A stretch of 64,000 nucleotides of DNA from positions 30,481 through 94,480 of the forward strand of contig JBQTJP010000110.1 in the NCBI GenBank assembly GCA_052386995.1, given 5' to 3'. Made by a program: the position numbers and the translations under genes. How positions within the stretch are numbered: the first letter of the stretch is position 1; each line of letters starts with the position of its first letter. The stretch is from Armatimonadota bacterium. Its GTDB lineage: Bacteria; Sysuimicrobiota; Sysuimicrobiia; Sysuimicrobiales; Humicultoraceae. Below are positions 1 to 64,000 of the stretch, piece after piece. Under the pieces are notes generated by a model. That model ran no database searches. It worked only from the letters and a program-made list of their open reading frames with translations, and was not told the origin of the DNA.

Positions 1-1091
1 ATGTAGATGGTGCGCGAGTCGTTCTCGAAGCTCCGCGACAGATCATGCACGTTCTCGATCCGGCTCGTCCGGAGCTTCTCGCGGAAAGCCTCGTTGAACA
101 CGCGGTATTCCTCCGCGAACAAGGGCGTGGCGCCCCCGCGGCGGCCGCGCCGCGCCCCTGTCAACCGCCAGCGTTCCTCGTCGGGGGAGAGGACTTTCTT
201 GGAATAGATGCTCGGTTGCCAGTAGAACACGGCGCGGAAACCGTACTCTCGCGCCAGCATGTTCACCAGCCGCACGTTGGCCAGGTACACGTCCACGGTG
301 GTGCCCGCCAGCGCCGGCTCGAGGAAACGGCGCGACGCCCCTTCGGCCGGGGCGGCTCCGAGCGATCCGAGCACGCCACGCATGAACCGATACAACCCCA
401 CCTTCTCGAGGAGCCCCTGCCGCCACGCGACCCGGTTCCGAGAGTTGAACTCGGTGACGCGGTTGATCTCGTTTTGGGGAATGCCGGCCACCCCGCTCTG
501 AAAGGCCGCCCACGCGTCGTTCACACCGTCATAGAAGATGACGACATCGGGCACGTTGCCCTTCCGCAGCTCGAGGATGAGCGTGATCAGTTCCTGGGTG
601 CTCACGTAGCCGGGCTCTCCATAGTTGACAACGTACGGCGCCGCGGGCAGCCTGCTCGCCAGCTTCTTGGATACGAGCGAGGGGATCGTAAACTCATCGC
701 GGGCGCCATAGCCCCAGAGGGTGGAGCCGCCGAACATGAAGATCTTCGCCTGGCCGGGCGCCGGGGAGGGGGAGGCATTCCAGGTCCGGCGAAGCCCATC
801 GTCGTCGATGCTGATATGCGCTCCCTTGTATGGCCGCGCGCGCCAGTACACGTACGGCCGCCATCGCTCCCGGACGGCCACGATCAGCTCGGCGTGATAG
901 TCGCGGACCCACTCCTGCCCGGGATTGGCCGCCTGCAGCCTGTCTACCGTGACCACGCTGGTGGCGGGACGCGCGCGGTCGCGGATGAGAAAGAACAGTT
1001 GAAACGCCCCTTCGAGCATCACGAGCACCAGCAGCCCCACACCGACGTTGATCCACACGGTGCGAACCGCCTGGCCGATCCGTTGACTCAT
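1..1091 (-). CDS. Membrane-anchored SGNH/GDSL-like hydrolase (probable polysaccharide O-acetyl esterase/acetyltransferase-associated). It is partial and runs off the window start.
   Basis: Hand-translated minus-strand frame. ATG is at complement 1089-1091 (MSQRIGQAVRTVWINVGVGLLVLVMLEGAF...), 11 nt after the Wzx stop. It has an N-terminal TM helix, then FGGSTLWG (block I Ser), NYGEPG and DGVNDAW blocks typical of the SGNH fold. There is no stop within the window, so it is absent from the ORF track. Confidence 0.5.
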   Translation of the reverse strand, partial: MSQRIGQAVRTVWINVGVGLLVLVMLEGAFQLFFLIRDRARPATSVVTVDRLQAANPGQEWVRDYHAELIVAVRERWRPYVYWRARPYKGAHISIDDDGLRRTWNASPSPAPGQAKIFMFGGSTLWGYGARDEFTIPSLVSKKLASRLPAAPYVVNYGEPGYVSTQELITLILELRKGNVPDVVIFYDGVNDAWAAFQSGVAGIPQNEINRVTEFNSRNRVAWRQGLLEKVGLYRFMRGVLGSLGAAPAEGASRRFLEPALAGTTVDVYLANVRLVNMLAREYGFRAVFYWQPSIYSKKVLSPDEERWRLTGARRGRRGGATPLFAEEYRVFNEAFREKLRTSRIENVHDLSRSFENDSRTIY

Positions 1092-1101
1092 ACCGACCCT
1101 C

Positions 1102-2622
1102 CTAGACCTCTTCCGCCTTGCGCAGGCGGGGCGAGGCCGGCGCGCCTCGCGTTTCGTGCAGCATGCGCAGCAGCTTGATGAGCGCCTGGCGCTGCGTCAT
1201 CCACGTGATGCCGCCGTAGGTCGCCACCCCGAGCAGCACGAGCACGGTCAGGGTGACGGACTTCGGCACCGCTCTTTCGATCAATGCGATGCGGGCCGGC
1301 AGCACAACAGCCGTCATCACGGCGCATCCGACGACCGACGGGAAGATCGCCGCCCAGATGTCGCGCACCGTCACCCCGATCACGCGCGCCACGAACCCCC
1401 ATTGGATCGGCGTGAGGACCATCGTGGCGACGAGATACCCCGTGGCCACGCCCACGACGCCCCAGCGCAGGCCGATGGCGAACGCGGGCAGGTACAGGAA
1501 CACCGAGAGCAAGGCCCATCGCATGTGCAGGTCGGTGCGTCCCATCGCCTGCAGGGCACTGGGGCCCAGGGCCGTCATCAACTGCAGAAATCCCGCCAGG
1601 GCCAACACGCTCATCACCATACCCGCCGGCAGCCACGTGGCCCCGAAGACGATCGCGACGAGCAGCGGCGCCACGAGCGAGAGGCCGACCATCATCGGCA
1701 GGGCGATCATCGTGATGTATCGCGTTGCCAGGAGGAAGCTCCGCTTGAGACGGTCGGCGTCGTCCTGCAGCCTGGACAGGGTGGAAAACATCACCTGCGT
1801 CATCGGGAAGCCGATGTCGACGACCGGGACGAGAAACACCGAGTACGCCAGCGCGTAGAATCCCAGGGCCATCGATCCCAGATAACGGCCGATGAGCAGG
1901 TTGTCCGTGTTGCGCACCGCGTAGCCGAACAGGCGCGAGAGGAACAGCGGTCCGCCAAACGACCACAGATCCTTGAACTGCTCCCACGAGAACGTCAGCC
2001 TGGGCCGGAACCCTCCGGCGTAGAACAACGCGATCGCACCCGCCACGCTGCCACCCAGCTGCTGGCCCACCAGGCTCCAGACCCCGAAGCCCTTGAACGC
2101 CATGATCATGCCGATCGTGCCGCCGACAATGGTCGCAAACAACGGCCTCAGCGACAGGGCGCGGTAGAGCATCCGCCGCGACATCCACGCGGCCTGCGTG
2201 CTGGCCGCGGCGTCAAAGACCAGCCGCGTGGACAAGGCGACCATGATCGGCCCGGCAAGCGGCTCCCGCATGAAGAGGCCGATGAACCGGCTGGCGATCA
2301 CGGCGACGATCATGAGGATGCATCCGAGGGCGATATTCGCCCAGAACGCGGTCGACAGGTACCGATCATCGATGTCCCGACGCTGCACGATGGCCCCGCT
2401 GATGCCGGAATGGGTGAACAGGCCGAGGACGCCGGTAAAAACGGCGGCCATCGCCAGCAGGCCGAAATCGCGCGGGGCCAGCAGCCGGACCATGACGATG
2501 GTAAAGAATTGGTCGAGGAGGCGCCCGCCAATCCGCTGGCCGCTCAGCCACAGCATCCCCTTGATGGCCAGGCTGCGCAGCCGCGGTTTGGTGGGACCTG
2601 CCGATCTCGTCTCTCCGCTCAT
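1102..2622 (-). CDS. wzx: Wzx-type oligosaccharide flippase (MOP/PST polysaccharide biosynthesis protein family)
   Basis: Multi-TM protein with the typical PST-family length. The likely start is MSGETRS (ATGA overlap with the upstream gene stop). It is a paralog of the ORF at 20984-22567. Confidence 0.8.
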   Translation of the reverse strand: MSGETRSAGPTKPRLRSLAIKGMLWLSGQRIGGRLLDQFFTIVMVRLLAPRDFGLLAMAAVFTGVLGLFTHSGISGAIVQRRDIDDRYLSTAFWANIALGCILMIVAVIASRFIGLFMREPLAGPIMVALSTRLVFDAAASTQAAWMSRRMLYRALSLRPLFATIVGGTIGMIMAFKGFGVWSLVGQQLGGSVAGAIALFYAGGFRPRLTFSWEQFKDLWSFGGPLFLSRLFGYAVRNTDNLLIGRYLGSMALGFYALAYSVFLVPVVDIGFPMTQVMFSTLSRLQDDADRLKRSFLLATRYITMIALPMMVGLSLVAPLLVAIVFGATWLPAGMVMSVLALAGFLQLMTALGPSALQAMGRTDLHMRWALLSVFLYLPAFAIGLRWGVVGVATGYLVATMVLTPIQWGFVARVIGVTVRDIWAAIFPSVVGCAVMTAVVLPARIALIERAVPKSVTLTVLVLLGVATYGGITWMTQRQALIKLLRMLHETRGAPASPRLRKAEEV

Positions 2623-3212
2623 CGAATGCCTCCCAGGAACGCCGCCAGCTTCACGTACTCTCGAAAGACGAGACGTCGGTCGGCCGATCGCGTCCACCAT
2701 CGATGTATGCTGAAGCGCCCGTCGTCAACGGCGATCACGCTCGCCCGCAGCCCCGCCCGGCGGAAGATCTTCGAGAACACCACCGCGGTCCGGCGCGTGT
2801 GATAGGGTGACGTGAGGACAACGCCACTCCGTAGTCCCCGCGCCGCCATCACGCGGGCCGTGCCTTCGGCGTTGTCGACGGTGCTCTCCGCACGATCGTC
2901 GATGAGAAGCCGCTCCGCCGGTATCCCGGCGGCCAGCGCCTCATCGCGGTTGACCGCCGCGGAATTGGGACCATTGAGCGTTGGGCCGCCGCTGACGACC
3001 AACCACTGCCCCTGCCCGTTCTCCAGCAGGCGCTTGGCGGCGGTGATCCGCTCGATGCCGTTGCCGCCGATCACAATGACCGCATCGGCCGGCGCCGGTG
3101 GGTCGGACACCACCAGGAAATCGCCCGCGGCCTGCAGGAGCGGCTCACGCAAGGCGTAGCCGGTCGCGGCGACCAGCACGGACACCGCCACCAGTAGGAC
3201 CCACCGCCGCAT
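2619..3212 (-). CDS. DUF218 / YdcF-ElyC-SanA family envelope-biogenesis protein
   Basis: N-terminal TM segment, then a VIVIGGNG...SGG...TSPYH pattern typical of DUF218. Confidence 0.6.
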   Translation of the reverse strand: MRRWVLLVAVSVLVAATGYALREPLLQAAGDFLVVSDPPAPADAVIVIGGNGIERITAAKRLLENGQGQWLVVSGGPTLNGPNSAAVNRDEALAAGIPAERLLIDDRAESTVDNAEGTARVMAARGLRSGVVLTSPYHTRRTAVVFSKIFRRAGLRASVIAVDDGRFSIHRWWTRSADRRLVFREYVKLAAFLGGIR

Positions 3213-3215
3213 GGG

Positions 3216-5159
3216 CTACGACGCAGGCTTGGCGCCTGTGCGCGCACGGCTCCACTCCTCGCCCTCCGGCGGCAGCGCGGAAAGCGCGCTGTCGGATGCC
3301 AGGTGACGCAGGATCGCCCGAATGCCGGCGTCGTCCCGGCGCTGGACCAGGTGCTCGAGTTGCTGCAGCGCAAGGCGCAGGGTGACCTCATCGGGCTCGC
3401 GCTCGTCGATGACCTCAAAGATGCCCGGGTACGGCGAGGGCCGTACGGACTCCTCCGGAGTCGAGAGTTGTTCTTCCAGTTTTTCGCCCGGCCGGATGCC
3501 AGTGTAGACGATGGGGATATCGCGATCCGGTTCCAGGCCCGACAGCCTGATCACCTCGACCGCCAGGTCCGCGATGCGCACTGGCTCCCCCATGTCCAGC
3601 ACGTAGAGCCCGTAGGGCCATTCGGACATCGACGCCTGCAGGACCAGCAAGACCGCCTCAGGCGGACTCATCACGAACCGCGTCATGTCGGGATGCGTGA
3701 GCGTCACGGGCCCGCCCTGGCGAATCTGCTCCTGAATCAACGGGATCAGGCTGCCCCGGCTGCCCAGCACGTTGCCAAAGCGGACCGCAAGGAACCGGGT
3801 GCGGCCGCGGTGGCTGAGGACGTGCCCGATGAGCTCGCTCACCCGCTTGGTGGCTCCCATCACGCTGGTCGGGCGCACCGCCTTGTCCGTGGAGATGAGC
3901 ACGAAGGTCTCGACGCCGCAGCGCACGGCGCCTTCTGCGACGGTCAGGGTCCCGAGGACATTGGTCTTCACGGCCTCGTCGACATCGCGCTCCATCAACG
4001 GCACGTGTTTGTACGCCGCGGCATGAAAAACCATGCGGGGCAGCACCGAACTCATCACCCAGTCCATCTTGGAGGCATCGCGTACATCCGCTACCAGCGT
4101 CCGGAAGACCGCCTCGGGATGCAGCCGCTTGATCTCCTCCTCCAGGTCGAACAGCCCGGTCTCGTTGATGTCCAACGCAATGATCTCGCAGCGGGCCAGA
4201 CGGGCGATCTGCCGGACCAGCTCCGACCCGATGGATCCTGCGGCCCCGGTCACGAGCACCCGGCTGCCTTGCAGGCGGCGCGCGATCTCGTCGGTGGCGA
4301 TCTGCACGGTCGGCCGGCCGAGCAGGTCGGCCACCTCGACCTGCCGGAGATCGTTGAGCGTCGCATTGCCCGACAGGAGTTTTTGCACTCCCGGAAGGAT
4401 CCGCATGCGCTTCATGCCGGCCTGGCGCACGCACGCCACGATATCGCGGATCTCCTTCGACGGCGCCGAGGGAATGGCGATGATCACCTCGTCCACCCGC
4501 AGGCGTGTGACGACGTCATCGATGACCTGGCGACCGCCGTACACCCGCACGCCCTGCACGAACGCGCCCCATTTCGCCTGATCGTCGTCGATGAGGCCGA
4601 CGGGGTGCAGCGTGCCGTGCGGGTACTCTGCCATGGCCTGGACCAGGCGCGTCCCGGCGGCGCCGGCGCCCACGACCAGGAGCCTCGCCCCGGGGATATC
4701 CGACCGCCTGCCGCGCTGGCGGTCGACCTGTATCTGCCACATGCGCCGGCTGACGCGCACCAGCGCGACGCCGCAGAAGGCGAGTACGAAGTCCATGATC
4801 AGGACCGACCGTGGAAAGCCGCGGAAGGCCTCAACCGAACGCAGGAAGACCATCGTGGCCGCGATCGTTGCGGTGGACGCGCCGACGGCCTTGAATATGT
4901 TCACAAGCTCCGAAAGTCCCACCGCCCGCCACGAGATCTGATAGAGGCGAAAGGCCCAGTGCCAGACGGCCTTGATGGGAATGCTCAACAGGAGCAGCCG
5001 CGGGATGTACACCAAGTGGTTCGGGGGGATGCTCCCGTCAAATCGGATGAGGAACGCGGCAATGAGCGCTCCCGTCCACACGGCCAGGTCCGCGCCGAAA
5101 TAGAGTGCCGCGCGCAGCAGGCTGCGCCGACCGCTAAACGGAAACACTGGTCTGGACAC
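3216..5159 (-). CDS. Membrane-bound UDP-N-acetylglucosamine 4,6-dehydratase (PglF/CapD/WbpM family)
   Basis: N-terminal TM helices, two Rossmann regions (VVGAGAAG; VLVTGAAGSIGSEL) and a YKHV...K short-chain dehydrogenase catalytic motif (Tyr and Lys); 647 aa. Confidence 0.85.
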   Translation of the reverse strand: MSRPVFPFSGRRSLLRAALYFGADLAVWTGALIAAFLIRFDGSIPPNHLVYIPRLLLLSIPIKAVWHWAFRLYQISWRAVGLSELVNIFKAVGASTATIAATMVFLRSVEAFRGFPRSVLIMDFVLAFCGVALVRVSRRMWQIQVDRQRGRRSDIPGARLLVVGAGAAGTRLVQAMAEYPHGTLHPVGLIDDDQAKWGAFVQGVRVYGGRQVIDDVVTRLRVDEVIIAIPSAPSKEIRDIVACVRQAGMKRMRILPGVQKLLSGNATLNDLRQVEVADLLGRPTVQIATDEIARRLQGSRVLVTGAAGSIGSELVRQIARLARCEIIALDINETGLFDLEEEIKRLHPEAVFRTLVADVRDASKMDWVMSSVLPRMVFHAAAYKHVPLMERDVDEAVKTNVLGTLTVAEGAVRCGVETFVLISTDKAVRPTSVMGATKRVSELIGHVLSHRGRTRFLAVRFGNVLGSRGSLIPLIQEQIRQGGPVTLTHPDMTRFVMSPPEAVLLVLQASMSEWPYGLYVLDMGEPVRIADLAVEVIRLSGLEPDRDIPIVYTGIRPGEKLEEQLSTPEESVRPSPYPGIFEVIDEREPDEVTLRLALQQLEHLVQRRDDAGIRAILRHLASDSALSALPPEGEEWSRARTGAKPAS

Positions 5160-6342
5160 CTTCTTTCAGTCCCGCGGCGATGCGTTGGATATCGTCGCGG
5201 GAGAGGTCATTGTAGAACGGGAGGGCGATGGCTCGACGGCTGGCGTCTTCCGCCACGGGAAAACTGCCCTCGGGGTATCGGGCAAACGCCTTGAAGTAGG
5301 GCTGCAGATGCAGGGCCGGAAAATACGCGCGGCTGGTGATCCCCCGGCCGGCCAGATGCCGGATCAGCCCATCTCGATCGATGCCCGGCGCGACCCGCAC
5401 GACGTAGACGAACCAGCTCACGCGCGCCCAGGGCTGGGCGGCCGGCAGGGTGAGTTCGGAGATCCCGCCGAGCACCTCACCGTACCAGGCGGCGACCTGA
5501 ACGCGCCTGGCCGCCAGTGTCGGCAGCCGCTTCATCTGGGCCACGCCCAGTGCGGCGGACAGCTCGTCCATCCGGTAGTTGAACCCCAGCCGATCATGGC
5601 ACAGCCACTCCGCACCTTCGGCGCGCCCCTGGTTCCTCGCGCTGCGGGTGTAGGCCGCGATCTCATCGTCGTCGGTGACGACCATGCCACCCTCGCCGGT
5701 CGTGATCTGCTTGTTGGGATAGAAGGCGTACACTGCGGCATCAGCGAATGCCCCGGCCGCGACCCACCGCTGTCGAACACCGGAAGAATACTCCGAGCCA
5801 AACGCTTCCGCGGTGTCATCCAGGAACCGGAGGCCATAGGCATCTGCCAGCATGCGAAACTCGTCCATCTTGACCGGGTGCCCGTACACGTCTACTGGAA
5901 GGATACCCACGAGCGGGCGCCCCGTTACCCGGCCGACCAGGCGGCCGGACGCCGAGCGATACTCTCTGCGGATGAAGTCGGTCACAGTCTGCGGGTCGAG
6001 ATTCAGGGTCACCGGATCAACGTCTACAAACACGGGGTGGGCCCGTTCCATCAAGAGGATGTTGGCCGTCGCCGCGAAGGTGAACGGCGTCGTGATAACC
6101 TCCACGCCGTCGCTGAACCCGAGCGCCCGGCCGGCCAGGTGCAACGCCGCGGTGCCGCTGCTGACCGCAACGGCGTGCCGGCGGCCGGTGGACGCGGCCA
6201 CGGCGGCCTCGAATTCCTCGACCTTCGGGCCGAGGCTGAGCCAGGGCGTCTTCAGCACGCCCAGGACCTCCTGGCACTCGGCTTCCGTGATGTCGGGCCG
6301 TGACAACGGAATGGTCATGTCGCTCTCCTGTGATGGAACCAT
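5134..6342 (-). CDS. DegT/DnrJ/EryC1/StrS-family PLP sugar aminotransferase (PglE/WbpE-like)
   Basis: Fold-type I aminotransferase with typical DegT-family motifs, about 400 aa. Confidence 0.85.
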   Translation of the reverse strand: MVPSQESDMTIPLSRPDITEAECQEVLGVLKTPWLSLGPKVEEFEAAVAASTGRRHAVAVSSGTAALHLAGRALGFSDGVEVITTPFTFAATANILLMERAHPVFVDVDPVTLNLDPQTVTDFIRREYRSASGRLVGRVTGRPLVGILPVDVYGHPVKMDEFRMLADAYGLRFLDDTAEAFGSEYSSGVRQRWVAAGAFADAAVYAFYPNKQITTGEGGMVVTDDDEIAAYTRSARNQGRAEGAEWLCHDRLGFNYRMDELSAALGVAQMKRLPTLAARRVQVAAWYGEVLGGISELTLPAAQPWARVSWFVYVVRVAPGIDRDGLIRHLAGRGITSRAYFPALHLQPYFKAFARYPEGSFPVAEDASRRAIALPFYNDLSRDDIQRIAAGLKEGVQTSVSV

Positions 6343-7010
6343 TAGACAGCAGAAGCGCTGGATGATGGAGTCGTCGGGCCGCCGGGCACCAGCCGCATGA
6401 CGGCCGCGCGGCCGAGCCGCGGCGAGAAACCGGCAATGGGGGTCAGCACCAGGATGGCCAGATCTGTCGCCCAGGTGCGCCGCCGGGCGTAGGCGAGTTC
6501 GAGCGCGACTTTCTCGGGCAACACCGTATTGAAATACATGGCCTGCGGATCCTCCGACGTCCCCAGGAGGCGCTCTTCGTGGGCGAAAGCCAGCTGAGCC
6601 ACGCCCGTCATGCCGGGCCGAGCCGCGTAGACACGATGCGCCAGATCGGGCGGGATGGCGGCGACTTCGTTCGGAGGCAGGGGCCTGGGCCCAACCAGAC
6701 TCATCTCGCCCCTGACCACATTGATGAGCTGGGGCATCTCGTCCACCTTGGTGGCGCGCAGGATCCGACCCAGCGGTGTGATGCGCGAATCGCCGCGCGC
6801 CGTGACGGTTCCTCCCGCAGCCGCCCCGTCGACCATCGTCTGGAACTTGAGGATGGTGAACGGCCGCAGCCTGAGGCCGATCCGCGTCTGCCGGAAGAAG
6901 ACCCGACGGCTCACGATCCAGCTCACCGCGGCGACGAGCGCCAGCAGCGGCGCCGTCAGCGCCAGGAGCACGCCCCCCAGAATCAGATCAACCAGACGCC
7001 GCACGGAGAC
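6342..7010 (-). CDS. Undecaprenyl-phosphate sugar phosphotransferase (small PglC/WbaP-C family initiating transferase)
   Basis: A single N-terminal TM helix, then the 'bacterial sugar transferase' core (KFQTM...DEMPQLINVVRGEMSLVGPRP). The start is uncertain; the ORF extends to 7088 and overlaps the upstream GNAT. Confidence 0.8.
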   Translation of the reverse strand, partial: VSVRRLVDLILGGVLLALTAPLLALVAAVSWIVSRRVFFRQTRIGLRLRPFTILKFQTMVDGAAAGGTVTARGDSRITPLGRILRATKVDEMPQLINVVRGEMSLVGPRPLPPNEVAAIPPDLAHRVYAARPGMTGVAQLAFAHEERLLGTSEDPQAMYFNTVLPEKVALELAYARRRTWATDLAILVLTPIAGFSPRLGRAAVMRLVPGGPTTPSSSASAV

Positions 7011-7029
7011 ACGCCTCGTTCGTGGATGC

Positions 7030-7650
7030 TCACGCGCGCGCGGGCGACCGGTCGCCCAGCCCGATGACGTACACGGCGGCGTATTCACCGGGGTGGATCT
7101 CCGCGCGGTGCAGCAACGTAAAGCCCGAGCGTTCGTAGACCCGGCTCGCGGCGTGGTTGTCGCTGGCAGTCGTCACGCGAACCCACTCGACCCCACGATG
7201 GAGGAACTCGTTGAGGATGGCGCGCACGAGCGCGTCCGCGGCCCCGGTCCCGCGGGCCTCCGGACGCACCGCAATCGACACCAGTTCCGCCTCCGGCAAC
7301 GATCCGGCCGCGGTGTACTTCGAGGTCTCCATGAGGCGGCGCAGCCCGCCGCCCACGATCTTTCTGGCCACGGCCTTGATGGCGAGCCACTCGTTCCGCA
7401 GCACGAACGCCTGGTAGAAGCGTCGCCACTGCACGACCCCGGTGCCAAAACCCACGCATTGGCCGTCTCGTTCGGCCACAAATGCGAATCCCCATGGTGA
7501 GCCCAGCAGCGTCTGATAGAACGCGTCTACGAACCGCGGCCCCATGCCGGAGAGCAGGCCCCAGGGGATCTCGGCCATGTGTAGCGCCGTAATGACGGCG
7601 CTATCGGCCGGTGACGCTTTCCTGACTGAGATCGTCGATGGCGTGTCCAT
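7030..7650 (-). CDS. GNAT-family N-acetyltransferase. It may N-acetylate the 4-amino sugar as a PglD functional analogue.
   Basis: GNAT beta-strand / Q/RxxGxG/A-like acetyl-CoA motif (VRPEARGTGAADALV); adjacent to the dehydratase, aminotransferase and sugar-transferase trio. Confidence 0.65.
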   Translation of the reverse strand: MDTPSTISVRKASPADSAVITALHMAEIPWGLLSGMGPRFVDAFYQTLLGSPWGFAFVAERDGQCVGFGTGVVQWRRFYQAFVLRNEWLAIKAVARKIVGGGLRRLMETSKYTAAGSLPEAELVSIAVRPEARGTGAADALVRAILNEFLHRGVEWVRVTTASDNHAASRVYERSGFTLLHRAEIHPGEYAAVYVIGLGDRSPARA

Positions 7651-8785
7651 GTTTGTCCGCCAGAAGCCTGCGATAGACCTCCAGTATCTGCCTGGCAATG
7701 CGACGCTCGTCAAACGACTCCAGCGCCTTCTGCCGGTTCACCTCGCCACACCGTCTGCGCAGCGGCGCGTCATCGATCAGTCGCCGCACCGCGGCCTCCA
7801 ACGCCGGCGCGTCGCGCGGCGGTACCAGAAACCCTCCTGCACCGTCGGTCAGCACCTCGCGGCAGCCGCGGATGTCGGTCAGCACCATCGGGAGGCCCAT
7901 CGCCGCCGCCTCAACGGCCGACCGCGGCATGCCCTCCCGGTACGATGCCAGCACGAAGATGTCCATCGCGCGGTATAGATCGCGCACGTCATGGCGCAGG
8001 CCGAGGAACCGGATCACGCCACGTCCTTCCAGATCGGCGATGACATCGTGCGGGACGGCATCGGCCTTGTCGGCATCCTGGGGTCCGACGATGAGAAACC
8101 GCACGTTCGGCCTGGTCGCGCGAAGGCGTTCGGCCGTCTGGAAGACCTCCCGCAGACCCTTCTCCCACACGAGCCGGCCGACGGTCCCGACGACGATCGT
8201 CGAGTCATCAATCCCCAGTGCCGCGCGCACCGCGGCGCGATCGGCCGCGGCCGGATCGAACACCGCAAGATCGACGCCATTGCCGATGTGCAATGACCGG
8301 TCGTACCGCACAATGCGTAGAGCGCGCAGGTGGTCCAGATCCTCGCGGCTCTGGCAGAATTCGAAATCCGAGCAGGCCGCGGCCAGGCGCTCCATGGCCA
8401 GATAGGCCGTCCGCCGCAGGCCGCTCCGATCGACGCCGTACAGCCCATGCACGGTGTTGACGACGACCGGCACGCCGGCCAGACGCGCGGCTGTGCGGCC
8501 GAACACGCCGGTTTTTGGATTGTGCGTATGGACGATATCAAAGCGCTCGCGACGAAAGAGCGAGAGCAGATCGGCGAAAGCCCGCGCATCCGACGCCGGC
8601 GACCACGACCGTACCAGCGTCGGCACCACGAGGTGCCGGATGCCCCGCGCCCGCAGACCGGCGGCCCAGGGCCCGGGGCCGCTGATGCCGGTGACGTCGA
8701 ACCCCGCGGCCTGGTAGGCCGTCAGTTGATGACCCAACAGCAGGGCCAGGCTGATATCAGAGGTCGTGACGTGCGCCAGCCTCAC
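7601..8785 (-). CDS. GT4-family glycosyltransferase
   Basis: GT-B fold with the EX7E-type C-terminal motif (ASYREGMPRSAVEAAAMGLPMV). Confidence 0.8.
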   Translation of the reverse strand: MRLAHVTTSDISLALLLGHQLTAYQAAGFDVTGISGPGPWAAGLRARGIRHLVVPTLVRSWSPASDARAFADLLSLFRRERFDIVHTHNPKTGVFGRTAARLAGVPVVVNTVHGLYGVDRSGLRRTAYLAMERLAAACSDFEFCQSREDLDHLRALRIVRYDRSLHIGNGVDLAVFDPAAADRAAVRAALGIDDSTIVVGTVGRLVWEKGLREVFQTAERLRATRPNVRFLIVGPQDADKADAVPHDVIADLEGRGVIRFLGLRHDVRDLYRAMDIFVLASYREGMPRSAVEAAAMGLPMVLTDIRGCREVLTDGAGGFLVPPRDAPALEAAVRRLIDDAPLRRRCGEVNRQKALESFDERRIARQILEVYRRLLADKHGHAIDDLSQESVTGR

Positions 8786-9249
8786 CGCGAGCCCTCCGGG
8801 TGCAGCTCGACGGCAGCCGTCCCCTCACTCACGTGCCGTCCATCCAGCGTGACCGCCCACACCTCCAGGTTCACCACGCGAGCGCCGCCGGCAGAGGAGT
8901 CGCGCACGCGGCCTTCGCATCGGATCGTCTCGCCCACGTAAACCGGCGCGCCGTGGCGCACGGCCAATCGCTTCAACCAGCCGGCCGAACCGAGCCAGTC
9001 CGTGATCATCCGTGTCAGCAGCGCCGTGCGATGATGGCCGCTCTGAATGCAGTCGCGTAGCCCACGCATCTGTGCAAACGCGCGGTCGTAATGGAGCGCA
9101 AACCAGTTCTCCTGATAGGCGGCCCACCGCACGAAGTCGGCAAGTGTCAGCGGTCCCATCTCAACCGCCGGCAGTAGCGCGCCGGCCGCTATATCGAGTG
9201 GTGAAGACCCGATCGCGGCGTGTCCCTTCGCGGCGCCGGGGTCGGTCAT
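8782..9249 (-). CDS. MaoC-like (R)-specific enoyl-CoA hydratase, hotdog fold (C-terminal catalytic half-type)
   Basis: Hotdog-fold MaoC_dehydratas signature. It has 4-nt overlaps with the neighbouring GT4 and CoA-transferase genes. Confidence 0.7.
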   Translation of the reverse strand: MTDPGAAKGHAAIGSSPLDIAAGALLPAVEMGPLTLADFVRWAAYQENWFALHYDRAFAQMRGLRDCIQSGHHRTALLTRMITDWLGSAGWLKRLAVRHGAPVYVGETIRCEGRVRDSSAGGARVVNLEVWAVTLDGRHVSEGTAAVELHPEGSR

Positions 9250-10385
9250 GCCCCGGTCCGAGCCTGCTGGCGCGGGCCGGTGGCGATCACACCGGCGGCT
9301 TCGAGACGTCCGATCTCGTCCCGCGAGAATCCGGCCTCACGCAGGACCTCGGCGGTGTGTTGCGCCGGGCGCGGCGCGGGCGATGGGCGCCGCATCCACG
9401 GCACACGCAACACGGGTATCTCATCGTCGCCAATCCGCTGGAAGAACTCTCGGGACCGCAGCTGTGGATCGGTCAGCAGGTCATCGACACTGTGGACGGG
9501 GGCGATCGGAATGCCCCGTGCCTGAGCCAGCTCGGAGAGCTCGGCCTTGCTGAACCTCTGGGTCCATGCCCCGACGATCTCGAACACATCTTCCTGGCGC
9601 GCCAGGCGGGACTGTTCCTCCGTCAGCGCCTGGTCGCGCAGCCGCTCGTCACCGACGAGGTCGACCAGGGCGGCCCACATGCGCCGCTCGTTGGCGGAGA
9701 TCACCACATAGCCATCCCGACACGGCAGCGCGCCTGCCATGGCGATATGAGCGTGGCGGCTGCCGCGGCGCGTGACCACGCGTCCCGACAGCGCGGCCTC
9801 GTAGACCCCTTGCTGCATCACGGTCAGCAGGGCCTCGTGGCCGCTGACGTGCACCAGTCGCCCATCGCCGGTCTGCCGTGCCAGGCGCGCCCCCAGCACG
9901 CACGCCAGCGCCCCGTAGACCGCCGTAATCGCGTCGGCGAGCCCGCCTCCGACGAGCATCGGCGTCTGTCCCGGCTGCCCGGTAATCGACATGAGACCGC
10001 TGAGGGCATACCGGACGATGCCGGCAGTCCGGGCGATCTCACCACCCGCGGCCGGTGCGAAAGGTCGTAACGCGACCCACACGAGCCTCGGGTTGGCCGC
10101 GCGGCAGCGCGCGTAGAGCGACGGCGTGTCGTCGAACCGTGGTGCGATGCCGTCCATGACGACATCCGCGGCCGTGCACAGGCGCTCCAGAATCTCGCTC
10201 CCCCCGGCCCGCCGCAGGTCAACGACCACGCTGCGCGTGCCGGCGTTGAAGAACCGGTATGAAGGGTCGCGCGCGGCTCCGTCGGCGGCATCCAGGCGGA
10301 CCACATCGGCGCCGAGATCCGCCAGCAGTCTCCCCGCATAGACGGCGGACTCATCGGTCAGGTCCAGCACGCGCAGTACGCTCAT
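9246..10385 (-). CDS. Family III CoA-transferase (CaiB/BaiF family)
   Basis: N-terminal LRVLDLT...GADVV Rossmann motif of CoA_transf_3, about 380 aa. Confidence 0.8.
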   Translation of the reverse strand: MSVLRVLDLTDESAVYAGRLLADLGADVVRLDAADGAARDPSYRFFNAGTRSVVVDLRRAGGSEILERLCTAADVVMDGIAPRFDDTPSLYARCRAANPRLVWVALRPFAPAAGGEIARTAGIVRYALSGLMSITGQPGQTPMLVGGGLADAITAVYGALACVLGARLARQTGDGRLVHVSGHEALLTVMQQGVYEAALSGRVVTRRGSRHAHIAMAGALPCRDGYVVISANERRMWAALVDLVGDERLRDQALTEEQSRLARQEDVFEIVGAWTQRFSKAELSELAQARGIPIAPVHSVDDLLTDPQLRSREFFQRIGDDEIPVLRVPWMRRPSPAPRPAQHTAEVLREAGFSRDEIGRLEAAGVIATGPRQQARTGA

Positions 10386-10954
10386 GCGTGTGGCGGTGAC
10401 CCCATGAGAGAACGCGGACTCCCGCCGGCCACATCCGGCGCGACGATCCTGATCGTCGTCTGCCGGACCACGGCCAGCGGCTGTCCTGCCTGATCGGTAT
10501 AGCGGCGCTCCTCGGTGATGTACACCGCGGGGCCATCACGTCGTTCTTTCACGGCAATGTCAACGATCCTGAACCGCACCGTCACCCAATCGCCGATGCG
10601 AGGTGGGCGCATCCACTCGATCTCTGTGGCGACGTTGAGCCGGAGACGTTCACCCGGGACCTTGATCAGCGCGACCGGTCCGCCGACCGACGCTGCCCCG
10701 CCCTCGCGATCATCGTCGTGTGCGTTCATCCCCGGCGCGGGTCGCAGCACGTCCAGGATCATGGCCGGCGGCACCGGCGCCCCGGTCCGATCGTATGCCG
10801 CCTGCACGCCACCGGCAGGCGCCACCGGACTCTGCCCTCCAACGGCGTTGAGATATCGCCGCACGTCGCTCCACTCGATCGGCCCCGGGGCCCTGATGGG
10901 TCCCCACTCGTGCCCGATCCACTGTCGCAGAGCGTCTGCGGGGTCGGTCGTCAT
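10382..10954 (-). CDS. MaoC-like hotdog protein (N-terminal/FAS1-like dehydratase half; partner of 8782-9249)
   Basis: Hotdog-like protein of about 190 aa that pairs with the downstream MaoC gene. Split MaoC heterodimers of this kind occur in ChsH1/ChsH2-type hydratases. Confidence 0.55.
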   Translation of the reverse strand: MTTDPADALRQWIGHEWGPIRAPGPIEWSDVRRYLNAVGGQSPVAPAGGVQAAYDRTGAPVPPAMILDVLRPAPGMNAHDDDREGGAASVGGPVALIKVPGERLRLNVATEIEWMRPPRIGDWVTVRFRIVDIAVKERRDGPAVYITEERRYTDQAGQPLAVVRQTTIRIVAPDVAGGSPRSLMGSPPHA

Positions 10955-10957
10955 CTG

Positions 10958-12175
10958 TCAGACCAGCACACCCTCGGCGTGAAGCCGGGTAATCTCGGCG
11001 TCTTCCAGAGCGAGCACCTCGCGAAGCACCGCGTCGGTGTGCTCACCCAGGCGTGGACCGGCTCGATCTGGCCAGACCGTGTCCGCATCGAGGTGAATGG
11101 GGTTGGGCAGCGCCGGCATCGCGCCGATAACGGGATGGCGCATCGTGCGGACCGATGGGGCGAAAACCGGCAGATCGGCCAGCGCCTCGACATTCGTGCG
11201 CACCGCCGCGGCGGGCGCGCCCGCGGCCTGCAGCTGAGCCTCGACATCGCGCGACGCCCGCTGCCTCGTCCAGCCCTCGAGCCGGGAATCGATCTCCTCG
11301 AGCGCCTGCAGCCGGCCCTCGGCCGTCGCGTAGCGCGGATTCCGCAACGTTTCATCGCCGACCGCGCCGACCAGCGCCTCCCACTCGCCGCCGCTGCCGA
11401 TGCTGATCACGCACCAGGCATCCTCGCCGCGACACCGGTAGCAGCCCTGCGGGACGCGGTCCGCTGCGCGGTTTCCCGGGCGCGCGCCGGGCGCGTGGCG
11501 TGTGCCGTTCGATGGCCCATTCAGCATCAGATGTCCGAGCGGAAGGGCGTTCGCCTCGTACTGACTGACATCGATCCAGCATCCCTGGCCCGTGCGGTCG
11601 CGCCGCTCGAGCGCCGACACGAGCACGAGCGCCGCGTGCAGTCCGGCCATGAAGTCAGCCCACGAGTTCGAGACGCCTGTGGGCGGCTCGCCGGGGCTGC
11701 CGGTTGTCAGCATGAGCCCCGAGAGCGCCTGGATCACGGCGTTGAAGCTCGCCCATCCGCTCCGCGGACCACCGTAGCCGAGCCCTGACATGCTCACGTA
11801 GATCAGGCGCGGGTTGATCGCCAGCAGCTGGTCGTGCCCTAACCCCAGCCGATCCATGACGCCTGCACTGAAGTTCTCGGTCACGGCGTCGCAACGCGCC
11901 GCCAGCGCCCGCGCGACATCCGCGCCGTGCGGGTGCTTCAAGTTGATGGCCACCGACCGCTTCTGACGGTTCAAGCCGGCAAAAAGCGCGCTGCCCTCCG
12001 GGTCACGGGGACCGTCGGGCCGAAACGGCCCCAATCGACGCCCGGCCTCGACGGCGGTCGCGCTCTCGACCTTGATGACGTCGGCGCCGAACTCTGCGAG
12101 CAGGCCCGTCGCGAATGGCCCGGTCACGACGTGACCAAAGTCCAGGATGCGAACGCCCTGCAACGGCGTGGTCAT
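10958..12175 (-). CDS. Family III CoA-transferase (CaiB/BaiF family), second copy
   Basis: The start is MTTPLQGVRILDFGHVVTGPF (ATGA overlap with the next gene). The long N-terminal extension shown in the ORF track is spurious. Confidence 0.8.
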   Translation of the reverse strand: MTTPLQGVRILDFGHVVTGPFATGLLAEFGADVIKVESATAVEAGRRLGPFRPDGPRDPEGSALFAGLNRQKRSVAINLKHPHGADVARALAARCDAVTENFSAGVMDRLGLGHDQLLAINPRLIYVSMSGLGYGGPRSGWASFNAVIQALSGLMLTTGSPGEPPTGVSNSWADFMAGLHAALVLVSALERRDRTGQGCWIDVSQYEANALPLGHLMLNGPSNGTRHAPGARPGNRAADRVPQGCYRCRGEDAWCVISIGSGGEWEALVGAVGDETLRNPRYATAEGRLQALEEIDSRLEGWTRQRASRDVEAQLQAAGAPAAAVRTNVEALADLPVFAPSVRTMRHPVIGAMPALPNPIHLDADTVWPDRAGPRLGEHTDAVLREVLALEDAEITRLHAEGVLV

Positions 12176-12648
12176 CGCCTGCGCGCTCCCGCGGTCGTGG
12201 CTTTCTTCCCCGCGCGCGGATCGGGGGCGACTGCGCTGGGTACCGGTTCGAAGCTCGGCAGTGTGTACCGCCTCCCAATCGGGCGGAAGACGACGCGCAC
12301 GGGCATCCCGATGAGCACCGCATCGGTCCGGCAGTTCACGACCGTGCTGACCATCATCGGGCCTTCGTGCAGCTCGATGGCGGCATACACATACGGCGTG
12401 GGAAACGCCGGGTCGTGCTGGGCCCGCTGCACCGTGAAGGCGAATACCTTTCCCCGCCCGCTGGCCTGTGTCCATTTCAGGTTCTCAAGGTACGGAGCGT
12501 TGGGGTGCTCGCGGCAGCCCGCCAGCGGCCAGCGCCAGGCTCCGCACACGTCGCAACATAGCAGCAGAAACTCGTTCCGCCGCAGGCCCTCCCAAAATGG
12601 CCGCATTTCCTCGGTGGGATTCGGGTCCGGCCCTTTCCAGTCGCTCAT
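12172..12648 (-). CDS. DUF35 Zn-ribbon/OB-fold protein (thiolase/aldolase partner subunit)
   Basis: CCDVCG...C Zn-ribbon followed by an OB-fold. The start is MSDWKGP (ATGA overlap with the thiolase stop). Confidence 0.65.
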   Translation of the reverse strand: MSDWKGPDPNPTEEMRPFWEGLRRNEFLLLCCDVCGAWRWPLAGCREHPNAPYLENLKWTQASGRGKVFAFTVQRAQHDPAFPTPYVYAAIELHEGPMMVSTVVNCRTDAVLIGMPVRVVFRPIGRRYTLPSFEPVPSAVAPDPRAGKKATTAGARRR

Positions 12649-13853
12649 GCCGCCCGCCGGTGCGGTTGCGTCGTCAACACAATCGTGGAGTGGATCGAGC
12701 ACATCTGCCCGGACAGCACTTCGGCGCCGTGTCCGGAGACCAGCGCGACTTCGGCGTCGGCCACCTGTCGCGTACCGCCCTCGCCCCGCAACTGAATGAC
12801 CGCCTCGGCAAAGCCGGTCAGGTTGCCCAGGTGGTGGGAGGACAAGAGTCCACCGCCGGTGTTCACGGGGATGTCGCCGCCGGGCGCGGTCCGCATCTCC
12901 GCTGCGAAGGCGCCGCCCTCGCTCTTTCCGCACCAGCCATAGTCTTCCAGCTGAAGAATGACCTCGCCCGTGAAGCAGTCGTACAACTGGGCGAGATCCA
13001 CGTCGGCCGTGGTAATGCCGGCCTGCCGGAATGCGGTCTCGCGCGCGCCGTGCACCGCGAGCGTCGTGTAATTCGTCTTGTCCCACCACAACTCGGCCAT
13101 CTGCTCGCCAAATCCGATGCCGCCCATATACACCGGCGGCCGGCGCAGGTCGCGCGCGCGCTCCTCCGTGGTGACGATGAACGCGGTGCCACCGTCACTC
13201 TGGAGGCAAATGTCGAACAGGCGGTACGGCCAGACGATCACCGGCGATCGCTGGTGATCCTCCAGCGTCAACGGCCGGTCATGCAGGTAGGCGCGTGGAT
13301 TCAGGTTCGCCCACCGCCGCGTGGCGACGGCCACTGCACCGAGCTGCTCGCTGGTGGTGCCGAATTCATGCATGTGGCGGCTGGCCAGGAGGCCGTGATA
13401 GGTGGGCGCGTTCGCGCCGAAGAGCGCGGCCCATGAGTTCTGCTTGGCGGCATAGGACTGGCCGCGCTTTCCCGACCCCTGCTTTGCCGCCTGACTGCGA
13501 CTCCAGTCGTCGCGCGCGCCCGAGCACAGCACGTAGTCGGCGATGCCATGATCGAGCAGCCCGGTCGCCGCGAGCAACGCGTGGCCCGCGTACTCGCCGC
13601 CCCGACCCACGTTCTCCAGGTACAGGTTGACCGGCAGGTTCAGCACCCGGGCGAACGAGTCGTGATGCCGAGGACGCACACCGCCTCCCGCATCGCTCAG
13701 CATCTGAACCGCCGCGCCGATGTCGTGCGCCGCCAGACCCGCATCTTCCATGGCGAGTCGCGCGGCCTCCACTTCGAGCATCAGGACCGACCGGCCGGGC
13801 AGATGCCCGACCTCGGTGACGCCGAGTCCGACAATCGCGTAGCGTCCTCTCAT
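12645..13853 (-). CDS. SCP-x / lipid-transfer-protein-type thiolase-like enzyme (thiolase or retro-aldolase, Ltp2-like)
   Basis: Thiolase fold. DUF35-associated subfamily. Confidence 0.75.
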   Translation of the reverse strand: MRGRYAIVGLGVTEVGHLPGRSVLMLEVEAARLAMEDAGLAAHDIGAAVQMLSDAGGGVRPRHHDSFARVLNLPVNLYLENVGRGGEYAGHALLAATGLLDHGIADYVLCSGARDDWSRSQAAKQGSGKRGQSYAAKQNSWAALFGANAPTYHGLLASRHMHEFGTTSEQLGAVAVATRRWANLNPRAYLHDRPLTLEDHQRSPVIVWPYRLFDICLQSDGGTAFIVTTEERARDLRRPPVYMGGIGFGEQMAELWWDKTNYTTLAVHGARETAFRQAGITTADVDLAQLYDCFTGEVILQLEDYGWCGKSEGGAFAAEMRTAPGGDIPVNTGGGLLSSHHLGNLTGFAEAVIQLRGEGGTRQVADAEVALVSGHGAEVLSGQMCSIHSTIVLTTQPHRRAA

Positions 13854-13874
13854 GATGACCCAGCCGCTGATGAC

Positions 13875-14783
13875 CTAGCCGCGGATGAAGGACTCGGGTG
13901 GCCTGGGGCCCCAGAGGTTGACCGCGCCGACACGTCCCCTGACGGGATCCCAGACCCCGGCCTCACGCATACCCTCGCCGTCGAAACGCACCGACTCTGC
14001 GAGAAGCTCCCACCGGATATTCCACGGATCCACGAAATACACGAACAGGCTGTTGCCGGGCCCGTGCCGCCCGGGGCCGTACTCGACCTGCACGCCAAGG
14101 GTGCCGAAGTGGTCGAGCATCCGGAGCATGTCGCTCCAGGACGCGATCTCGAGCGCGACGTGATGCAGACCCGGGGTCGAGGACCGTACCAGGGCGACGG
14201 TGGTATGCTCGTCTCCACAGCGCAGCCAGTAGAACTCGTCGGGGATGCGATCCGACAGGCGGAGGTCGAGGTGATCCTCCAGCCACCGTGCGGACGCGCC
14301 CACGTGTGGGCTGCGGAGATTGATGTGCGACAACCTCAGCAGATTGGCCGGTGAAGCTTCCGCCGCGGGCCGCGCAACAGGCGCGTCGGGAATCACCAGC
14401 TCCAGATAGAGTCCGTCGTCGTCCTGGAGCCGGACGGCCGGTCCGTGGACGGACTCCATGGCCGCGGGCCCCTCGACCGTCAGGCCGCGGCTACGCAACA
14501 TCGCAGCGGCAACATCCAGGGCGCCTTCATCGCGCACCGCCAGGGCATAGTGCGCCAAACCGAAAGGCTCGCCGGGGTACAGCACGAGTTCGTGGTGCGG
14601 CACCAGTTGCGCGCCGGCCGGTAGCGTGCTCATGAGCACCGCGCCCGTCGACGCGTCCCGACCGGTGATGCCGAGTCCCAGCACGCGGCGATAGTATTCG
14701 GCCGCGGCGTCCGGATCCGACACCCGGAACGTGACGTGATCCAGGTGCGTCACGGGGAGACGCTGGCCGGTGCGACCCGTCAT
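13875..14783 (-). CDS. Two-domain VOC (glyoxalase/extradiol dioxygenase-like) protein
   Basis: Two VOC modules and a C23O-like C-terminal motif (GPGRHGPGNSLFVYFVDPWNIRWEL). The start MTGRTGQ overlaps the CE4 stop (ATGA). Confidence 0.65.
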   Translation of the reverse strand: MTGRTGQRLPVTHLDHVTFRVSDPDAAAEYYRRVLGLGITGRDASTGAVLMSTLPAGAQLVPHHELVLYPGEPFGLAHYALAVRDEGALDVAAAMLRSRGLTVEGPAAMESVHGPAVRLQDDDGLYLELVIPDAPVARPAAEASPANLLRLSHINLRSPHVGASARWLEDHLDLRLSDRIPDEFYWLRCGDEHTTVALVRSSTPGLHHVALEIASWSDMLRMLDHFGTLGVQVEYGPGRHGPGNSLFVYFVDPWNIRWELLAESVRFDGEGMREAGVWDPVRGRVGAVNLWGPRPPESFIRG

Positions 14784-15664
14784 CGAGATCCTGGCTCCAG
14801 CCGGGCGGCGGGAGTCGCGGACGACCCGTCGGCCGTTCGAGTTCCGAGCTGATGCATCCGGGCGCGGAATAGTCGGAACCCATCGGTACGCAGCACGGGA
14901 TAGCGCCACAGCCGGTGAGGGCGGAGGGCGGCATAGGGATTCTTGCCAGGCCCTCCGAGCGCCGCGGTCGCGTAGCGTGGGGCCACCATCGGCTCAACCA
15001 CCGGCGACCAGCGACCCCAGGGGTATGCGAAGTGCCTCGGCGTCACCCCAAGGCGCCGCTGGATCATACGATCGCACTCGTCGAGTTCGGCAGCTGCCTG
15101 ATCCGGCGTCGTCTGCGACAGATCCACGTGGGTGTGCGTGTGGCTGCCGATCGCCACGAGTCCCGACCGCGCCATCTCGCCCGCCTGCTCCCAGGTGAGG
15201 GGCAACGGCCGGCGTTCCGGCGCGAGATTGCCGAAAGCACCGAAGTCGAACGGCCGCCGGGTCTCGACGTACATCGCGGGCAGATAGACGGTCGCGGGCA
15301 GTCCGTACCGACGCAGTACGGGATACGCCACGTCATACGTCTCGCCGTAGCCGTCGTCGAACGTAATGGCCACGATATCCGATGCGGCCTGACGGCCCGG
15401 AGACGCGCAGACCTCGGCCACATCGTCCAGCGAGACAACCCGGCAATGACGATGAAGACAGCGCATCTGCGCTTCGAAGGCGCGCTCCGTGACATCCACG
15501 TCGCTGCGCGTGTTGCCGCCGACGCGGTGGTACAGCAGCACCACGACGCCCGGCTCCGGGTGCGGCCGGACGGCCTGCAGCGGCAGCGCCAGCCACCGCC
15601 CGAGGCTGCGCGCCGTGCGTCCTGCCCCCATGATCCAGTCGGGCAACTCCATAGCGGCCGTCAA
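14780..15664 (-). CDS. Polysaccharide deacetylase (CE4 / NodB homology)
   Basis: TFDDGY and HTHTH motifs. Confidence 0.8.
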   Translation of the reverse strand: MTAAMELPDWIMGAGRTARSLGRWLALPLQAVRPHPEPGVVVLLYHRVGGNTRSDVDVTERAFEAQMRCLHRHCRVVSLDDVAEVCASPGRQAASDIVAITFDDGYGETYDVAYPVLRRYGLPATVYLPAMYVETRRPFDFGAFGNLAPERRPLPLTWEQAGEMARSGLVAIGSHTHTHVDLSQTTPDQAAAELDECDRMIQRRLGVTPRHFAYPWGRWSPVVEPMVAPRYATAALGGPGKNPYAALRPHRLWRYPVLRTDGFRLFRARMHQLGTRTADGSSATPAARLEPGSR

Positions 15665-16677
15665 AAAACCTCGATATCTCCGAGCGCCAGCCGCCAGGCG
15701 GCGAACGTCTTCGGATCCATCGCAGGTGCCGGTCCGAGCGGCCTCACGGTGAAATACGGGCCGCGGGGGACAGGTACAAATCCGAGGGAGAGCAGCACCG
15801 ACCGGTGCGGTGTTCGCCAGGCGCAGTGGGCGACGGCGTAGTCCGCGCCGCTACTAGACAGCACCTCGCGTACCACGCGGCGGCCGTCGGCCGGCCGGTC
15901 CATGAACAGTTCGCACAGGGTCAGCTCGCGCAGCCCCCGGCGCCGGGTCAACCGAAAGATCGCCGCCGCGCGCACTCCATCGCCCTCGATCCAGTGCGCC
16001 CCATAGCGCAGCGATGGCACCATGGCATACCGCCATCGCAGAAACGAAGGGCTGCGGGCCGTCCGTATCCCATCGCTCAGATGCGCATCGTCACAGGCCA
16101 GCAGATCTGCCACCGCGGCCTCGTTTGCCAGCAGCTTGTCGAGAAGGGGCAGGCGAACATCCCATCCCTCCTCACCGTCTTGGGGTGAGGCTCCACGACG
16201 GGACAAGACGGACCGGATCAAAGCGCCCGGCCGGACCGGCCGCACGAAGATGAGGGCGCGCCCGACATAGGTCCAGCCAAGTTTGATGTAGCCCGGCAGA
16301 CTGTATCGGTTGGGAGTGTTAAAGACCAGGTCGACGCCATCGAGGCGCGCGCGGTCCAAGCACGCGGCCGTCAGCCGTGAAAAGATGCCTTTTCGCTGAT
16401 GGTCAGGGTGCGTGGCGGTATCCACGGCGCGAACCGCGTGAATGACCTGCTCTCCGGCGCGGAACTGCCAGCGCAGAAAAGCGCGGAGGCCGACCACGTG
16501 CTCATTCTCTGCCAGCAGCATGAGCGACCGGCCAAAGGGATTCTCGATATGCTTCCAGCGGAAGAACGAAGTGGACCGCTCGAACGCCCGCCCGGTCCCC
16601 AGGGTCAGATTGAGCAGCCCCAGCACCTGGGCTTCATCGGCCGTCTCATAGTCGCGGACCATCAGGGGCGCGGTCAC
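15661..16677 (-). CDS. GNAT-family acyltransferase with a C-terminal extension (two-lobed)
   Basis: N-terminal GNAT acetyl-CoA motif (HQRKGIFSRL); 338 aa. Confidence 0.55.
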   Translation of the reverse strand: MTAPLMVRDYETADEAQVLGLLNLTLGTGRAFERSTSFFRWKHIENPFGRSLMLLAENEHVVGLRAFLRWQFRAGEQVIHAVRAVDTATHPDHQRKGIFSRLTAACLDRARLDGVDLVFNTPNRYSLPGYIKLGWTYVGRALIFVRPVRPGALIRSVLSRRGASPQDGEEGWDVRLPLLDKLLANEAAVADLLACDDAHLSDGIRTARSPSFLRWRYAMVPSLRYGAHWIEGDGVRAAAIFRLTRRRGLRELTLCELFMDRPADGRRVVREVLSSSGADYAVAHCAWRTPHRSVLLSLGFVPVPRGPYFTVRPLGPAPAMDPKTFAAWRLALGDIEVF

Positions 16678-17798
16678 GATCGCTCACCCCAGAGTAGACC
16701 TGCGTACACCTGCTCGATCGCCGCCACCATGTGCCCCACCCCGTATCGGGTCCGCGCGCGCGCTCGCGCCGCGGTGCCCATACGAACCCTGAGGTCGGGT
16801 GAGGCGACCAGCGCGCTGAGGGCATCGGCCAGCGCCTGAGGATCCTCGGGCGGCACCAGCAGACTGCTGGCCTCGTCGGTGGCTTCGGGAATCCCGCCCA
16901 CGCGCGTCACCACGCTGGGTTTCCCGAGCGCCATCGCCTCCAGCAGCGCCACGGGCAACCCCTCGTAGATGGAGGACAGCACAAAGATGTCCGAAGCCGC
17001 CACCAAGCGCACCGCGTCGGGCCTGAACCCCGCAAACACGAGCCGGCCGTCCAGACCCAGGCGGTCGGCCTCGATGCGCAGGGCGTCGGCCCGAGGCCCC
17101 TGGCCCACGATGAGGAAGCGTGCGTCCGCGTGCCGGGCCGCGACCTTCACCGCCGCCGCGAGCAGATGGGTGTGGCCCTTCTTGGGTGTCAGGTTTCCCA
17201 CTGTGACCACGACGAGCGCATTCGCAGGGAATCCAAACTCTCGGCGCAGGGCGTCCGGCGCAACCGGCAGGGTGGCGAGCCCTTCGGCGTCCACGGCGTT
17301 GGTGACCGTCAGGACCTGCGGGCCGCCGGCCGCATACCCTTCGACCGCGCGACGCACCTCGTCGGACACCGCGATGACCGTGTCGTTCAGCCGATAGGTG
17401 CAGTGGTTGAGGATGCGCATCGGCAGGGAATAGCGCTGAGGCACGTTGTGCTCGGTGTAGACAACGCGCGGCCGCCCGGCAAGGGGGGCGGCGATCCGTC
17501 CCCACACGCCGGCCATCGGCAGGTGCGCATGGATGAGATCGATACGCTCGCGCCGCACCAGGCGCACGAGGCGCATGAACGCTCGGGGATCACCCTCGAC
17601 TCTCATGTTCAGGTCGTGGACGGGGACGCCCGCGGCCTCAAAGGACGGCACCAGCGCGCGCTTCCACGGCAGCATGTAGGCCACGCGATACACAAACCGG
17701 TCGCGATTCAAAAAGGGCAGCGACGCTTCCAGCAGCCGCTCCGCGCCGCCGATGCCCAGACCCTTGATCAGGAGAAGAATGCGCGCGCGCTCGGGCAT
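16674..17798 (-). CDS. GT4-family glycosyltransferase
   Basis: GT-B fold with the GT4 C-terminal motif (SSIYEGLPVALLEAMALGKP). The start is MPERARILLL. Confidence 0.8.
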   Translation of the reverse strand: MPERARILLLIKGLGIGGAERLLEASLPFLNRDRFVYRVAYMLPWKRALVPSFEAAGVPVHDLNMRVEGDPRAFMRLVRLVRRERIDLIHAHLPMAGVWGRIAAPLAGRPRVVYTEHNVPQRYSLPMRILNHCTYRLNDTVIAVSDEVRRAVEGYAAGGPQVLTVTNAVDAEGLATLPVAPDALRREFGFPANALVVVTVGNLTPKKGHTHLLAAAVKVAARHADARFLIVGQGPRADALRIEADRLGLDGRLVFAGFRPDAVRLVAASDIFVLSSIYEGLPVALLEAMALGKPSVVTRVGGIPEATDEASSLLVPPEDPQALADALSALVASPDLRVRMGTAARARARTRYGVGHMVAAIEQVYAGLLWGERS

Positions 17799-17799
17799 G

Positions 17800-18948
17800 T
17801 TATGCGTGGACCCGCCGGCCATTGCGGAGGCCGGTGTAGACCTCCGCGTACTGCGCCGCGATGCGGCCGATCTCAAAGGCCCGGCAGGCCGTGCGCGCCG
17901 CAGCCCCCATCGCCTCTCGCCGGCCGCCGTCGATGGCCAGACGCGTCACCGCGTCGGCCAGCGCCTGCTCGTCGTTGACGGCCACCAGGGCCCCGGTTTC
18001 TCCGTGGCGGACGACCTCATCGATGCCACCGACGTCGTACGCGACGACCGGCAGGCCCGCCAGACCGGCCTCGATGATGGCCGCGGGCATCCCCTCTGTC
18101 AGGCTTGGAAGGACGAACAGGTCCGCGCCGGCAAGCAGCGCGGCCACATCGCCGGTCGTGCCCGCCAGCCACACCAGCCCGTCGAGGCCAGCGCGGTGGA
18201 TCGCGGCTTCGATCGCCGGACGCTGCGGACCATCGCCGACGAGCCACAGACGGGTCGCTACCCCGCGGCCGCGCAGCGAGGCGACGAGGCGGATCAGCGC
18301 TCCGTGGTTCTTTTCCGGAGACAGACTGCCGACGTGCGCCAGCACGATCTCCCCCGGCGGGACCGCGGCCTTCGCACGCACCCGGGCGCGAAGGTCCGCC
18401 GACTGCGTGAGAAACGGCGCGGCGTCGACGCCGTTGGGGATGACCGCGACCCGCTGCGGAGGGAGCCCGACGCGCTCGACCAGCTCCGTCGCCGCGCGAC
18501 GGCACACGGCCACGACAAGATCGGCCTGCCGGAACCACCACCGGTACGCCGCAGCGCGCAGCGGATCGCGCCGCCAGTAGGACGGCATGCCAATGGTCCG
18601 GTAGACCAGTGGCCAGCGGCCTCGAGTGATCAGGCGCGTCGTGGCAAGGTACTTCAGCGTCGCGGCCCCATTGGCCTGAACGATCGGCTCTCCGGCCGAG
18701 GCGATGCAGTCGGCGATGGCGCGCACCAGGCGCAGCGACAGCGGCCCCGCTGGCCGGCGGTCGGTCAGCGTCCCACCCCACACCCCGGCGGTGGCGGCAG
18801 CGTCGGCAAATCGCGGGTCCCCGGGGAACAGGCCGACGATGGTCGATTCCCACGACCGATGCCGGAGCGTCGCCGACAGCTGCAGCGCGAACGTCTCCGC
18901 GCCGCGGCGCTGCGGAGCTTGGATCATCTGCAGAACGCGCTCACTCAT
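17800..18948 (-). CDS. GT4-family glycosyltransferase
   Basis: GT4 motif (PSLTEGMPAAIIEAGLAGLP). Confidence 0.8.
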   Translation of the reverse strand: MSERVLQMIQAPQRRGAETFALQLSATLRHRSWESTIVGLFPGDPRFADAAATAGVWGGTLTDRRPAGPLSLRLVRAIADCIASAGEPIVQANGAATLKYLATTRLITRGRWPLVYRTIGMPSYWRRDPLRAAAYRWWFRQADLVVAVCRRAATELVERVGLPPQRVAVIPNGVDAAPFLTQSADLRARVRAKAAVPPGEIVLAHVGSLSPEKNHGALIRLVASLRGRGVATRLWLVGDGPQRPAIEAAIHRAGLDGLVWLAGTTGDVAALLAGADLFVLPSLTEGMPAAIIEAGLAGLPVVAYDVGGIDEVVRHGETGALVAVNDEQALADAVTRLAIDGGRREAMGAAARTACRAFEIGRIAAQYAEVYTGLRNGRRVHA

Positions 18949-19934
18949 ACGGGCGACGCGACGCGAATCTCATAGCCCCAGTGGGGCTCGCCGTCAACAA
19001 GCCTGGGGTCGATCTCCAGCCGCAGGCGCTGCCCGGCGCGAAGCCTCGGCTGCTCAAGCACGGGAAAGTACATCTGCGACCAGTTCGTCAGCGGCAGGCG
19101 CGGCGAGTTTGAGAGCGGCACACCCGGAGTGAGTACAGCGTCAAACCAGCCGAGGAACCCATCCAGTCGTCCCTCTCGCAGCACCGAAAATTCAAGGACC
19201 TCGGCGCCCGGCGCGCTGCCATCGCGGTGGTAATCCACGTGCCAGCAGCGGATCGGCTCTGCCAGCTCCACGAAGCGCTTTCCCGATGCCTGAACGGTCT
19301 CGGGTTCCTGATACAGCGCCCGGCGAAACAGCGAGTAGTCCCAACCATAGACGCGCTCTGGCATCCGCCCCAGGCCAAATTCCCCGGAGTGAACGGGCAT
19401 GAGGACCGTGTCAGACGATTCAGGAATGATCCGCGATCCCGGCTTCAGCATCCGCCGCCGCGCATCCGCCACGTACTCGATGATGTTCTCATTGTCGAAC
19501 CCACACGTGCTGAGCGTCTCGGTGACCAGGAGATCACCCCGTTCCGGCAGGTCTACGTGCCTCGAGTTCCCCCGGACGAGAATCACGCGGTCCCCGAGCC
19601 CGTTTTGCTCGATCAACTGCCTGGTCAGGTCCGCGATGGGACCGAGCTCTATCGCATACACGCGCTTCGCACCCGCCTGGACGGCAAAGAAGGAGAGCAG
19701 GCCGGTGCCGGCGCCCAGATCCACCACCACGTCCTGAGGACCCACCGTGCGCGCCAAAGCGTCACGGTACGCTTCGCAGCGCGCGGTATCGAGCAGCATC
19801 TTCTCCTGCATCTTCGGGCTGGCAAAGTTTTCGGCGACACGCAATTCGCGCAGGAGCGGCCAGTGGGCCGCGCGCTTGAGCACGCCGCGGAGCCTCCACA
19901 GCCCAGACGCCAGCAACCGTCGCGCCAGCCCCAT
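18945..19934 (-). CDS. PRMT-fold (protein arginine N-methyltransferase-like) SAM-dependent methyltransferase
   Basis: PRMT motif I (VVDLGAGTGLLSFFAVQAGAKRVYAIE), a double-E loop-like segment (GDLLVTETLSTCGFDNE), motif III (MLKPGSRIIPES) and a THW-like loop (PHWGYE). Confidence 0.65.
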   Translation of the reverse strand: MGLARRLLASGLWRLRGVLKRAAHWPLLRELRVAENFASPKMQEKMLLDTARCEAYRDALARTVGPQDVVVDLGAGTGLLSFFAVQAGAKRVYAIELGPIADLTRQLIEQNGLGDRVILVRGNSRHVDLPERGDLLVTETLSTCGFDNENIIEYVADARRRMLKPGSRIIPESSDTVLMPVHSGEFGLGRMPERVYGWDYSLFRRALYQEPETVQASGKRFVELAEPIRCWHVDYHRDGSAPGAEVLEFSVLREGRLDGFLGWFDAVLTPGVPLSNSPRLPLTNWSQMYFPVLEQPRLRAGQRLRLEIDPRLVDGEPHWGYEIRVASPV

Positions 19935-19944
19935 GCCGCTGCTC

Positions 19945-20928
19945 CTATGCCGGCTTTTGGATCACGAGGTTGGAAATCATCGGCATGGCCGCGGTGATGG
20001 GAACCCGCGTCCACCTCGTGATGGAATGGTAGATCACGGATTCAAAGACACGCCTCTTCCAACTCTGCGCGCCTCCCGTGTAGTTGACGTGCCGGTCGTG
20101 ACCCGGCAGCCCGTTCACCACGCGTAACGGCCGGCCGCGAAGGTAGCGCACGATCTCGAAGAACGTGGCTCCCCACGCCCCTCGTTCTTCCAGGCCCAAG
20201 GGCCCGTCGGAGTGCGTCGCGGGGTTATCGATGTGCTGTCCTGCACGGACCGCCCTGGCGTACGCCCACATCGACCCTGGCGAGCTCCACGGAATCCACC
20301 ACAAGCCGGTCGTGTGAGAATCCTTTGGCCACAGCCTGTTCGGCGTCTCGTTGATGTACAGATGGCCCCCCGGGTTGAGGGCATCGAACAGCCGCGCGAC
20401 CACCCGTCGCCTCAGGCCCCTGATCGACAGGGGGAGATGCTCGAGCACGGCATGGAGCAGGATGAAATCGAAGGTCCCCACGTCTGCGGCGATCTCTTCG
20501 AAATCGCGCGCCCACACCACCCGAACGCTGTCGAGCAGCCGGTGCTCTTCCAGCCTCTTGAGGCACACGGCGACGCTCTTCTCATCGATATCGAAGGCCA
20601 CGAGCCGCTCACAGTGCGGGGCAAGCGCGGCTGTCGCAGACCCCGTGCCGCAGCCAAAGTCCAGGACACGCTTGGCCGAGAGATCGCCGCAGTGGTATCG
20701 AATCTCGGGATACAACTGCGTCTCGAACCGACCCAACCGGCTGTCCGGCCCACCCATGTGTTCGGCAATGTAATCCTCATAGGCCGGCAGGCCCTCCTTG
20801 CCCCTGTGCAGGTCGACGATGAGCCGCTTGAACTCCTGGGAATAGTCGCGAGTGCATCCGGAAAGCCTCACTTCCACGCAATGGTCCACGTCAACGCGTT
20901 CTTCTGGGATCAGCAGCCCCTGGCGCAT
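19945..20928 (-). CDS. Class I SAM-dependent methyltransferase
   Basis: VLDFGCGTGSAT motif I, acidic motif II (AFDIDE). Confidence 0.7.
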   Translation of the reverse strand: MRQGLLIPEERVDVDHCVEVRLSGCTRDYSQEFKRLIVDLHRGKEGLPAYEDYIAEHMGGPDSRLGRFETQLYPEIRYHCGDLSAKRVLDFGCGTGSATAALAPHCERLVAFDIDEKSVAVCLKRLEEHRLLDSVRVVWARDFEEIAADVGTFDFILLHAVLEHLPLSIRGLRRRVVARLFDALNPGGHLYINETPNRLWPKDSHTTGLWWIPWSSPGSMWAYARAVRAGQHIDNPATHSDGPLGLEERGAWGATFFEIVRYLRGRPLRVVNGLPGHDRHVNYTGGAQSWKRRVFESVIYHSITRWTRVPITAAMPMISNLVIQKPA

Positions 20929-20983
20929 CCGAATTCTCTCTCATCGCCATATCGCCGCCAGATCGACAACCGCACCAATCCTT

Positions 20984-22567
20984 TCAGGGTCCGTCTCGGC
21001 CGATCAGGGCGCCTGCACTGAGCCGCGCGCCTTCGCTCCCATCCATCTCGGCAAGCCCGCCTTCTGCACGCCCTCCGGCCCGCCCAAAGTTTCCGCGAAG
21101 CATATCGATGAATGTGAACACCACCTGGCGCTCGGTCAAGAGGATGACCGCTCCGTAGACAACAATCCCGACGGCGACCTCGAGGATCAGGGTCACGAGC
21201 GCGGCGGTGCCCGCCGCCTTCAGCGCCCAATCCACCAGCACCACGCTCGCGATCATGACGGCGCATCCCACGAGGCTCGATCGCACCGCCTCCCACACGT
21301 CGTGGGCCGTTATCCCCAGCACCGACGCCACAAAGCGATGCTGGACCGGCACCAGAATCGCGGTAGCGGCGAGATATCCGGCGGCCACGCCGACGATGCC
21401 CCACCGCAGCCCGATGGCAAACGCCGGGAGGTACAGCAGCAGCGAAAGAAACGTCCATCGCAGCTGCAGATCAGCGCGACCGGCCGCGAGGAGTCCGCTG
21501 AACCACAAGGTCGTCACCAGCTGAAACGTCCCCGCAAACGCCAGGACGCGTATGACCGGGGCCGATGGCAGCCATTTTGCGCCGAAGACCACCTCGACCG
21601 CCGGCGAGGCAACCAGCGCCAGCCCGACCATGACCGGCAGGGCTATGATCGCGACATGTTGCGTCGCAATGAGAAACCCCCGCCTGAGCCGAGCCGTGTC
21701 ATGCTGGACCTTGGAAAAGGCCGACAACATCACCTGATGGAGCGGCGCGGCAACGTCCTGGAGCGGGATCCGGAACGCCGTATACGCGAGCGCATAGTAC
21801 CCCAGAGCAATTGGGCCAAGGAACCGGCCGATCAGCAGGTTGTCGAGATTTCGGATGAAGTAGCTAAAGAGCCGCGAGAGCGTGAGCGGCGTGCTGAACG
21901 ACCAGAGATCCTTGAACTTCGGCCATGAGAATCGCAGGGTCGGCTTCCACCGCGTGGCGAGATAGTAGGCAACCGGGGCCGTGGCGGAGCCGGCAAGCGC
22001 TTTGCCTACCAGACTCCAGACACCCGTGCCGGCCAGGGCCATCCCGAGCCCGGTCAGGCCGCCGACAACCACCGCGGCCGCGTCGCACAACGCCAGCGCA
22101 CGGTACTCCATGCGGCGCGCAGCGAGCGCGAAGTGCGTCACCCATGTGGCGGAGATCACGATGCGGAAGGAGAGGATGACGAGCACCGTCTCCGCGAGCG
22201 GATCCGCCAGAAACGCGCCGGCCAGAGGGGCAGCGGCGAGCGCGATTGCGAACAGAAACGCCCCGACGACCAGGCTCGTCCAGAAGGCTGTCGAGAGGTA
22301 TTCATCGTCCACATCACGCCGCTGGATGATCGCCGACCCACCGCCGGCTTCAAGGAAGAGCTCGAGGAATCCCACAACCACCCACCCGATGGCGATAAGA
22401 CCATAGTCACGAGGAAGGAGGAGTCGAACCAGAATGACTGTGAACACCTGGTCCAACCCTCGCGCCGCGACACGCTGGCCTCCCAGCCAGAACATGCCTT
22501 GCATCGCGGCCGCGCGAATGCGCGGCACCGGATGGCCGTGGGGCCGCACGGTCTCGACCATCGTCAA
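20984..22567 (-). CDS. wzx: Wzx-type flippase (MOP/PST family), paralog of 1102-2622
   Basis: Multi-TM protein about 45% identical by eye to the first Wzx (e.g. LWSFSTPLTLSRLFSYFIRNLDNLLIGRFLG against LWSFGGPLFLSRLFGYAVRNTDNLLIGRYLG). Confidence 0.8.
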   Translation of the reverse strand: MTMVETVRPHGHPVPRIRAAAMQGMFWLGGQRVAARGLDQVFTVILVRLLLPRDYGLIAIGWVVVGFLELFLEAGGGSAIIQRRDVDDEYLSTAFWTSLVVGAFLFAIALAAAPLAGAFLADPLAETVLVILSFRIVISATWVTHFALAARRMEYRALALCDAAAVVVGGLTGLGMALAGTGVWSLVGKALAGSATAPVAYYLATRWKPTLRFSWPKFKDLWSFSTPLTLSRLFSYFIRNLDNLLIGRFLGPIALGYYALAYTAFRIPLQDVAAPLHQVMLSAFSKVQHDTARLRRGFLIATQHVAIIALPVMVGLALVASPAVEVVFGAKWLPSAPVIRVLAFAGTFQLVTTLWFSGLLAAGRADLQLRWTFLSLLLYLPAFAIGLRWGIVGVAAGYLAATAILVPVQHRFVASVLGITAHDVWEAVRSSLVGCAVMIASVVLVDWALKAAGTAALVTLILEVAVGIVVYGAVILLTERQVVFTFIDMLRGNFGRAGGRAEGGLAEMDGSEGARLSAGALIGRDGP

Positions 22568-22932
22568 GAGTCTCTAACGGCGTAGATAATGGAAGGATCT
22601 AGTCCGGCCGGCCCCGGAAGCACGCTGAAACCCTCGCCGATTTCCATTTCGGGAATCGCGGTGTAGGACCGCCGTTCAAAAATCTCCTTGATGAATCCGA
22701 AGTCCACGCGGGCCCAGTGGAGCTTCTTCCCTCGGAAGGGACGCCGGAAGCTTACCCGTCCCAGACGATCGTAAATGGCCGCGAGCGCCCTCCGTCTCGT
22801 CAACGACACCCACGACAGCAGCAGGAACCGCATGGTGACACGCGGGCCGAACCAGCGCCACGCCGTACCGCTGAGCGCGAGCAGTCTCCTGGCACCGCGC
22901 AAGCGAGACCTCAAAAACGTGCTCGGTGCCAC
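22564..22932 (-). CDS. Hypothetical protein
   Basis: It fills the gap between the flanking genes exactly, with a 4-nt overlap and a 15-nt gap. No recognisable domain. Confidence 0.3.
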   Translation of the reverse strand: MAPSTFLRSRLRGARRLLALSGTAWRWFGPRVTMRFLLLSWVSLTRRRALAAIYDRLGRVSFRRPFRGKKLHWARVDFGFIKEIFERRSYTAIPEMEIGEGFSVLPGPAGLDPSIIYAVRDS

Positions 22933-22947
22933 TGCCTTCCCCTTCCA

Positions 22948-24144
22948 TCAGGCTCTCTCAACCCGCGAGCCATCGAGATGCGCAGAGGCGGCATGGTCCG
23001 ACTCGCCATGCACAAGCGCCTCGTAGAGATGCTGATAGGCTTCAGCCATCTGGCCGATGTCGAATAGCCGTCGCGCTCGCTCTTGACCTGCTTCACCCAA
23101 CTGCTTCCTACGGGCGGCATCTCGAAGGAGTTCTGTGGTCGCCCGGATGAGCGCGCCGGCATCTCCGGGCAGACAGAGACGCCCGGTGCGCCCTTCTTGA
23201 ACCTGATCCACGACGCCACCGACGCTTGTGGCGACAACCGGTAGACCCGCCGCCATGGACTCCAGGATGGTGAGAGGAAAACTCTCGTAGTTTGACGTCG
23301 ACAAGAAAAGATCCGATGCGTGGTAAAGATCCACAAGGTCCGTCCTGAGCCCCAGAAATCTGATCGCGTTCTGCAGACCCTCCTTGCGAACGGCGCTCTC
23401 GAGTGCTGGGCGTTCCGGTCCATCACCGGCTACCAGAAAAACCGCCCTGTCGACCGTCGCGGCCACCTGACGGGCCACCTCGACGAACAGCGCGACATTC
23501 TTGACCGGCACGACCCGAGCCATGTACAGCACCACTAATGCGTCGTCCGAAAGCTGGTTGCGCCTGCGCCATACGTGACGCGGCGTGCGCGGGGACGCAA
23601 AGGACGCCGTGTCGATGCCAGTAAGGATCATCGCAATCGAGTCCGCACCGAGCCCAAACGCTTTGGCGACATTGTCGCGCGTGTCGGTGGAGTGCACGAC
23701 AGGTCGATAGCCCAGCCGGCGGGCCATGAATCTCTGGCTTGCGGTATTGAGCCGCGACAGTTGGCCGCCGTCCGGGCCGGTATGGATATCCAGGAGCCTG
23801 CCCCTGACGGCCCGACCGAGAAGATCAGACGGGATCGCATACCACGCGATCCCGGTATACGCGTGCAACACATCTGGCCGAACCTTCCGCACCACGTGCG
23901 CCAGTTCCCACATCAGCCTGCCCTGCAGCCCGATGCCGGCATCCCGCGGCATGTTCAGGGGATGGAACGTCACGTGATTCCCGATCTCGGCGAGGTCGTC
24001 TTCGGGGAGCAGTGGCCTCGCGGTGCAGGCGTGGAGCTCAAAACGCTCGTTGTTCACCCGTCGCAAGAGATCGCGGATAAACCGTGGCACACCGCCCGCC
24101 TTAGACAGCCTCCAGGTGAAATGGAGCACGCGAATCCGTCTCAT
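22948..24144 (-). CDS. GT4-family glycosyltransferase
   Basis: GT4 motif (STSNYESFPLTILESMAAGLPVV). The start MRRIRVLHF overlaps the upstream stop. Confidence 0.8.
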   Translation of the reverse strand: MRRIRVLHFTWRLSKAGGVPRFIRDLLRRVNNERFELHACTARPLLPEDDLAEIGNHVTFHPLNMPRDAGIGLQGRLMWELAHVVRKVRPDVLHAYTGIAWYAIPSDLLGRAVRGRLLDIHTGPDGGQLSRLNTASQRFMARRLGYRPVVHSTDTRDNVAKAFGLGADSIAMILTGIDTASFASPRTPRHVWRRRNQLSDDALVVLYMARVVPVKNVALFVEVARQVAATVDRAVFLVAGDGPERPALESAVRKEGLQNAIRFLGLRTDLVDLYHASDLFLSTSNYESFPLTILESMAAGLPVVATSVGGVVDQVQEGRTGRLCLPGDAGALIRATTELLRDAARRKQLGEAGQERARRLFDIGQMAEAYQHLYEALVHGESDHAASAHLDGSRVERA

Positions 24145-25346
24145 GTGCGCGCGGGGATTCCTTGGGCGCGGGCGCCGCCATCGACAGCGACGCTTTGGAA
24201 CAGTGCCTCGAGGGCCGCCACGACGGTCACAATATCGTAGCGTGAGCGCACCCATGTGCGCCCGTCCTCGCCAAGCTGCCTGGCGAACTCGCGATCCTCT
24301 GCCAGGCGCAGGAGTTGAGCGGCGAGGCTTGCAGGCGACTGTGGGTCGGCCAGCAACGCCACGGTGCCGTCCCCTGTGACCTCGCGAAGCACGGGTATCC
24401 GACTAGCCACGCATGGTTTGCCCGCCGCCATTGCTTCCAGCAGGGCATTTCCAATGCCCTCATAGAGCGACGGGAACACAAAGATGTCGGCCGCCTGCAG
24501 CAATGCGGGGATGTCTCGCCGCTCGCCAAGCAGCGTCACATGGTCACCCAGGCCTTGCGCCCGGATTGACTGCTCCAGCGTGGAGTGAAACCACCCGTCG
24601 CCAGCGAGAACGAGGCGTGCCCGCGGAAACCTGGTCAGGACCTCCTTCATCGCGGCAATGGCGTAGGGCTGTCCCTTCTGCGGGACGAGCCGGGCCACGT
24701 TCAAGATGACCGGATAGGCGTCTTCCCATCCCAGGGCTGCCCGAACCGCCCGTGGGTCGCCCCCCTCGCGCGCGGCATAGTCATCCAGCGCCAGCCCCCG
24801 CGGAATCACGGCGATGCACTCCGGGCGTAGCCCCAACTGGCGCACCGCCGACGCTTTGACGCTTTGGGTGATTGCCACGAATCGGGTTCCCCACCATCTG
24901 GCAGTCAGCCCGTCCAAAGCCTGCGTGATCCAGACCTTCCAGCCCTTCACGTGAGGGTTGTCCAGGCGCCACTCCGGCTCGTAGGTCGTATTGACTAGGG
25001 TCGTGATGACCGGGATCCCGGTCACTCTCCCGACGCACCGGCTCGCGATACCCGGACGGTAGAGGGCGGCGTGAAGAAGATCCGGCGCGAGGGCTCGGAC
25101 GAGACGCCACAGCCGGACCGCTGCACGACCCAGATCCCTCCTGGACGTAACGCCGAGGATGTGGACAGGGATACCGAGCCCTTCCAGATCCGCGACAAAG
25201 CGGCCGCCCTCCGAGAGCGCACACACCTCGTGACGAAAGCGGCGTGGGTCTGAGCGCGACAGGAACGCGATCATCTGCCGCTCCGTCCCTCCGGTGTCCA
25301 GGTCATCAAGGACATGCAAAATGGTGATCCGACGACTATCAGCCAT
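24141..25346 (-). CDS. GT4-family glycosyltransferase
   Basis: GT4 motif (PSLYEGIGNALLEAMAAGKPCV). Confidence 0.8.
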   Translation of the reverse strand: MADSRRITILHVLDDLDTGGTERQMIAFLSRSDPRRFRHEVCALSEGGRFVADLEGLGIPVHILGVTSRRDLGRAAVRLWRLVRALAPDLLHAALYRPGIASRCVGRVTGIPVITTLVNTTYEPEWRLDNPHVKGWKVWITQALDGLTARWWGTRFVAITQSVKASAVRQLGLRPECIAVIPRGLALDDYAAREGGDPRAVRAALGWEDAYPVILNVARLVPQKGQPYAIAAMKEVLTRFPRARLVLAGDGWFHSTLEQSIRAQGLGDHVTLLGERRDIPALLQAADIFVFPSLYEGIGNALLEAMAAGKPCVASRIPVLREVTGDGTVALLADPQSPASLAAQLLRLAEDREFARQLGEDGRTWVRSRYDIVTVVAALEALFQSVAVDGGARAQGIPART

Positions 25347-25427
25347 TGGACGGCATCGGCAGGCTATCGAGTTGAGCTGTGTCTGATGGAGGGCTCTCTA
25401 TGATCGATCCGTGCCTTGCGACGTCCG

Positions 25428-25462
25428 CCCTGGGGGGTCGACACCCTCCGACCGCCCCAGGG
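25428..25462 (-). terminator. GC-rich hairpin 18 nt downstream of the G8 gene stop. It lacks a U-tract and is a possible terminator or RNA-stability element.
   Basis: CCCTGGGG-GGTCG..loop..CGACC-G-CCCCAGGG, about 13 bp of stem. Confidence 0.35.
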
Positions 25463-25480
25463 CAGCAATCTCAGACGAAC

Positions 25481-27964
25481 CTAGAACCTTCTCACTCGAA
25501 GTACACGGCTGGCATTGACAGTCCCATTGCTGCCGATCCCCAGAGCCCAGAAGTACGCCCGGCGCGGCGGGTGGCTGCCCATGCTGAAGCTCATCGAGGC
25601 GAACCCGCGGACCGTTCGCACCCGCTCGAGTCTCTGGTTGGCCTGGTAGAACTCGACCTCGGCTGCGTTGGTCTCCACGGTCAAGGTAATCGTCCCGGTG
25701 GCCACGAGGTCATCGTTCGGCGCCGACCACCGCACGCGCGGCGTCTGTGGGCGGGTCCCCGTGCCATCGTTGTCCCTGCGGCGGGCGTTGTACTCAGAGT
25801 CCACAACGCCCGCCGCTCCATCCTCTCTGTGGAAGAGCGTAAAGTCTCCTGGGCGCGAGAGCCCGCGCTGCTGGCGGAATCGCAGCTGGCTGCCCGGTGG
25901 AGGTGCATCGGCCCCGCCGAACCAGATGCCGCGGCTCGGCGAGAACTGTACGCGCGCGAATTGCACCACCGATCGCTCACCCGGGCCATTACGGTCCTGC
26001 GAGTGCCGCACGTTGAAGGCCGTGACGTTCCGGACGACACCGTCCTCATAGACCGAATCGAAGCTTGACGCCGCAACGTACGACTGGATCTCAACACCAG
26101 TCGCCCCGACGCCCATGCCGTCGGCGAGGAACCCCGTGAATCCCCACAGCGCGGGAACTGACCCGGCATGGCCACTCGTCCAGTGCGCGATCTGCGCATG
26201 TCGGTTGCCCAGCGATCTAAGCCCGTGCAGCCAGTAGGCCGTGATGTAGGCTCCCCACCCGAGGCCGACTTCATTCCTCCACGTCAGGAGGTCGACGATA
26301 CGCTGAGTGGGCGTGAGATTCTGCCATGAGTGAAATCCCATGGCCGTATTGGAATTCGCTTCCGCCCGAAACACGTGGGGCGTTTCTCCGTAGTCCGTCC
26401 CGCCCTCAGGCCAGTGAATTCCCGACGACCGCGCGGAAGGGAATCCGTCCGCGGCGCTGCTTCCGGCCGCGACTGCCCCGACGATCGCGCAGTTGCGGCT
26501 TCCGTCCATCCAGATGCCGGCGTTGCGGGCATTCCGGCTGTTCCCCCATCGCATGACCAGCACGCGATCGAGCCAGCAATCGTCCGCCGCGTGATACTGG
26601 TTGTGGTTCGGCCCGACCGCATTGACGCAGAAGGACTCGAACCGGCACTCCAGCATCACCGGGGTTGTGCTTTCTATATCGTCTTGCCGCGCATTGCGGA
26701 CGGAATGCCGGGAGTGGTCGTAGACCACGAGGTCCTCCACGGTGATGCCGAAGGAGCCGTGGATATGCAGACCGTCCCCGGGCCCGCCGGCCAGGACAAC
26801 GCGGCGGAGGTAACTGCCCCGCGAACCGTCAAGCTGCCTGTGACTGTGCCAGGCGTACCGGCCCATGGGCTCCCGTGTGGGCGCCGGCGAGAAGTTGTAG
26901 ACTGCCAGGTTCTCGACATAGTACCTCGCGCGGTCCATAAACATCACATGCGGCCGGTGATTCGGGTCGCCCGCCTCGAAGATGACATTGCTCGTCAGGT
27001 TGGCCACCTTGGCCGTCAACCGCTCCGTCCAGGAGTCGCCCCACGCGTCCTGCCAGCCGACTGAGAGCGCCTCATGTGTGTACCGCAAGCCCGAATCCAG
27101 CTGGAACCGGCCGTGACCGAGGTCGGCGGTGATCCGGCGCACTTCGTCCTGGTGATCGTTCTCGTTGGCCCGCAGATTCGACGGTCCCACGACCACTCGA
27201 TCGCCCACCCTCCAGCCGGCCGCAAAAGCGGGATCGACGGCAATCTCAGCGCTCCCGGCTCGTGCTGTCTCGGTCAGCGGGGACCAGGTGTCCCGATAGA
27301 CGCCGGCTACCCACACTTGAGCGCTGTCTATGGCCCACAGGCCCACATCGGTCGCGAGGGGCGCCATCACGTTGCCACCAACATACTGGCCCTCGTTCAG
27401 GAACCACCGGATGGAGGCCGGAACCGTGACTCGATCGCTCGCGCGGCCGTAGTCCAGCACCCCCCGGACAACGAGGTTGCCATAGAGCGTGAGCCGCGAG
27501 GCCCTGCCACGGCTCGCGCGGAGCGTACCGTCGACCGTGACTGTCCGGGCTTCCGCGGCTTCCGTGTCGACTTCGATCACTCGCCCCGCCGGAATGACGA
27601 CATCGTTGTCCCGTGTGGGGACGCGGCCGGACGGCCACGTCGCGGGGTCGCTCCAGCGAAGCCCTCCGGATGATGGAGGAGGGGTTGGCGGGATCGGCGT
27701 GCGCGATGGGACGGGCGCGGGCGGTGTTGGTGCGCCCGGGGTCGGGGCGGGTGTTGGCGCAGGCGTCGGCTGCGACGGCGGCGGTGTGGGCTGTCCTGGC
27801 GTGGGCTGACCTGGAGCCGGCGTAGGTGGCGCAGGTGGTGAAGTGGGCTGCGGTGTCGGTCGCGGTTTTCCACCAGGCGGCGGCTGGGCAGAAATCAGAT
27901 TCGGAGAGGGGAGCGCGAGGGTGAGGGCGACGAGGAGTGAGAGGGAGAGAAGACGCAGACGCAC
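25481..27964 (-). CDS. Secreted G8-domain / right-handed beta-helix protein (CEMIP/TMEM2-like). A glycan depolymerase or modifying enzyme is likely.
   Basis: GTG start, a signal peptide, a ~70-aa Pro/Thr-rich linker and a G8-like N-terminal segment (RWSDPATWPSGRVPTRDNDVVIPAGRVIEVD...TVDGTL). A long beta-helix-like region follows. Confidence 0.6.
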   Translation of the reverse strand: MRLRLLSLSLLVALTLALPSPNLISAQPPPGGKPRPTPQPTSPPAPPTPAPGQPTPGQPTPPPSQPTPAPTPAPTPGAPTPPAPVPSRTPIPPTPPPSSGGLRWSDPATWPSGRVPTRDNDVVIPAGRVIEVDTEAAEARTVTVDGTLRASRGRASRLTLYGNLVVRGVLDYGRASDRVTVPASIRWFLNEGQYVGGNVMAPLATDVGLWAIDSAQVWVAGVYRDTWSPLTETARAGSAEIAVDPAFAAGWRVGDRVVVGPSNLRANENDHQDEVRRITADLGHGRFQLDSGLRYTHEALSVGWQDAWGDSWTERLTAKVANLTSNVIFEAGDPNHRPHVMFMDRARYYVENLAVYNFSPAPTREPMGRYAWHSHRQLDGSRGSYLRRVVLAGGPGDGLHIHGSFGITVEDLVVYDHSRHSVRNARQDDIESTTPVMLECRFESFCVNAVGPNHNQYHAADDCWLDRVLVMRWGNSRNARNAGIWMDGSRNCAIVGAVAAGSSAADGFPSARSSGIHWPEGGTDYGETPHVFRAEANSNTAMGFHSWQNLTPTQRIVDLLTWRNEVGLGWGAYITAYWLHGLRSLGNRHAQIAHWTSGHAGSVPALWGFTGFLADGMGVGATGVEIQSYVAASSFDSVYEDGVVRNVTAFNVRHSQDRNGPGERSVVQFARVQFSPSRGIWFGGADAPPPGSQLRFRQQRGLSRPGDFTLFHREDGAAGVVDSEYNARRRDNDGTGTRPQTPRVRWSAPNDDLVATGTITLTVETNAAEVEFYQANQRLERVRTVRGFASMSFSMGSHPPRRAYFWALGIGSNGTVNASRVLRVRRF
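27664..27883 (-). repeat. Low-complexity Pro/Thr-rich linker coding repeat inside the G8 gene
   Basis: Reiterated (PTPAP/PTPGQ)n codons. Several spurious antisense ORFs arise here. Confidence 0.5.
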
Positions 27965-28029
27965 GGATCACCTCCGATTTATCCAGAAGCTCTCCGTCGG
28001 TCGGGGAACGCTGCAGGACCGTCCTTCTC

Positions 28030-28135
28030 TTCGGCAGCCCGGCTGTCTTGGAAGTATCGTCCAAGACCCGTAGCTTTGCGTCCCCGAATCACTTCGGGTT
28101 TGCCCTTGTCGGAGAGTTCCGGTGAATGGGATCTC
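28030..28135 (-). ncRNA. Candidate c-di-GMP-I (GEMM) riboswitch in the 5' leader of the G8/beta-helix gene
   Basis: The minus-strand RNA reads ...GGGCAAACCCGAAGUGAUUCGGGGACGCAAAGCUACGGGUCUUGGACGAUACUUCCAAGAC... It carries the conserved GGCAAAC element, a P2 hairpin capped by a GNRA tetraloop (CCCGAA-GUGA-UUCGGG), the invariant GGACGCAAAGC element and a P3 hairpin (GUCUUGG...CCAAGAC). An SD (GGAGG) and a GTG start follow about 60 nt downstream. Confidence 0.5.
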
Positions 28136-28188
28136 TGAAGTTCCCCATACCCGACTCCCAAAATCCTTAGACCTCTGGAAACCCATCC

Positions 28189-28980
28189 TCAATCAACCCC
28201 TCTTTCGTGCACGACACAAATCCGCGCGGGGCCCAGTCTATTCAGAAGAAGATGAATGCGGTGATCCCTAAAGTACTCGTCTGCCGCCCGCCTCGCCCCT
28301 TGCCAGTACCCGTAGTCGTCGATGATGAGAACGCCGCCGCGGCTGATTCTCGGGAACAAGTGCTGGAGTTCGTGCTTCGTTGATGCATACCAGTCGGTGT
28401 CCAGCCGGAGCAACGCAATCGAGTCCGGGGCTTGTCGTGGAATCGTCTCCTCGACAAGACCCGCGACGCAGTGAATTCTGGCCTCGTCATACCCTGTCGA
28501 TCGCATGACGCTGCGCACTTTGTCGATCGAGACCGCAGCCCAGGTCGCCTCTTCATCGGCGGGGTCCGACTCTGCCAGGACCTGGCCGGCCGTTGCCCCG
28601 TCCCACCTTAAGTCGTGGGGGCTCGGGGGCGGCATACCTTCAAAGGTATCAAACAGATACAGATCGCGGCTCGCATCATGCTCCAGAAGCAACGTGTACG
28701 CAGCGGCCATCATGCTCCCACCGCGCCAGACACCGCATTCAACAATCGCCCCGGGTACGTGTGCACGAGCCACGTATCTCACCGCGTGGCACAGCGCAAA
28801 GGCTTGCTCCGGCGTGGACTTGGTGTAAGGACCAACACGCTCAATTACCTCATTGAACTCCGGGTCGAAGTCCGGAGGAGAGCGATAATATGGAACAACG
28901 TCAAGGCCGAACTGACGGGCAACGAGCCGAACACCCGAGATGACGAAACGAGATATGCGGCCTGTTCCCGTGGCGATCAT
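28189..28980 (-). CDS. TylF/MycF-family (macrocin-type) sugar O-methyltransferase
   Basis: TylF-family architecture: GVWRGGS, FDTFEGMP and LLRLDTDWYAST motifs. Confidence 0.75.
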   Translation of the reverse strand: MIATGTGRISRFVISGVRLVARQFGLDVVPYYRSPPDFDPEFNEVIERVGPYTKSTPEQAFALCHAVRYVARAHVPGAIVECGVWRGGSMMAAAYTLLLEHDASRDLYLFDTFEGMPPPSPHDLRWDGATAGQVLAESDPADEEATWAAVSIDKVRSVMRSTGYDEARIHCVAGLVEETIPRQAPDSIALLRLDTDWYASTKHELQHLFPRISRGGVLIIDDYGYWQGARRAADEYFRDHRIHLLLNRLGPARICVVHERGVD

Positions 28981-28986
28981 CGCGGT

Positions 28987-30081
28987 TTACTGAGGCCTCT
29001 CCAGCACCTCCGACCAGGCGGTGGCGAGGCGTCGGAGGATGTGCCGGGGGTGAATCCCCGAGAGTCCGAGTTGAAACCGGCTGCACGAGTGTGTGACGTT
29101 CACGAGTTGACGGGGCAGCGCGAAGTGTTCGCGCGCCGATGGGGTCCAGCGGCCAAACCCTACGCCAAAAGCCGCCACGAACCCGCGCTCTTTCAGCAAC
29201 GAGGCCGCTCGGGCATCGTAGTGGCCGAACGGATAGGCGAACACCTTTTCCACCGTACCTAGTTCACGCTCGAGGTCGGCCTGGGAACCCTTGATTTCCA
29301 TGACGAGTTCTTCGTCGGTGAGAGACGGCATCGATGCGTGCGTTCGGCCATGCGAAGCAATGATCACGCCGTCTGCGGCCAGCGCGCGGAGCTCATCCCA
29401 GCTCAGAACCGTGGTTCGCGGCGCCACGCTGACACCCAGGGTGGCACGGAGATCGGCCATGCGGTGTTCAATTGCCTTAGGACTCTTGGTCCACAATTCG
29501 TTCCTGAGCTCTTTCAGCGCCGTCCAACGCCCGCGCGGGGTACGGAGGTCGACGCGTCCCGCGCCATTAAGGGTAACCTCTGCATTCGCCGCGTGCGAGA
29601 GCATCTGCCAGAGCTCGTCCCACCAGAAGAGCTTCGCCCGATCCGGATAGGCGGTGGGGACAAATACAACGGCGGGCACACCGTGGGCCTTGAGCACCGG
29701 CCACGCATGCGTTGAGAAATCCCGATAGCCGTCGTCGAAGGTCACCAGCGTGGCCCCCGCCGGGAGCGTTCGACCCTCCACCAGAGATGCCCTGAGCTCC
29801 TCGGCCCCTATGGGGACGTAGTGCCGGGCGATCAGGCGGATCTGCTCAGCGAAAGCCTGGGGGGTCGCGCTGATAACGCCGGGATGGCCACCGATGGGGT
29901 CACGTGCAGGGTCACTGACCCTGTGATAACAGAGGACCCGAAGAGACCGGGCCTGCTCGCGCAGGTCGCGCCCCCGCAGCATTCTCAGCAGTCCGGAGTG
30001 CCGCAGGACGAGGTCGGCCACCTGCTCCACAGCCAGCGCTGTACGTGGGCGGCCGGCGGACTCCATGACCCGTGCGACCAT
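28987..30081 (-). CDS. Polysaccharide deacetylase (CE4 / NodB homology)
   Basis: TFDDGY motif and NodB-like His motifs. Confidence 0.75.
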   Translation of the reverse strand: MVARVMESAGRPRTALAVEQVADLVLRHSGLLRMLRGRDLREQARSLRVLCYHRVSDPARDPIGGHPGVISATPQAFAEQIRLIARHYVPIGAEELRASLVEGRTLPAGATLVTFDDGYRDFSTHAWPVLKAHGVPAVVFVPTAYPDRAKLFWWDELWQMLSHAANAEVTLNGAGRVDLRTPRGRWTALKELRNELWTKSPKAIEHRMADLRATLGVSVAPRTTVLSWDELRALAADGVIIASHGRTHASMPSLTDEELVMEIKGSQADLERELGTVEKVFAYPFGHYDARAASLLKERGFVAAFGVGFGRWTPSAREHFALPRQLVNVTHSCSRFQLGLSGIHPRHILRRLATAWSEVLERPQ

Positions 30082-30084
30082 GAC

Positions 30085-30807
30085 TTAGGTCTCCGATCCT
30101 TGAGAGTTCGATCCGGCTCGATTGACCCAGATGCCCAATCGCTCGCGTGTGCGCCAGACCAGGATACCGGGTCTCATCTGAGCGGACCGCAGGATCAGTG
30201 TCTCGAGGAGCGGCCCCGCATTGCCACGCGAGCGCGCGACGTATACCCCCAGGCCGCCCAAGAGCTGGAGTGAGAGCAACTCGATCGGGCGCTGGAACTC
30301 GACCGTTTCAAAGGCCTTGAGGGAAGGTCGGTTGCGGTTGCTCACCCGGGCGTAGACCCGCCGCACACCACGTTCTCTGGCATACTTGAGACACGTTCCC
30401 ATGACCGCCTGAAACACGTGACTGCTTCGAAATTCGGGGGCGGTGTACGCATCATAGATGTACGCTTCCTCGTGGTTCAAGCGAATCTTCACCCCGATAT
30501 CCTCGAGATCCCACGACCCGAAGCCCAGCCAGCTCCCGTGGATCATCCGCTCCCCTACGCGCGCGACGAAGCAGAGATGGCCGTTGCGAAGACGTTCAAA
30601 GAACCTCGCCGTGTCGACAAAGTCCGGGACCGGCGGAGCCTGGGACTCGCCCAGGGTCGCCGACGAAATGCACCCAATCGCGATCGCGATGCGGGGCGAC
30701 ACCTCCTGGAGCGGCGCGCCTGGGTCGCGAACGAGGATGGACTCGGACCACTTTCGCCACAGCGAGCGTTTCGCGCCTGCGAGAACCTCACGTGCCTCAT
30801 CGATCAT
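30085..30807 (-). CDS. GNAT-family N-acetyltransferase
   Basis: GNAT core of about 240 aa. Confidence 0.6.
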   Translation of the reverse strand: MIDEAREVLAGAKRSLWRKWSESILVRDPGAPLQEVSPRIAIAIGCISSATLGESQAPPVPDFVDTARFFERLRNGHLCFVARVGERMIHGSWLGFGSWDLEDIGVKIRLNHEEAYIYDAYTAPEFRSSHVFQAVMGTCLKYARERGVRRVYARVSNRNRPSLKAFETVEFQRPIELLSLQLLGGLGVYVARSRGNAGPLLETLILRSAQMRPGILVWRTRERLGIWVNRAGSNSQGSET

Positions 30808-30861
30808 GGCAGGTGTCGTTCACGATCTCTTGCCGCCCCGACGTGCCACGGGCCATCGTGG

Positions 30862-31680
30862 TTAGGTTTTGTGCAACAAACCGACATAGTAGACCTTGTC
30901 CCACCGGTACACCCCGCGTCGCGTCGGCTTGGGAATGATCAGCGCGGCCAGCCCTTGCGCGTCCGCGAAGTCCAGAAACGCGTCGTGCTCCTGGACGTCA
31001 TCCACCATGAGCACCCCTCCGGGGCGCATGTGCGGCCACAACAGACGCCAGGCGCGCAGCATCCCCTCGTAACTCTTGTCTGAGTCATAGAAGAATACGT
31101 CGACCGGGCCAACACGGTTCAGCACAGCGGGCAGCACCCGCCGGTCTGGACCCAAGAGCAGCTGCCAGCGGCCCGAGGCTCGAAGGCGCTGCGGGATCGC
31201 GCCGCCGGTATACGACGTCACTCCAGGGCGGAACATCGGAAGGTCCACGCTGCAGAGGGTACCGCGCTCGTTGTCCTCTAACGCCTGCAGAATCGCGGCC
31301 GTACTGTACCCGTGGGCGACGCCGGTCTCTAGAACGACAGTGGGCTTGAGCAGCCGAACCACGGCATAGCATGCTTCGAGGAACGCAGCGCCTCCCAGTT
31401 CGCGGGCCGGGGTGGGAATCGCGTAGGCCTCCAGCTCGGCAAGGAGCCGCCGCAGCGACGGCGCCTCCATATGACCCTGAATGACGGCCGGAGCCGCTCC
31501 TGCGAGCTTCGAGATCCCATCCGCCGGCGGACTCGCCAGCGTCGGGTAGGCGTCGACGCGCTTGCGGTGGCGCCTCAGCGTGACTCTCGAAATGGACTTC
31601 CACCACACCTCCGGCAGCAGCGAGGGATCACGCAGCACGCGTTCCAAGACGGCGACTCCCTGCGTCGCAAACCTGCGCAT
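30862..31680 (-). CDS. Class I SAM-dependent methyltransferase (Methyltransf_24 / O-MT family 3-like)
   Basis: LETGVAHGYST motif I, VDL...FFYDSDKSYEG. Confidence 0.65.
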   Translation of the reverse strand: MRRFATQGVAVLERVLRDPSLLPEVWWKSISRVTLRRHRKRVDAYPTLASPPADGISKLAGAAPAVIQGHMEAPSLRRLLAELEAYAIPTPARELGGAAFLEACYAVVRLLKPTVVLETGVAHGYSTAAILQALEDNERGTLCSVDLPMFRPGVTSYTGGAIPQRLRASGRWQLLLGPDRRVLPAVLNRVGPVDVFFYDSDKSYEGMLRAWRLLWPHMRPGGVLMVDDVQEHDAFLDFADAQGLAALIIPKPTRRGVYRWDKVYYVGLLHKT

Positions 31681-31704
31681 AGATTCGTTAAGTCGAGCCT
31701 GGGG

Positions 31705-33030
31705 TTAGAGTCTTTCGAGCTGCGGCGTGGGGCGCGGCGGAAGGTAGGCGAGGAGCATAAAGATGAATGGCAGGAGTTGAGGGCGTTGCCGGGCGATGAT
31801 GGCGAAGTTGGAGATGCCCGAGAAGAAGAATGCGAACAACAAGATGAAGACGACGGCAAGCATCATGAACGCGTTCCCCGGCGCGGCGGCAACCGCGGCG
31901 GCGAGGCTCTTCCACTTCCTAAAGAACAGCAGAATGAGGAAGATGCCTTCCACCGCCGAGATCATCGCAAACGCGTTGTGGGCTTCCCACGGAAATGGCC
32001 GAAAGAACACGGTGCTGAGTCCGTCGACGAACGCGATTGGATTCGTGGGCACGACGCGATGGATCGCCGCCCCCCCGCGCTCGGTCCTCTCCTGACGGTC
32101 CTCGATGTAGCTGAGGACGCCGTCCGGCGTGAGATCATCGAGCTGGATGTAGCCCGCGGACGTTTGCACGACAAAGATGGCGACGACCGCGAACACCAGC
32201 ACTACCGCGATGCGCACCATGGGCGTCAACAGGCCGGCGCGTGCCGGCCGCCACACCGAGGCGGCCGCGACCGCCACGCCGATAATGCCCGCGACGTGCG
32301 GTCGAATCACCATGACGCCACCCAGACCGACGCCCATGATCACGAGGCTCGACAGCGCTATGCGTCGCATGAGCCGCGCCGCCCCGTAGGTCCCTAAGCC
32401 GAGGCAAAAGCACACGAGGGCGTCCTTCCCCAGGCTGCTCGTCCACAGCGCCATCGATGGGTACAGCATGATCAAATAGGCAAAAAGCCGGCGGTTGCCA
32501 TTGGGAACCGCGGTGACAAACGCCTTGTAAAAGAACAGCATGCCGAGCAGTCCGAGCCACGCCCAGAACACGAAGGCGCCGATGAGCGTGGGGCCGGTGA
32601 AGAGATAGAAGATTCCCGTGATGAGCGTGACCATATCCGTGCCGTGATAGTCGGTGATATCCGGCGAGCCCCCGGCCAGGATCGCCGCCGCCGCGCGGCT
32701 GCCGCCGCCGTGGTAGCCGACCGCGTCCGCAAAGCCGCCGTACTGATCGAAGATGAACCACAGACGAAACACGATCGCGCCGAACTTGAGGAACAGGGCC
32801 ACGATCAGCAGGCGGAACAGTAGCGTGCCTATTGGATCGTCTCGACTGGCCAGGTGGAAGATCACGAGCGAGGCCATGACCACGCCGGCAATGATCACGG
32901 CGGCCCGCATGCCCTCGATGTCTTGAATCGCGATGAAGCTGCCGATCACGCCGGCGATGGCCACAAAGACGATCCCGGGGCCCAATCGCTTTCCCACATT
33001 CGTTGAGTACGTGGACGTGCGCACGCTCAT
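31705..33030 (-). CDS. Polytopic membrane protein, probable Wzy-type repeat-unit polymerase (an O-antigen ligase-like function is not excluded)
   Basis: At least 10 predicted TM helices with a large loop. The start is MSVRTSTYS. It lies between the MT gene and the nucleotide-sugar dehydrogenase gene. Confidence 0.5.
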   Translation of the reverse strand: MSVRTSTYSTNVGKRLGPGIVFVAIAGVIGSFIAIQDIEGMRAAVIIAGVVMASLVIFHLASRDDPIGTLLFRLLIVALFLKFGAIVFRLWFIFDQYGGFADAVGYHGGGSRAAAAILAGGSPDITDYHGTDMVTLITGIFYLFTGPTLIGAFVFWAWLGLLGMLFFYKAFVTAVPNGNRRLFAYLIMLYPSMALWTSSLGKDALVCFCLGLGTYGAARLMRRIALSSLVIMGVGLGGVMVIRPHVAGIIGVAVAAASVWRPARAGLLTPMVRIAVVLVFAVVAIFVVQTSAGYIQLDDLTPDGVLSYIEDRQERTERGGAAIHRVVPTNPIAFVDGLSTVFFRPFPWEAHNAFAMISAVEGIFLILLFFRKWKSLAAAVAAAPGNAFMMLAVVFILLFAFFFSGISNFAIIARQRPQLLPFIFMLLAYLPPRPTPQLERL

Positions 33031-33077
33031 CGCGCGAATGCCTCCTTGAAAATCCCGGGAGCCCGGGCGCAGGCAGG

Positions 33078-34427
33078 CTACAGCCGAACGATCTTCGCTC
33101 GCCCCTCCGCGACCTCGCGGGTCGCGTTGCGCGTATCCATCACGAGCCGCGCGTTGCGCACGACCCAGCGATAGTCGACGCATGAGTGATCGGCCACGAT
33201 CATCACGCAATCCGCGCTTCGGAGCGCGGCCGCCGTCAGCGGCCGGCTCGCAAGCGAGTGCCCATTGACCGACAGCCTCGGCACGTAGGGATCGTGATAG
33301 CTGACTTTCACGCCGTGCTGGATCAGCAGTTGGATGATCTTCAGCGCCGGCGACTCGCGGTAGTCGTCGACATCTTTCTTGAAGGTGACGCCCAGCACGA
33401 GCAGGCGCACCGCGCCGGGACGATGCCGGTGACCGTTGAGAGCGAGGAGCGTCTTGGTGACGACGTGGTACGGCATCTCCTCATTGACCCGGGCCGCGAG
33501 CTCAATGAAGTCCATGTGAAAGTCGTATTCTCGGGCCTTCCAGGCCAGGTAATACGGATCGACCGGAATGCAGTGGCCGCCCACCCCGGGCCCGGGCTGA
33601 AATCGCAGAAATCCATAGGGCTTGGTCGCCGCCGCGTCGATGACCTCCCAGATGTCCAGCCCCATGCGGTCACACAGCATGGCCAGCTGGTTCACCAGGG
33701 CGATGTTGACGTTGCGGAAGACATTCTCGAGCAACTTGGACAGCTCGGCCGTCACCGATGAGGACACCGTCTTGACAGGCGTCCCGAGGGCGCCGAAGAG
33801 ACGCGCCGCGCGCCGTGTGCTCTCCGGGTCGACGCCGCCTACGACCACCGGCGTGTTCCGAATGGTGTAGTCCTGCCTTCCGGGGTCGACACGCTCCGGC
33901 ACGAAAGCCAGAAAGATGTCGCGCCCGACCGACAGACCGTGGGATTCCAGGATCGGCAAGACCAGTTCCTCAGTCGTGCCAGGGTAGGACGTGCTCCGCA
34001 AGATCACCAGCTGGCCGGGCCGGAGGTGCTCGGCAACGCCACGGGTGGCGCTGGCGATGCTCGACGTATCGGGTTGCTTGTTCGGTGTGCAGGGCGTCGG
34101 TACGCAGATGAAAATCACATCGGCGCGCGAGAGTCCCTCATAGGCCGTGTCGACCTTGAGACGACCGGAGGCCTGAACCGCGGCAATATCGGCCGCGGGC
34201 ACGTCGCCGACAGGCGACGAGTTGCTGAGCAAGGTGTCGATCCGCGCCGAATCGACATCGATTCCAAGCACGCGGAACCCTTCCTGGGCAAAAGCCACAG
34301 CCAGAGGCAGGCCCACATATCCGAGGCCGATGACCGCGATGTGAGCCTCTTTGGTCCGCACCAGGTCATTGAACTGCGCCGGCCTGGAGGCCTTCGATGC
34401 GGCATATTCGACAGTGGCTATCGTCAT
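33078..34427 (-). CDS. Nucleotide-sugar dehydrogenase (UDP-GlcNAc/ManNAc 6-dehydrogenase, WbpA/WecC-like)
   Basis: N-terminal GLGYVGLP Rossmann motif, a catalytic Cys region (GGHCIPVDP) and the UDPG_MGDP_dh C-terminal domain. Confidence 0.85.
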   Translation of the reverse strand: MTIATVEYAASKASRPAQFNDLVRTKEAHIAVIGLGYVGLPLAVAFAQEGFRVLGIDVDSARIDTLLSNSSPVGDVPAADIAAVQASGRLKVDTAYEGLSRADVIFICVPTPCTPNKQPDTSSIASATRGVAEHLRPGQLVILRSTSYPGTTEELVLPILESHGLSVGRDIFLAFVPERVDPGRQDYTIRNTPVVVGGVDPESTRRAARLFGALGTPVKTVSSSVTAELSKLLENVFRNVNIALVNQLAMLCDRMGLDIWEVIDAAATKPYGFLRFQPGPGVGGHCIPVDPYYLAWKAREYDFHMDFIELAARVNEEMPYHVVTKTLLALNGHRHRPGAVRLLVLGVTFKKDVDDYRESPALKIIQLLIQHGVKVSYHDPYVPRLSVNGHSLASRPLTAAALRSADCVMIVADHSCVDYRWVVRNARLVMDTRNATREVAEGRAKIVRL

Positions 34428-34492
34428 TGATAAGGCTCCGCCGTCCCGGGTACATTCCCCAGGCGAATGATGGCCAAAATTGGACGAGCGCA

Positions 34493-34510
34493 GGGACGCA
34501 AGCGCGTCCC
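34493..34510 (-). terminator. Short GC hairpin in the 92-nt gap after the NusG-paralog gene; a candidate attenuator or terminator
   Basis: GGGACGC-AAGC-GCGTCCC perfect 7-bp stem. An AUUUUGG run lies about 12 nt downstream on the minus strand. Confidence 0.3.
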
Positions 34511-34519
34511 CTCCCTGCC

Positions 34520-35038
34520 TCAGGCGACGAGTTCTACGTCTGTAACGTCCATCTCCACAGGCGTGAGACAGCCCATCAACTGGAGTAGCACGCGCACCCG
34601 CTCACCGCGGCTCGCCGGCCGCTCCAGAATCCCCTGCAAACCGACAAACGGTCCGTGCACCACGTGCACCGCCGAGCCGACCTTCAGGCGCCATCCGGCC
34701 TCCAGTGGGATGATCTCCGCATCCCCGCAGCGTTCGCGGAGCATCCCGATGGCCTCGGCCGGAACAGGCGTCGGAACATCGTCGGTCGCCACGATCCGCT
34801 TGACGCCTGGCGCCCACTTGACCGCGTGCCAGGATTCCGGCTCCAACCGCATCTGGACAAACAGATATGAAGGAAACAACGGCTCGACAACCTTCACGCG
34901 GCGGGATCGCCGCCGGCGAAGGTCCGAAACCTTTGGCAGAAAGACCGAGAGCCCCGAGCGTGCGCGCAACCAGCCGTGGACACGGTCTTCCTGCCGCGGC
35001 TTGGTTTGCACGGCATACCAGGACAGTTCATCATCCAT
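34520..35038 (-). CDS. NusG-paralog transcription antiterminator (RfaH/UpxY/LoaP-like specialised NusG)
   Basis: NGN domain (WYAVQTKPRQE...) and a KOW motif (GSAVHVVHGPFVGLQGIL); 172 aa. Confidence 0.75.
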   Translation of the reverse strand: MDDELSWYAVQTKPRQEDRVHGWLRARSGLSVFLPKVSDLRRRRSRRVKVVEPLFPSYLFVQMRLEPESWHAVKWAPGVKRIVATDDVPTPVPAEAIGMLRERCGDAEIIPLEAGWRLKVGSAVHVVHGPFVGLQGILERPASRGERVRVLLQLMGCLTPVEMDVTDVELVA

Positions 35039-35071
35039 GGCGCGTTATACTGGACCCGTTCATTGGGGAGC

Positions 35072-35728
35072 CTACGCGCCGGCCAAGGCCCGGCCCCGCG
35101 CGCGGTTCAGCACAGTCCCCAGGATGCGGGCCTCCACCCGTTCGAGCAACCGACGCATCTCCTGCTGCTCGCGTCGGGACGCGCCTTGGGGCGATACCAC
35201 CAGCAGCACGCCATCGGCCTCTTTGCCGATGTACAACGTGTCCGGATAACTCAACATCGGTGCGGTATCGATCACCACAAGATCGAAGCGCTCGCGCAGG
35301 CCGTTGAAGGCAGTCTCGAGCGCTGGCTGGATGAGCAGCGCCTGCGCCGGCGCCTGGACCCTCCCGGCCGGCACGAACGACAGGTGAGGGATCTTGGTGG
35401 CCACAACGACGCTCTGCAGGTCCGCTTTCCCCGTCAGGAGGTCCGCGAGCCCGGGCATGTGGTTGAGGCCGAAGGCCTTGTGCAGTTCCGGCTCACGCAG
35501 GTTGGCATCGACGATCACCGTCGGCCGGCCCGTGCGGGCCATCATCATCGCAAGATTCAACGCGGTCGTCGAACACCCGTCGCCTGCCTGGGCGGCAGCC
35601 ACTGCTACCGCCCGGGGAGGATTGCCGTTGTGGGCCAGCATCACGCTGGCCAGCAGGAGACCGTAGGCCTCCACGAAGGCCGTCCCTTGATCTATGGAGG
35701 CAATGGTAGTGAACCCGTTCGTTGGCAT
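35072..35728 (-). CDS. BY-kinase-like P-loop ATPase (CapB/Wzc C-terminal domain homologue). It appears degenerate.
   Basis: Walker A' (VIVDANLREP) and Walker B (LVVIDTAP) are present. The Walker A reads GDGCSTT, with Cys in place of the invariant Lys. There is no C-terminal Tyr cluster. Confidence 0.6.
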   Translation of the reverse strand: MPTNGFTTIASIDQGTAFVEAYGLLLASVMLAHNGNPPRAVAVAAAQAGDGCSTTALNLAMMMARTGRPTVIVDANLREPELHKAFGLNHMPGLADLLTGKADLQSVVVATKIPHLSFVPAGRVQAPAQALLIQPALETAFNGLRERFDLVVIDTAPMLSYPDTLYIGKEADGVLLVVSPQGASRREQQEMRRLLERVEARILGTVLNRARGRALAGA

Positions 35729-35761
35729 CGTTCGTTCCCTCCTAAAACCCTCGCACGCGCC

Positions 35762-37360
35762 CTATCGGCCGTTCGCGGTACTCTCGGCCGGCGGCTGCGG
35801 CGAGCCCAACCAGTTGGCGACCACCGTGGCGGCATCCTGAATCCGCTCGGAGGCGCCGATGGGCACAGTGACATAGCCCCGGGCGATCGCCGCCCAGGCT
35901 GCGCCACCCATTAAGAGCAGCACAAACATGAAGGTAAACATCGCGGTCGCCGGCGCCGGGCGCGGTGTGCCGTGCGCCGGGATCTGCGCCAGGACCGGGA
36001 CGCCGAGCGCGCGCTCCGCGTCCTGTGCGGTACGGATGCGATCATCCATGGACTCGAGCAGCAGTGCCGCCAGGATGCCCAGGATCAGGCCCGCGAAGCC
36101 GGCGGCGGCTCCAAAGCGCGGGAACGCGGAGGGTTCTGCCCGCCCCGGTGCCACGGCGGCCTCGACCAGCTGCACACTCGCCGGTGAGAACCCGGCTTCA
36201 TTCTCGCGCAGCAAGATCTCCTGATACCGCGTGGACAGTAATGTGTAGTTGGCCTCCATGATCCGGTTCTCGCGGGCCAGCCGGTTGAACTCCACTTCCA
36301 CGGCCGGCACGATCGCGACCTGTCCCTGGCGGCGCCTCAGTGTGGACTGGAGCGCGGACACCCGCGCACTCACGGCTGCCTGCTCAATTTCCTGCGTCAC
36401 GATGTCGGCGACCAACCGGGCGTGAATCGGGTTGGTGGTGGTCACCTCTTCACCAACCATCGTCCGCGCCTCGGCTATGAGGCGATTGCGCACGTCGGCG
36501 ATCTCCCGGTTGAGGGCCTCCATGCGCGGATGCAGCGGTGTGTAGACCTGCGCCATCTGCGCGCGACGGAGCTCGAGTTCGATAATGTGGGTCTGGTACC
36601 GGCGGAAGGTCGGGTTCTCGGTCGTCGCCCGCCGCTCAACGATGCGCGGCTGCTCTCGCCCGAACCGTGCGCGGGCGGCCGTCAGGCGTGCGTCCGTCTC
36701 CATACGCGCCCGGTTGGCCGCGTCAAGCTCGACTTCGGCCGAGCGCATCGCCGAGAGGGCTCCGCCGCTCACGTCGGAGAGCGAGATGACTCGATTCCGC
36801 TCACGATAGGCCTGCAGTGCCCGTTCGGACTGTTCGAGCCGCGCACGGGACTGCGTCATTTGATCCTCAACAAACCGGCGCACCTCGCTGACGCTGTTCC
36901 GGTTCGCCTCTCGGAAGTACGCGATGAACTCCTCTGAGGCCACATTCGCCAGGCTCGCCGAGCGCTCGGCGTTGTTCGTCGTCGCCGTGATCCTCACGAG
37001 CGAGGTCCCGCGCTCCGGCGCGGCCGTGATAGCCCGCTGCACCGTATGCGGACCGGCCATGCCCATCCGCTTCGCTACCCGTGTCGCGATCGGGCGACTA
37101 TCGATCAGGGCCATGATGTCGCCAACGGTATTGTCATACCGGTTGAACACAGGCATCGCCTCGCGCGGCAGCACCGTCGGTGGGTTTACCACGACGGGCG
37201 ACGTCACCATCATCCGGGCGGTCGCCACGTAGCGGGCGGGGCGGCGGCCGATGGCCACGTAGGCAGCCCCGACGGCGATGATCGTGACAAGAATCACCAG
37301 CCAGAGGCGGTTTCGTACCGCCTGCCAGTACTGGCCTAATTCACTCGAATGTCCGCTCAT
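35762..37360 (-). CDS. Polysaccharide co-polymerase / chain-length determinant (PCP, Wzz/GumC-like)
   Basis: N- and C-terminal TM helices flank a long coiled-coil periplasmic region; 532 aa. Confidence 0.75.
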   Translation of the reverse strand: MSGHSSELGQYWQAVRNRLWLVILVTIIAVGAAYVAIGRRPARYVATARMMVTSPVVVNPPTVLPREAMPVFNRYDNTVGDIMALIDSRPIATRVAKRMGMAGPHTVQRAITAAPERGTSLVRITATTNNAERSASLANVASEEFIAYFREANRNSVSEVRRFVEDQMTQSRARLEQSERALQAYRERNRVISLSDVSGGALSAMRSAEVELDAANRARMETDARLTAARARFGREQPRIVERRATTENPTFRRYQTHIIELELRRAQMAQVYTPLHPRMEALNREIADVRNRLIAEARTMVGEEVTTTNPIHARLVADIVTQEIEQAAVSARVSALQSTLRRRQGQVAIVPAVEVEFNRLARENRIMEANYTLLSTRYQEILLRENEAGFSPASVQLVEAAVAPGRAEPSAFPRFGAAAGFAGLILGILAALLLESMDDRIRTAQDAERALGVPVLAQIPAHGTPRPAPATAMFTFMFVLLLMGGAAWAAIARGYVTVPIGASERIQDAATVVANWLGSPQPPAESTANGR

Positions 37361-37403
37361 AGCCCTGACTCCTCTCCCTTTCCGGCCTCAGGAAGTCCGA
37401 CCA

Positions 37404-38288
37404 TTAGAAGCCTCCGAGCAGCGCGCGGATCAAGCTCAGTGGACCCAGAAAGCTCAAGATATCGGCCCACCGCACGCTGCGGTCCGGCGGGATGTAGACA
37501 ACGTCCTCGTTCCTCAACGGGACATTTTGCTTCAGATCGCCCCGGACAAAGCTGGTCATGTCCACCGTCGTGACGGCGGTTTTGCCGTCGGGCCCGACAC
37601 GAATGATGCCAATATTATTTATTGCTGACCGTTCGGCCGGTCCGCCGGCCGCCGAGATGACTTCGAAGATCCGCGCGCCCTCCTCGATGTCGTAGGCGCC
37701 CGGTCTGTTGACTGCGCCCATGAGCAGCACGCGATTTTGCAGCGTGGGAACCATGATGACGTCCCCGGACTCGACGGGGAGGTTGTGCTCCCGGTCGCCC
37801 CTCATGAGAAGCGCCTCCAGGTTCACGGCCACGATCTGTCCGGTCGCCCGGCGAGTCAGGGTCGTGCGTCGCATGGCTGCCCTGGCAGTGACACCTCCGG
37901 CGGCTCCCATCACCTCGAGCACGGTCCATCCGCGCTGGATCTCAATGGACCCCGGCCGGGAAACCTGCCCTACGACCTGAACGTATGATCGCCGAAACTC
38001 GCGGACGGAGACCGTGACCTGGGGCTCCCGAAGATAGGTCCGGAGCGCTTTCGTGATCCGCTCGGCCAACTCCGCGGGAGAGGAACCTGCCGCCTGGATG
38101 TCACCGAGCAGCGGCATATTGATCTTGCCGTCGGGACGGACCGTGATGGTCCGGGTGAGGTCGGCCTCACCGAACACCGTGATCTCCACGGAGTCACCGG
38201 CGGCGAGTACATACTGCTCCGGCTGCTGCGCCTGGACGCTCAAGGCGCCCAGGCCGAGCACCTGGGGCAAGAAAAAGAGAAGGGCCAT
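37404..38288 (-). CDS. Polysaccharide export protein (Wza/Poly_export + SLBB domains)
   Basis: Signal peptide (MALLFFLPQVLGLGALSVQAQ), PES motif (GDSVEITV) and SLBB repeats. The start is moved to an internal Met. Confidence 0.75.
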   Translation of the reverse strand: MALLFFLPQVLGLGALSVQAQQPEQYVLAAGDSVEITVFGEADLTRTITVRPDGKINMPLLGDIQAAGSSPAELAERITKALRTYLREPQVTVSVREFRRSYVQVVGQVSRPGSIEIQRGWTVLEVMGAAGGVTARAAMRRTTLTRRATGQIVAVNLEALLMRGDREHNLPVESGDVIMVPTLQNRVLLMGAVNRPGAYDIEEGARIFEVISAAGGPAERSAINNIGIIRVGPDGKTAVTTVDMTSFVRGDLKQNVPLRNEDVVYIPPDRSVRWADILSFLGPLSLIRALLGGF

Positions 38289-39023
38289 GGCAACACGCCA
38301 CGCCAACTTCCGATTCACCAGCCGGTGCGATTCTCTAGACGACCCTGGCACGATCTTCCCTCCCCTCTTGAACCACTGGCCGTTCTTCCGCTGCCCGTCC
38401 GTCAAGGACGAGATATTCCACCACCTCGCTCGTGATCGGATCGGTCCCCATGAAGAGACCGACGATCAGCCAGTCTTGGCCCCTATAGGCCAGGACATCG
38501 CCAATAGAGGGCGGCCGGTTCGGGCGGCCAAGACAATCACAAGCACGAACAGTAATTTGGGAGGTCACCTAATCTCCCCCCTGCGGCACATGCTCCCAAG
38601 ATGACTCTAGCGTAGCCTCCGGCACATGAGGCGACAATTCCCTGCAAGTGGGAATTAAGCACAAATTCGGGATGCTCCCGCGCTCCCCCTCTTGGGGGAT
38701 GCGATTGAAGCGTACGGGGGACTCAGGGGGTATCCAGCGGACAGAGAGCGTGGAGGGGAGCCGAATCCGGCCCAAACCTCGGCAGAATCTACCAGGAAGA
38801 CGCCTCGGAATTCCCGCGGGGCGGAGCGAAACTCGTCGTGGGGAGCCGTCGGCCGGCTCTGAGGGCGCCGAGCCCTGGAGAATTCCAGGTCTGGCGGGAC
38901 TCGACATACTAGGCTCTAGATAGGGGGACGTGGAATAGCCGTCGTAGGGCGCGCGGTTGTGAATATCGCGATCAATCGGCCCGGGCGAATGGTCCCAGAC
39001 GGCCGTACATCGTAGGAGGAGAA

Positions 39024-39947
39024 TTGCGTCGGAACGTTGTCATCCTGGGCGGGGGGCCGGCAGGCCTGACCGCGGCCATTTACGCCGCCCGCGCCAACCT
39101 GGCCCCCGTCGTCATCGAGGGCGCCGAGGCCGGCGGCCAGCTTATGCTGACGACGCTGGTCGAGAACTACCCAGGGTTTGAAGACGCCATCATGGGGCCC
39201 GCACTCATGCTGGCCATGCGGAAACAGGCCGAGCGCATCGGGGTGGAGTTCATCACCGAAGACGCTACGGAGATCGCGCTGGGTCAGTGGCCGTTCGCAG
39301 TTGCCACGCAATCCGGCCGACGCGTCGACGCGCGGGCCCTGATTGTGGCCACCGGGGCTTCGCCAAGACTCTTGGGTGTGCCGGGCGAGGCGCGCCTGAT
39401 GGGTCGCGGGGTCTCCACGTGCGCCACGTGCGATGGCTTCTTCTTCCGAAAGAAGGATGTGGTGGTGGTCGGGGGCGGGGATTCGGCCCTGGAAGAGGCG
39501 CTTTATCTGGGCAACCTGGCCAAGTCGGTGACCGTCGTCCACCGACGCGATGCGCTGCGGGCCAGCAAGATCATGCAGAATCGCGCGTTCGCCCACCCGG
39601 CGATCGGCTTTGTGTGGAACTCGGTCGTCGAGGACATCCTGGGCGACGGGGTCGTTCACGGCGTTCTGCTGCGCGACCTGAAAACCGAGGAGCGTGCCGA
39701 GCGCACGACCGACGGCGTCTTCGTGGCCATCGGGCATATCCCGAACACCGCGCTCTTTCGGGGTCAGCTGGAACTCGACGGGCTCGGGTACATCAAGGTC
39801 CGTGATGGGTCATTGACAAGCGTAGAGGGTGTCTTCGCCGCCGGAGACGCCCACGATCATACGTACCGCCAGGCCGTTACCGCCGCCGGGTATGGATGCA
39901 TGGCGGCGATCGACGCGGAGCGCTGGCTCCAGGGGCAACCCGCCTAG
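39024..39947 (+). CDS. trxB: Thioredoxin-disulfide reductase
   Basis: FAD GGGPAG motif, CATC redox centre and NADPH GGGDSA motif. TTG start with an AGGAGGA SD. Confidence 0.9.
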   Translation: MRRNVVILGGGPAGLTAAIYAARANLAPVVIEGAEAGGQLMLTTLVENYPGFEDAIMGPALMLAMRKQAERIGVEFITEDATEIALGQWPFAVATQSGRRVDARALIVATGASPRLLGVPGEARLMGRGVSTCATCDGFFFRKKDVVVVGGGDSALEEALYLGNLAKSVTVVHRRDALRASKIMQNRAFAHPAIGFVWNSVVEDILGDGVVHGVLLRDLKTEERAERTTDGVFVAIGHIPNTALFRGQLELDGLGYIKVRDGSLTSVEGVFAAGDAHDHTYRQAVTAAGYGCMAAIDAERWLQGQPA

Positions 39948-40294
39948 GTCGCAGCGCTACTGGACTGGGCTTGCAGCGCGCCTTCTAGACGGCGCTTGAG
40001 CTCCTGCTTGGGCATGAAGCCGACGATCCGTTCGACCAGCTCTCCACCCTTGAACACGCCGAGCGTCGGGATGCTCATGATGCTGTAACGCATGGCCAGG
40101 CTCGAATTGTCATCCACGTCGATCTTGACGACCTTCACCCGTCCCGCGTACTCCACGGCCAACTCTTCGACGATCGGCGCCACCATCCGGCATGGCCCGC
40201 ACCATTCAGCCCAGAAGTCAACGAGCACGGGTAATTCCGCCTTGGTGACCTCCTGCTCGAATGTGTTCACCGTCACTGCCAAGAGCGTTGCCAT
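39944..40294 (-). CDS. trxA: Thioredoxin
   Basis: WCGPC active site. Its stop codon overlaps the trxB stop (CTAG). Confidence 0.85.
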   Translation of the reverse strand: MATLLAVTVNTFEQEVTKAELPVLVDFWAEWCGPCRMVAPIVEELAVEYAGRVKVVKIDVDDNSSLAMRYSIMSIPTLGVFKGGELVERIVGFMPKQELKRRLEGALQAQSSSAAT

Positions 40295-40390
40295 CCCAAT
40301 CCTCCTCACATGATTCGGCAGGCGGCCGCCCGATACGCGACAACCGCTCCCCACGGTAGGGTATTCCCCCTGGCGGGTCAATCGGACGTC

Positions 40391-40912
40391 TCAGGCAACC
40401 GCCAGCGCGATGACCAGCAGCAGGAGGAGGGCGGCGCTGCCAAAGCATCCCAGGCGGCGGCGCCCCTCGCCCGTTGCGGAGCGGAGCGCTCCACGCGCCG
40501 ACAGCCTGGTGGCCTTGCGAAGCGAGGCGATCGCCTCGCTCGTCCTACCCAACTGCTTGTAGAGCCCGCCCAGATTCTGGTGAGCCACCCAGTAGTCGGG
40601 ATCCGCGGCTACCGCCCTCTCGTACGCCTCCAGCGCCCGCTCGATGCGCCCCGTTTCTCTGTACACGTTCCCCAAGTTGCTCCAGGCGGGAGCGTATCGC
40701 GGGCTGACTTCAACCGCCCGCGCGAACGCTCCCTCGGCCTCGTCCAGCCGCCGCTGATGAGCCAGGGCCACCCCGAGCTTGCTGAATGCGACCGCCGAGG
40801 TGGGGTCGATCTCGGCCGCGCGTCGAAACGCGGCCTCGGCTGCGGGCCACTCTCCCGCGTCGAGATGCTTCTCTCCTTCGGCCAGCTGAGGTGCGGCCGG
40901 TGCATGCGCCAT
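40391..40912 (-). CDS. TPR-repeat protein with a C-terminal TM anchor
   Basis: Four TPR-like 34-mers and a hydrophobic tail (AALLLLLVIALAVA). Confidence 0.55.
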   Translation of the reverse strand: MAHAPAAPQLAEGEKHLDAGEWPAAEAAFRRAAEIDPTSAVAFSKLGVALAHQRRLDEAEGAFARAVEVSPRYAPAWSNLGNVYRETGRIERALEAYERAVAADPDYWVAHQNLGGLYKQLGRTSEAIASLRKATRLSARGALRSATGEGRRRLGCFGSAALLLLLVIALAVA

Positions 40913-40958
40913 TTGGGGTCAGAAGAGGTTTCTTCGGCGGCGACGTGTTGCCCTTCGG

Positions 40959-41405
40959 CTACGCGGCCTCCGTCCGGCGGGCGGCCGCCCACAGGGGAAG
41001 ATCGGCGTAGCGCGGACGCGGCCTCACGGCGACGGAGGCCGCCCTGGCCGCGCGCGCCATCGAAGAAGGTGGCAGGTGGCGTATCCTGGCCTGGTGGAAC
41101 ACGTTGAGCAGTGCCCGCACCTGCAGGTAGGGCCCGATGACGTCCGCCGACGGCTGTTCGGTCCCTTCGACCTGTGCAACGACCTCCGGAGCATCGAGGG
41201 CCAGGTCCACCAGCTTTGCGCCGGCGCGCCTGGCCTCCCAGAGCCCGAGGACCAACGCACGGTAACCGGCCGGCGTCGAGTCGTGCGGCTCTAAACATCG
41301 CACGATGGTCTTCGACTCGTCCTCGCCGTCCCAGCGCAAGACCGCGGCCACAGCCCGGCGTCCGTTCCAGTCGGCGGAAGCCGCGGCCACGTGCAGCGTC
41401 CTCAT
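40959..41405 (-). CDS. RNase H-like (RVT_3 / RNase HI-fold) protein
   Basis: Weak resemblance to the RNase HI family: a DxxG-like N-terminus (HVAAASADWNG) and the right length. Its start overlaps the upstream small ORF. Confidence 0.4.
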   Translation of the reverse strand: MRTLHVAAASADWNGRRAVAAVLRWDGEDESKTIVRCLEPHDSTPAGYRALVLGLWEARRAGAKLVDLALDAPEVVAQVEGTEQPSADVIGPYLQVRALLNVFHQARIRHLPPSSMARAARAASVAVRPRPRYADLPLWAAARRTEAA

Positions 41406-41611
41406 GGCCAGGGTACCTCGAGGGCCGCGGCGACCACCGCGGTGACGAGAAGAAGAACGATCTTGGCCCTGATCGCCCGCCGGTCATCGGCGAGCAACGC
41501 GCAGATTTGTATCCCCATTTCTGCGGGTGACCGTGTGGCCATCGGACCCAGCCGGCCGGCTGCGCAGCGCCGATAAGCGGTGTGGACGGTGAACGGTTCG
41601 GTTCGGATCAT
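41402..41611 (-). CDS. Small hypothetical protein with a C-terminal hydrophobic helix
   Basis: 69-aa ORF whose start overlaps the lexA stop (4 nt) and whose stop overlaps the RNase H-like start. It could be non-coding. Confidence 0.25.
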   Translation of the reverse strand: MIRTEPFTVHTAYRRCAAGRLGPMATRSPAEMGIQICALLADDRRAIRAKIVLLLVTAVVAAALEVPWP

Positions 41612-42234
41612 GACACACCGAGAGGGTAGCGTCGCAGCAATCCCACGACTTTCCCCAGGATCTCAAACTCGCCGGTGATCGGCCCGTACGCGGGGCTCTC
41701 CGCACGGAGAACCGGGCAATCCTCAGACATGTCGAGGCGCTTCACGGTCGCCTCGTCGCCAAGCAGCGCAACGACCAGTTCGCCGGGCGCAGCGGTGGGC
41801 TGACAGCGGACGATGACGAGGTCCCCGTCAAAGATTCCTGCGCCGACCATGCTGTCCCCCCGAACCGTCAGCAAGAAGCACTCCTCACTCCAGCCGACAA
41901 AACGCCGCGGGATTGGAATCATCTCTTCAACGTGTTCCTGGGCTAACACGGGCACTCCCGCGGACACGCGCCCCACCAGGGGCAGTGAGACGATCTCTGT
42001 ACCCTCATGGAATATATCCCGCCCGGTGATCTCCAAAACCCGCATCCTGTCGCCATCCCGACGCAGGTACCCCTTGCGCGCCAGAGCCGTGAGGTGCTGG
42101 TGGACAGTCGACGGAGATCGCATGCCCAAGGCGTGCCCTATCTCCCGGACAGACGGAACGATGCCAGAGCGCCGAATGCTGGAAGCGATGTGCTGCAGGA
42201 TCTCTTGCTGGCGATCAGTCAGCGGCTGAGCCAT
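41608..42234 (-). CDS. lexA: LexA repressor
   Basis: N-terminal wHTH, Ala-Gly cleavage site (VSAGVP) and S24 peptidase Ser/Lys (GDSM...KRL). Confidence 0.9.
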   Translation of the reverse strand: MAQPLTDRQQEILQHIASSIRRSGIVPSVREIGHALGMRSPSTVHQHLTALARKGYLRRDGDRMRVLEITGRDIFHEGTEIVSLPLVGRVSAGVPVLAQEHVEEMIPIPRRFVGWSEECFLLTVRGDSMVGAGIFDGDLVIVRCQPTAAPGELVVALLGDEATVKRLDMSEDCPVLRAESPAYGPITGEFEILGKVVGLLRRYPLGVS

Positions 42235-42261
42235 CGGTTCACCCCTCAGACGCTATAATAG

Positions 42262-42275
42262 CGAACATATGTACG
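42262..42275. promoter_or_regulatory. LexA operator (Cheo-box type) 1
   Basis: CGAACATATGTACG, one mismatch from the CGAAC-N4-GTTCG palindrome, 28 nt upstream of the lexA start. It overlaps a TATAAT-like -10. Confidence 0.7.
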
Positions 42276-42296
42276 TCATGGCAAGGTTATTGTATA

Positions 42297-42310
42297 CGAA
42301 CATATGTACG
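42297..42310. promoter_or_regulatory. LexA operator (Cheo-box type) 2
   Basis: Identical 14-mer CGAACATATGTACG, 35 nt from box 1. Confidence 0.7.
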
Positions 42311-42401
42311 CTATAAGGTGCCTGTACGACGGTACGCGTGATCTCGGGCCCGGACGCCTGTTTTCGCGCCCGCACGGGGCCGCGCGGCGTGTCTTGGGGG
42401 T

Positions 42402-43349
42402 TCAGCGGGTCTGCGACAGAAGTGCCGCGAGAAGACTCGGGTCGAGGTTGCCGCCGCTGATAACCGCGAGAGCAGGGCGTTGGAGGACGAGGCCGCCCAG
42501 GAGCGCCGCTACCGCGATCGCCCCGGATGGCTCGACCACCAGGTGGGCCTCGACACACAGGCGACGAACGGCATCGAGGATCCACTCATCATCCACGCTC
42601 ACGAACGCGTCGACGTATTGGGACGTAGCGTCCCATGTCAGCAGACCAGGCTGCTGCCCCCTGAGGCCGTCGGCGATGGTCGCGACCGACGGGACGGTCA
42701 CCCGTGTGCCCGCCGCACGCGAGGCCGCGAAGCGGGCCACGGATTGCGGCTCGGCCCCGATGACCTGGATCGACGGCCTTAGCGCCTTGATCGCGAGCGC
42801 GATCCCGGAGATCAATCCACCTCCCCCGGTCGGCACAACGACGGCGGAGACCTCCGGGCACTGATCGAGGATTTCCAATCCGCAGGTGCCCTGGCCTGCG
42901 ATCACCAGGGGATCATCGAATGACGGGACCAGGTGCAGCCCGCGCTCTTTCGCAAGCCGCGCGGCCAGGGCTGAGCGCTCCGGCATTGTCGTGCCGCACC
43001 GGATCATCTCCGCGCCGTAGCGAGCGATCCCCGCCTGCTTCAACTGCGTCACCGTCTCCGGGACCACGATGACGGCCGGCACGCCCACGCGCGAGGCCAT
43101 GTAGGCTACGGCCTGCCCGTGATTCCCTGACGATGCCGCAACGACGCCTTTGATCCCCGCGCCCATCGCCCGGAGATGATTGGAGGCACCACGCACCTTG
43201 AACGACCCGGTGGGCTGAAGGCTCTCGAGCTTCAGCCACAGGTCCGAGGCCTGATCCCAGGGGTGGATTGGAGTGCGCCGGACATCAGACGCGACGCGCG
43301 CCGCCGCAGCTCTAACCTCTGCAATCGTCGGAAGGATCCCGGCGCTCAC
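42402..43349 (-). CDS. PLP-dependent threonine/serine dehydratase (catabolic type, no ACT domain)
   Basis: PS00165-like SFKVRGA lysine motif and a glycine-rich loop (GGGGLISG). A GTG start is assumed near the gcvPB stop. Confidence 0.7.
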
Positions 43350-44824
43350 CCGCCGCGCCCGGGTGATCCGGGCGGCCGCCAGCGCAGATCTGGGCGCCGC
43401 GCGGCCGCGACCTCGTCGAGCCTGCTGACAACCGTTCGATGGGGGGCCGTGCGCACGGTCTCGGGATCTGAGGCGCACTCTTCGGCCACACGCATCATCG
43501 CGTCCGCAAACGCGTCGAGCGTCTGCCGGCTTTCGGTCTCTGTCGGCTCGATCATGATCGCCTCATCGACGATGAGCGGGAAGTAGATCGTCGGCGCGTG
43601 GAACCCGTAGTCCAGCAGGCGCTTGGCGATGTCCAGCGTCCGCACGCCGTGCCGTGTCTTCTGCCGCCGGCCCGACAGCACGAACTCGTGCATACACACC
43701 CGGTCGTAGGGGAGATCGAAGTACGGGCGGAGGCGCGCCAGCAGGTAGTTTGCGTTGAGCACCGCCGCCTCGGAGACCTGGCGCAGCAGCGGTCCGTAGG
43801 CTCGCAGATACGCGTACGCGCGCACGAGCACGCCGAAGTTGCCCGCAAACGCGCGCACGCGCCCGATGCTCTTCGGCCGATCGTGATCGAGACGGAATCC
43901 TTCGCCATCGCGTTCGACGATGGGGACCGGCAGGTACGGCTCCAGCCGCCGCTTGACGGCGACCGGTCCGGCCCCGGGGCCACCGCCGCCGTGCGGAGTG
44001 CTGAACGTCTTGTGCACATTCATGTGCATGACGTCGAATCCCTGATCGCCGGGCCGTGTGACGCCGAGCACCGCGTTGAAATTTGCGCCGTCGAGGTAGA
44101 GCAGCGCCCCACACCCATGGACGATCTCCGCCACTTCGGTGATACCTTCCTCGAACAGGCCAAGCGTGTTGGGATTGGTGAGCATCAAGGCCGCGACCGA
44201 CTCATCGGCCGCGCGGCGGAGCGCGGCGTGATCGATATTCCCCCGCGCGTCGCTGGGAACCGTCACCACCGTATAGCCGCACATCGCGGCGGAGGCCGGG
44301 TTGGTCCCGTGCGCCGAGTCGGGCACGATGACGCGTGTGCGGCGCTCGCCGCGGTCGTCGTGAAACGCCCGAATCATCATCAACGCCGTCAGCTCGCCGT
44401 GCGCGCCGGCGGCGGGCTGGAAGGTCACGCGGTCCATGCCACTGATCTCGCAGAGCATCTGCTCGAGATGCCACAGGAGCTCCAGCGCCCCCTGCGCCTG
44501 GGCGTCCGGCGTGTTCGGGTGCAGGCGCGCGAATCCCGGCAGCCGCGCCGCGTCTTCGTTGACCTTCGGATTGTATTTCATCGTGCACGAACCCAGGGGA
44601 TAGAATCCCGTGTCGATCGCGTAGTTGCGGTGCGACAGGCGCGTGTAGTGCCGGACGAGATCGGGTTCGCTCACCTCTGGTAGGGCCGCCGGATCGCGAC
44701 GCAGGTGGTCGGCGCCGACGATGTCCTCCAGCGGCACTTCGGGAACACCGGCATCGGGCAGCGAGGCGGCAATGCGCCCGGAGACGCTGTGCTCGAAGAT
44801 CAGAGGAAAGTTGGGGCCGGTCAC
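43346..44824 (-). CDS. gcvPB: Glycine dehydrogenase (decarboxylating) subunit 2
   Basis: PLP-lysine region ([16 protein letters not shown]); split P-protein. Confidence 0.9.
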
Positions 44825-46218
44825 TGCCGCGTGACCCGCACGACCGACCCGATCACGGCGGTAACGGCGTCCACCAGGGCGTCGATCTGCGCGGGGGTGC
44901 GCGCTTCCGTGACGCAGACCAGCCAGCCGTCACTCAAATTTGGATACCACCGGTGAAGCGCGAGCCCGCCGAGAATGCCGTGGTCGAGAAGACGCGCGTT
45001 CAACTCGTCGGGAGGCATCGGCACCCGCAGAACGAACTCGTTGAAGATCGGCCCATCAAAGGCGGCGCGAATCCCCGGCACGGCGCAGAGTCGTTGCCGC
45101 GCATAGTGCGCGCGGCGTGCGTTCACTTCCGCGACCCGACGCATACCCGTACGCCCCAGCGCCGCCATGTAGACGGACGCGGCCAGCGCGTTGAGCGCCT
45201 CATTGGTACAGATGTTGCTGGTCGCCTTCTCCCGCCGGATGTGTTGCTCGCGCGTCTGCAGGGTTAACACAAAGCCGCGCCGTCCATCGCGATCGGTCGT
45301 CACGCCAACTAGCCGTCCCGGCATGCGGCGAACGAACGCCTCGCGCGTAGCCAGCATTCCGAGGTAGGGGCCACCGAAGTTGAGATAGTTGCCCAGGGGC
45401 TGGCCTTCGCCGGCGATGATGTCGGCGCCGTAGGCGCCCGGCGGCTTCAGCAGCCCGAGACTGATAGGATCGGCGATCCCCACGACCAGCAGCGCGCCGG
45501 CGTCGTGCGCCGCCTCCGCGAGGGCCGGCCCGTCTTCTATGCAGCCGAAGACCGTGGGCGACTGCACCATCACCGCCGCGGTGTTGGGCCCAAGCGTTGT
45601 GCGGAGCCCGTCGAGCGGAGTGCGGCCGTCCCGATGCGGGACTTCGATGACGCGCACCCCTAGATGCCGCGTGTAGGTCCGCAGCACCTCGCGGTAGTGT
45701 GGGTGGACGGCGGTCGACACCACGACCTCGTCGCGCCTGGTGAGATCGCGGGCCATGACCGCGGCCTCACCGAAGGCGCTCGCACCGTCATACATGGAGG
45801 CGTTCGCCACATCCATGGCCGTGAGCTCGCACAGCATGGACTGGTACTCGTAGGCGGCCTGGAGCTCGCCCTGCATGATCTCGGCCTGGTACGGCGTGTA
45901 CGCCGTGTAGAACTCCGCGCGCCCGGCCAGGTGCCAGACGACGCTGGGAATGTGATGGTCGTAGGCGCCGGCCCCAAGAAAACTCACGAGCCGGTCGGCA
46001 TGCCCGTTGCGCTCGGAGAGCGCGCGGAGGTGCGCCAGCAGATCAGCGTCGGTGAGCGCCGGCGGCAGCGCGAGCGGCCGCCGCAGGCGCACGGCGGCCG
46101 GGATCTCAGCCAGCAGGTCTTCGACCGACGACCGCCCGATGGCCCGCAGCATCTCGTCGCGCTCGGCAGCCGTGAGCGGCAGATACTTGTGCGGGTGCCA
46201 GGTGGACGACGAACTCAT
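44821..46218 (-). CDS. gcvPA: Glycine dehydrogenase (decarboxylating) subunit 1
   Basis: GcvP N-terminal half motifs. The start is [14 protein letters not shown]. Confidence 0.9.
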
Positions 46219-46604
46219 GCGCCCGCGGCTCCCACGAGTTTGACATACGCGTCGGCCGAGAGGAGTTGATCCCACTCCGAGGCATGCGCCGCGGGCTCGA
46301 CGACGATCATCCAGGCGGCGCCGTGGGGATCCTGATTGATGAGCTCGGGATTGTCGGACAGCGCCGTATTCGCATCGACCACTCGACCGGAGACCGGCGC
46401 GAACAGGTCGTTGGCGGCTTTGACCGACTCAATCACGCCGAATGGCTGCATCGCGCGCACCTCGGCCCCCACTTGGGGAAGCTCGATGAAGACGACGTCG
46501 CTCAGCCGGTCGGCGGCGAACTTTGTGATGCCGATGCGAATCCGGCCATCCTCCTTCTTGGCCCATTCGTGCTCCTGCGTATACCGGCGGTCGTCTGGAT
46601 ACAT
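46215..46604 (-). CDS. gcvH: Glycine cleavage system H protein
   Basis: Lipoyl-lysine motif (ESVKAANDLFAPVSG). Confidence 0.9.
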   Translation of the reverse strand: MYPDDRRYTQEHEWAKKEDGRIRIGITKFAADRLSDVVFIELPQVGAEVRAMQPFGVIESVKAANDLFAPVSGRVVDANTALSDNPELINQDPHGAAWMIVVEPAAHASEWDQLLSADAYVKLVGAAGA

Positions 46605-46607
46605 GCG

Positions 46608-47729
46608 TCACCTCGCCGAGCCGCTGGCTCGCGGGCGTTTGTAGAACGGCAGCCGAACCACGCGCGCCTGCGCGATCTTGCCGCGGACCTCTATGCCGAG
46701 ATCGGCTCCCACCGATGAAAACGCCAGGGGCACGTAGCCCAACCCCAACGGCCGTCGCAGGAACGGTGCAAATGTTCCGCTGGTCACCTCGCCGAGTCTC
46801 TGGCCGTCGGCGGAGATCGTATAGTGCTGCCGGGGAATCGCCTGTCCGGTCGACTCGAACCCAACCAGACGCCGCGTCACGCCCTCGGTGCGCTGCCGCT
46901 GCAACACCTCGCGCCCGATGAACGGCCCCTTGTCCAACTTCACCGTCCAGCCGAGCGGGGCCTCCAGGGGTGAGGTCGTCTCGTCGATATCCTGGCCGTA
47001 CAGCATCAGCCCGGCCTCCAGCCGCAGCGTGTCCCTGGCGCCCAGACCGGCGGGCTGCAACCCAACCGGCGTGCCCGCGTCGATGAGCGCGGCCCAGACT
47101 GCGGGCGCGTCATCCCACGGGCACGCAATCTCGAAGCCATCTTCTCCCGTATACCCGGAACGCATGATCGTCAACGGTATCCCGCGAAGCGCCACATCGT
47201 CGCGCAGGTGAAACGGAGGCAACCGCGACAAGTCCACATCGGCCGCGGCCGACAGCACCGCCTCCGCGCGCGGCCCCTGCAGCGCCAGCAACGCCGTTTC
47301 ATCGGAGGCGTCCCTCACCGCGGTGCCCCCGGCATGCTCCTGTATCCACGCCAGGACCTTCGCACGCGTGGAGGCATTGACGACCGAGAGGTAGGCGCGC
47401 TCAGCGGTCCGGAAGACGGTCACATCATCGATGATCCCGCCCTCGGGCGTGCACATCGGCGTGTACAGCCCCCGTCCAACGGTGAGGCGCGCGGCGTCGT
47501 TGGCGATCACGCGCTGCACGAGCTCGAGCGCTCCGGTACCCTCGATCCGAATCTCGCCCATGTGCGAGACGTCGAAGACGCCCGCCCGCGTGCGCACGGC
47601 CATGTGCTCCTCGCCGACACCGGCATACTGCACCGGCATCTCCCAGCCCGCGAACGGCACCATGCGGGCGCCGGCGGCGACATGGGCTGCGTAGAGCGCC
47701 GTGCGTCGAAGCGAAGCGTCCGTTGACAC
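46608..47729 (-). CDS. gcvT: Glycine cleavage system aminomethyltransferase T
   Basis: GcvT family length and motifs. Confidence 0.9.
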   Translation of the reverse strand: MSTDASLRRTALYAAHVAAGARMVPFAGWEMPVQYAGVGEEHMAVRTRAGVFDVSHMGEIRIEGTGALELVQRVIANDAARLTVGRGLYTPMCTPEGGIIDDVTVFRTAERAYLSVVNASTRAKVLAWIQEHAGGTAVRDASDETALLALQGPRAEAVLSAAADVDLSRLPPFHLRDDVALRGIPLTIMRSGYTGEDGFEIACPWDDAPAVWAALIDAGTPVGLQPAGLGARDTLRLEAGLMLYGQDIDETTSPLEAPLGWTVKLDKGPFIGREVLQRQRTEGVTRRLVGFESTGQAIPRQHYTISADGQRLGEVTSGTFAPFLRRPLGLGYVPLAFSSVGADLGIEVRGKIAQARVVRLPFYKRPRASGSAR

Positions 47730-47740
47730 GTGTCCCGCAC

Positions 47741-48379
47741 CTAGGGATTGCCGGCGAGTCGTTCGGCCAAAAGCGCCGTAACCTCACCGTCATCCACCTG
47801 CACGAAATTCTCATAGAACTGACCGACCGCGTGAAAGATCGCCGGGGACGCGAGACACACGACTTCATCCGCCTCCCGCGCAAGCCGCACGATGCCCTCC
47901 GGCGGGGCAACGGGAACGGCGGCAACGAGTCGGGCCGGCGCCATGGCGCGCACGGCGCGCAGCGCCGCGATCATGGTCGCGCCGGTCGCGATGCCGTCAT
48001 CGACGACGATCGCGGCCCGGCCCTCCAGCGATGAAATCGGGCGGTCGCCGCGATAGACCTGCACGCGCCGCGCAATCTCCGCGCGCTGCGCCGCGATCTC
48101 CTGGGCCAGGTACCCGGCCCCGATTCCACGGGCGATTGCGTCGTCGATGAAGACGGCGCCTCCTTCGGCCACTGCACCGATGGCGAGTTCGGGATTGTAG
48201 GGCGCGCGCAGCTTGCGCGGGACGATCACGTCGAGCGGGGCCCGCAGATGCGCCGCCACTTCGTGTCCCACCACCACGCCCCCGCGAGGCACGGCGATGA
48301 CGAGCGGACGGCGGTCGCGCAGATGATCGAGCGCCGCGGCCAGACGGCGACCCGCATCACGCCGGTCAACGAAGACCAT
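47741..48379 (-). CDS. Type I phosphoribosyltransferase-family protein
   Basis: PRPP-binding motif VVDDGIATGATM. Confidence 0.7.
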   Translation of the reverse strand: MVFVDRRDAGRRLAAALDHLRDRRPLVIAVPRGGVVVGHEVAAHLRAPLDVIVPRKLRAPYNPELAIGAVAEGGAVFIDDAIARGIGAGYLAQEIAAQRAEIARRVQVYRGDRPISSLEGRAAIVVDDGIATGATMIAALRAVRAMAPARLVAAVPVAPPEGIVRLAREADEVVCLASPAIFHAVGQFYENFVQVDDGEVTALLAERLAGNP

Positions 48380-48391
48380 CTGGGCGTCTTC

Positions 48392-48850
48392 CTACGTCTG
48401 GGCGATCGCGCGCTGCTCTTCCTCCGACAGGGTGAGCGTCGATCGACCGCTGCTCACGGGCTTCGCGTAGGCGCGGGCGCCGTCACGACCGTTGATAACG
48501 CTCAGCACCACCCCATCTTGCCGCTTATTGAGCAGCGCCAGGCTGAAACTGAGCTGCCCGCCCGCTCCGTGAAAGGCATCGTACCGGACGACGCCCACCC
48601 GCTGCACGCTGCGCTCGGCCTGCTGGACCGCTTCATCGACCCGCGCCGCCAGTTGCTCGAGGCGTCGTGCCGCGGTGCCGAGATCGCGTTCCACGGTGAC
48701 CAGCCGTTCCAGAATCTTCGGGTCGCCGGTTGTCACGGCAACGCGCCGTTCCAGGGTTCGCAGACGCGCGCCTGCGGACACGATTGCCGTGGCGAGCACG
48801 GCGCATGCGATCAGGGCCAGGGCGGTCCAAGCATCAGGACCTGCGGACAT
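48392..48850 (-). CDS. DUF4446-like membrane-anchored coiled-coil protein
   Basis: N-terminal TM helix plus a coiled-coil region. The family is often found near parAB. Confidence 0.45.
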   Translation of the reverse strand: MSAGPDAWTALALIACAVLATAIVSAGARLRTLERRVAVTTGDPKILERLVTVERDLGTAARRLEQLAARVDEAVQQAERSVQRVGVVRYDAFHGAGGQLSFSLALLNKRQDGVVLSVINGRDGARAYAKPVSSGRSTLTLSEEEQRAIAQT

Positions 48851-48933
48851 CGTCGATTTTCGCCTCCGCGGACAGGACTCCGTTCTTCCACGATATCGGG
48901 GGCAACTCCTGTCCTACACCGCGTCGTGCAGGC

Positions 48934-49521
48934 TTACGACCCCGCGGTCAACCCGAGAGCGGGAGCGATGCTGCGCATCGCGTCGACGACATTGGCGACA
49001 TGCTCATCGAACGGCACGCCGAGCGCGTCGGCTGCGCGCACCATCTCGTCACGGTCAACCGCCCGCGCAAACGCCTTGTCCTTCATCTTTTTCCGCACAG
49101 CCGCAGCATCCACACCCTCGAGACTGCGCCCTGGACGCACGAGGGCGACGGCGACGATGAATCCGGTCAAATCGTCGCACGCATGCAGTGCCAGCTCCAT
49201 GTGGGAGTGGCGAGTCACGCCCGAATAGTCGGCATGGGAGAGGATCGCTCGGCAGATCTCCTCCGGATAACCCACACTGCGGAGGTGCTCTACACCCTGA
49301 AACGGATGCCCGGCCTCTTGAGAGGGAAAACGCTCGTAGTCAAAGTCGTGGAGCAGCCCGACGAGTCCCCACAAGGACTCGTCTTCGCCAACGCGCCGCG
49401 CGTAGCTCCGCATGGCCGCCTCTACCGCCAGCATATGTTTGCGGAGGTTGGGGTTCGCGGTCCACTCCGACACGAGCGCCCACGCGTCCTCACGCGGCGG
49501 GAGGCGATCCGCAGGCGTCAT
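48934..49521 (-). CDS. HD-domain (HDIG) phosphohydrolase
   Basis: H...HD...H...D metal-binding pattern (HMLAV...LLHDFDY). Confidence 0.7.
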   Translation of the reverse strand: MTPADRLPPREDAWALVSEWTANPNLRKHMLAVEAAMRSYARRVGEDESLWGLVGLLHDFDYERFPSQEAGHPFQGVEHLRSVGYPEEICRAILSHADYSGVTRHSHMELALHACDDLTGFIVAVALVRPGRSLEGVDAAAVRKKMKDKAFARAVDRDEMVRAADALGVPFDEHVANVVDAMRSIAPALGLTAGS

Positions 49522-50420
49522 GGCTTGCCGACCGTTCCGCCCCCGAGTGCCGTCAGCAGTCTGTCCAGGTCGTCCGCCGTGTAGAACGCGATTCGGATCT
49601 CACCCCGGCCCTTCTGATCCGCCCTGATCCTGACAGGGGCGCCGAGAGATGCGGAGAGATTTAGTTCTATTATATTCAACTCAGCGGCATCTTGCCTGGA
49701 CCTTTGGGGTATTTCACGTGAAATAATCCGGCGCTTTGCGGCAATCTCTGTCTCCCTTACTGAAAGCCCCTTCGCCTCGACCATCCTCCAGACATCAAGT
49801 AGCCGGGATGGGGGTTCTATGCCCAGGAGCGCTCTGGCGTGGCCCTCGGTCAGCCTGCCGGCCTCGACTGCTGCCTGAACCTCTGGTGGAAGCGCAAGTA
49901 GGCGCAGCGTGTTGGCCACCGACGGCTGGCTCCGGCTCACACGCCTGGCCACAGCATCCTGACTCAGACCGAACTCCTCGGTCAGTCGCCGGTATGCCCT
50001 CGCCCGGTCGATGGCATTCAGGTCCTCCCGCTGCAGATTCTCCACGAGCGCGGCCTCAAGCGCCCCCCGATCGTCGAGGTCGCGCACGATCGCCGGGATG
50101 GCACGAAGCCCAGCGGCCCTCGCCGCACGCCACCGTCGCTCGCCCGCCACGAGTTCGTACCCCTCTGCCGCCGGCCTGACGAGCACAGGCTGAAGAACCC
50201 CCTGCTCCTGAATCGAGGCCGCCAGCTCCGCGAGGGGCGCGTCTTCAAATACCGCTCGAGGCTGGCGGCTGGCAGGCCTGATCTGATCGATGGCGATCTC
50301 GGTAACGCCCGATTCGACCTGCTGACCCGCACCCGGGATCAAGGCTCCCAGGCCGCGGCCGAGTCCCCGGGGCCGCTGTGCCCGCGCTGGATCACGAAGC
50401 GGTTGTGGGCTGTCGTCCAC
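49518..50420 (-). CDS. parB: Chromosome partitioning protein ParB (Spo0J)
   Basis: GLGRGLGALIP box and HTH. Confidence 0.85.
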   Translation of the reverse strand: MDDSPQPLRDPARAQRPRGLGRGLGALIPGAGQQVESGVTEIAIDQIRPASRQPRAVFEDAPLAELAASIQEQGVLQPVLVRPAAEGYELVAGERRWRAARAAGLRAIPAIVRDLDDRGALEAALVENLQREDLNAIDRARAYRRLTEEFGLSQDAVARRVSRSQPSVANTLRLLALPPEVQAAVEAGRLTEGHARALLGIEPPSRLLDVWRMVEAKGLSVRETEIAAKRRIISREIPQRSRQDAAELNIIELNLSASLGAPVRIRADQKGRGEIRIAFYTADDLDRLLTALGGGTVGKP

Positions 50421-51270
50421 GTACGATCACCTCCTGGGCAAGGGCCTGATAGGCCTTCGCGCCTCGTGACGTTGGGTCGTAGAGGGTGATGGGCTTGCCG
50501 TGGCTAGGCGCTTCTGCGAGCCGGACGCTACGGGGGATCACGGTCCCGTACACCCGGTCCCCAAAGTACCGCCTCACCTCAGCCGCCACTTGGTCGGAAA
50601 GGTTCGTACGCGGGTCGTACATTGTCAGCACCACGCCGCTGATCTCAAGCCCGGCATTAAGGTGGCGCTTTACGAGTTCGATGGACTGAAGGAGCTGGGT
50701 GAGGCCCTCAAGGGCGTAGTACTCGCACTGGATTGGTATCAGCGCTTCCGTGGCCGCCGTCAGGGCATTGATCGTCAGCAACCCAAGGGACGGCGGGCAG
50801 TCAATCAGGACGACGGGGAAGTCGGCTTCGGAGAGTGCGTACCGCAGACGCGTCTCCCGGCCCACGACGGCGGCAAGCTCCACCTCTGCGCCGGCCAGGT
50901 TGATGGTACTCGGAACCAGGAACAGATCGGGGATCGCGGAAGGCAGCACGAACCCCGAGAGGTTCTCCCCATCCAGAAGGACGTCGTACACCGAGCCCAT
51001 CTGGCGATCGCGCGGGATTCCGAGGCCGCTCGTCGAGTTCGCCTGAGGATCGAGGTCCACTACGAGCGTGCGTTGTCCGGCGGAAGCCAGGCACGCCCCG
51101 AGGTTCACGGCCGTCGTCGACTTGCCGACCCCGCCCTTCTGGTTGACGATCGCAATAATGCGCCGCACCGGCAAACGATTCGCCGGGTTGCGGTAGTGTT
51201 CCCCCCCTGCACTACGGAGGCCGTCCCAGACGTCCGGCACTCCTGGGATATCCGGAGGGTGTCTGTGCAA
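50392..51270 (-). CDS. parA: Chromosome partitioning ATPase ParA (Soj)
   Basis: Deviant Walker A KGGVGKSTTAVNL. The true start may be internal, since the ORF overlaps rsmG. Confidence 0.85.
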   Translation of the reverse strand: MHRHPPDIPGVPDVWDGLRSAGGEHYRNPANRLPVRRIIAIVNQKGGVGKSTTAVNLGACLASAGQRTLVVDLDPQANSTSGLGIPRDRQMGSVYDVLLDGENLSGFVLPSAIPDLFLVPSTINLAGAEVELAAVVGRETRLRYALSEADFPVVLIDCPPSLGLLTINALTAATEALIPIQCEYYALEGLTQLLQSIELVKRHLNAGLEISGVVLTMYDPRTNLSDQVAAEVRRYFGDRVYGTVIPRSVRLAEAPSHGKPITLYDPTSRGAKAYQALAQEVIVRGRQPTTAS

Positions 51271-51928
51271 CCTTGTTAATCACGACAATGACCCGCTGCC
51301 TGTCGGCGGTTGGAATGGTGCGCACCTCACTGCGGGCAATCTCGCCGCCAATCGCCGCGATCAGAGGTAATGCTTTCTCGAGTTCGCCAAGGATGCGCGG
51401 GCCCTTCAGAAAGACCGCCGCCCCTCCTGGGCGCACCAGCGGAAGGCACAGCTCCGCAGCCACACTCAGGCGGGCCGTCGCCCGCTCGACCGATCTGTCG
51501 TACGCCTCACGCCGCTCACCGCGGCGGCCGAACTCCTCCGCCCGCGCCCACTCGATCTCCACATCGTCCAAGCCCGTGACCGCTCGGACGTGTTCCAGGA
51601 ACGCGACACGGCGGCGTGAGGCTTCAATGAGCACCAGGTGAAGGTCGGGGCGGGCGATCTTGATCGGAATGCCTGGGAGCCCGGCGCCTGAGCCGACGTC
51701 CGCCACGCGACACCGCTTGGGGAAGTCGCACGCGGAGAGGGCTAGGAGCGCATCGACAAAGTGTAGGCTGACGACCTGCGCCGCGTCGCTGGCGGACGTG
51801 AGGTTGATGCGCCGGCGCCAGTGGAGAATCTCGCCGAGATATTGGTCGAACCGTGACAGGGCCCGCTCATCCAGCGGCACGCCGAGCCCGGTCGCTACGG
51901 CGTGAAGCTGCGCCAGACCGACAAGCAC
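51212..51928 (-). CDS. rsmG: 16S rRNA (guanine527-N7)-methyltransferase
   Basis: GidB family. Confidence 0.85.
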   Translation of the reverse strand: MLVGLAQLHAVATGLGVPLDERALSRFDQYLGEILHWRRRINLTSASDAAQVVSLHFVDALLALSACDFPKRCRVADVGSGAGLPGIPIKIARPDLHLVLIEASRRRVAFLEHVRAVTGLDDVEIEWARAEEFGRRGERREAYDRSVERATARLSVAAELCLPLVRPGGAAVFLKGPRILGELEKALPLIAAIGGEIARSEVRTIPTADRQRVIVVINKVAQTPSGYPRSAGRLGRPP

Positions 51929-52599
51929 TACTGCTCTAAGTCTTCGGGGGGCAGCACGTCGTCGTCAGGAAGCCCGTCGCCGGGCGAGCGAGGGTGGACG
52001 ACCACGCGCCGCTCCTGGTCCTCGCCCACGCTCGACGTCGTGACCCTCGGATCCTCCTTTAGCGCAAGATGCACGGTCCGTCGATCGCGTGGATCCATGG
52101 GCTCGAGAAAGATCGGCTTCTGCTCACGAACGGCCCTGGCGGCCGCCTGACCTGCGACCTTCTGGAGCGCGGTCTCCCGCCTCACGCGGTACCCTTCGAT
52201 ATCAATCGTGACATAGGCCCGCCGGCCGAGGCGTCGCGCCAGTTGAAGCCCGACGAGAAACTCCAGCGCATCTAACGTTTGCCCCTGTTTTCCGATGAGG
52301 CCCCCGATCTCCTGGCCTTCAAGGACAACCGTGGTCCGTCCGACGCCCTCTTGGACGTCCGCTGTCACCACGTATCCCATGCGCTCCAGGATCTCGGTCG
52401 CCACCCGCTCTGCAAGCGCCCCGTCCTTCGGCCGGAGCGTGACGCGGACACGCGCCTCTCGCCCGCCGAGACCGAGCAGAGCGGGCCTGGGTTCCTGCAG
52501 CACCTCGACTTCAACTTCATCCCGGGTCGCGCCGATTTGACCTGTGGCCAAGGCTATCGCCCCTTCGATAGTGCGCGCCGAGGCCTCGGCCGAGCTCAC
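51928..52599 (-). CDS. jag: Jag/KhpB R3H-KH RNA-binding protein
   Basis: Jag_N, KH and R3H segments. Its position after yidC is conserved. Confidence 0.8.
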   Translation of the reverse strand: MSSAEASARTIEGAIALATGQIGATRDEVEVEVLQEPRPALLGLGGREARVRVTLRPKDGALAERVATEILERMGYVVTADVQEGVGRTTVVLEGQEIGGLIGKQGQTLDALEFLVGLQLARRLGRRAYVTIDIEGYRVRRETALQKVAGQAAARAVREQKPIFLEPMDPRDRRTVHLALKEDPRVTTSSVGEDQERRVVVHPRSPGDGLPDDDVLPPEDLEQ

Positions 52600-53291
52600 T
52601 GCTGTCCCTGAGGTTTGGCAGGACCCTGACGCTGATCGCGCCTGGGAGCAACGCCGACCTTCCTGGGCCGACCCACCACCAAGTAGTACTCAGCTATATA
52701 CGCCACCGTAGAAACGATCCAGTAGATAGACAATGCGACAGGAAACTGCGTCGCGAGGTACGCCACGAAGAATGGCATAAAAATAAACATCCTGGCCTGC
52801 TGTGGATCTGTGATCGTCATCTGCTGCTGCCAGTACGTTGTGACGCCGGAGAGAATCGGGATAAGAATCAGCAGCGGATGGTCGATGAACACCTGGAGCG
52901 GCCAGGGTTGACTTTCAAGGGGAATACCCGCGAACATCTCACCGCCAAAGATTCCCGGCTTGCGCAGCAGGGCGAAGAGAGCCCAGAGGACCGGTAGCTG
53001 CAGGATCAGCGGCAGACAGCCGCTGAAGGGGTTGACCTTGCTCGAACGATAGAGGTTCATCGTTTCGATGTTCAGCTGCTTGGGGTCCTCCTTGTACTTT
53101 CGGCGCAGGACCTCGATCTGCGGCGCCAGCGAAGCCATTGCCTTCATAGACTTGAGCTGGGTTCTCGTCAGGGGGTGCAGCACGGCCTTGATAGCGATGG
53201 TCAACAAAGTAATGGCCACCAGGTAGCTGCCCACGACGCCGTGAACGAGCTGAAGCACCTGGTTCAGTACGGAGGCAATGGAATCGATCAC
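52596..53291 (-). CDS. yidC: Membrane protein insertase YidC (short Gram-positive type)
   Basis: 60 kDa inner-membrane-protein C-terminal core, 231 aa. Confidence 0.85.
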   Translation of the reverse strand: MIDSIASVLNQVLQLVHGVVGSYLVAITLLTIAIKAVLHPLTRTQLKSMKAMASLAPQIEVLRRKYKEDPKQLNIETMNLYRSSKVNPFSGCLPLILQLPVLWALFALLRKPGIFGGEMFAGIPLESQPWPLQVFIDHPLLILIPILSGVTTYWQQQMTITDPQQARMFIFMPFFVAYLATQFPVALSIYWIVSTVAYIAEYYLVVGRPRKVGVAPRRDQRQGPAKPQGQQ

Positions 53292-53304
53292 TACCCGACC
53301 TCCT

Positions 53305-53514
53305 TCAGGGCACCGGGTCGTAGCCGCCAGGGTTGAATGGGTGGCAACGGGTGAGGCGTCTGGCGCTCAAGATCGTGCCGCGCCACGGGCCGTGACGTTC
53401 GATGGCCTCTGCAGCGTACGTTGAACAGGTCGGGTAGAATCGACACGCGCGCGGGAGCAGCGGGGACAGCAGGCGTTTGTATCCAGCAATGAGCACCAGC
53501 AGCAGCCGCGTCAT
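53305..53514 (-). CDS. yidD: Membrane protein insertion efficiency factor YidD
   Basis: Conserved YidD motif (LIxxYKxxxSP...CRFxPTCSxY). Confidence 0.8.
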
Positions 53515-53879
53515 CGGGGCTCCTTGCGATTGTCTCCGGTCAGCACTCTGGCTGCCTTCAGCGCCGCACCTACGCCATTCCGAAGCTCCGCGTAGCTGGC
53601 TGTGCCGGCGGCGGTGCGCGGCACAACGACCAGATCTACGCCGGGACTCATCCGGGGCCGGTGTGACCTTACGGCTTCGCGCAGCCGTCGCTTCAAGCGG
53701 TTGCGCGCGACCGCCGTGCCAAACCGCCGGCCGACAGGCACCCCAAGGCGAACGGTCCCCAGGCTATTGGGGCAGGCATGAACTACGACCAAGACCTCCG
53801 TGCGGTGGGTTCCACTCTGATAGACCCGGCGAAACTCTTCGCTCCGCGTCAGCCGGCCGACCGAGGGGATCCCACCCAC
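53511..53879 (-). CDS. rnpA: Ribonuclease P protein component
   Basis: [11 protein letters not shown] and [10 protein letters not shown] motifs. The start was assigned downstream of the rpmH stop. Confidence 0.75.
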
Positions 53880-53884
53880 TTCCC

Positions 53885-54023
53885 CTAGCCGGAAACGGTC
53901 AGCCGATGCCTCCCTTTCGCTCGCCGGCGCTGGAGCGTGCGGCGACCGCCCGGCGTACGCATGCGCGCACGAAACCCATGCACCCGGCGGCGGGGACGCG
54001 TCTTTGGCTGAAAGGTTCGCTTC
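53885..54023 (-). CDS. rpmH: 50S ribosomal protein L34
   Basis: (V)[21 protein letters not shown]...; GTG start. Confidence 0.85.
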
Positions 54024-54112
54024 ACGTGGCTCCCCCCTGAGAGCAGGCCTACTATAGCACAGCATGGAAACCGCGGCCACGACTCCCCCCGAGTCCACGC
54101 CAAGATCCGAAG

Positions 54113-54373
54113 TGTGAACAGCCTGTGGGCAATGCCCCCGTTATCAACATCTTTGCCTGGGGCCCGCCCATCCTGGCAGCGCCGCCGCGGTTCAATAGAG
54201 CAGCAGGCAGCCGCTTTGTCCACACCGCGATGCCAGTTATCCACACGATTCTCCACACCTGTGGACAACCCGAGAAACACGTATCAACGTTGTCATTGCG
54301 CCGGGCCTCTACGCCGCAGGAAGCCGGTACAATCGTGGAGAATTCTGCGCTCAACCGGCCTGAATTGTCCACA
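54113..54373. promoter_or_regulatory. oriC part 1: DnaA-box cluster between rpmH and the gene upstream of dnaA
   Basis: Perfect TTATCCACA at 54237-54245. One-mismatch boxes are TTATCAACA (54141), TTGTCCACA (54216, 54365 and reverse at 54260) and TTCTCCACA (54249). Weaker boxes are at 54113 and 54124. Confidence 0.75.
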
Positions 54374-54487
54374 ATACTGCCACGCGGGTGACCGTCCCCG
54401 GGTCGGCGTGAAATCCGCAAGCTCCCGGCCTGCGCGATAGGAGTCCTGGAGCCTGCGGCCAACTACGATTTTCGCACCTGAGGGGCA

Positions 54488-55270
54488 ATGTCGATACGGG
54501 ACCTCATTGCCCGGCTGACGGAGGAGCGGCGCACAGCGCCCCCCCCCGAAAGGGAGGAGCCCGAAGTCAGGCTGGCGGTTTATGATTCACCGGCGGCACA
54601 CCCTCAGGTCGTGTCGCTGCGCGGAGACGATTTTCACGCCCTCGTCGGCGAGATTGCCGCGCGCACCTATGGCGTCTCGCGTGAGCGGGGCGGAAGAGTT
54701 CCGTATGTGGTAATTCGTGAGATCGTAGAGAACTTGATCCACGCCTATTTTCAGAATGCCACGGTCACGGTCTTAGATGACGGCAACACCATCCGCATCT
54801 CCGACCAGGGGCCGGGCATCACGAACAAGGACCTGGCTTTCCTGCCAGGATTTTCTACCGCCACAACGGAGATGCGGCGAGTGATCCGGGGAGTGGGAAG
54901 CGGGCTTCCAGTGGCCAGGGAGCAGTTGAATCTGCTCGGCGGGACCGTGACCATTGAGGACAACCTGGATCAAGGGACCGTCGTCACGCTGAGTCTCCGC
55001 CGGGACCCGGGGCCGTCGCTCCCCGGCGATCGCCCGGCCCGCCATCGGCCCGAGGTGACCCCGCGTCAGAAGAAGGTGCTCTTGCTCATCGCGGAGCTCG
55101 GCGCGGCCGGACCGATGGCGATCGCCAGAGAGCTCGACATCAGCCACAGCACGGCGTACCGCGAGCTCCAAGCTCTCCAATCACTGAATCTCGCGACCGG
55201 CAAAGGACGGGGCAAACGGACGCTCACTGAAGAAGGCATCGCCTACCTCGACGAGGTCTTCAAGTCTTAG
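54488..55270 (+). CDS. GHKL (histidine-kinase-like) ATPase domain protein fused to a C-terminal winged-helix HTH
   Basis: N box (EIVENLIHAYFQNATV), G1 (DQGPGI) and G2 (GVGSGL) of HATPase_c. The C-terminal MarR/ArsR-like wHTH is LLIAELGAAGPMAIARELDISHSTAYRELQAL. Confidence 0.6.
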   Translation: MSIRDLIARLTEERRTAPPPEREEPEVRLAVYDSPAAHPQVVSLRGDDFHALVGEIAARTYGVSRERGGRVPYVVIREIVENLIHAYFQNATVTVLDDGNTIRISDQGPGITNKDLAFLPGFSTATTEMRRVIRGVGSGLPVAREQLNLLGGTVTIEDNLDQGTVVTLSLRRDPGPSLPGDRPARHRPEVTPRQKKVLLLIAELGAAGPMAIARELDISHSTAYRELQALQSLNLATGKGRGKRTLTEEGIAYLDEVFKS

Positions 55271-55286
55271 GGCCGGGCACCGGCCC
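55270..55286 (+). terminator. GC hairpin immediately after the GHKL-wHTH gene stop (no U-tract)
   Basis: GGGCCGG-GCA-CCGGCCC. Confidence 0.3.
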
Positions 55287-55318
55287 ACGCAGCCGCGCAC
55301 TCAGAGAGGAGACGGCTC

Positions 55319-56671
55319 GTGTCCATCGACATATCGCCCACCACGTTGTGGACGGAAGTCCTCCGTCGAATTGAAGGTCATCTTAACAAGCCCACGCTCG
55401 AGTCGTTCCTCAAAGTCATCAGACCCATCGGTCTCCAAGGCGACACGTTTGTGCTGGCCGTGCCGAATCGCTTTGCCCGCGACTGGATCGAGCAGCGCCT
55501 GCTTGTCACCGTGCGCGGCGCGTTGTCGGCAGCGATTGGCCGGGAGATCCAGGTGCAAATCACCGTGGCGGAGGTCCCGCCTCCGGCCGCTCCCGTTCGC
55601 GCGGCGCCGGCGCCTGCGGCGCCTCCGCGGACCACGGAAGGGCTGCACCTGTCGCCCAAGTACACGTTCGAGACGTTCATCGTAGGCGCCGGGAATCGCT
55701 TCGCACATGCGGCGGCGATGGCGGTGGCCGAATCCCCGGCGACATCCTACAACCCCTTGTTTATCTACGGTGGCGTGGGGCTGGGAAAGACCCATCTGCT
55801 GCAGGCAATCGGGCATGGCGTGCTGCGCCGGGCCGGTGTCGCGCGGGCAGCATATATCAGCAGCGAAAAATTTACGAACGAGCTCATTAACGCGATTCGC
55901 GACGACAAAACCCTTGAGTTTCGCCACCGGTACCGCAATGTCGACGTTCTCCTCATCGACGACATACAGTTCCTCGCCGGAAAGGAACGCACACAAGAAG
56001 AGTTCTTTCACACTTTTAACACGCTTCACGACGCCAGTCGCCAGATCATCATCACATCCGACCGCCCACCGAAGGAGATCCCGACCCTTGAAGACCGGCT
56101 GCGCAGCCGATTCGAATGGGGCCTGATCACCGACATCCAGCCGCCCGATCTGGAAACACGTATCGCCATTCTCCGCAAGAAGGCCGAAACCGAAGGGATT
56201 TCTGTGCCCGATGAAGTAGCCGAGTTTATCGCGCAGCGTATCTACACGAACATCCGCGAACTCGAGGGCGCCCTCGTACGTGTCGTCGCCTACGCATCAC
56301 TTACGCGGTCTCCTATCACCGTCGAACTTGCCGCAGACGTGCTGCGGGATCTGCTGCCTCCGACGCGTTCACGCATTGTGACCATCCAAGCTATTCAAAC
56401 AGCCGTAGCGGAATTCTTCCGAATTCGGCCAGAAGAAATGCGGGCGAAACGCCGCACAAAAGACCTAGCGTTCCCACGTCAAATTGCCATGTATCTGGCA
56501 CGAGAACTCACGGACGCATCGCTTCCCCGCATCGGTGAAGAATTTGGTGGGCGAGACCACACCACGGTCATCCATGCTTGTCAGCGGGTGCGCGAAACTC
56601 TTCGCGGTGACGCCCACCTTACAGCCAGCCTCAAACGACTGACCGAAGATCTTCAGCGACACAGTGGATAA
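55319..56671 (+). CDS. dnaA: Chromosomal replication initiator DnaA
   Basis: AAA+ Walker A (GGVGLGKTHLL), the DnaA signature and the C-terminal HTH. GTG start with an SD. Confidence 0.95.
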   Translation: MSIDISPTTLWTEVLRRIEGHLNKPTLESFLKVIRPIGLQGDTFVLAVPNRFARDWIEQRLLVTVRGALSAAIGREIQVQITVAEVPPPAAPVRAAPAPAAPPRTTEGLHLSPKYTFETFIVGAGNRFAHAAAMAVAESPATSYNPLFIYGGVGLGKTHLLQAIGHGVLRRAGVARAAYISSEKFTNELINAIRDDKTLEFRHRYRNVDVLLIDDIQFLAGKERTQEEFFHTFNTLHDASRQIIITSDRPPKEIPTLEDRLRSRFEWGLITDIQPPDLETRIAILRKKAETEGISVPDEVAEFIAQRIYTNIRELEGALVRVVAYASLTRSPITVELAADVLRDLLPPTRSRIVTIQAIQTAVAEFFRIRPEEMRAKRRTKDLAFPRQIAMYLARELTDASLPRIGEEFGGRDHTTVIHACQRVRETLRGDAHLTASLKRLTEDLQRHSG

Positions 56672-56877
56672 CCTGTGCATAAACATCAAAATGGACGAGA
56701 TTGAAAGCTACTCCTATTACAAGGGCATCTTTTATCCCCGTCCTAACCACAATAAGATTCACAGACTCATAAGCTCCACGATCCAAACAGAGTGGACTCT
56801 TTACTGGTTATCCACATCATCCACACCATCTACTACTACGACGGTTTTATTAATATAATATATAGAGGAGAATAACT
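56672..56877. promoter_or_regulatory. oriC part 2: dnaA-dnaN intergenic DnaA boxes plus an AT-rich DNA unwinding element
   Basis: Perfect TTATCCACA at 56808-56816, followed by TCATCCACA. A box also overlaps the dnaA stop (GGTTATCCACT, reverse). The AT-rich run TTTTATTAATATAATATATAG (56846-56866) sits in a genome of ~70% GC. Confidence 0.75.
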
Positions 56878-57987
56878 ATGTTCTTCACTTGTTCACACGA
56901 GCACCTTAATCGCGCGGTCGCTCTTGTTGGACGAGCTGTGTCATCGCGTGTGGCTATGCCCATTCTCAGCAATATTCTCATCGAGACAAAAAAAGATTCT
57001 GTGAAGTTTGCCGCTACGGATCTGGATCACGGGATTCAAACTGAGATTCCCGCGACAGTGAAAAAAGGCGGAGCCATCACCATACCAGCTCGGCTGTTTA
57101 CGGAAATTGTGACCAATCTTCCGAATGCGTCTATTGACTTTAAAGTGGCTGATAACGGACGAAACGTTGAAGTACAATGCGAACGTATAACGTACGATCT
57201 AGTCGGATTACCGGCCACCGATTTTCCGTTGATGCCGGAACCAGATTCAACACCTGTCGTCACGATCGAAGCTGGAGTATTGCGTACAATGGTTCGTCAA
57301 ACTAGCTTTGCGGTGTCAACAGACGAAACGCGGGTATTTTTAACTGGCTTGTACTTGGGCTTGGATGGCAAGGACGCTAAAGTGGTGGCTACAGATGGTG
57401 GACGATTGGCACTGCGGTCTGTGACACTGACATCTCCGAGCAGACAAAAGGTTGGAGTAATCATTCCCTCTAAAACCATGCAAGAACTCACACGGGCCCT
57501 GGCAGGTGTAGAGGGGGATGTAGATATCTCTTTAGCTGAGAACCAGATCCTGTTCACACTGCCGGCAGCTAGACTCGTCAGCCGGCTCATTCCCGGACCG
57601 TTTCCGAACTATCAGCAGGTCATTCCTCAAGGACACAAGCAGAAGCTGACGGTTGGAACGGAGCGGTTTATGAGTGCCGTTCGGCGTGTGGCAATTACGG
57701 CTCGGGACTCGGCCAATGTCGTGCGTCTGCAGGCGAACGCCGATACACTAACGCTCTCTTCCAGCACCCCGGAGTACGGTCGGTCTGAGGAGACTCTTCA
57801 GGTAACGGCCGAAGGAGAAACCGTCCCGACGGCCTTCAACGCACGCTATTTGCTCGATTGCCTGGGCATCGTGGAAGCGGACGAAGTGACGCTTGAGCTC
57901 ACGGGGCCGCTTAGTCCCGGAGCCCTTCGGCCCGTGGGACACACGGACTACACGTACGTGCTGGCGCCGGTTCGCGTTGCCACCTAA
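56878..57987 (+). CDS. dnaN: DNA polymerase III beta sliding clamp
   Basis: Typical DnaN three-domain sequence. Confidence 0.95.
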   Translation: MFFTCSHEHLNRAVALVGRAVSSRVAMPILSNILIETKKDSVKFAATDLDHGIQTEIPATVKKGGAITIPARLFTEIVTNLPNASIDFKVADNGRNVEVQCERITYDLVGLPATDFPLMPEPDSTPVVTIEAGVLRTMVRQTSFAVSTDETRVFLTGLYLGLDGKDAKVVATDGGRLALRSVTLTSPSRQKVGVIIPSKTMQELTRALAGVEGDVDISLAENQILFTLPAARLVSRLIPGPFPNYQQVIPQGHKQKLTVGTERFMSAVRRVAITARDSANVVRLQANADTLTLSSSTPEYGRSEETLQVTAEGETVPTAFNARYLLDCLGIVEADEVTLELTGPLSPGALRPVGHTDYTYVLAPVRVAT

Positions 57988-58273
57988 GCGATCCGGCGCG
58001 CCGTCTTCCTCCCGGGCACGGCGCGTCCCCATTTACACCGGAACGATTACGCTTGGTGCTTTCCTCAAGTGGGCCGGCATCACAAATACCGGAGGAGGGG
58101 CCAAGGCGCGTATTGCTGCGCGTTCCGTGTCTGTCAACGGCGTTGTCGAGCTGCGGCGAGGACGCCAGTTGGGGCCTGGAGACGTGGTGATGGTCGATGG
58201 GGGACCGATGTTGCTCGTCGTGAAAGGACACGATGCTGCGCCTGCGCCGCCTCTGGCTCCGGGCGTTTCGTAA
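57977..58273 (+). CDS. yaaA: S4-like RNA-binding protein (YaaA family)
   Basis: Aligns with B. subtilis YaaA (ITLGAFLKWAGI...GGGAKARI...VSVNGVVELRRGRQLGPGDVV). No canonical start lies just before the domain, so the TTG at 57977 is a guess. Confidence 0.55.
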   Translation: MPPKRSGAPSSSRARRVPIYTGTITLGAFLKWAGITNTGGGAKARIAARSVSVNGVVELRRGRQLGPGDVVMVDGGPMLLVVKGHDAAPAPPLAPGVS

Positions 58274-59351
58274 TTACGAGCGCGCCGATCTGACCGTCGG
58301 GCCCGGGATTACCGCCTTCGTCGGTCCGAACGCCGCGGGGAAATCCAATCTGCTGGAAGCGATTCACCTGGTGGCTACCGGACGCTCGCATCGAACGCTG
58401 CGCGAGGGCGAGGCGATCCGCCATGGCGAGACGAGCGCGCGCATCCGGGCCCTGGTGACACGACGCGGCCATGATGAGGATCTCGACATCACGCTTGTGG
58501 CTGAAGATGGACGGGAGCGCGTCCAGATGCGCGTCAACGGGGCTCCGATGCCCCGCAGTGGGGTGCTCGGCAGACTGCCGGTCGTTCTGGCGGCGCCGTG
58601 GGATCTGGATGTCGTCCGTGGGCCGGCGGGCGGCCGGCGGAGGTTGCTCAACGGCGCACTATCGCAGCTCAGTCCGGCCTATCATTTCGCCGTGCACCGC
58701 TATCATCGCGTGATCGCCCAACGGAACACCGTCCTCCGCCAACGATGGCCCGAAGGGTTGCAGCCGTGGGATGCGCAGATGATCACGCTGGGGGCTCGGA
58801 TCACGGCGCGGCGCGGCGAGTATGCCGGGCGGCTGGCTGCGGCTGCCCACAGGTGGTTCGAGCGTCTGGCCGGCGGGGGCTTTTTTCGGGTTGCCTATCG
58901 AGCGGCCTGGAGCGGAGGCGACGACGCGGAAATTGCCGAGACCGGACAGATGGAACTTGCCCGCTGCCGGGCCGATGAACTTCGGCGGGGGGTGAGTGTC
59001 ACCGGCCCGCACCGTGACGACCTCGAACTGACACTGGACGGTGCGCCGCTGCGCGCCTGCGGCTCGCAGGGAGAGTGGCGAGCGGCGATGCTGGCGCTGC
59101 GGTTGGCCGAGCGTGCCGTGATGGCGGAAGACCTCGGCGCGCCGCCGGTGTTGCTGTTGGATGATGCGCTTGCCGAGCTCGACGCCGGCCGGCAACGCCG
59201 CTTGCTCGAGACCGATGACGAGGCGCAGGTGCTGCTGACCGCTACCGAGCTGCCTCAGGCGGGGCCTTTGAAAGGCGCGCTGACGATCGTCACGGTGGAC
59301 CATGGACGCCTTGGTGAAGGAGTATGGTTACCCCAATTCGATCCATCCTGA
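58233..59351 (+). CDS. recF: DNA replication and repair protein RecF
   Basis: Walker A (GPNAAGKSNLLEA) and the SMC-like signature. Confidence 0.9.
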   Translation: MLRLRRLWLRAFRNYERADLTVGPGITAFVGPNAAGKSNLLEAIHLVATGRSHRTLREGEAIRHGETSARIRALVTRRGHDEDLDITLVAEDGRERVQMRVNGAPMPRSGVLGRLPVVLAAPWDLDVVRGPAGGRRRLLNGALSQLSPAYHFAVHRYHRVIAQRNTVLRQRWPEGLQPWDAQMITLGARITARRGEYAGRLAAAAHRWFERLAGGGFFRVAYRAAWSGGDDAEIAETGQMELARCRADELRRGVSVTGPHRDDLELTLDGAPLRACGSQGEWRAAMLALRLAERAVMAEDLGAPPVLLLDDALAELDAGRQRRLLETDDEAQVLLTATELPQAGPLKGALTIVTVDHGRLGEGVWLPQFDPS

Positions 59352-59695
59352 AGGTGGCGGCACGCGCATGGGGCATCGAGCCGGCGGCCCACCTCGCCAC
59401 GGCCCGGTCGGCGTGGCCCCGGATCGCGGGGCCAGCCCTGGCTGCCTCGAGCGCTCCGCTGGCGGTGCGTGGCCGGCGCCTGCTGGTCGCCGTCACGAAC
59501 GCGACGGCCGGGCAGGAGGTTCGCCTCACGAAGACCGCCATCATGCAGGCTCTTCGGGAGGAACTGGGCGAGGGAGCTATTGTCGATGTCGTCCCCGTCG
59601 CACGGCGCCGCCTCGATTTGGGCGTCCGCGGGCCACGGCGGGTGGGTCGTGCGCTTGTCGCCCCGGGGCGGCCCCCGAAGCGCACCCACCGATAG
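59324..59695 (+). CDS. DUF721-domain protein (DciA-like putative helicase-loading factor)
   Basis: Conserved position between recF and gyrB. DUF721-like core (LAVRGRRLLVAVTNATAGQEVRLTKTAIMQAL). Confidence 0.6.
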   Translation: MVTPIRSILKVAARAWGIEPAAHLATARSAWPRIAGPALAASSAPLAVRGRRLLVAVTNATAGQEVRLTKTAIMQALREELGEGAIVDVVPVARRRLDLGVRGPRRVGRALVAPGRPPKRTHR

Positions 59696-59805
59696 AACGG
59701 GCACGTTCTCGAGGGCCCCGGCGACGGCCAGAAGGATCGGCCGGTGAAGGGTTTTCGGGGGACACCAAAAGGGCTAAGAGCTAGTCAGGGCGCGGGTTTC
59801 CGCCG

Positions 59806-61810
<2,005 letters not shown>

Positions 61811-61827
61811 GAGAGCCGCACCCTATC

Positions 61828-64000
<2,173 letters not shown>

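Follow-up and report, generated by a model that had tools for sequence, protein, structure and literature searches.

The window, a 64,000-nt stretch of a metagenomic contig from an Armatimonadota bacterium, carries a block of seven genes (8782-14783) embedded among surface-polysaccharide genes. All seven lie on the minus strand, in the order VOC, thiolase-fold, DUF35, CoAT2, MaoC_N, CoAT1 and MaoC_C (Table 1). Their Pfam family matches are far beyond chance, and this search confirmed the families and coordinates given in a preliminary description of this DNA. All reading frames of the cassette are intact. As that description had stated, we saw neither an acyl-CoA dehydrogenase nor a 3-hydroxyacyl-CoA dehydrogenase within the block.

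Table 1. Block genes and flanking glycan genes, with positions in the window
Gene product	Position	Strand	Length (aa)	Family match (E value)
PglF-like 4,6-dehydratase	3216-5159	-		Polysacc_synt_2, 8e-100
DegT aminotransferase	5134-6318	-		Pfam, 2.5e-104
PglC-like Bac_transf	6342-7004	-		Pfam, 2e-48
182-aa GNAT	7030-7578	-	182	Acetyltransf_1, 5e-15
GT4 glycosyltransferase (GT4a)	7601-8785	-		Glycos_transf_1, 6e-34
MaoC hot-dog protein (MaoC_C), ChsH1/HadB-like "catalytic" subunit	8782-9249	-	155	MaoC_dehydratas, 8e-12
Family III CoA-transferase, BbsE-like, divergent (CoAT1)	9246-10385	-	379	CoA_transf_3, 1.5e-64
MaoC_N/FAS1_DH-region hot-dog protein, ChsH2/HadA-like partner subunit	10382-10954	-	190	FAS1_DH_region, 5.2e-9
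Family III CoA-transferase, BbsF-like (CoAT2)	10958-12175	-	405	CoA_transf_3, 1.6e-97
Stand-alone DUF35 protein, zinc ribbon and OB fold	12172-12648	-	158	OB_ChsH2_C, 5.6e-18; weak zf-ChsH2
Cys-less thiolase-fold protein, Sal/SLP/Ltp2-type aldolase candidate	12645-13853	-	402	Thiolase_C_1, 6.4e-39
Two-domain VOC protein, type-I extradiol dioxygenase-like	13875-14783	-	302	Glyoxalase x2, 2.4e-23
CE4 polysaccharide deacetylase	14780-15664	-		Polysacc_deac_1, 2.1e-26
Two-lobed GNAT	15661-16677	-	338	Acetyltransf_9, 1.3e-12

ATGA overlaps join CE4 to VOC, the DUF35 gene to its neighbors on both sides (thiolase-fold and CoAT2), MaoC_N to CoAT1 and CoAT1 to MaoC_C, and a GTGA overlap joins MaoC_C to GT4a. 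Only VOC/thiolase-fold (gap of 21 nt) and CoAT2/MaoC_N (gap of 3 nt) do not overlap. The proposed overlap coupling to glycan genes on both sides is thus borne out. Judged from their families, the PglF-like, DegT and Bac_transf genes (3216-7004) probably form a 4-amino-4,6-dideoxy-HexNAc (bacillosamine-type) core, and the 182-aa GNAT is a candidate N-acyltransferase of the 4-amino sugar, analogous to PglD.

Active-site signatures of the block proteins

The thiolase-fold protein matches PDB entries 4u4e (4e-67) and 6ok1 (TcLtp2, 2e-57) as well as BbsB (4e-23). Gly85/86 occupies the position of the nucleophile Cys, therefore the protein cannot be a thiolase. Residues Y291-D-C293-F correspond to the YDCF/YDCY motif of TbSLP and CtSal (PMC12329534), and both the Gly and the YDCF are invariant in nine cassette copies. 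The DUF35 partner carries C32-x2-C35 and C45-x2-H48 (Cys3His), which are kept in its orthologues. Together these features make the thiolase-fold protein a candidate aldolase of the Sal/SLP type.

We found that the two CoA-transferases resemble the two subunits of benzylsuccinate CoA-transferase reciprocally. CoAT2 is closest to BbsF (best PDB match 9fn0_B, 3e-55), and its candidate catalytic Asp174 (SWADF), invariant in five orthologues, aligns with an Asp in the matching 9fn0_B segment. CoAT1 matches 4ed9 (4e-32) and is closer to BbsE (9fn0_A, 1e-30) than to BbsF (7e-17); its Asp151 (GLADA) is present in four of five orthologues and is Asn in locus L166.

MaoC_N had no match in the PDB by sequence, and its profile matched the itaconyl-CoA hydratase PaIch only marginally (E 0.006). 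The AF2 model of MaoC_N (pLDDT 78) gave as best Foldseek matches the MaoC domain of ChsH2 (4wnb_A, 6e-8), HadA and PaIch, and the model of MaoC_C (pLDDT 84) gave ChsH1 (1e-10, TM 0.87), PhaJ and HadB. The motif Y-Q-E47-N48-W...H53 of MaoC_C is invariant in 25 clusters, and Asn48 aligns with an Asp of ChsH1, so that an invariant Asn replaces the hydratase catalytic Asp. The earlier assignment to a ChsH-type hydratase therefore holds for the fold but not for the catalytic Asp. Arg74 of MaoC_C is also invariant, and we speculate that it could bind a substrate carboxylate. With these folds, the BbsF/BbsE likeness and the Cys-less YDCF protein, the expected likeness to ChsH1-ChsH2-Ltp2 or BbsEF-BbsAB parts is upheld.

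VOC matches the NCBIfam models for HpaD (7e-33) and catechol 2,3-dioxygenase (4e-32), each under its cut-off, and in structural databases PDB 3b59 and homoprotocatechuate 2,3-dioxygenases. In the alignment with HPCD/MndD, the metal triad and Tyr of these enzymes correspond to His153, His207/208, Glu259 and Tyr249; six orthologues keep these residues without change, and the 2-His-1-Glu site is intact. In two relatives (L167 and L169) VOC is directly preceded by genes for an Hca-like dioxygenase of the Rieske class and for a cis-diol dehydrogenase. The RHO beta subunit of L167 scores above the HcaF subfamily cut-off and its SDR above the HcaB-type cut-off; in L169 the RHO-SDR-VOC set lies on the opposite side of the PglCEF core. 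Such genes ahead of VOC make an aromatic catechol the likely substrate; this reading was not part of the preliminary description, which had placed VOC next to the other six genes. Neither the window nor most cassette loci carry Rieske dioxygenase genes. VOC belongs to the block throughout and is not a bystander.

Conservation of the block in related loci

Eight further metagenomic contexts contain the whole cassette or a portion of it, with gene order unchanged where visible and always inside a glycan locus. All seven genes are present in the same order, with 47-87 % identity, in L162, L163/L164, L165, L166 and L167; L002, L168 and the P0037 contig hold partial copies. The thiolase-fold protein is the most conserved (76-87 % identity, tblastn). 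Counting the window, the setting is a glycan locus in 9/9 cassette-bearing contexts, and again for the partial set in L169, and a catabolic island in none. Of the six contexts that reach past MaoC_C, five have GT4-GNAT-PglC-PglE-PglF homologues after the cassette, with GT4a orthologues and the Bac_transf/DegT/PglF-like trio in L162, L163, L165, L166 and L167. CE4 is directly upstream of VOC in L002, L162 and L163 also.

This linkage survives independent rearrangements. On the P0037 contig genes for a carbamoyltransferase and a GDSL protein stand between those of the cassette, in L165 an SBP-dependent ABC importer is interleaved around GT4/GNAT, and L169 is rearranged as described above. CoAT1 of L165 is also fused to MaoC_C. 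In the cassette-less L170 and L171 the order is CE4-formyltransferase-GT4a, with the formyltransferase in the slot of the cassette.

GC and GC3 of the cassette equal those of its flanks, and the divergence of its orthologues tracks that of the flanking proteins across five loci, the aldolase being more conserved than every flank protein in four of them. The cassette shows no surplus of sites resembling promoters or terminators, and we noticed neither repeats nor mobile-element genes adjoining it. Homologues confined to catabolic contexts together with a recent insertion, the outcome named beforehand as contrary, is not what we observed. The cassette is a conserved, integral part of glycan loci, as had been proposed; it is absent from some related loci and therefore accessory.

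The suggestion that the cassette makes a donor for the adjacent two-lobed GNAT fared less well. This 338-aa GNAT occurs in L002, L162, L163 and L166, and the cassette-less L171 has a GNAT that matches it by Pfam family and size only; no co-variation with the cassette was seen. Orthologues of the 182-aa GNAT (59 clusters at at least 50 % identity, then a sharp fall to ~40 %) are found in cassette-bearing and cassette-less loci (51-59 % in the latter), and GT4a orthologues (56-59 %) in the cassette-less L169-L171; two cassette-less loci have orthologues of both. Since GT4a, the 182-aa GNAT and a GNAT of the 338-aa type are kept where the cassette is missing, the idea that it makes an acyl donor dedicated to the GNATs is unsupported.

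Proposed function

We observed directly which genes the block contains, their conservation and linkage, and the signatures of their active sites; from this we infer a substrate class, in which order and direction the steps run, and the arrival of the product on the glycan. We tentatively propose, at a probability of about 0.4, that the seven genes form an accessory glycan-tailoring module of an Armatimonadota Wzx-dependent exopolysaccharide locus that turns an aromatic precursor into a glycan decoration. The module would share transcripts with the glycan genes and be coupled to them in translation. Most likely a carboxylated aromatic (catecholic, phenylpropanoid-like) precursor would be converted to a small functionalised acyl-CoA or oxo-acid. 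The BbsF/BbsE-like pair would put the acid onto CoA; the ChsH2/ChsH1-like heterodimer, with Asn for the catalytic Asp and an adjacent Glu, would hydrate or dehydrate an enoyl- or beta-hydroxyacyl-CoA; the YDCF aldolase with its Cys3His DUF35 partner would form or cleave a C-alpha/C-beta bond, joining an aldehyde or ketone with an acyl-CoA; and the extradiol dioxygenase would cleave the catechol ring. In some relatives the Hca-like Rieske dioxygenase and cis-diol dehydrogenase may supply the catechol in cis. The acceptor would be an amino sugar, either the PglF/DegT-made 4-amino-4,6-dideoxy-HexNAc or a residue that the CE4 deacetylase has freed.

Linkage through rearrangements, the formyltransferase in the same slot, the aldolase signature, the intact VOC site, the Hca-type genes of L167 and the Bbs- and ChsH-type matches argue for this proposal. 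Against it, every enzyme family of the block is typical of catabolism, the only thioester that retro-aldol cleavage would free is acetyl- or propionyl-CoA, the Asp of the hydratase motif is missing, the window lacks a Rieske dioxygenase, and a cassette-specific transferase, looked for in loci with and without the cassette, was not found. The nearest outgroup aldolase/DUF35 pairs (53-59 %) also count against it, lying beside ABC importers, an acyl-CoA ligase, an enolase-superfamily protein, an amidohydrolase and a LysR regulator.

These import and catabolism contexts favor the main rival, a co-regulated catabolic or detoxification module, which we consider possible but rather unlikely. It would degrade an environmental aromatic acid (cinnamate, phenylpropionate, arylacetate) by CoA activation, hydration or dioxygenation, retro-aldol side-chain removal and meta-cleavage, much as in ibuprofen (ipf) degradation, with the position in the EPS operon serving co-expression only and no product entering the glycan. 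The parts fit the ipf logic (CoA activation, Rieske dioxygenase, thiolase-like/DUF35 retro-aldolase, extradiol dioxygenase; PMC9195938), L165 has its importer, a 4-hydroxyphenylacetate/hpaD cluster contains a distant homologue of VOC, and no co-variation links the acyltransferases and GT4a to the cassette. However, such a pathway would be incomplete, as a meta-cleavage-product hydrolase or dehydrogenase and a lower pathway are absent from all loci examined. The uniform glycan-locus setting, the glycan-tailoring genes interleaved on the P0037 contig, the stop/start overlaps with CE4 and GT4 and the linkage retained in L165 and L169 also speak against it.

An aliphatic acyl-donor pathway is improbable. 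Here an unsaturated C4-C6 dicarboxylate like itaconate, mesaconate or fumarate would be activated and hydrated to a citramalyl- or malyl-CoA-like hydroxyacyl-CoA, or acetyl-CoA would be added to a 2-oxo acid in an aldol reaction to build it; a GNAT would move the acyl group to the amino sugar, as with AntA/AntD in anthrose, and VOC would be an isomerase or epimerase. The CoA-transferases do match succinyl-CoA:mesaconate and succinate-glutarate transferase models, MaoC_N has its weak PaIch match, one homologue is labelled 3-methylfumaryl-CoA hydratase by JGI, Arg74 might hold a carboxylate, and the Pseudomonas aeruginosa itaconate cluster includes a VOC-family gene. Yet the PaIch likeness of MaoC_N is marginal, VOC, similar to HpaD and catechol 2,3-dioxygenases, has kept the Tyr and the complete extradiol triad, and two relatives have the Rieske and cis-diol dehydrogenase genes directly upstream of it. 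A recent horizontal insertion or decaying passenger without a role in the locus, with which absence from some related loci would agree, is highly improbable, being already contradicted by the relatives' conserved loci, matched composition and divergence, intact frames, invariant active-site residues and lack of noticed mobile elements.

Returning to glycan tailoring, conserved genes resembling aromatic-acid breakdown within a surface-polysaccharide operon suggest an undescribed route of bacterial glycan tailoring. In agreement with the preliminary description, we found no account of such a module in glycan loci in the literature.

Comparison with known systems

In the anthrose operon AntA is a hydratase and AntD an acyltransferase. 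Like this operon and the variable N-acylation of bacillosamine-type sugars, the cassette locus has its own acyl-CoA-modifying enzymes beside an aminotransferase and N-acyltransferase for a 4-amino-4,6-dideoxy sugar. However, one crotonase-type hydratase there compares with a seven-gene module for ring cleavage, CoA transfer and aldol chemistry here, where co-variation of the acyltransferases with the module is not seen. The operon, antABCD of Bacillus anthracis, is cited in PMC10050317.

With BbsEF/BbsAB of anaerobic toluene/benzylsuccinate beta-oxidation the cassette shares two paralogous family III CoA-transferase subunits and a thiolase-fold protein with a DUF35 partner. It differs in lacking the BbsG dehydrogenase, BbsH and BbsCD, in having no thiolase, in transferase genes that alternate with hot-dog genes, and in an O2-dependent dioxygenase that belongs to the block.

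The actinobacterial ChsH1-ChsH2-Ltp2 and proteobacterial Shy-Sal steroid side-chain complexes share the hot-dog hydratase parts, and Ltp2 and Sal share the thiolase fold without nucleophilic Cys (YDCY in CtSal, YDCF in TbSLP and the cassette). The zinc ligands of CtShy-DUF35 are reported to be Cys3His (PMC12329534), the composition also found in the cassette DUF35 protein. In the steroid complexes DUF35 is fused to the hydratase, whereas here it is a separate gene; the cassette has Asn for the catalytic Asp, His at the position of TcLtp2 Tyr344, CoA supply by transferases, and a glycan biosynthesis context without nearby steroid genes or acyl-CoA dehydrogenases.

In Sphingomonadaceae the genes ipfABDEF of the ibuprofen/arylalkanoate upper pathway act together with an extradiol dioxygenase: the aromatic acid is activated with CoA, the Rieske dioxygenase has two subunits, a thiolase-like plus DUF35 retro-aldolase yields acyl-CoA and a catechol, and extradiol cleavage follows (PMC9195938). 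L167 and L169 resemble this set in their Rieske dioxygenase and VOC, and L167 also in its aldolase/DUF35 pair and CoA-transferases. In contrast to ipf, most cassette loci, including the window, lack Rieske genes; the cassette set has a CoA-transferase pair in place of the ligase, adds the hot-dog pair and the cis-diol dehydrogenase, and lies in an EPS operon, while ipf is carried on a catabolic plasmid.

The cassette is embedded in a polysaccharide locus

The preliminary description had placed seven genes, here called the cassette, at 8782-14783 of the window. We found the same positions, and Pfam searches confirmed all seven families with E-values from 5e-9 to 2e-97. The reported chaining through ATGA overlaps was also seen, at the CE4/VOC, thiolase/DUF35, DUF35/CoAT2, MaoC_N/CoAT1 and CoAT1/MaoC_C junctions, with a GTGA at MaoC_C/GT4; gaps occur at just two cassette junctions (21 and 3 nt). 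Neither an acyl-CoA dehydrogenase nor a hydroxyacyl-CoA dehydrogenase was found in the block, as had been claimed, and neither kind is present in the window locus or in the related metagenomic contigs L162-L168.

Positions of features in the window (nucleotides)
Feature	Position	Strand	Remark
Wzx-like flippase genes, two	1102-2700 and 20984-22567	-	same polysaccharide locus
182-aa GNAT	7030-7578	-	
GT4a	7601-8785	-	
MaoC hot-dog MaoC_C	8782-9249	-	7th cassette gene
CoA-transferase CoAT1	9246-10385	-	6th cassette gene
MaoC_N-type hot-dog	10382-10954	-	5th cassette gene
CoA-transferase CoAT2	10958-12175	-	4th cassette gene
DUF35	12172-12648	-	3rd cassette gene; OB_ChsH2_C 5.6e-18
Thiolase-like	12645-13853	-	2nd cassette gene in transcription order
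VOC	13875-14783	-	1st cassette gene in transcription order
GNAT338 (338-aa GNAT)	15661-16677	-	
GT4 protein	22948-24255	-	exact look-up gave no match
G8/beta-helix protein, 827 aa	25481-27964	-	GTG start
c-di-GMP-I-GGC riboswitch RF03167	28029-28113	-	73.2 bits; gathering score 59
ORF	31705-33210	-	no Pfam match
NusG paralogue	34520-35038	-	near upstream (5') end of locus; beyond it only export and chain-length genes
Wzc-like pair, gene 1	35072-35728	-	P-loop ATPase match
Wzc-like pair, ORF 2	35762-37360	-	no Pfam match; called Wzc-like from position alone
Wza-like exporter	37404-38405	-	polysaccharide locus
lexA	41608-42234		between origin and EPS locus
Glycine-cleavage genes	43346-47729		between origin and EPS locus
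parB	49518-50420		origin region
parA	50392-51270		origin region
jag	51928-52599		origin region
recF	58233-59351		origin region
gyrB	59837-61810		origin region

The cassette sits in a long polysaccharide locus, and every gene examined between 1 and 38.4 kb of the window lies on the minus strand. Identical proteins were found in one Logan assembly. Directly downstream of the cassette are a GT4 gene (GT4a), the 182-aa GNAT, a PglC-like phosphoglycosyl transferase, a DegT aminotransferase and a PglF-like 4,6-dehydratase, which form a bacillosamine-type 4-amino-4,6-dideoxy-HexNAc core. The locus also holds a UDP-glucose dehydrogenase, methyltransferases, a second CE4/GNAT pair, six GT4 genes and a G8/beta-helix protein. 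Since two Wzx-like flippase genes are present, it may encode two glycans or two assembly stages.

A c-di-GMP-I riboswitch lies about 65 nt upstream of the G8/beta-helix gene and heads the minus-strand gene string that includes the cassette, so the EPS locus may be under c-di-GMP control. Gaps of 134, 380 and 55 nt separate some of the upstream genes. The NusG paralogue is a possible operon-specific antiterminator. Beside the locus, the window at 42400-62000 is a chromosomal origin region, with a low-GC stretch (0.52-0.55) and a cumulative GC-skew minimum at about 56-58 kb.

Homologues confined to catabolic contexts, together with a recent insertion marked by its own promoter or terminators or by different codon usage, had been named as the finding that would count against an integral part in the glycan pathway. 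We found no evidence of foreign insertion. The cassette genes have the GC (0.67-0.70) and GC3 (0.76-0.84) of their flanks, and promoter-like sites (1 versus 1.1 expected) and terminator-like sites (5 versus 4.2 expected) are about as frequent as predicted. Cassette proteins and flanking glycan proteins have diverged to a similar extent in five orthologous loci; in L162, identity to the window is 70-87 % for the former and 74-87 % for the latter. On composition, co-divergence and synteny we rejected a recent insertion.

The cassette is retained in glycan loci of relatives

We read nine contexts, and most of the orthologous contigs were metagenome assemblies. Using the thiolase-like protein as query against genome and metagenome collections returned almost only unrelated paralogues (≤44 % identity) in CoA-transferase/DUF35 catabolic settings. 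The sole orthologous contig found in this way was L002, which carries GNAT338-CE4-VOC-thiolase-DUF35 at 60-82 %. The next relatives (L082, L003 and L004; 53-59 %) lie beside ABC importers, an acyl-CoA ligase, an enolase-superfamily protein, an amidohydrolase and a LysR regulator. The thiolase-like protein was therefore a poor probe; the MaoC_N protein recovered true orthologues, with 41 clusters at 51-100 %. A tblastn search against plasmids gave matches of ≤33 % for VOC and about 40 % or less for the thiolase-like protein, with no cassette-like context.

The gene-neighbourhood survey that the preliminary description had proposed placed the cassette within a glycan locus in all readable contexts. 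In L162, L163/L164, L166 and L167 all seven genes are present in the same order and are followed by GT4-GNAT-PglC-DegT-PglF, while L168 contains the first five cassette genes and then ends. L165 also keeps the order, with CoAT1 fused to MaoC_C (5220-6656, 478 aa). This natural fusion suggests that the BbsE-like CoA-transferase and MaoC_C cooperate physically. In the same contig an isochorismatase-family hydrolase gene upstream of VOC overlaps the VOC start, and genes for an SsuA-type binding protein, an ABC ATPase and a permease are interleaved around the GT4 and GNAT genes. In a JGI contig of P0037, genes for a carbamoyltransferase and a GDSL protein separate MaoC_N from CoAT1, and MaoC_C is followed by a glycosyltransferase. 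Large ORFs lacking a Pfam match were seen in L166 (1525-2844, 3778-5502 and 12241-13869) and L168 (4404-5390), and a 439-aa ORF adjoins an Acetyltransf_9 GNAT in L166 as well as in the cassette-less locus L171.

Two related glycan loci, L170 and L171, have no cassette. Their GT4a, 182-aa GNAT, PglC, DegT and PglF proteins are 55-62 % identical to those of the window, and an ATP-grasp-like ORF follows the GNAT. In the equivalent slot, directly upstream of the GT4a orthologue, a CE4 gene overlaps a Formyl_trans_N gene (L170 7206-8857; L171 7148-8784). The position between CE4 and GT4a thus marks a variable tailoring slot, and the cassette is an accessory module. The CE4 and Formyl_trans_N arrangement resembles the ArnA/ArnD logic of transient N-formylation.

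These loci also bear on the earlier suggestion that the cassette might supply an acyl donor to the neighbouring two-lobed GNAT, which gained no backing from co-variation. The acyltransferases do not co-vary with the cassette; 182-aa GNAT orthologues (57-59 %) occur in both cassette-less loci, and L171 encodes an Acetyltransf_9 GNAT of ~350 aa. GT4a as the enzyme that glycosylates the cassette product was likewise rejected, because its orthologues exist in cassette-less loci.

Catalytic signatures of the cassette proteins

The closest solved relatives of the thiolase-like protein are 4u4e and the steroid aldolase TcLtp2. Its nucleophile position is occupied by Gly rather than Cys, with V-G-R-G85-G86 aligned to the Gly stretch of TcLtp2 (6ok1), and this Gly is found in 9/9 cassette copies and in 133 of 169 related loci. 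True thiolase function was ruled out, as there is no nucleophilic Cys. The Y-D-[C/H]-[F/Y] motif of such aldolases holds the catalytic Tyr base, plus a Cys acid in Sal/SLP enzymes. In the cassette protein, Y291-D-C293-F is invariant, its Tyr aligns with Tyr294 of TcLtp2, and the motif matches YDCF of TbSLP and YDCY of CtSal. The protein is the most conserved of the cassette (76-87 %). Its gene is overlapped by that of DUF35, a protein of the zinc ribbon and OB fold type with a conserved C32-x2-C35...C45-x2-H48. For CtSal, Rolfe et al. (2025, PMC12329534) showed that the Tyr and Cys of its Y-D-C-Y are used, that the nucleophile position is Gly and that a DUF35 protein whose zinc finger is Cys3His is bound; they also give YDCF as the motif of TbSLP. 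The thiolase-like/DUF35 pair carries the Gly, the Y-D-[C/H]-[F/Y] motif and the DUF35 partner of Sal/Ltp2/SLP-type enzymes, which by alignment makes it a candidate aldolase.

AF2 models were obtained for both hot-dog proteins (pLDDT 78 for MaoC_N and 84 for MaoC_C). A PDB sequence search gave no match for MaoC_N and a profile search gave marginal matches only, so a structure model was needed; this matched the ChsH2 MaoC domain, HadA and PaIch. The MaoC_C model matched ChsH1, PhaJ and HadB, and the profile match to HadB was 2e-9. The models thus predict one catalytic-type subunit (MaoC_C) and one partner-type subunit (MaoC_N), with the two ChsH1-ChsH2 chains as best matches. The catalytic Asp-x4-His of the hydratase-2 motif is altered in MaoC_C: Asn48, preceded by Glu47, aligns with the Asp of ChsH1, and Asn48-x4-His53 is invariant in 25 clusters. 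Given an invariant Asn in place of the catalytic Asp and a retained His, hydratase activity of the pair is plausible but not assured. Most MaoC_N orthologues have a near-complete hydratase-2 motif, Y-x-N-A-T-G-D-x-N-P-L-W, in which Trp replaces His; it is degenerate in the window (V-G-G-Q-S-P-V-A) and L162 (V-G-E-R-N-S-L-W) copies.

The two CoA-transferases resemble different subunits of BbsEF. CoAT2 matches BbsF at 3e-55 versus BbsE at 1e-25, and CoAT1 matches BbsE at 1e-30 versus BbsF at 7e-17. The catalytic Asp of family III CoA-transferases forms an acyl-aspartyl anhydride; the candidates for it are Asp174 of CoAT2, which is present and invariant, and Asp151 of CoAT1, which is found in 4/5 orthologues, with Asn in L166. 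The pair would fit a heteromer like BbsEF whose substrate is an aryl-substituted or other dicarboxylate, though its genes are interleaved with those of the hot-dog proteins.

VOC contains two domains (Pfam Glyoxalase, twice) with a 2-His-1-carboxylate site in the C-terminal one. None of His153, His207/208, Glu259 and Tyr249 varies in six orthologues; in homoprotocatechuate 2,3-dioxygenases the first three correspond to the metal triad, numbered His155, His214 and Glu267 there, and Tyr249 to the Tyr. As for the second-sphere catalytic His and Tyr, Tyr249 aligns with the Tyr of an F-Y-L-Y segment, and phmmer aligned a conserved His193 with a shift of one residue from the His200 position. The best family models, HpaD and catechol 2,3-dioxygenase, scored far below their cut-offs, which places VOC in a separate subfamily.

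No Rieske dioxygenase or other catechol-making partner gene is present in the window. Genomic pairing of VOC with catechol-making enzymes was found in L167 and L169, where a Rieske ring-hydroxylating dioxygenase alpha/beta pair, a 76-81-aa ORF and an SDR gene lie directly upstream of VOC. L169, read as far as the VOC start, is a second locus of the MAG that contains L162, and there the Rieske-SDR-VOC set flanks the PglCEF core on the opposite side. In L167 the beta subunit scored above the NCBIfam cut-off for the HcaF subfamily and the SDR above that for 3-phenylpropionate-dihydrodiol dehydrogenase, a cis-diol dehydrogenase. The alpha subunit resembles HcaE (2e-102, below the cut-off) and, among PDB entries, NidA. 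The small ORF between the Rieske beta and SDR genes (L167 5086-5331; L169 14019-14249) is conserved, Cys-free and lacks a Pfam match. Having no Cys, it was ruled out as a ferredoxin.

Possible roles of the cassette

Judged from these signatures, the parts of the cassette would together provide for activating an acid with CoA, (de)hydration, a (retro-)aldol reaction with a beta-hydroxyacyl-CoA as substrate, and catechol cleavage of the extradiol type. We favour a role in glycan tailoring, at a probability of roughly 0.4, because the cassette has stayed linked to glycan genes through several independent rearrangements, because tailoring genes are interspersed among its own, and because it takes the formyltransferase slot. 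The main arguments against tailoring are the lack of a transferase that co-varies with the cassette and the catabolic nature of every cassette family. These make a catabolic module co-regulated with the EPS genes a serious rival, which we judge somewhat less likely. A donor pathway from an aliphatic dicarboxylate of the itaconate or mesaconate type is improbable because the dioxygenase site is intact and Rieske partners are present.

Returning to glycan tailoring, one specific form of it, which we regard as doubtful, is that Armatimonadota decorate a bacillosamine-type exopolysaccharide with an acyl or oxo substituent that originates in aromatic ring fission. A phenylpropanoid-like acid would be taken up or made, dioxygenated, and its ring opened by VOC. 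The steroid-type hydratase/aldolase set would then remodel the product as a CoA thioester, perhaps working in the synthetic (aldol) sense and taking the ring-cleavage semialdehyde as acceptor, and the resulting polyfunctional group would be placed on an amino sugar. If true, meta-cleavage chemistry would here serve biosynthesis, and the pathway would form a new class among those that tailor glycans.

Comparison with known systems

Acetyl, formyl, methyl, pyruvyl and simple hydroxyacyl groups are the usual decorations of surface glycans. In agreement with the preliminary claim of novelty, a literature search for the gene combination brought up no account of such a module in a glycan locus; a conserved set of seven genes that joins an extradiol dioxygenase to a CoA-transferase pair of the benzylsuccinate type and a hydratase/aldolase set of the steroid type has, to our knowledge, not been described in polysaccharide operons. 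If the product reaches the glycan, the decoration chemistry would be new, as would the biosynthetic role of ring-cleavage enzymes and thiolase-fold aldolases, and there would be a handle on the barely studied Armatimonadota cell surface. If the cassette is catabolic, the case would be unusual, with an aromatic-acid pathway hard-wired into EPS expression. No substrates outside steroids are known for Sal/SLP-type aldolases. On either reading the locus offers testable new specificities of such aldolases and, in the hydratase-2 motif, a natural variant with Asn for Asp.

The likeness first drawn to ChsH1-ChsH2-Ltp2 and BbsEF-BbsAB stood in part: the aldolase signature, the hot-dog pair and the BbsF/BbsE pair support it, whereas the Asp-less motif and the lack of dehydrogenases do not. 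As a whole the cassette is not a member of any of the closest known systems, since its hydratase motif lacks the Asp and it has no dehydrogenases, no steroid genes and no co-varying acyltransferase. It differs from ChsH1-ChsH2-Ltp2 and Shy-Sal as a whole, in the Asp-less hydratase motif and in having no steroid genes. Compared with BbsEF/BbsAB, the window locus and L162-L168 are without the operon partners BbsG (acyl-CoA dehydrogenase), BbsH and BbsCD. In the anthrose operon, AntA is a hydratase and AntD an acyltransferase. The cassette resembles this operon (cited in PMC10050317) in the possible in-operon supply of an acyl donor and in the 4-amino-4,6-dideoxy sugar pathway (PglF-like, DegT) conserved downstream, but has no co-varying dedicated N-acyltransferase. 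The ipf (ibuprofen/arylalkanoate) pathway is a close parallel once the Rieske and diol-dehydrogenase extension is counted: in that pathway a CoA thioester undergoes dioxygenation, a retro-aldolase of the thiolase-like/DUF35 type yields an acyl-CoA and a catechol, and an extradiol dioxygenase acts next (PMC9195938).

Follow-up and report, generated by a model that had tools for sequence, protein, structure and literature searches.

Methylation of arginine counts as a hallmark of eukaryotes, and the locus described here raises the question of what a gene resembling those for eukaryotic protein-arginine methyltransferases (PRMTs) might be doing among the exopolysaccharide (EPS) genes of a bacterium. 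The window, a stretch of 64,000 nucleotides from an Armatimonadota bacterium, carries this gene between those for a conventional class-I methyltransferase and a GT4 glycosyltransferase (Table 1), exactly where the initial annotation had placed it, down to the limits of the open reading frame and a 4-nt overlap with the GT4 gene, in which the stop codon of the one and the start codon of the other share ATGA. At its opposite end the Shine-Dalgarno sequence (AGGAG, with a spacer of 10 nt) coincides in part with the stop codon of the preceding methyltransferase gene, and the PRMT-like gene is a translationally coupled member of a Wzx/Wzy EPS operon. Its dN/dS against the sister locus (L003) is 0.127, and because of this ratio of about 0.13 we conclude that it is a functional gene under purifying selection. 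A basic N-terminal helix opens the protein, followed by a Rossmann SAM domain and by a PRMT beta-barrel whose dimerisation-arm region is shortened; since neither a transmembrane segment nor a signal peptide was detected in its sequence, the protein is predicted to be cytoplasmic.

Table 1. Positions in the window of the PRMT-like gene, of the elements of its product, and of the surrounding EPS locus.
Feature	Position	Strand	Detail or basis
PRMT-like methyltransferase gene	18945..19934	minus	329 aa, ATG start
Family-specific basic amphipathic N-terminal helix (codons 1-35)	19830..19934	minus	charge, hydrophobic moment, model
Motif I VVDLGAGTGLLS (aa 69-81), SAM-binding glycine loop	19692..19730	minus	PRMT6 alignment
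Double-E loop E139-TLSTCGFDN-E149	19488..19520	minus	aligned to PRMT6 VSEWMG-YGLLHES
THW-loop equivalent L-T-N-W-S-Q (aa 282-287)	19074..19091	minus	aligned to PRMT6 ATHWKQ
Upstream class-I SAM methyltransferase (Methyltransf_11/12/25)	19945..20928	minus	stop overlaps PRMT-like Shine-Dalgarno sequence
Downstream GT4 glycosyltransferase	17800..18948	minus	ATG overlaps PRMT-like stop
Putative transcription unit including the PRMT-like gene	14780..27964	minus	Pfam, NCBIfam
Upstream part of the same EPS locus	28189..38405	minus	domain searches
c-di-GMP-I-GGC riboswitch aptamer, 5' leader of the G8 gene	28029..28113	minus	Rfam RF03167

Searches against solved structures returned a PRMT signal that lies far beyond chance. 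By phmmer, the PDB matches (aa 33-290) included PRMT6 (8e-29), CARM1 (4e-27), and yeast Hmt1 (8e-26), and with a family profile PRMT6 was matched at 1e-44, the best 60 of 70 matches all being PRMTs, and eukaryotic ones. The PRMT-specific C-terminal beta-barrel is present, both as a Pfam PRMT5_C match on aa 245-327 (31.4 bits; cutoff 30.3) and in the structure comparison, which finds the full barrel and arm retained; in PRMTs, barrel and arm form the peptide groove and the dimer. The best matches go to these enzymes, and not to generic class-I small-molecule methyltransferases lacking the barrel, and the PRMT fold first proposed for this protein, barrel included, is upheld by phmmer, profile, and structure comparison alike. 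By these comparisons it is a genuine PRMT-fold enzyme, closely related in structure to the protein-arginine methyltransferases of eukaryotes. PRMT6 heads the sequence matches, followed by CARM1, Hmt1, and then PRMT8, PRMT3, PRMT1, and PRMT2, with PRMT7 and PRMT9 weaker and PRMT5 reached by fold only. Type I PRMTs are accordingly the best sequence matches and the catalytic core appears to resemble theirs, a ranking of nearest type that cannot give the product type (MMA, ADMA, or SDMA).

The residues that would carry catalysis were followed through 26 aligned close relatives and 66 wider relatives at 31-51% identity. Three of the four motifs named in the initial annotation held up on alignment with PRMT6, namely motif I with its post-I glutamate (E96), the double-E loop, and motif III (LKPGSRIIP); motif I, E96, and LKPGSRIIP are invariant in the family, and the glycines G74, G76, and G78 of motif I are unchanged even in the 66 distant sequences. 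Likewise D49, R52, D72-S81, E96, E139, E149, W285, and Q287 are invariant in the 26 close relatives and kept in 58-66 of the 66 others, the double-E glutamates E139 and E149 in 63 and 58 of them, respectively. The fourth motif was misplaced: PHWGYE (aa 317-322) had been taken as THW-like, but it is P-L-T-N-W-S-Q (aa 281-287) that aligns with P-A-T-H-W-K-Q of PRMT6. The Thr of this loop is mostly retained, and its His is replaced by Asn here, at a position held in the wider set by Ser (28), His (21), Asn (8), or Ala (4).

Several features set the protein apart from the eukaryotic type I PRMTs (PRMT6, CARM1/PRMT4, PRMT1/Hmt1, PRMT8, PRMT3, and PRMT2), besides its bacterial host, its place in an EPS operon, and the Asn of its THW loop. 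The double-E loop has one residue (N148) more than that of PRMT6, an insertion present in only 2 of the 66 wider bacterial relatives, and within the catalytic core it is modelled with the lowest confidence (pLDDT 62); because of this insertion and the low model confidence there, acceptor specificity could differ from that of the eukaryotic enzymes. At the arm position, a helix-containing insertion (aa 183-211) is about eight residues shorter than its PRMT6 counterpart; for the eukaryotic type I enzymes, dimerisation is a requirement. Within the N-terminal alpha-X/alpha-Y region, the invariant R52 corresponds to the SAM-contacting R54 of PRMT1 and the M46 equivalent is retained, whereas the YFxxY motif has shrunk to AENF, with F37 alone conserved, and the equivalent of PRMT1 H45 is Gln (His in 59 of the 66 wider relatives). 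The YFxxY-type start is replaced by a basic helix of about 35 residues, with a net charge of +6 in this protein (range +3 to +9 among the 26 aligned relatives), and a hydrophobic moment of about 0.5. Modelled at residues 2-22 (pLDDT about 60) and containing a segment of LRRWF+R type that is conserved among relatives, this helix may act as a membrane or nucleic-acid tether, or as a pseudo-substrate.

Bacterial homologues had been assumed to be rare and essentially uncharacterised. Rare they are not: the close subfamily has at least 534 matches at E<=1e-3 (90%-identity clusters), and among all 50%-identity representatives 655 clusters pass E<=1e-30 and 5,937 pass E<=1e-10, the best 150 clusters listed scoring 148-322 bits against 104 bits for the best solved eukaryotic PRMT. 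The latter assumption appears right, as no solved bacterial PRMT is among the structure matches listed, and the literature searched yielded neither a characterised bacterial PRMT nor a PRMT in an EPS cluster. The gene belongs to a large, highly conserved bacterial branch in which guanidinium- and SAM-binding residues are conserved, and within it to a subfamily of soil bacteria (Armatimonadota, Acidobacteriota) that is tightly conserved and is distinguished from the eukaryotic enzymes by the N-terminal helix and the additional double-E residue. Members of the wider PRMT-like radiation (for example L007 Holophagales, L008 Gammaproteobacteria, L010 Acidobacteriota, and L012, a Cyanobacteria-labelled MAG) are of the 300-400 aa class and 31-43% identical; they share a PF22528 PRMT_C match above cutoff and the conserved double-E and Trp residues, but differ in their canonical E-x8-E spacing, their mostly retained His at the PRMT1 H45 position, and the absence of the basic helix. 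Some are fused to a SEC-C motif, to about 650 aa of C-terminal sequence that weakly matches a sulfotransferase, or to a 500-aa N-terminal extension. Comparative genomics has already described bacterial PRMT-like 'peptide methylases,' considered the stock of the eukaryotic PRMTs, which sit with genes for NRPS, peptide dioxygenases, and LSD1-like amine oxidases, or within giant synthetases (Aravind and colleagues; PMC3417536). These belong to the same superfamily and likewise occupy biosynthetic operons in bacteria, whereas no NRPS, peptide dioxygenase, or LSD1-like gene lies near the PRMT-like gene, the neighbors of which encode glycosyltransferases, a flippase, and sugar-tailoring enzymes.

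The putative transcription unit that includes the PRMT-like gene encodes, in order of transcription, a G8/beta-helix secreted protein, two GT4 glycosyltransferases, a truncated FkbM-type methyltransferase, a Wzx flippase, the class-I methyltransferase, the PRMT-like protein, two further GT4 enzymes, a tandem GNAT protein, and a polysaccharide deacetylase. It is collinear with L003 at 78-81% nucleotide identity and contains no excess of terminator-like sites over shuffled sequence, and is probably co-transcribed. The FkbM-type gene has decayed to a remnant of 122 codons, and an additional 211-aa methyltransferase of L003 is missing from the window. Upstream, the same EPS locus encodes a Wza-type exporter, a Wzz-like protein and a P-loop kinase-like protein, a NusG paralogue, UDP-glucose dehydrogenase (UGDH), a putative Wzy with 10 TM segments, Methyltransf_24, a GNAT protein, a deacetylase, and a TylF-type methyltransferase, and the locus as a whole has two deacetylases and three conventional sugar-type methyltransferases. 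On the strand that also carries the PRMT-like gene, and about 8 kb upstream of it, the c-di-GMP riboswitch is matched over its full length (73.2 bits against a gathering score of 59; E=1e-17), and because the operon lies downstream of it, the PRMT-like enzyme would be made together with the EPS machinery. The same riboswitch class precedes the G8 orthologue in L001. Near PRMT-like genes, such riboswitches were found only in the window and L001 (via the G8 gene) and in L047 and L048; a family-wide link to c-di-GMP was rejected, as none was found near the gene in 15 other loci examined.

How closely the enzyme is tied to glycan synthesis is addressed by the genomic settings of its relatives. A metagenome scan with the single protein yielded one real relative, and a contig scan with a generic motif-I pattern returned at least 28 loci, about 15 of them real. 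Among the loci examined, placement in an EPS operon is confined to the window and L003 (about 80% nucleotide identity), where the position of the gene is conserved. Relatives that are 52-77% identical, with an invariant active site, occupy many unrelated neighborhoods: MOSC_N/DinB_2 genes in four Acidoferrum-type loci; a position after dnaX-ybaB in one locus and before recR in another of the same clade; a DUF1508 gene with a 4-nt overlap; DinB; GerE/COX; and hydrolase/aldolase genes. An independent relative in L038 (58% identical) has an Asn-synthase-like gene and a GT4 gene immediately upstream, and in about a dozen other loci glycan genes are not adjacent; the glycan-gene association, in-operon in the window and L003 and by adjacency in L038, is not conserved across independent lineages of the subfamily. 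Distant bacterial PRMT-like genes adjoin genes related to proteins or peptides, such as those for MsrA and an M16/PqqF-like peptidase.

Given these settings, our preferred explanation, to which we give about even credence, is that the protein N-methylates arginine at the guanidino group, probably within a peptide or protein, and is co-expressed with EPS genes in this lineage. SAM would be held by motif I, E96 (ribose), and R52 (carboxylate), and the guanidinium clamped between E139 and E149, beside the conserved W285 of the THW loop, whereupon one terminal guanidinium nitrogen would be methylated. As the same enzyme with an invariant active site recurs in so many unrelated neighborhoods, the substrate is most likely an arginine of a peptide or protein, something that all these organisms share, and not a lineage-specific sugar. 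In the window and one sister genome, the gene has become a translationally coupled member of an EPS operon downstream of a c-di-GMP riboswitch. Tight embedding in an operon is normally read as a functional pathway link, and counts against this explanation, as do the GT4 neighbor in L038, the substituted and variable THW His, the insertion in the double-E loop, and the shortened arm. Nor was a candidate protein substrate found in the window, which encodes no RGG/GAR-rich protein: among its 56 ORFs, one RG/GR-dense tract was matched, in the first 40 codons of ORF 31705-33210, a spurious match that stems from an over-extended TTG start overlapping the UGDH gene. The G8 protein (signal peptide, PT-rich linker, G8 domain, and beta-helix) had also been suggested as the substrate; it lacks an Arg-Gly-rich tract and is linked to the enzyme only by synteny, which holds in L001 too, and we rejected it.

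Glycan tailoring is the reading that the operon itself invites, and one we consider unlikely. The enzyme would methylate a nitrogen on the Und-PP-linked EPS repeat unit, at the cytoplasmic face and before Wzx flipping, the acceptor being a guanidino or amidino group, or a free amine of an amino sugar exposed by the deacetylases of the operon, with the basic amphipathic N-terminal helix providing a hold on the membrane. Coupling at both ends between a methyltransferase and a GT4 gene, a position conserved in the sister operon, purifying selection on the gene, the two deacetylases that would expose sugar amines, the L038 relative that directly follows Asn-synthase-like and GT4 genes, and the N-terminal helix itself are all consistent with such a role. 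Relatives that are 52-71% identical and have identical catalytic residues nevertheless reside in loci without glycan genes, three conventional sugar-type methyltransferases are already at hand in the operon, and the literature searched yielded no carbohydrate-modifying enzyme of PRMT fold. Moreover, the window cluster was found to contain no amidinotransferase, acetamidino-forming (Asn-synthase-like or PP-loop) amidotransferase, or aminoacyl-transferase gene, and its tandem GNAT protein is Eis-like or glucosamine-N-acetyltransferase-like, not FemX/MprF-like. An acetamidino or guanidino sugar was rejected on these grounds, and the guanidino- or amino-sugar substrate of the initial annotation, like its PT-linker protein substrate, is left unsupported.

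It is more doubtful, to the point of being quite improbable, that the substrate is free L-arginine or some other soluble metabolite with a guanidino group, the methylated product either entering the EPS pathway or having nothing to do with it. MOSC enzymes reduce N-hydroxylated guanidines and amidines, and in Acidoferrum-type genomes the orthologue is coupled to a MOSC_N/MOSC gene (4-nt overlap in L035), an association from one closely related lineage that amounts to a single observation. A possible precedent is SznE of streptozotocin biosynthesis, a bacterial SAM-dependent methylase of the guanidino group of free arginine in a natural-product pathway, a homologue of which is surrounded by glycosyltransferase and tailoring genes in the saskemycin cluster (PMC12637814). 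The lack of a conserved protein partner would also suit a small-molecule substrate, whereas retention of the full barrel and arm argues against one, and the window encodes no downstream arginine-derivative chemistry in the vicinity of the gene. We give virtually no credence to the public record, in which a 100%-identical MAG protein is named "50S ribosomal protein L11 methyltransferase" (PrmA). Pfam does return a PrmA match (27.9 bits, aa 59-141), but this is limited to the shared class-I Rossmann core; the NCBIfam equivalog TIGR00406, with a cutoff of 183, gives a score of 27.8, short of a full-length match, and PrmA, a lysine/N-terminal methyltransferase of L11, has an N-terminal L11-binding domain and lacks the PRMT barrel detected here. 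Score and barrel together refute the name.

The importance of these findings is limited by their origin in an uncultured MAG, and by a glycan link from a single lineage. They correct a public misannotation, and provide a handle on the locus, in the form of a defined operon, an upstream c-di-GMP riboswitch, and a sister genome for comparison. It is a tentative and rather doubtful proposal that a PRMT-fold enzyme was recruited here as a dedicated part of a c-di-GMP-riboswitch-controlled EPS pathway. Its target there would be either a nitrogen-bearing substituent of the lipid-linked sugar repeat unit or an arginine in a protein that is secreted or serves EPS assembly, the co-regulated G8/beta-helix protein being one example. 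Were the sugar nitrogen the target, this would be the first carbohydrate-directed PRMT; were it a protein, arginine methylation would be linked to the production of biofilm matrix in bacteria.

Three independent tests, of sequence, of fold and of catalytic residues, identify the product of the PRMT-like gene as a protein arginine methyltransferase (PRMT), an uncharacterised member of a known superfamily rather than a new kind of enzyme. When all PDB chains were searched with phmmer, the leading matches were PRMT6 (8e-29), CARM1 (4e-27) and yeast Hmt1 (8e-26), followed by PRMT8, PRMT3, PRMT1 and PRMT2, and the match (residues 33-290) extends into the barrel domain; a profile built from 26 relatives recovered PRMT6 at 1e-44, and the best 60 of its 70 matches at E<=1e-10 are all PRMTs. 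Best matches to a generic class-I methyltransferase clade devoid of the barrel would have spoken against the initial annotation; the best matches go to PRMTs instead. Pfam PRMT5_C passes at 31.4 against a cutoff of 30.3 (residues 245-327), PRMT_C falls slightly under at 22.8 against 27, and the arm region (residues 183-211) is present, albeit about eight residues shorter than in PRMT6. The protein has the PRMT fold and is cytoplasmic in character; it passes the structural and motif tests for superfamily membership, with departures at the THW histidine and at the YFxxY motif, of which F37 alone is kept.

In the HMMER alignment with PRMT6, VVDLGAGTGLLS pairs with motif I, E96 with the post-I Glu, VTE139TLSTCGFDNE149 with the double-E loop VSEWMG-YGLLHES, and LKPGSRIIP with motif III, as initially proposed; PHWGYE, however, had been mistaken for the THW loop, and PRMT6 PATHWKQ pairs with PLTNWSQ, so that the actual loop reads T-N-W. 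Asn therefore replaces the canonical His, at a position which varies among 66 wider representatives at 31-51% identity (Ser in 28, His in 21, Asn in eight, Ala in four). D49, R52 (the SAM-carboxylate Arg), D72-S81, E96, E139, E149, W285 and Q287 are invariant in all 26 relatives (50-76% identical), and these catalytic residues are kept in 58-66 of the 66. The subfamily differs from canonical PRMTs in a double-E loop that is one residue longer (N148, found in two of the 66); this loop is the least confident stretch of the modelled core (pLDDT 62). Also subfamily-specific is an N-terminal basic amphipathic helix of ~35 residues, with a net charge of +3 to +9 in every one of the 26 members and a hydrophobic moment of ~0.5, preceding a mostly acidic catalytic core. 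The predicted SAM-binding and guanidinium-binding residues are conserved, and the protein would be catalytically active, using SAM to methylate a guanidino nitrogen.

The identical protein in NCBI (P0001), encoded on a 114.7-kb contig of an Armatimonadota MAG, bears the name "50S ribosomal protein L11 methyltransferase". As the match to the PrmA equivalog is limited to the Rossmann core and reaches 27.8 bits where the cutoff is 183, and the fold is that of a PRMT, this name is a misannotation. The close subfamily comprises at least 534 matches at E<=1e-3 among 90%-identity clusters, of which the best 120 are 52-84% identical, include several labelled Acidobacteria MAGs, and often carry the JGI name "protein arginine N-methyltransferase 1". 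When 1.84 billion 50%-identity representatives were scanned exhaustively, 10,803 clusters passed E<=1e-3, of which 5,937 also passed E<=1e-10 and 655 passed E<=1e-30; the best 150 (148-322 bits) all exceed the best solved eukaryotic PRMT (104 bits), and are 300-400 residues long at 31-43% identity, besides a few fragments 50-60% identical. Given these thousands of clusters, bacterial PRMT homologues are not rare, as had been supposed; the companion claim that they are essentially uncharacterised agrees with our literature and solved-structure searches, in which no bacterial member turned up as biochemically or structurally characterised. Among species-representative genomes, PRMT-like proteins occur in Acidobacteriota, Holophagales, Gammaproteobacteria, Myxococcales, a Cyanobacteria-labelled MAG and Silvanigrella; several clear the PRMT_C cutoff, and further modules are fused to some of them. 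Two uncultured Gammaproteobacteria chromosomes (L016 4843-10799, and L017) encode a 962-residue protein that is PRMT-like in its N-terminal part and weakly matches Sulfotransfer_4 in its C-terminal part. Its gene shares an overlap with the end of a gene for an M16/PqqF-like peptidase, and the pair could be a peptide-tailoring system. A PRMT-like protein of a Gammaproteobacteria MAG (L008 6862-8960) combines strong PRMT_C (86 bits) with a C-terminal SEC-C zinc motif, and lies ~0.5 kb downstream of an MsrA (peptide methionine sulfoxide reductase) gene and beyond a 148-residue ORF without Pfam family.

The gene lies inside a complete Wzx/Wzy-type exopolysaccharide (EPS) locus of ~24 kb, all on the minus strand, and is coupled into its operon: AGGAG lies over the stop codon of the upstream methyltransferase gene, 10 nt ahead of the ATG. 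The initial annotation had placed the gene, its neighbours and the 4-nt GT4 overlap correctly, and the codon-position pattern is that of a real gene (GC3 0.79, GC2 0.46; window G+C 66%).

Features of the window EPS locus, in order of transcription, followed by related features of subfamily loci in other genomes
Feature	Locus	Positions	Strand	Remarks
Wza-type exporter	window	37404-38405	minus	
Wzz-like protein and P-loop kinase-like protein	window		minus	
NusG-family paralogue	window	34520-35038	minus	172 aa
UDP-glucose dehydrogenase	window		minus	
10-TM putative polymerase	window	31705-33210	minus	ORF; no Pfam family
Methyltransf_24, then GNAT, deacetylase, TylF-type methyltransferase	window		minus	
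Gap between TylF-type methyltransferase and G8 genes	window			225 nt
c-di-GMP-I-GGC riboswitch aptamer, full-length	window	28029-28113	minus	RF03167, 73.2 bits vs gathering score 59, E=1e-17
G8/beta-helix secreted protein	window	25481-27964	minus	PT-rich linker
Two GT4 genes	window		minus	after G8 gene
FkbM-type methyltransferase remnant	window	22564-22932	minus	122 codons
Wzx flippase	window		minus	
Class-I methyltransferase	window	19945-20928	minus	directly upstream of PRMT-like gene; ends in TAG
PRMT-like ORF	window	18945-19934	minus	329 codons, ATG start
GT4 glycosyltransferase	window	17800-18948	minus	directly downstream; start shares ATGA with PRMT-like stop
Second GT4, then tandem GNAT	window		minus	
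Deacetylase	window	14780-15664	minus	last of locus
c-di-GMP-I-GGC aptamer, full-length	L001	3985-4078	plus	RF03167, 67.8 bits; directly upstream of G8 gene
PilZ-domain gene	L037	815-1162		
PilZ-domain gene	L004	18416-20272		
PilZ-domain gene	L034	16425-16760		
PilZ-domain gene	L035	14775-15164		
MOSC-linked locus	L034	7166-8987		
MOSC-linked locus	L035	7198-8999		
MOSC-linked locus	L004	8186-10939		
MOSC-linked locus	L006	6243-8939		

The ~10-TM protein is probably the Wzy polymerase, and the NusG paralogue may be an antiterminator dedicated to this operon, of the RfaH/LoaP type. The window aptamer fills part of the gap directly upstream of the G8 gene, at the head of the series of genes to which the PRMT-like gene belongs; since terminator-like sites between the two are no commoner than in shuffled sequence, the PRMT-like gene may be part of a riboswitch-led transcript. 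Several subfamily members have a gene for a PilZ-domain protein (a c-di-GMP receptor) at a distance of 1-9 kb. Riboswitches and PilZ genes together suggest a loose link to c-di-GMP, although in soil bacteria this may be coincidence. Elsewhere in the window, a second glycan locus (1102-8785, minus strand) encodes another Wzx-type flippase, a PglF-like 4,6-dehydratase, a DegT aminotransferase, a Bac_transf initiating transferase and a GT4. Between it and the main locus lies a block of CoA-transferase, thiolase, hydratase and extradiol-dioxygenase genes (9246-14909) that is syntenic in the sister MAG. Origin-proximal genes (parB, parA, rsmG (GidB), recF, gyrB) occupy 49518-61810, where ORFs 55319-56671 (450 aa) and 56878-57987 (369 aa), located where dnaA and dnaN would be expected, are candidates for these genes.

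The EPS-operon context is conserved only narrowly. Collinearity between the window and the sister MAG (L003), at 78-81% nucleotide identity, extends from the G8 gene to the CoA-transferase genes, and the L003 PRMT-like gene, 77% identical, holds the equivalent slot; with a dN/dS between the two loci of 0.127 against 0.13-0.26 for its neighbours, the gene is under purifying selection, equally or more constrained. Operon methyltransferase content differs between the two, as the window remnant corresponds to residues 38-150 (69% identity) of a 322-residue FkbM-type (Methyltransf_21) enzyme intact in L003, and an extra 211-residue methyltransferase of L003 is missing from the window. The relative in L001, a related MAG (71% identical), belongs to no operon: its neighbours are two divergent genes of unknown function and one for a histidine kinase, and upstream of it come a riboswitch-plus-G8 module at 3.4 kb and DegT and PglF-like genes at 8-10 kb. 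The L038 relative (58% identical) follows an Asn-synthase-like gene and a GT4; the other subfamily loci examined contain no glycan genes. Where P0024, another relative, is encoded, the gene is just downstream of dnaX and ybaB, and in L046 (379-2040), of the same clade, it is directly upstream of recR, which suggests a place within the widely conserved dnaX-ybaB-recR cluster, adjoining the nucleoid-associated protein gene. In L047 (1000-2644) and L048 (401-2045), it overlaps a 69-residue DUF1508 (YegP-like) gene by 4 nt and is convergent with a DUF5658 gene, which itself follows a c-di-GMP-I riboswitch (RF01051, 52.8 bits). Single loci place it with DinB, with a GerE regulator and cytochrome oxidase, or with a hydrolase and aldolase, and more distant bacterial relatives adjoin MsrA, M16/PqqF-like peptidase, GNAT with STAND NTPase, or FGE-sulfatase genes.

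Because a conserved enzyme with an invariant active site recurs in so many unrelated neighbourhoods, its substrate is most likely one common to all these bacteria, and we give roughly even chances to a guanidino-nitrogen methylase acting on arginine in a peptide or protein. Window-encoded proteins contain no Arg-Gly-rich tract; the one apparent match, in ORF 31705-33210, was rejected as an artefact of its mechanical TTG start, which reaches 133 nt into the UDP-glucose dehydrogenase gene and gives the protein a spurious Arg-rich N-terminus, the true start likely being the Met at about 33030. A role in glycan tailoring or the EPS machinery, kept in play by operon membership and the L038 adjacency, seems clearly less likely; support for glycan tailoring itself is limited to the synteny of one lineage. 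A search of the EPS cluster for a route to the guanidino-bearing sugar initially envisaged, or to an arginine-bearing one, found none, and no amidino- or acetamidino-forming enzymes were detected.

Still less probable is methylation of free arginine or a small guanidine, in the manner of SznE (PMC12637814). Four Acidoferrum-type loci carry a MOSC_N/MOSC gene directly upstream of the orthologue, with or without a class-I methyltransferase (in L035 the two genes overlap by 4 nt), and DinB_2 further upstream in three (L004, L034, L035). MOSC enzymes reduce N-hydroxy-guanidines and amidoximes, and this coupling hints at guanidine chemistry; suggestive as it is, it counts as a single lineage. What is unusual about the enzyme is where its gene lies, in an EPS operon downstream of a c-di-GMP riboswitch, and the bacterial PRMT-like family to which it belongs is worth an assay.

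Follow-up and report, generated by a model that had tools for sequence, protein, structure and literature searches.

What does a secreted G8/beta-helix protein do in the middle of an exopolysaccharide (EPS) operon, and what does the leader in front of its gene control? We analysed a 64,000-nucleotide stretch of DNA (the window) from the uncultured phylum Sysuimicrobiota (formerly CSP1-3; GenBank GCA_052386995.1, contig JBQTJP010000110.1). A preliminary description had proposed a secreted protein resembling the CEMIP/TMEM2 hyaluronan depolymerases, a candidate processing glycanase or lyase in a Wzx/Wzy locus. With a probability of about one half, we read the gene product as a secreted enzyme that cleaves polysaccharide and belongs to the CEMIP/TMEM2 superfamily, without GG lectin domains; it would be made at low c-di-GMP and would trim or degrade the cell's own acidic EPS.

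Results

The gene and the surrounding EPS locus

The reading frame was present exactly as described, at 25481..27964 on the minus strand, where all features given below also lie. It starts with GTG and encodes 827 amino acids (coordinates include the stop codon). A strong Shine-Dalgarno (SD) sequence, GGAGGTGA, precedes the start; its GGAGG core, read from the sequence at 27971..27975, lies 6 nt upstream of the GTG, and the spacing is identical in 12 leaders. About 35 full-length homologues (40-88% identity, E = 0 to 1e-126) support the reality of the gene. The gap upstream is 224 nt. It had been called the only large one in the locus, which is nearly right: three other gaps measure 1334, 380 and 510 nt. 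The 1334-nt gap contains the NusG and ATPase genes, the 380-nt gap a methyltransferase pseudogene remnant, and the 510-nt gap, which precedes wza, is at the locus border.

The co-oriented EPS locus spans 14780..38405, as judged by Pfam, transmembrane counts and synteny with L006. It contains a wza-like exporter (37404-38405; Poly_export and SLBB), a Wzz-like gene (35762-37360) whose Pfam match of 18.8 bits is weak and below threshold, a BY-kinase-like ATPase (35072-35728; AAA_31/ParA), a NusG paralogue (34520-35038; Pfam), a UDP-Glc dehydrogenase (33078-34427; Pfam), a putative Wzy (31705-33210) with at least 8 transmembrane segments and no Pfam match, and a Wzx flippase (20984-22567; Polysacc_synt_3, 273 bits). 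Four GT4 glycosyltransferases, deacetylases, acetyltransferases and methyltransferases were also found with Pfam. The examined part of the locus yielded no priming transferase. The assignment to a Wzx/Wzy-type pathway holds, with Wza, Wzx, the ATPase and the glycosyltransferases resting on Pfam matches and Wzy on its transmembrane segments.

Architecture and fold of the protein

The proposed order of signal peptide, Pro/Thr-rich linker, G8-like segment and long beta-helix agrees with composition, Pfam and structure prediction. Residues 1-26 (27887..27964; MRLRLLSLSLLVALTLALPSPNLISA, cleavage before Q) form the single N-terminal hydrophobic segment and have the composition of a typical Sec signal peptide, with MRLR, a Leu-rich core, a predicted ISA/Q cleavage site and no lipobox Cys. 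The linker, residues 27-100 (27665..27886), is 49% Pro and 15% Thr; the equivalent linkers of relatives are 96-128 residues long with 42-58% Pro plus Thr. The G8 segment and right-handed parallel beta-helix occupy residues ~101-736 (25757..27664). Pfam G8 (PF10162) matched residues 109-186 with 30.6 bits against a gathering threshold of 22.9 (E 3.4e-7), covering profile positions 1-80 of 124 in this protein and 1-123 of 124 in its orthologues. CEMIP_beta-hel (PF24606) scored below threshold (20.1 vs. 27.3 bits), and an NCBIfam search returned nothing meaningful. The right-handed beta-helix was confirmed by the predicted model and by fold search, in which it superposed on solved beta-helix enzymes of the pectate-lyase-like fold. 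TMEM2 was the best structural neighbour, followed by enzymes; the adhesins pertactin and Vag8 are also among the beta-helix matches. The C-terminal residues ~737-827 (25484..25756) are predicted to form an Ig/FN3-like beta-sandwich, as Foldseek gave local matches to CbhA FN3-like modules and to the N-terminal domain of chitinase A (probability 1.00, TM ~0.7 on the target).

Relation to CEMIP and TMEM2

Searches of PDB sequences with the single sequence or a close-family profile found no relative, and TMEM2 was reached only when the profile included intermediate sequences. For this reason the link was re-tested with hhalign. Profile alignment to TMEM2, hhalign and fold search all supported the proposed resemblance. 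The protein is a member of the CEMIP/TMEM2 superfamily with a CEMIP-type beta-helix contiguous with G8, and the superfamily comprises 5,848 representative clusters, with thousands of prokaryotic members. An orthologue of CEMIP or TMEM2 would have two GG (lectin-like) domains, of which the first interrupts the helix and bears the residues linked to activity (R187 in CEMIP; R265/D273/D286 in TMEM2). Here both are missing: the alignment passes over TMEM2 residues ~166-336, the model contains no extra domain, and there is no Pfam match. Compared with the ectodomains of TMEM2 (CEMIP2; PDB 8C6I) and CEMIP (KIAA1199, HYBID), the protein shows ~16% identity and also lacks a transmembrane anchor; it has the N-terminal linker and the C-terminal Ig-like domain instead. 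In contrast to the vertebrate proteins, it is prokaryotic, encoded in an EPS locus and probably riboswitch-controlled. Hyaluronan is an unlikely substrate.

The motif R369-Y370-A-W-H373-S-H375 (26840..26860) consists of invariant or near-invariant columns and aligns to TMEM2 (GRYPVHFH) and to CEMIP-like proteins. Together with H339, H402 and E439 it is a candidate active or metal site. An equivalence of the AlgG/AlgE 'YxxDPH' motif with RYxxHxH was not supported, because the sole weak AlgG alignment fell on a different coil.

A c-di-GMP-I-type riboswitch in the leader

The gene had been said to have its own regulatory leader. This leader proved to be a c-di-GMP-I-type riboswitch aptamer at 28029..28113, 64 nt before the start codon (Rfam 73.2 bits vs. 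gathering 59, E 2e-15). Among 14 related copies, 98.4% of the cells were paired and 12 of 23 pairs were compensatory, a result reached by none of 500 shuffles. The best Rfam model was RF03167, matched over its full length (1-80/80). At the intercalating position this GGC variant has, by definition, G in place of A (consensus GACGCGAAGC). All 14 aptamers contain GCAAAGC, with A, so that a true GGC variant was rejected. In the window RNA, alignment columns 10, 38 and 97 are G, A and C, which we take to be the canonical ligand contacts G20, A47 and C92 of Vc2. Because every copy has A, we file the RNA as a c-di-GMP-I riboswitch with a canonical pocket (RF01051, clan CL00126), predicted to bind c-di-GMP. 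It shares with other c-di-GMP-I (GEMM-I) RNAs of RF01051/RF03167 the three-helix junction, the GNRA tetraloop and the junction nucleotides GCAAAGC and GCCG, and its score likewise exceeds the gathering threshold. Unlike typical members, it scores best on the GGC model despite its A, lies inside an operon, and has as its platform a three-way translational design of P1, anti-P1 and a sequestrator of the SD and start.

The predicted expression platform

Two segments would make up this switch. The 5' flank with the P1 5' strand (CGGAACUCUCCG; 28110..28121) is common to P1 and anti-P1 and is complementary at 10 of 12 positions to 27985..27996. The latter contains a mimic of the P1 3' strand (CGGAGAG) directly followed by an anti-SD tract (CUUCU), and could pair with either the 5' P1 segment or the SD/start region. 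In 11 leaders, 94.5% of the anti-P1 cells were paired, compared to 45-74% when the helix was slid, and 4 of 10 pairs changed on both sides; support is moderate, as 25 of 500 shuffles reached the doubly-changed count in these related sequences and kinship inflates such scores. Enforcing anti-P1 raised the probability of being unpaired from 0.08 to 0.43 for the start codon and from 0.00 to 0.34 for the SD; leaders L025 and L031 stayed closed. Plain minimum-free-energy folding kept the SD hairpin in both the free and the P1-enforced states in most leaders. Consensus scans of 25200-28400, which do not reach non-canonical promoters, found neither a sigma-70 promoter nor an intrinsic terminator, and the lack of a terminator argues against control by transcription termination.

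Because the covarying anti-P1 helix shares nucleotides with the hairpin that sequesters the SD and start, binding of c-di-GMP, the biofilm signal, appears to turn translation OFF. In the bound state, P1 would hold the 5' segment CUCUCCG, and the CGGAGAG mimic with the adjacent anti-SD tract would fold onto the SD and start codon. At low c-di-GMP, the 5' segment would pair with the mimic and the anti-SD tract, freeing the SD and start for translation. Unlike a terminator, such a translational switch would leave the downstream glycosyltransferase and flippase genes unaffected.

Relatives in Sysuimicrobiota

The layout of aptamer, SD, signal peptide, Pro/Thr linker and G8 recurs in ~12 lineages of the phylum. 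In one orthologous lineage a c-di-AMP riboswitch takes the place of c-di-GMP-I, and the L036 aptamer, which has A20, is possibly a c-AMP-GMP riboswitch judging by this nucleotide. About 7 related lineages lack a riboswitch. In the window clade and in the relatives nearest to it, the gene lies inside or beside EPS loci. In P0032, the c-di-AMP lineage and L095 the G8 gene is outside such loci, so the cell's own EPS would not be a universal substrate. Some relatives carry additional modules, SPOR in L038 and L042 and dockerin-like or CarboxypepD_reg in others; no wall-binding module was found in the window protein.

Discussion

The superfamily fold and homology, together with the EPS locus, support the interpretation of this protein as a processing glycanase or lyase. 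The enzyme would be exported by Sec. Its catalytic core would be a minimal G8 and parallel beta-helix module, which a flexible Pro/Thr linker carries at one end and an Ig-like domain follows at the other. It may act as an endo-lyase or hydrolase on the acidic (GlcA-containing), acetylated and methylated EPS of the surrounding locus. Given that the ligand is predicted to mean OFF, sessile cells with high c-di-GMP would make matrix polysaccharide and not the depolymerase; when c-di-GMP falls, the depolymerase would be made, leading to trimming, release or dispersal.

The protein could instead act within the EPS pathway, in biosynthesis or in modification of the polymer. It might, for instance, be an AlgG/AlgE-like polymer-level uronate C5-epimerase or a processing glycanase required for export, co-expressed with the pathway or switched ON by c-di-GMP. 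We consider this improbable, since both the platform logic and the covariation suggest OFF, several lineages carry the G8 gene outside EPS loci, and the DPHD motif of AlgG does not align with the invariant RYxxHxH coil. A secreted glycanase with other targets, made in a planktonic or growing state with low cyclic dinucleotide, would fit the non-EPS contexts of some relatives, the size of the superfamily and the c-di-AMP riboswitch of one lineage, a class that often controls wall hydrolases. Such an enzyme would remodel the envelope by cleaving cell-wall or secondary-wall glycans, or would use foreign polysaccharides as food, and the peptidoglycan-binding SPOR domains and the dockerin-like and CarboxypepD_reg modules of relatives would equally fit these substrates. 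The EPS contexts of the window clade and the window protein's lack of a wall-binding module speak against it, and we regard it as unlikely here.

Whether the protein is an enzyme at all must also be asked, as the catalytic competence and active site of TMEM2 are themselves disputed (PMC10206443; PMC12423501) and its recombinant ectodomain was inactive in one study (PMC10206443). A non-catalytic surface or matrix protein, such as an adhesin, EPS-binding anchor or scaffold, could use the beta-helix as a binding platform, as adhesins do, and a Pro/Thr linker with an Ig-like domain is typical of surface proteins. This seems highly improbable in view of the polar His, Arg, Tyr, Asp and Glu residues that are invariant family-wide up to TMEM2 and the enzymes among the closest structural neighbours; moreover, it would be unusual for c-di-GMP to repress an adhesin. 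Against the reading as an enzyme trimming the cell's own EPS stand the missing GG domain with its activity-linked residues, the dispute over TMEM2 catalysis, the lineages without riboswitch and the relatives outside EPS loci.

A broader reading is tentative, and we think it rather unlikely: the family would be the catalytically competent 'core' of the superfamily, with H339, R369, Y370, H373, H375, H402 and E439, invariant from bacteria to human, as the superfamily active site. The enzyme would then be a general output of cyclic dinucleotides, because orthologues sit behind c-di-GMP, c-di-AMP and possibly c-AMP-GMP riboswitches, and a single gated cistron in the EPS operon would make matrix synthesis and cleavage anti-correlated.

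Gene and riboswitch are each of a known kind; their combination is unreported in the literature searched, where we also found no bacterial G8 protein with a described function. In Clostridioides difficile, a c-di-GMP-I riboswitch stops production of ZmpI, an enzyme that releases matrix or adhesins, at high c-di-GMP. ZmpI differs in that it is a protease rather than a glycan-active beta-helix, and its control is transcriptional. General context is given in PMC11477304. RbmB of Vibrio cholerae is a VPS lyase (PDB 9OZD; PMC11637428, PMC12993940) with no detectable sequence relationship to this protein, no G8 segment and no known riboswitch control. Nor was sequence homology detected with phage and bacterial capsule depolymerases or polysaccharide lyases such as K1 lyase (7W1C) and depolymerase S2-4 (9K4A), which are trimeric tailspike assemblies with other catalytic residues.

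A translational c-di-GMP riboswitch that would gate one mid-operon EPS cistron, with a swap to c-di-AMP in one lineage, is an unusual design, and it is the first regulatory handle on one bacterial G8 subfamily. In the uncultured Sysuimicrobiota, cyclic-dinucleotide riboswitches would thus control the turnover of envelope or matrix glycans. For CEMIP and TMEM2, whose own activity and active-site location are still argued, a soluble 730-residue bacterial homologue that has the same invariant His, Arg, Tyr and Glu without lectin domains offers a simple system for studying catalysis and mapping the site, and its gene adjoins those for its probable uronic-acid substrate, which helps in testing catalysis. 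This likely matrix-trimming enzyme may therefore serve as a simple model, in bacteria, of a human family that is poorly understood.

The G8 protein and its kinship with CEMIP/TMEM2

The G8 gene lies where the preliminary description had placed it, on the minus strand at 25481..27964; it starts with GTG, encodes 827 aa, and is preceded by GGAGGTGA at the correct spacing. The window sequence is about 65% GC and long spurious ORFs are frequent there. Unlike these, the G8 ORF is real, because it has about 35 full-length homologues with 40-88% identity. The expected signal peptide was recovered at residues 1-26 (MRLRLLSLSLLVALTLALPSPNLISA, followed by Q); its N-terminus is positive, and its Leu-rich core is followed by an AxA-like cleavage site. 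It contains no lipobox cysteine and is the sole hydrophobic segment of the protein. The Pro/Thr linker, described earlier as well, covers residues 27-100 (49% Pro and 15% Thr). The suspected G8 domain is matched by the Pfam G8 profile with 30.6 bits (gathering score 22.9) over profile positions 1-80 of 124, and the CEMIP_beta-hel score is sub-threshold (20.1 vs. 27.3 bits).

The AlphaFold2 model of residues 100-827, based on an alignment of 78 sequences, is of very high confidence (mean pLDDT 93.7, pTM 0.94) and nearly all beta. The proposed beta-helix is supported by the fold neighbours, which include many tailspikes and GH28 and PL6 enzymes, and Foldseek is concordant. Foldseek also assigns the final ~90 residues to an FN3/Ig-like sandwich.

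By profile comparison, the sequence link between the G8 protein and TMEM2 is transitive. A profile with intermediate sequences matched 8C6I, the PDB entry of the TMEM2 (CEMIP2) ectodomain, along the G8 part as well as the helix (E 1.6e-61); when restricted to the close family, the profile gave no PDB match. With hhalign, the close family matched 16 distant CEMIP-like proteins (probability 100%, E 1.6e-44, 361 columns), and the same 16 proteins matched 8C6I with E 4.7e-126. The profile alignment to 8C6I contains no counterpart of TMEM2 residues ~166-336, the first lectin-like GG domain. The G8 protein belongs to the G8/CEMIP-beta-helix superfamily but, as it lacks the GG domains, is not an orthologue of CEMIP/TMEM2. 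An exhaustive search returned 5,848 representative clusters at E <= 1e-3, falling to 335 at <= 1e-30, and only about a dozen were full-length matches; this places the protein in a small subfamily within a large superfamily.

The TMEM2 structure paper places G8 structurally within the beta-helix and describes the lectin domain as an insertion, with no active site assignable (PMC10206443). What G8 and the PbH1 repeats do is still described as unclear in a 2025 review (PMC12423501). D255, H339, R369, Y370, H373, H375, H402 and E439 of the window protein occupy columns that are invariant or nearly invariant in its family and align to TMEM2, and their spacing of ~30 residues suggests that these residues are stacked on successive coils.

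A c-di-GMP-I aptamer in the leader

The regulatory leader postulated for the G8 gene proved to contain a c-di-GMP-I-type aptamer, located in the 224-nt upstream gap. It was the single RNA found by the Rfam search of the whole window, at 28029-28113 on the minus strand, the strand of the G8 gene, and ends 64 nt ahead of the GTG. The best-scoring model is RF03167 (c-di-GMP-I-GGC), matched over its full length with 73.2 bits (gathering score 59, E 2e-15); the Rfam alignment pairs the consensus GACGCGAAGC with the window aptamer GACGCAAAGC. In 14 related aptamers, the helices covary strongly: 98.4% of cells are paired, 12 of 23 pairs are compensatory and none of 500 shuffles equalled this, in an alignment fitted to the model and thus favouring the structure.

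The leader RNA belongs to the c-di-GMP-I class. We equate three alignment columns with positions G20, A47 and C92 of Vc2. The putative A47 and C92 columns are A and C, respectively, in 14/14 aptamers, and the putative G20 column is G in 12/14. Since these columns are as in the canonical class, the window RNA is, by its predicted pocket, a canonical c-di-GMP-I aptamer. The invariant A at the A47 column rules out the G47 variant, to which we take "GGC" in the family name to refer. The two exceptions at the G20 column are L036 (5700-5784), with A and with its best score on RF01051, and L095 (5388-5463), with C. An A at this position is the signature of c-AMP-GMP-sensing GEMM-Ib variants, and judged by their sequences both aptamers may have a ligand specificity different from c-di-GMP. 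A second, weak aptamer-like match on the L095 contig (10088-10174, 22.7 bits, E 0.002) precedes a 645-aa ORF (10402-12339) without Pfam matches.

A predicted translational switch

A 12-nt segment at 28121-28110 (-), CGGAACUCUCCG, comprises 8 nt of 5' flank and the first 4 nt of helix P1. Its complement, in the window CGGAGAGCUUCU at 27996-27985 (-), matches at 10-12 of 12 positions across leaders, begins 25-39 nt past the aptamer and ends 17-21 nt ahead of the start codon. The first 7 nt of the complement are an improved copy of the P1 3' strand (CGGAGAG vs. CGAAGAG). In the predicted folding, its last nucleotides lie within a pyrimidine tract paired to the Shine-Dalgarno (SD) sequence, and its CGGA also pairs with UCCG immediately before or inside the start codon. 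The alternative helix, anti-P1, is 94.5% paired in 11 leaders vs. 45-74% when the partner is slid; both nucleotides have changed in 4 of its 10 pairs, and 1 of 500 shuffles equalled its covariation score. With P1 enforced, the start codon has a probability of being unpaired of at most 0.08 in 11 of 12 leaders; with anti-P1 enforced, this rises to 0.43-0.98 in 8 of 12. For the window leader, the change is from 0.08 to 0.43 for the start codon and from 0.00 to 0.34 for the SD. Without ligand, anti-P1 is computed to be the lower-energy conformer in 12/12 leaders. The L036 platform differs: its SD lies within an extended P1 (GCUCC...GGAGC) and its start codon 12 nt past the aptamer. For both platforms we infer, with a probability of roughly 0.6, that translation is shut off when the ligand binds. 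No terminator-like element was found at the G8 leader. This fits a position inside an operon, where termination would shut down the glycosyltransferases and flippase further downstream as well.

Conservation of the riboswitch link

In genome and metagenome collections, c-di-GMP-I aptamers stand directly upstream of orthologous G8 genes. After collapsing replicates, and among lineages with enough upstream sequence, this holds for about 12 (window, L006, L013, L001, L024, L025-28, L044, L009/30, L031, L003/43, L008 and L036), and for one distant protein with 29% identity (L095). About 7 lineages have no riboswitch upstream (L005/34, L007, L012, L014, L032, L033 and L042). The c-di-GMP lineages have a fixed layout of aptamer, 57-72 nt, GGAGG, start codon, signal peptide MR[LIA]R..., PT-rich region and RWSDPA(T/A)W. 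One further lineage (L015, L035, L037-40) carries a c-di-AMP riboswitch at the equivalent position (RF00379, 74.9 bits). This ydaO-type element lies at 7426-7569 in L015 and 5640-5783 in L038, with the start codon 94 nt 3' of it; the orthologue (43-44% identity, 903 aa) ends in a SPOR domain, and its neighbours are an ABC transporter and no EPS locus.

The EPS context is present for relatives at 80, 63, 52, 49 and 45% identity and missing for the relative P0032, the c-di-AMP lineage and L095; thus conservation of the riboswitch link equals or exceeds that of the EPS link. The relatives that carry names are "Candidatus Fervidifonticultor" species and "Armatimonadetes bacterium CSP1-3", in the phylum Candidatus Sysuimicrobiota, which is therefore very likely the phylum of the window as well. 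The accessory modules are the PT linker in the window clade, an N-terminal CarboxypepD_reg in L025, L033 and L044, a dockerin-like module in L032, and a C-terminal SPOR domain in L042, as in the c-di-AMP lineage. A PMT_2 (GT-C, protein-mannosyltransferase-like) gene adjoins the G8 gene in L003/L004 (L003 12096-13556) and another is near it in L007 (13638 onwards); their products might glycosylate the Pro/Thr linker. None was seen beside the window G8 gene.

The EPS locus and its surroundings

The polysaccharide-locus setting claimed earlier was confirmed by the exporter, Wzx-type flippase, Wzy-like and GT4 genes around the G8 gene. Every gene from ~14.8 to 38.4 kb is on the minus strand, in the order Wza-like exporter (Poly_export and SLBB), Wzz-like protein (weak match), BY-kinase-like ATPase (AAA_31/ParA), NusG paralogue (34520-35038, 75 bits), UDP-glucose dehydrogenase, Wzy-like 501-aa protein (at least 8 TM-like segments), methyltransferase, GNAT acetyltransferase, deacetylase and TylF-type methyltransferase, the G8 gene, two GT4 glycosyltransferases, a methyltransferase pseudogene remnant, the flippase, and finally two methyltransferases, two GT4, GNAT and deacetylase genes. 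The locus is collinear with that of L006, the 80%-identical relative (77-81% nucleotide identity), except for the TylF-type O-methyltransferase gene (28189-28980; region 28130-29028), which is missing in L006; the homology breakpoint is 17 nt upstream of the aptamer.

The NusG paralogue, between the ATPase and dehydrogenase genes, is kept in L006, and suggests that the long operon is subject to RfaH/LoaP-like processive antitermination. The 380-nt "gap" preceding the flippase gene (22568-22947) is a Methyltransf_21 remnant (tblastn 69% identity, residues 13-127 then 266-287, with an internal deletion) of a gene intact in L006. Maximal ORFs overlap by 115 nt at 24141-24255 (GT4/GT4) and by 133 nt at 33078-33210 (dehydrogenase/putative Wzy); in both cases, the downstream gene probably starts further inside its listed ORF. 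Just outside the locus border lies a LexA repressor gene (41608-42234, minus strand); next come a PALP-family (pyridoxal-phosphate-dependent) enzyme gene (42402-43478) and glycine-cleavage genes (43346-47783). The dnaA, dnaN and recF genes at 55271-59348 coincide with a low-GC stretch (53% at 56-58 kb) and the cumulative GC skew minimum, and mark the chromosomal origin region. To its left, at 17-40 kb, is the EPS locus, co-oriented with replication.

Function and significance

The G8 protein is probably a secreted glycan-cleaving enzyme made at low c-di-GMP, as indicated jointly by its fold neighbours, its cluster of conserved polar residues, its signal peptide for export, the acidic EPS locus around it and the predicted repression by the "sessile" signal. 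Lyase, hydrolase and epimerase chemistry are all compatible with the data; metal-independent uronate lyases and epimerases use an Arg/Tyr/His constellation. The same protein might instead be a biosynthetic modifying enzyme, a glycanase acting on wall or foreign glycans, or a non-catalytic adhesin. As a glycan cleaver, the G8 protein would trim or break down the EPS of its own cell, and RbmB of the V. cholerae matrix locus would be its functional analogue (PMC11637428, PMC12993940).

No paper in the searched literature linked a G8 domain to a riboswitch, exopolysaccharide or glycoside hydrolase. The protein and the leader RNA are each new within known families, and their combination was not found there. 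The G8 protein offers a tractable model for locating the CEMIP/TMEM2 active site, and a second point of interest is that its orthologues stand behind different classes of cyclic-dinucleotide riboswitch.

Follow-up and report, generated by a model that had tools for sequence, protein, structure and literature searches.

A predicted class I c-di-GMP riboswitch in the leader of a secreted G8/β-helix protein gene within an Armatimonadota polysaccharide locus

In the Vc2 aptamer of the class I c-di-GMP (c-di-GMP-I, GEMM-I) riboswitches, the ligand is contacted by G20, A47, and C92 (PMC4744006, PMC5888326), and an interhelical Watson-Crick pair, C44-G83, is universally conserved (PMC4744006). Mutation of a single contact, i.e., Vc2 G20A, yields an RNA that binds cGAMP (PMC7288161). 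Riboswitches of the ON type are found within the class, e.g., Vc1, which lies upstream of gbpA (PMC4744006). On the side of the regulated enzymes, the presence of glycoside hydrolase genes inside exopolysaccharide operons, such as those for PelA and PslG, is a known theme (PMC4928890). Here, we compare with these systems a gene leader from the window, i.e., the whole 64-kb stretch of Armatimonadota DNA that was analyzed, in which a previous sequence-only reading had proposed a GEMM-I riboswitch upstream of a gene for a secreted G8/β-helix enzyme.

On the minus strand, the leader separates a TylF-type methyltransferase gene (28980..28189) from an open reading frame of 827 codons with a GTG start codon (27964..25481). 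From the TylF stop codon at 28189 to the GTG at 27964 it measures 224 nt, the length previously given, and its GC content of 0.52-0.54, compared to 0.62-0.79 in the flanking genes, is markedly low, as had also been remarked. All of the GEMM-I elements that had been listed are present on this strand, in the order GGGCAAACC, the P2 hairpin, GGACGCAAAGC, and the P3 hairpin (GUCUUGG/CCAAGAC). A scan of the whole window against Rfam 15, at gathering thresholds and with clan competition on, returned a single riboswitch match at 28113..28029 on the minus strand (73.2 bits, E 2e-15). As had been predicted for such an Infernal search, this match exceeds the gathering score and places the conserved elements at their structural positions. 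Two further families of CL00126 reach or exceed their gathering scores at the same site and are hidden by clan competition, and a permissive rescan of 27900..28300 gave the same match plus one chance-level miRNA match. With our own covariance model, the window aptamer scores 108.5 bits. The closure of P1, a point that the sequence-only reading had raised for checking, is provided by UCUCCG (28115..28110) pairing with CG (28033..28032) and GAGA (28029..28026) around an AA bulge. The element does lie where it had been placed, at 28030-28135; with the extended P1 it spans 28121..28021 and is slightly wider at its 3' end than that extent. The nucleotides of the C44-G83 pair are present as C 28080 and G 28043, both of which are invariant among 15 aligned aptamers, and P2 carries a GUGA tetraloop; P3 does not contain the 11-nt receptor found in the RF01051 consensus. 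Taken as a whole, this is almost certainly a genuine class I (GEMM-I) c-di-GMP aptamer, and its ligand is, to judge from the contact nucleotides, very probably c-di-GMP. The coordinates of the features are collected in the table.

Table. Features of the leader and of the adjoining gene in the window (SD, Shine-Dalgarno sequence); functional roles are predictions.
Feature	Position	Strand	Remarks
Promoter-like motif GTCTA-N15-GGGTA	28148..28172	-	17 nt after the TylF stop codon, ~33 nt before P1
c-di-GMP-I-class aptamer with extended P1	28021..28121	-	Rfam core 28113..28029; covariation in 15 homologous leaders
P1 5' strand UCUCCG, containing anti-SD-like CUCC	28110..28115	-	Proposed element A of the switch; predicted alternative partner is element B
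G equivalent to Vc2 G20, predicted ligand contact	28104	-	Directly precedes the GC whose partner is the GC of ACGC
P2 hairpin CCCGAA-GUGA-UUCGGG with GNRA tetraloop	28083..28098	-	Compensatory changes in 5/6 pairs among relatives
A equivalent to Vc2 A47	28077	-	G in the GGC variant family; A in 15/15 relatives
P3 hairpin without the 11-nt GAAA tetraloop receptor	28036..28075	-	13 pairs, 99% paired; compensatory changes in 5
C equivalent to Vc2 C92, predicted ligand contact	28034	-	Invariant in 15/15 aligned aptamers
P1 3' strand CG-AA-GAGA	28026..28033	-	Pairs with UCUCCG of the P1 5' strand
Element B plus anti-SD, ACGGAGAG-CUUCUGG	27983..27997	-	Predicted alternative partner of the P1 5' strand and flank; 5' half of the predicted sequestor hairpin
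Element C, UCGGAGGUGAUCCGU, with SD GGAGG (27975..27971) and GTG start codon (27964..27962)	27963..27977	-	3' half of the predicted sequestor hairpin
Regulated gene, 827 aa	25481..27964	-	Signal peptide, Pro/Thr-rich linker, G8, right-handed β-helix, C-terminal β domain

The regulated protein has approximately 28 clear orthologues with 41-88% identity, all from uncultured bacteria; the named genomes among them belong to the Armatimonadota, including CSP1-3 and Candidatus Fervidifonticultor. Exact matches to proteins of the window itself were found in an Armatimonadota MAG. We scanned 94 fetched loci (~600 kb) with Rfam and with our own covariance model. An aptamer was found directly upstream of the orthologous G8 gene, on the same strand, in 19 related loci, the aptamer-bearing loci of G8 orthologues or paralogues being L001, L002, L007-L012, L014, L015, L018, L025, L028, L083, L087-L089, and L091-L094. 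Alignment of 15 distinct aptamers gave 27 pairs in P1, P2, and P3, which are 98.8% paired, and 12 of these pairs are changed on both sides. In the controls, 0 of 500 shuffles reached the observed values, and sliding the partners by 1-3 columns left at most 47% paired. In the closest relatives (L087 and L088) the gene order is the same as in the window, and in distant ones (L089 and L093) the gene is still found among polysaccharide genes. At the level of aligned sequences, these comparisons show that the aptamer fold has been maintained by compensatory changes and that the association of aptamer and gene is conserved.

In the window itself, same-strand polysaccharide genes run from 38405 down to 1102, in agreement with the extent of ~37 kb previously assigned to the locus. 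Their products include a Wza-like exporter, a weak Wzz-like protein, a tyrosine-kinase-like ATPase, two Wzx-type flippases, five GT4 glycosyltransferases, an initiating sugar transferase, a UDP-sugar dehydrogenase, a dehydratase, a DegT aminotransferase, methyltransferases, GNAT acetyltransferases, and deacetylases. A NusG paralogue is encoded at 34520..35038. For the genes at 9246..14909, whose products are CoA-transferases, a thiolase, and a glyoxalase-family protein, no obvious tie to polysaccharide synthesis is apparent. A scan of the long open reading frames of the window for GGDEF and HD-GYP motifs gave nothing useful.

The regulated protein begins with what reads as a Sec signal peptide (MRLRLLSLSLLVALTLALPSPNLISA/Q), and the Pro/Thr-rich linker comes next. 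The Pfam G8 domain (PF10162) is matched with 30.6 bits against a cutoff of 22.9, and the 20.1 bits of CEMIP_beta-hel fall short of the 27.3 required. The protein was modeled with AlphaFold2 from 28 sequences; the mean pLDDT is 83.5 and the pTM 0.84, with disorder only in residues 1-98. When this model was compared with the PDB by Foldseek, the TMEM2 ectodomain (8c6i) ranked first (E 3e-15, TM-score 0.44), followed by a Klebsiella K1 capsule lyase and then by several phage capsule depolymerases and tailspikes, all structural matches being at ~10-13% identity with TM-scores of 0.24-0.44. Because a signal peptide and a G8 domain are combined with a modeled β-helix that matches TMEM2 and capsule depolymerases, a secreted polysaccharide-cleaving enzyme is the best reading of the protein. 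The earlier description of it as a CEMIP/TMEM2-like secreted glycanase thus gains support at the level of the predicted fold. The exact G8 protein starting from the GTG at 27964 was not in the protein collection searched, so public annotation may use another start.

Upstream of the aptamer, the promoter-like motif occurs only once in the window. With small variants, and in the general form GTCTA-N15/16-GGGYA, it was found upstream of the aptamer in 18/18 leaders examined, and 19 of the 23 exact matches in the ~600 kb of the 94 loci lie directly upstream of an aptamer. A scan of the leader with a sigma-70 consensus found no promoter and left the motif unrecognized, and no terminator was found after the upstream TylF gene. 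From its distribution, GTCTA-N15-GGGTA may be a dedicated promoter.

To describe the expression platform, we turn to the segment between the aptamer and the start codon. No intrinsic terminator was found on either strand of 27800..28400, and the hairpin located just 3' of the aptamer in relatives has no U-tract. Instead, a three-part arrangement, A/B/C, is common to 17 leaders. Element A is made up of the P1 5' strand together with a few bases that precede it (CGGAACUCUCCG in the window, 28121..28110). Element B, with the consensus GC(G/A)UCGGAGGG followed by a CUCC-like anti-SD, lies 31-46 nt upstream of the start codon in 16/17 leaders. Pairing of B and the anti-SD with element C forms a predicted sequestor hairpin that buries both the SD and the start codon, with energies of -17 to -30 kcal/mol across leaders and of -18.8 to -22.1 kcal/mol in the window. 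In a MAFFT alignment fitted to no structure, the B:C helix is 83% paired, compared to at most 51% in slid controls. The alternative A:B helix is 85% paired, compared to at most 54% in slid controls; the covariation of these platform helices is modest, i.e., 5 and 4 pairs, respectively, changed on both sides, because the sequences are highly conserved. The compensatory changes in A:B include CUUCCG:CGGAAG (L083) and AUCC:GGAU (L018). In an unbiased duplex search, B came out ahead of all other downstream sites as partner for the P1 5' region in 16/17 leaders, the exception being L083, where A pairs best with another site. The predicted duplex energies of the P1 5' region are -16 to -25 kcal/mol with B, compared to -6 to -7 kcal/mol within P1 (-18.7 and -6.3 kcal/mol in the window). 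The elements of this A/B/C platform, their complementarities, and their conservation are evident from the leaders compared.

Constrained folding was used to compare the two states. With the aptamer forced in the window leader, the unpaired probability is 0.00 for the SD and 0.30 for the start codon, and both are paired in nearly all leaders. With A:B forced, the corresponding values are 0.40 and 0.57, and the start codon reaches 0.5-0.97 in most relatives, while in L015, L002, and L018 it is still paired. Leaving aside any contribution from ligand binding, the two window ensembles differ by only 3.6 kcal/mol. When the window leader was folded as growing prefixes, A:B formed at 131-150 nt, before the SD is transcribed. 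Unconstrained folding of the window leader gave the sequestor hairpin in all conditions, with an SD unpaired probability of 0.00-0.01, and the aptamer was not reproduced by plain MFE folding. Because the sequestor hairpin is predicted in every condition, plain MFE folding cannot by itself decide the direction of control, and because unconstrained folding favors the sequestor, the ON state would need co-transcriptional kinetics or energies outside the nearest-neighbor model.

These properties suggest a mechanism in which the P1 5' strand and its 5' flank would have two mutually exclusive partners. Without ligand, A would pair with ACGGAGAG-CUUCUG and tie up the anti-SD, leaving the SD (GGAGG) and the GTG accessible, so that the enzyme would be translated; this ON state would rest on the co-transcriptional capture of B or on energies outside the folding model. 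With c-di-GMP bound, P1 would be locked and B freed, and the hairpin of about -19 to -22 kcal/mol would close over the SD and start codon and repress translation. Transcripts carrying the leader could arise by read-through from the upstream genes or from a start at the promoter-like motif, and since the proposed control is translational, either kind could be controlled. Such a switch would not terminate transcription into the glycosyltransferase and flippase genes downstream. The conservation of the platform suggests that the ligand represses translation, and does so for this gene specifically. Two other leader designs in the gene family point the same way and would be independent support for OFF logic. 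In L025, the SD (GAGGAG) is within the P1 3' strand, so that formation of P1 hides the SD and only OFF control is possible; in L020-L024, the orthologous gene is preceded by a c-di-AMP aptamer and, after it, a GC-rich terminator-like hairpin with a T-rich tail. On balance, we consider it reasonably probable that a functional class I c-di-GMP riboswitch, its OFF mechanism included, is located in the leader of this secreted G8/β-helix depolymerase-like gene. A translational OFF switch by which c-di-GMP represses this one gene is, with much the same probability, the mechanism to which the folding and conservation of the leaders incline us.

Alternatives to this view concern the identity of the aptamer, the direction of control, and the level at which it acts. 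With regard to identity, the best-scoring model for the window is not RF01051 but RF03167 (c-di-GMP-I-GGC), whose gathering score of 59 is exceeded with 73.2 bits, and the same family scores best for several relatives, as would be expected if the RNA belonged to this variant class and sensed a ligand other than c-di-GMP. The class reportedly stems from Weinberg et al. 2017 in PNAS. From the consensus sequences of three models of the clan, i.e., ..aGGCAAAc..GACGCAAAgC..GcUgCCgaa for RF01051, ..AGGCAAACC..GACGCGAAgC..GcUGCcgaag for RF03167, and ..aaUgCAAAc..GaCGcAAAgC..GuUGUCaAag for RF03168, we infer that the variants are named after the nucleotides at Vc2 positions 20, 47, and 92. Read by this rule, G 28104, A 28077, and C 28034 of the window form the canonical G/A/C signature. 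In the RF03167 alignment, ACGC-G-AAGC of the model stands opposite ACGC-A-AAGC of the window, which is the sole mismatch in the most conserved block, and it falls on the G that defines the variant; since the A47 equivalent is A in the window and in all 15 relatives, membership in the GGC class was rejected. Specificity for cGAMP (c-AMP-GMP, GEMM-Ib) was likewise rejected for the window, where position 20 is G rather than A. The top score of RF03167 is better explained by a likely shared architecture, i.e., a GYRA tetraloop combined with a P3 that lacks the 11-nt receptor; the RF01051 consensus carries this receptor (CUAAG...uAuG), which is deleted in these RNAs, and the orthologous leaders reach 52-62 bits with RF01051 itself, whose gathering score is 35. 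Aptamers with a GYRA loop and no receptor form an accepted subtype of c-di-GMP-I riboswitches, and the window aptamer corresponds to the architecture reportedly described as 'type 2' GEMM by Weinberg et al. 2007. Because the RF03167-defining G is absent and the contacts read G/A/C, the aptamer is filed as canonical c-di-GMP-I, an assignment made in the sequence-only reading that fits better than Rfam's top label, and a GGC-class RNA with a different ligand is very improbable.

With regard to direction, the same aptamer might act as an ON switch, in which the free P1 5' strand would block the SD through CUCCGA:UCGGAG and c-di-GMP would free it. This pairing is worth -10.9 kcal/mol in the window, CUCC or CCUCC is present in every P1 5' strand, Vc1 sets a precedent for ON-type control, and a polysaccharide-processing enzyme could sensibly be made at high c-di-GMP. 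However, the conserved local sequestor hairpin would keep both the SD and the start codon buried even after c-di-GMP has bound, the P1 5' region prefers element B over the SD in 16/17 leaders, the extended UCGGAGG context of the SD is confined to the closest clade of the window, and an SD inside P1, as in L025, is compatible only with OFF control, all of which makes an ON switch rather unlikely. Less likely again is control exerted mainly on transcription or RNA stability, through Rho-dependent termination within the untranslated 2.5-kb gene or through ligand-dependent decay, whose effects, instead of being confined to one gene, would extend with polarity to the glycosyltransferase and flippase genes downstream. 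The lack of an intrinsic terminator in 27800..28400 would accord with such control, a long untranslated open reading frame is a classical Rho substrate, and the NusG paralogue of the locus suggests that termination and antitermination matter there. Yet the feature of the platform that is conserved is the occlusion of the SD and start codon, and any effect of Rho would for this reason be secondary to translational repression; some polarity of this secondary kind may occur, and the NusG paralogue may bear on it. The preferred reading thus remains translational repression of the G8 gene by c-di-GMP. Under this reading, the matrix-cutting enzyme would be made at low c-di-GMP, i.e., during dispersal or remodeling, and shut off at high c-di-GMP, when matrix is built. 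This fits the notion of a matrix-editing switch put forward in the sequence-only reading, and the direction that had been left open there would be enzyme-on at low c-di-GMP.

Beyond the window, the riboswitches of the gene family are diverse. A canonical c-di-GMP-I aptamer is found in the window and in about 16 other distinct leaders. The L025 aptamer has A20, the cGAMP signature; that of L083 reads C20/A47/C92, although Rfam scores it as 'UAU'; and the orthologues in L020-L024 have a c-di-AMP riboswitch upstream. No riboswitch was found at five orthologues with intact upstream DNA (L006, L016, L017, L019, and L027). One tentative interpretation, which we would rate as a possibility somewhat short of an even chance, is that the G8/β-helix depolymerase family is a hub that swaps cyclic-dinucleotide riboswitches, all of them apparently wired to shut the enzyme off when the signal is present. 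On this view, a conserved output for dispersal or matrix editing, namely this enzyme, would be plugged into different second messengers by lineage. This diversity concerns other loci rather than the window and is the most interesting lead from the analysis: the same gene family behind different riboswitches offers a natural comparative system for changes in GEMM-I ligand specificity. It also carries a caution for automated annotation, in that Rfam clan competition calls canonical G/A/C aptamers 'GGC' and a C/A/C aptamer 'UAU'; for the clade of the window, the GGC label is misleading.

For the window, a direct c-di-GMP input would be assigned to a previously uncharacterized family of bacterial G8/TMEM2-like β-helix enzymes, in an almost unstudied phylum, and the enzyme would be functionally tied to the exopolysaccharide locus that surrounds it. 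The three-element platform, if it works as proposed, would switch one gene in a long polysaccharide operon without polarity on its neighbors, and the predicted OFF logic provides a simple, testable model for matrix remodeling or dispersal in which the enzyme is made as c-di-GMP falls. In the searchable literature, we found no paper linking a c-di-GMP riboswitch with Armatimonadota or with G8 domains, nor the tight and wide association seen here between the aptamer and the bacterial G8/TMEM2-like enzyme family of Armatimonadota-type genomes.

The encoded protein resembles PelA and PslG in being a secreted, enzyme-like protein in the middle of a polysaccharide locus, and TMEM2/CEMIP, capsule lyases, and tailspikes in its predicted β-helix fold; it differs from PelA, PslG, and the β-helix depolymerases in belonging to a distinct sequence family. 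We know of no riboswitch control of PelA or PslG. As for the RNA, the window element shares with the RF01051 riboswitches Vc2 and Vc1 the three-helix aptamer, the G20/A47/C92 contacts, the nucleotides of C44-G83, a GNRA loop on P2, and the location in a 5' UTR on the coding strand, but its P2 loop is GUGA (GYRA) and its P3 lacks the 11-nt GAAA-tetraloop receptor. Compared to the RF03167 consensus, it is near-identical in P3 and J3/1 (GACAGCCGGGCUGCCGAAG), and it differs in that the G of the variant at the A47 position is A in the window and all relatives. With the GEMM-Ib RNAs of Geobacter, which are assigned to 3'3'-cGAMP, it has the fold and the clan in common, whereas position 20 is A there and G (28104) here. 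The window element thus adds a further example to a riboswitch class already known and is no new type of element.

Clan competition in Rfam gave the c-di-GMP-I-GGC label to the aptamer in the leader of the G8 gene (window 28113-28029, minus strand) and to those of seven loci fetched for comparison (L002, L007, L008, L014, L015, L018 and L028). All of these aptamers carry A, and none G, at the position that defines the GGC variant; the mislabelling of A-bearing aptamers is a systematic annotation trap in the clade of the window. A conserved motif, GTCTA-N15/16-(T)GGG(C/T)A, is located 33-56 nt 5' of the closing helix P1, and 19 of its 23 exact matches across the 94 loci lie at this pre-aptamer position. 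The motif does not fit the sigma-70 consensus, and it may be a dedicated promoter.

The signal peptide of the G8 protein leads into a low-complexity linker rich in Pro, Thr and Ala, about 70 residues long and with pLDDT below 50. Because linker length differs between orthologues, these range in size from 690 to 900 aa and their start codons are called inconsistently in public annotations. Elsewhere in the polysaccharide locus, a NusG paralogue, present also in the related locus L087, is flanked by a tyrosine-kinase-like gene and a UDP-sugar dehydrogenase gene and may act as an operon-specific antiterminator. Two CoA-transferase family III genes with a thiolase-like and a glyoxalase-family gene, on the same strand inside the array, may either provide an acyl modification of the glycan or represent an unrelated insertion. 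The outermost gene of the locus encodes a Wza-like exporter and ends at 38405, which leaves the LexA, PLP-dependent enzyme and glycine-cleavage genes outside; no glycine riboswitch was found at gathering score in the window.

Features in the window and in the fetched loci (L numbers)
Feature	Position	Strand	Detail
Conserved motif upstream of aptamer	window 28148-28172	minus	equivalent site in 18 related leaders
Signal peptide and linker of G8 protein	window 27964-27670	minus	residues 1-98
NusG paralogue	window 34520-35038	minus	PF02357, 75 bits
Two CoA-transferase family III genes, thiolase-like gene, glyoxalase-family gene	window 9246-14909	minus	
LexA, PLP-dependent enzyme, gcvPA, gcvPB, gcvT	window 41608-47729	minus	
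c-di-AMP riboswitch	L020 848-991		RF00379, 74.9 bits; also in L021-L024
G8 orthologue gene start	about L020 1077-1086		
Aptamer 5' of distant G8 paralogue	L083 2505-2580		
Aptamer 5' of another G8 orthologue	L025 2698-2783		

Riboswitch control of the G8 family is frequent, and it is not universal, since five orthologues with intact upstream DNA (L006, L016, L017, L019 and L027) gave no match to any Rfam riboswitch family or to our own covariance model. In L020-L024, where the G8 orthologues show about 43% identity, Rfam places a c-di-AMP riboswitch immediately 5' of the gene, in place of the c-di-GMP-I aptamer. Next, on the 3' side of this riboswitch, come a hairpin resembling a terminator (GGCCCAG...CUGGGCC) and a T-rich tail.

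Two further aptamers differ at the ligand contacts, as numbered in Vc2. One, in L083 on a 577-kb contig, precedes a distant paralogue of 29% identity, and its contacts read C/A/C because C replaces G at position 20; Rfam calls it a UAU variant (68.1 bits vs a gathering score of 65.9), despite the absence of either U of that variant. In the L025 aptamer, the P1 3' strand contains the Shine-Dalgarno sequence (GAGGAG), an arrangement predicted to be a direct OFF design, in which ligand would shut down translation. Its G20 position is A (AAUA-GC), the signature associated with 3'3'-cGAMP recognition.
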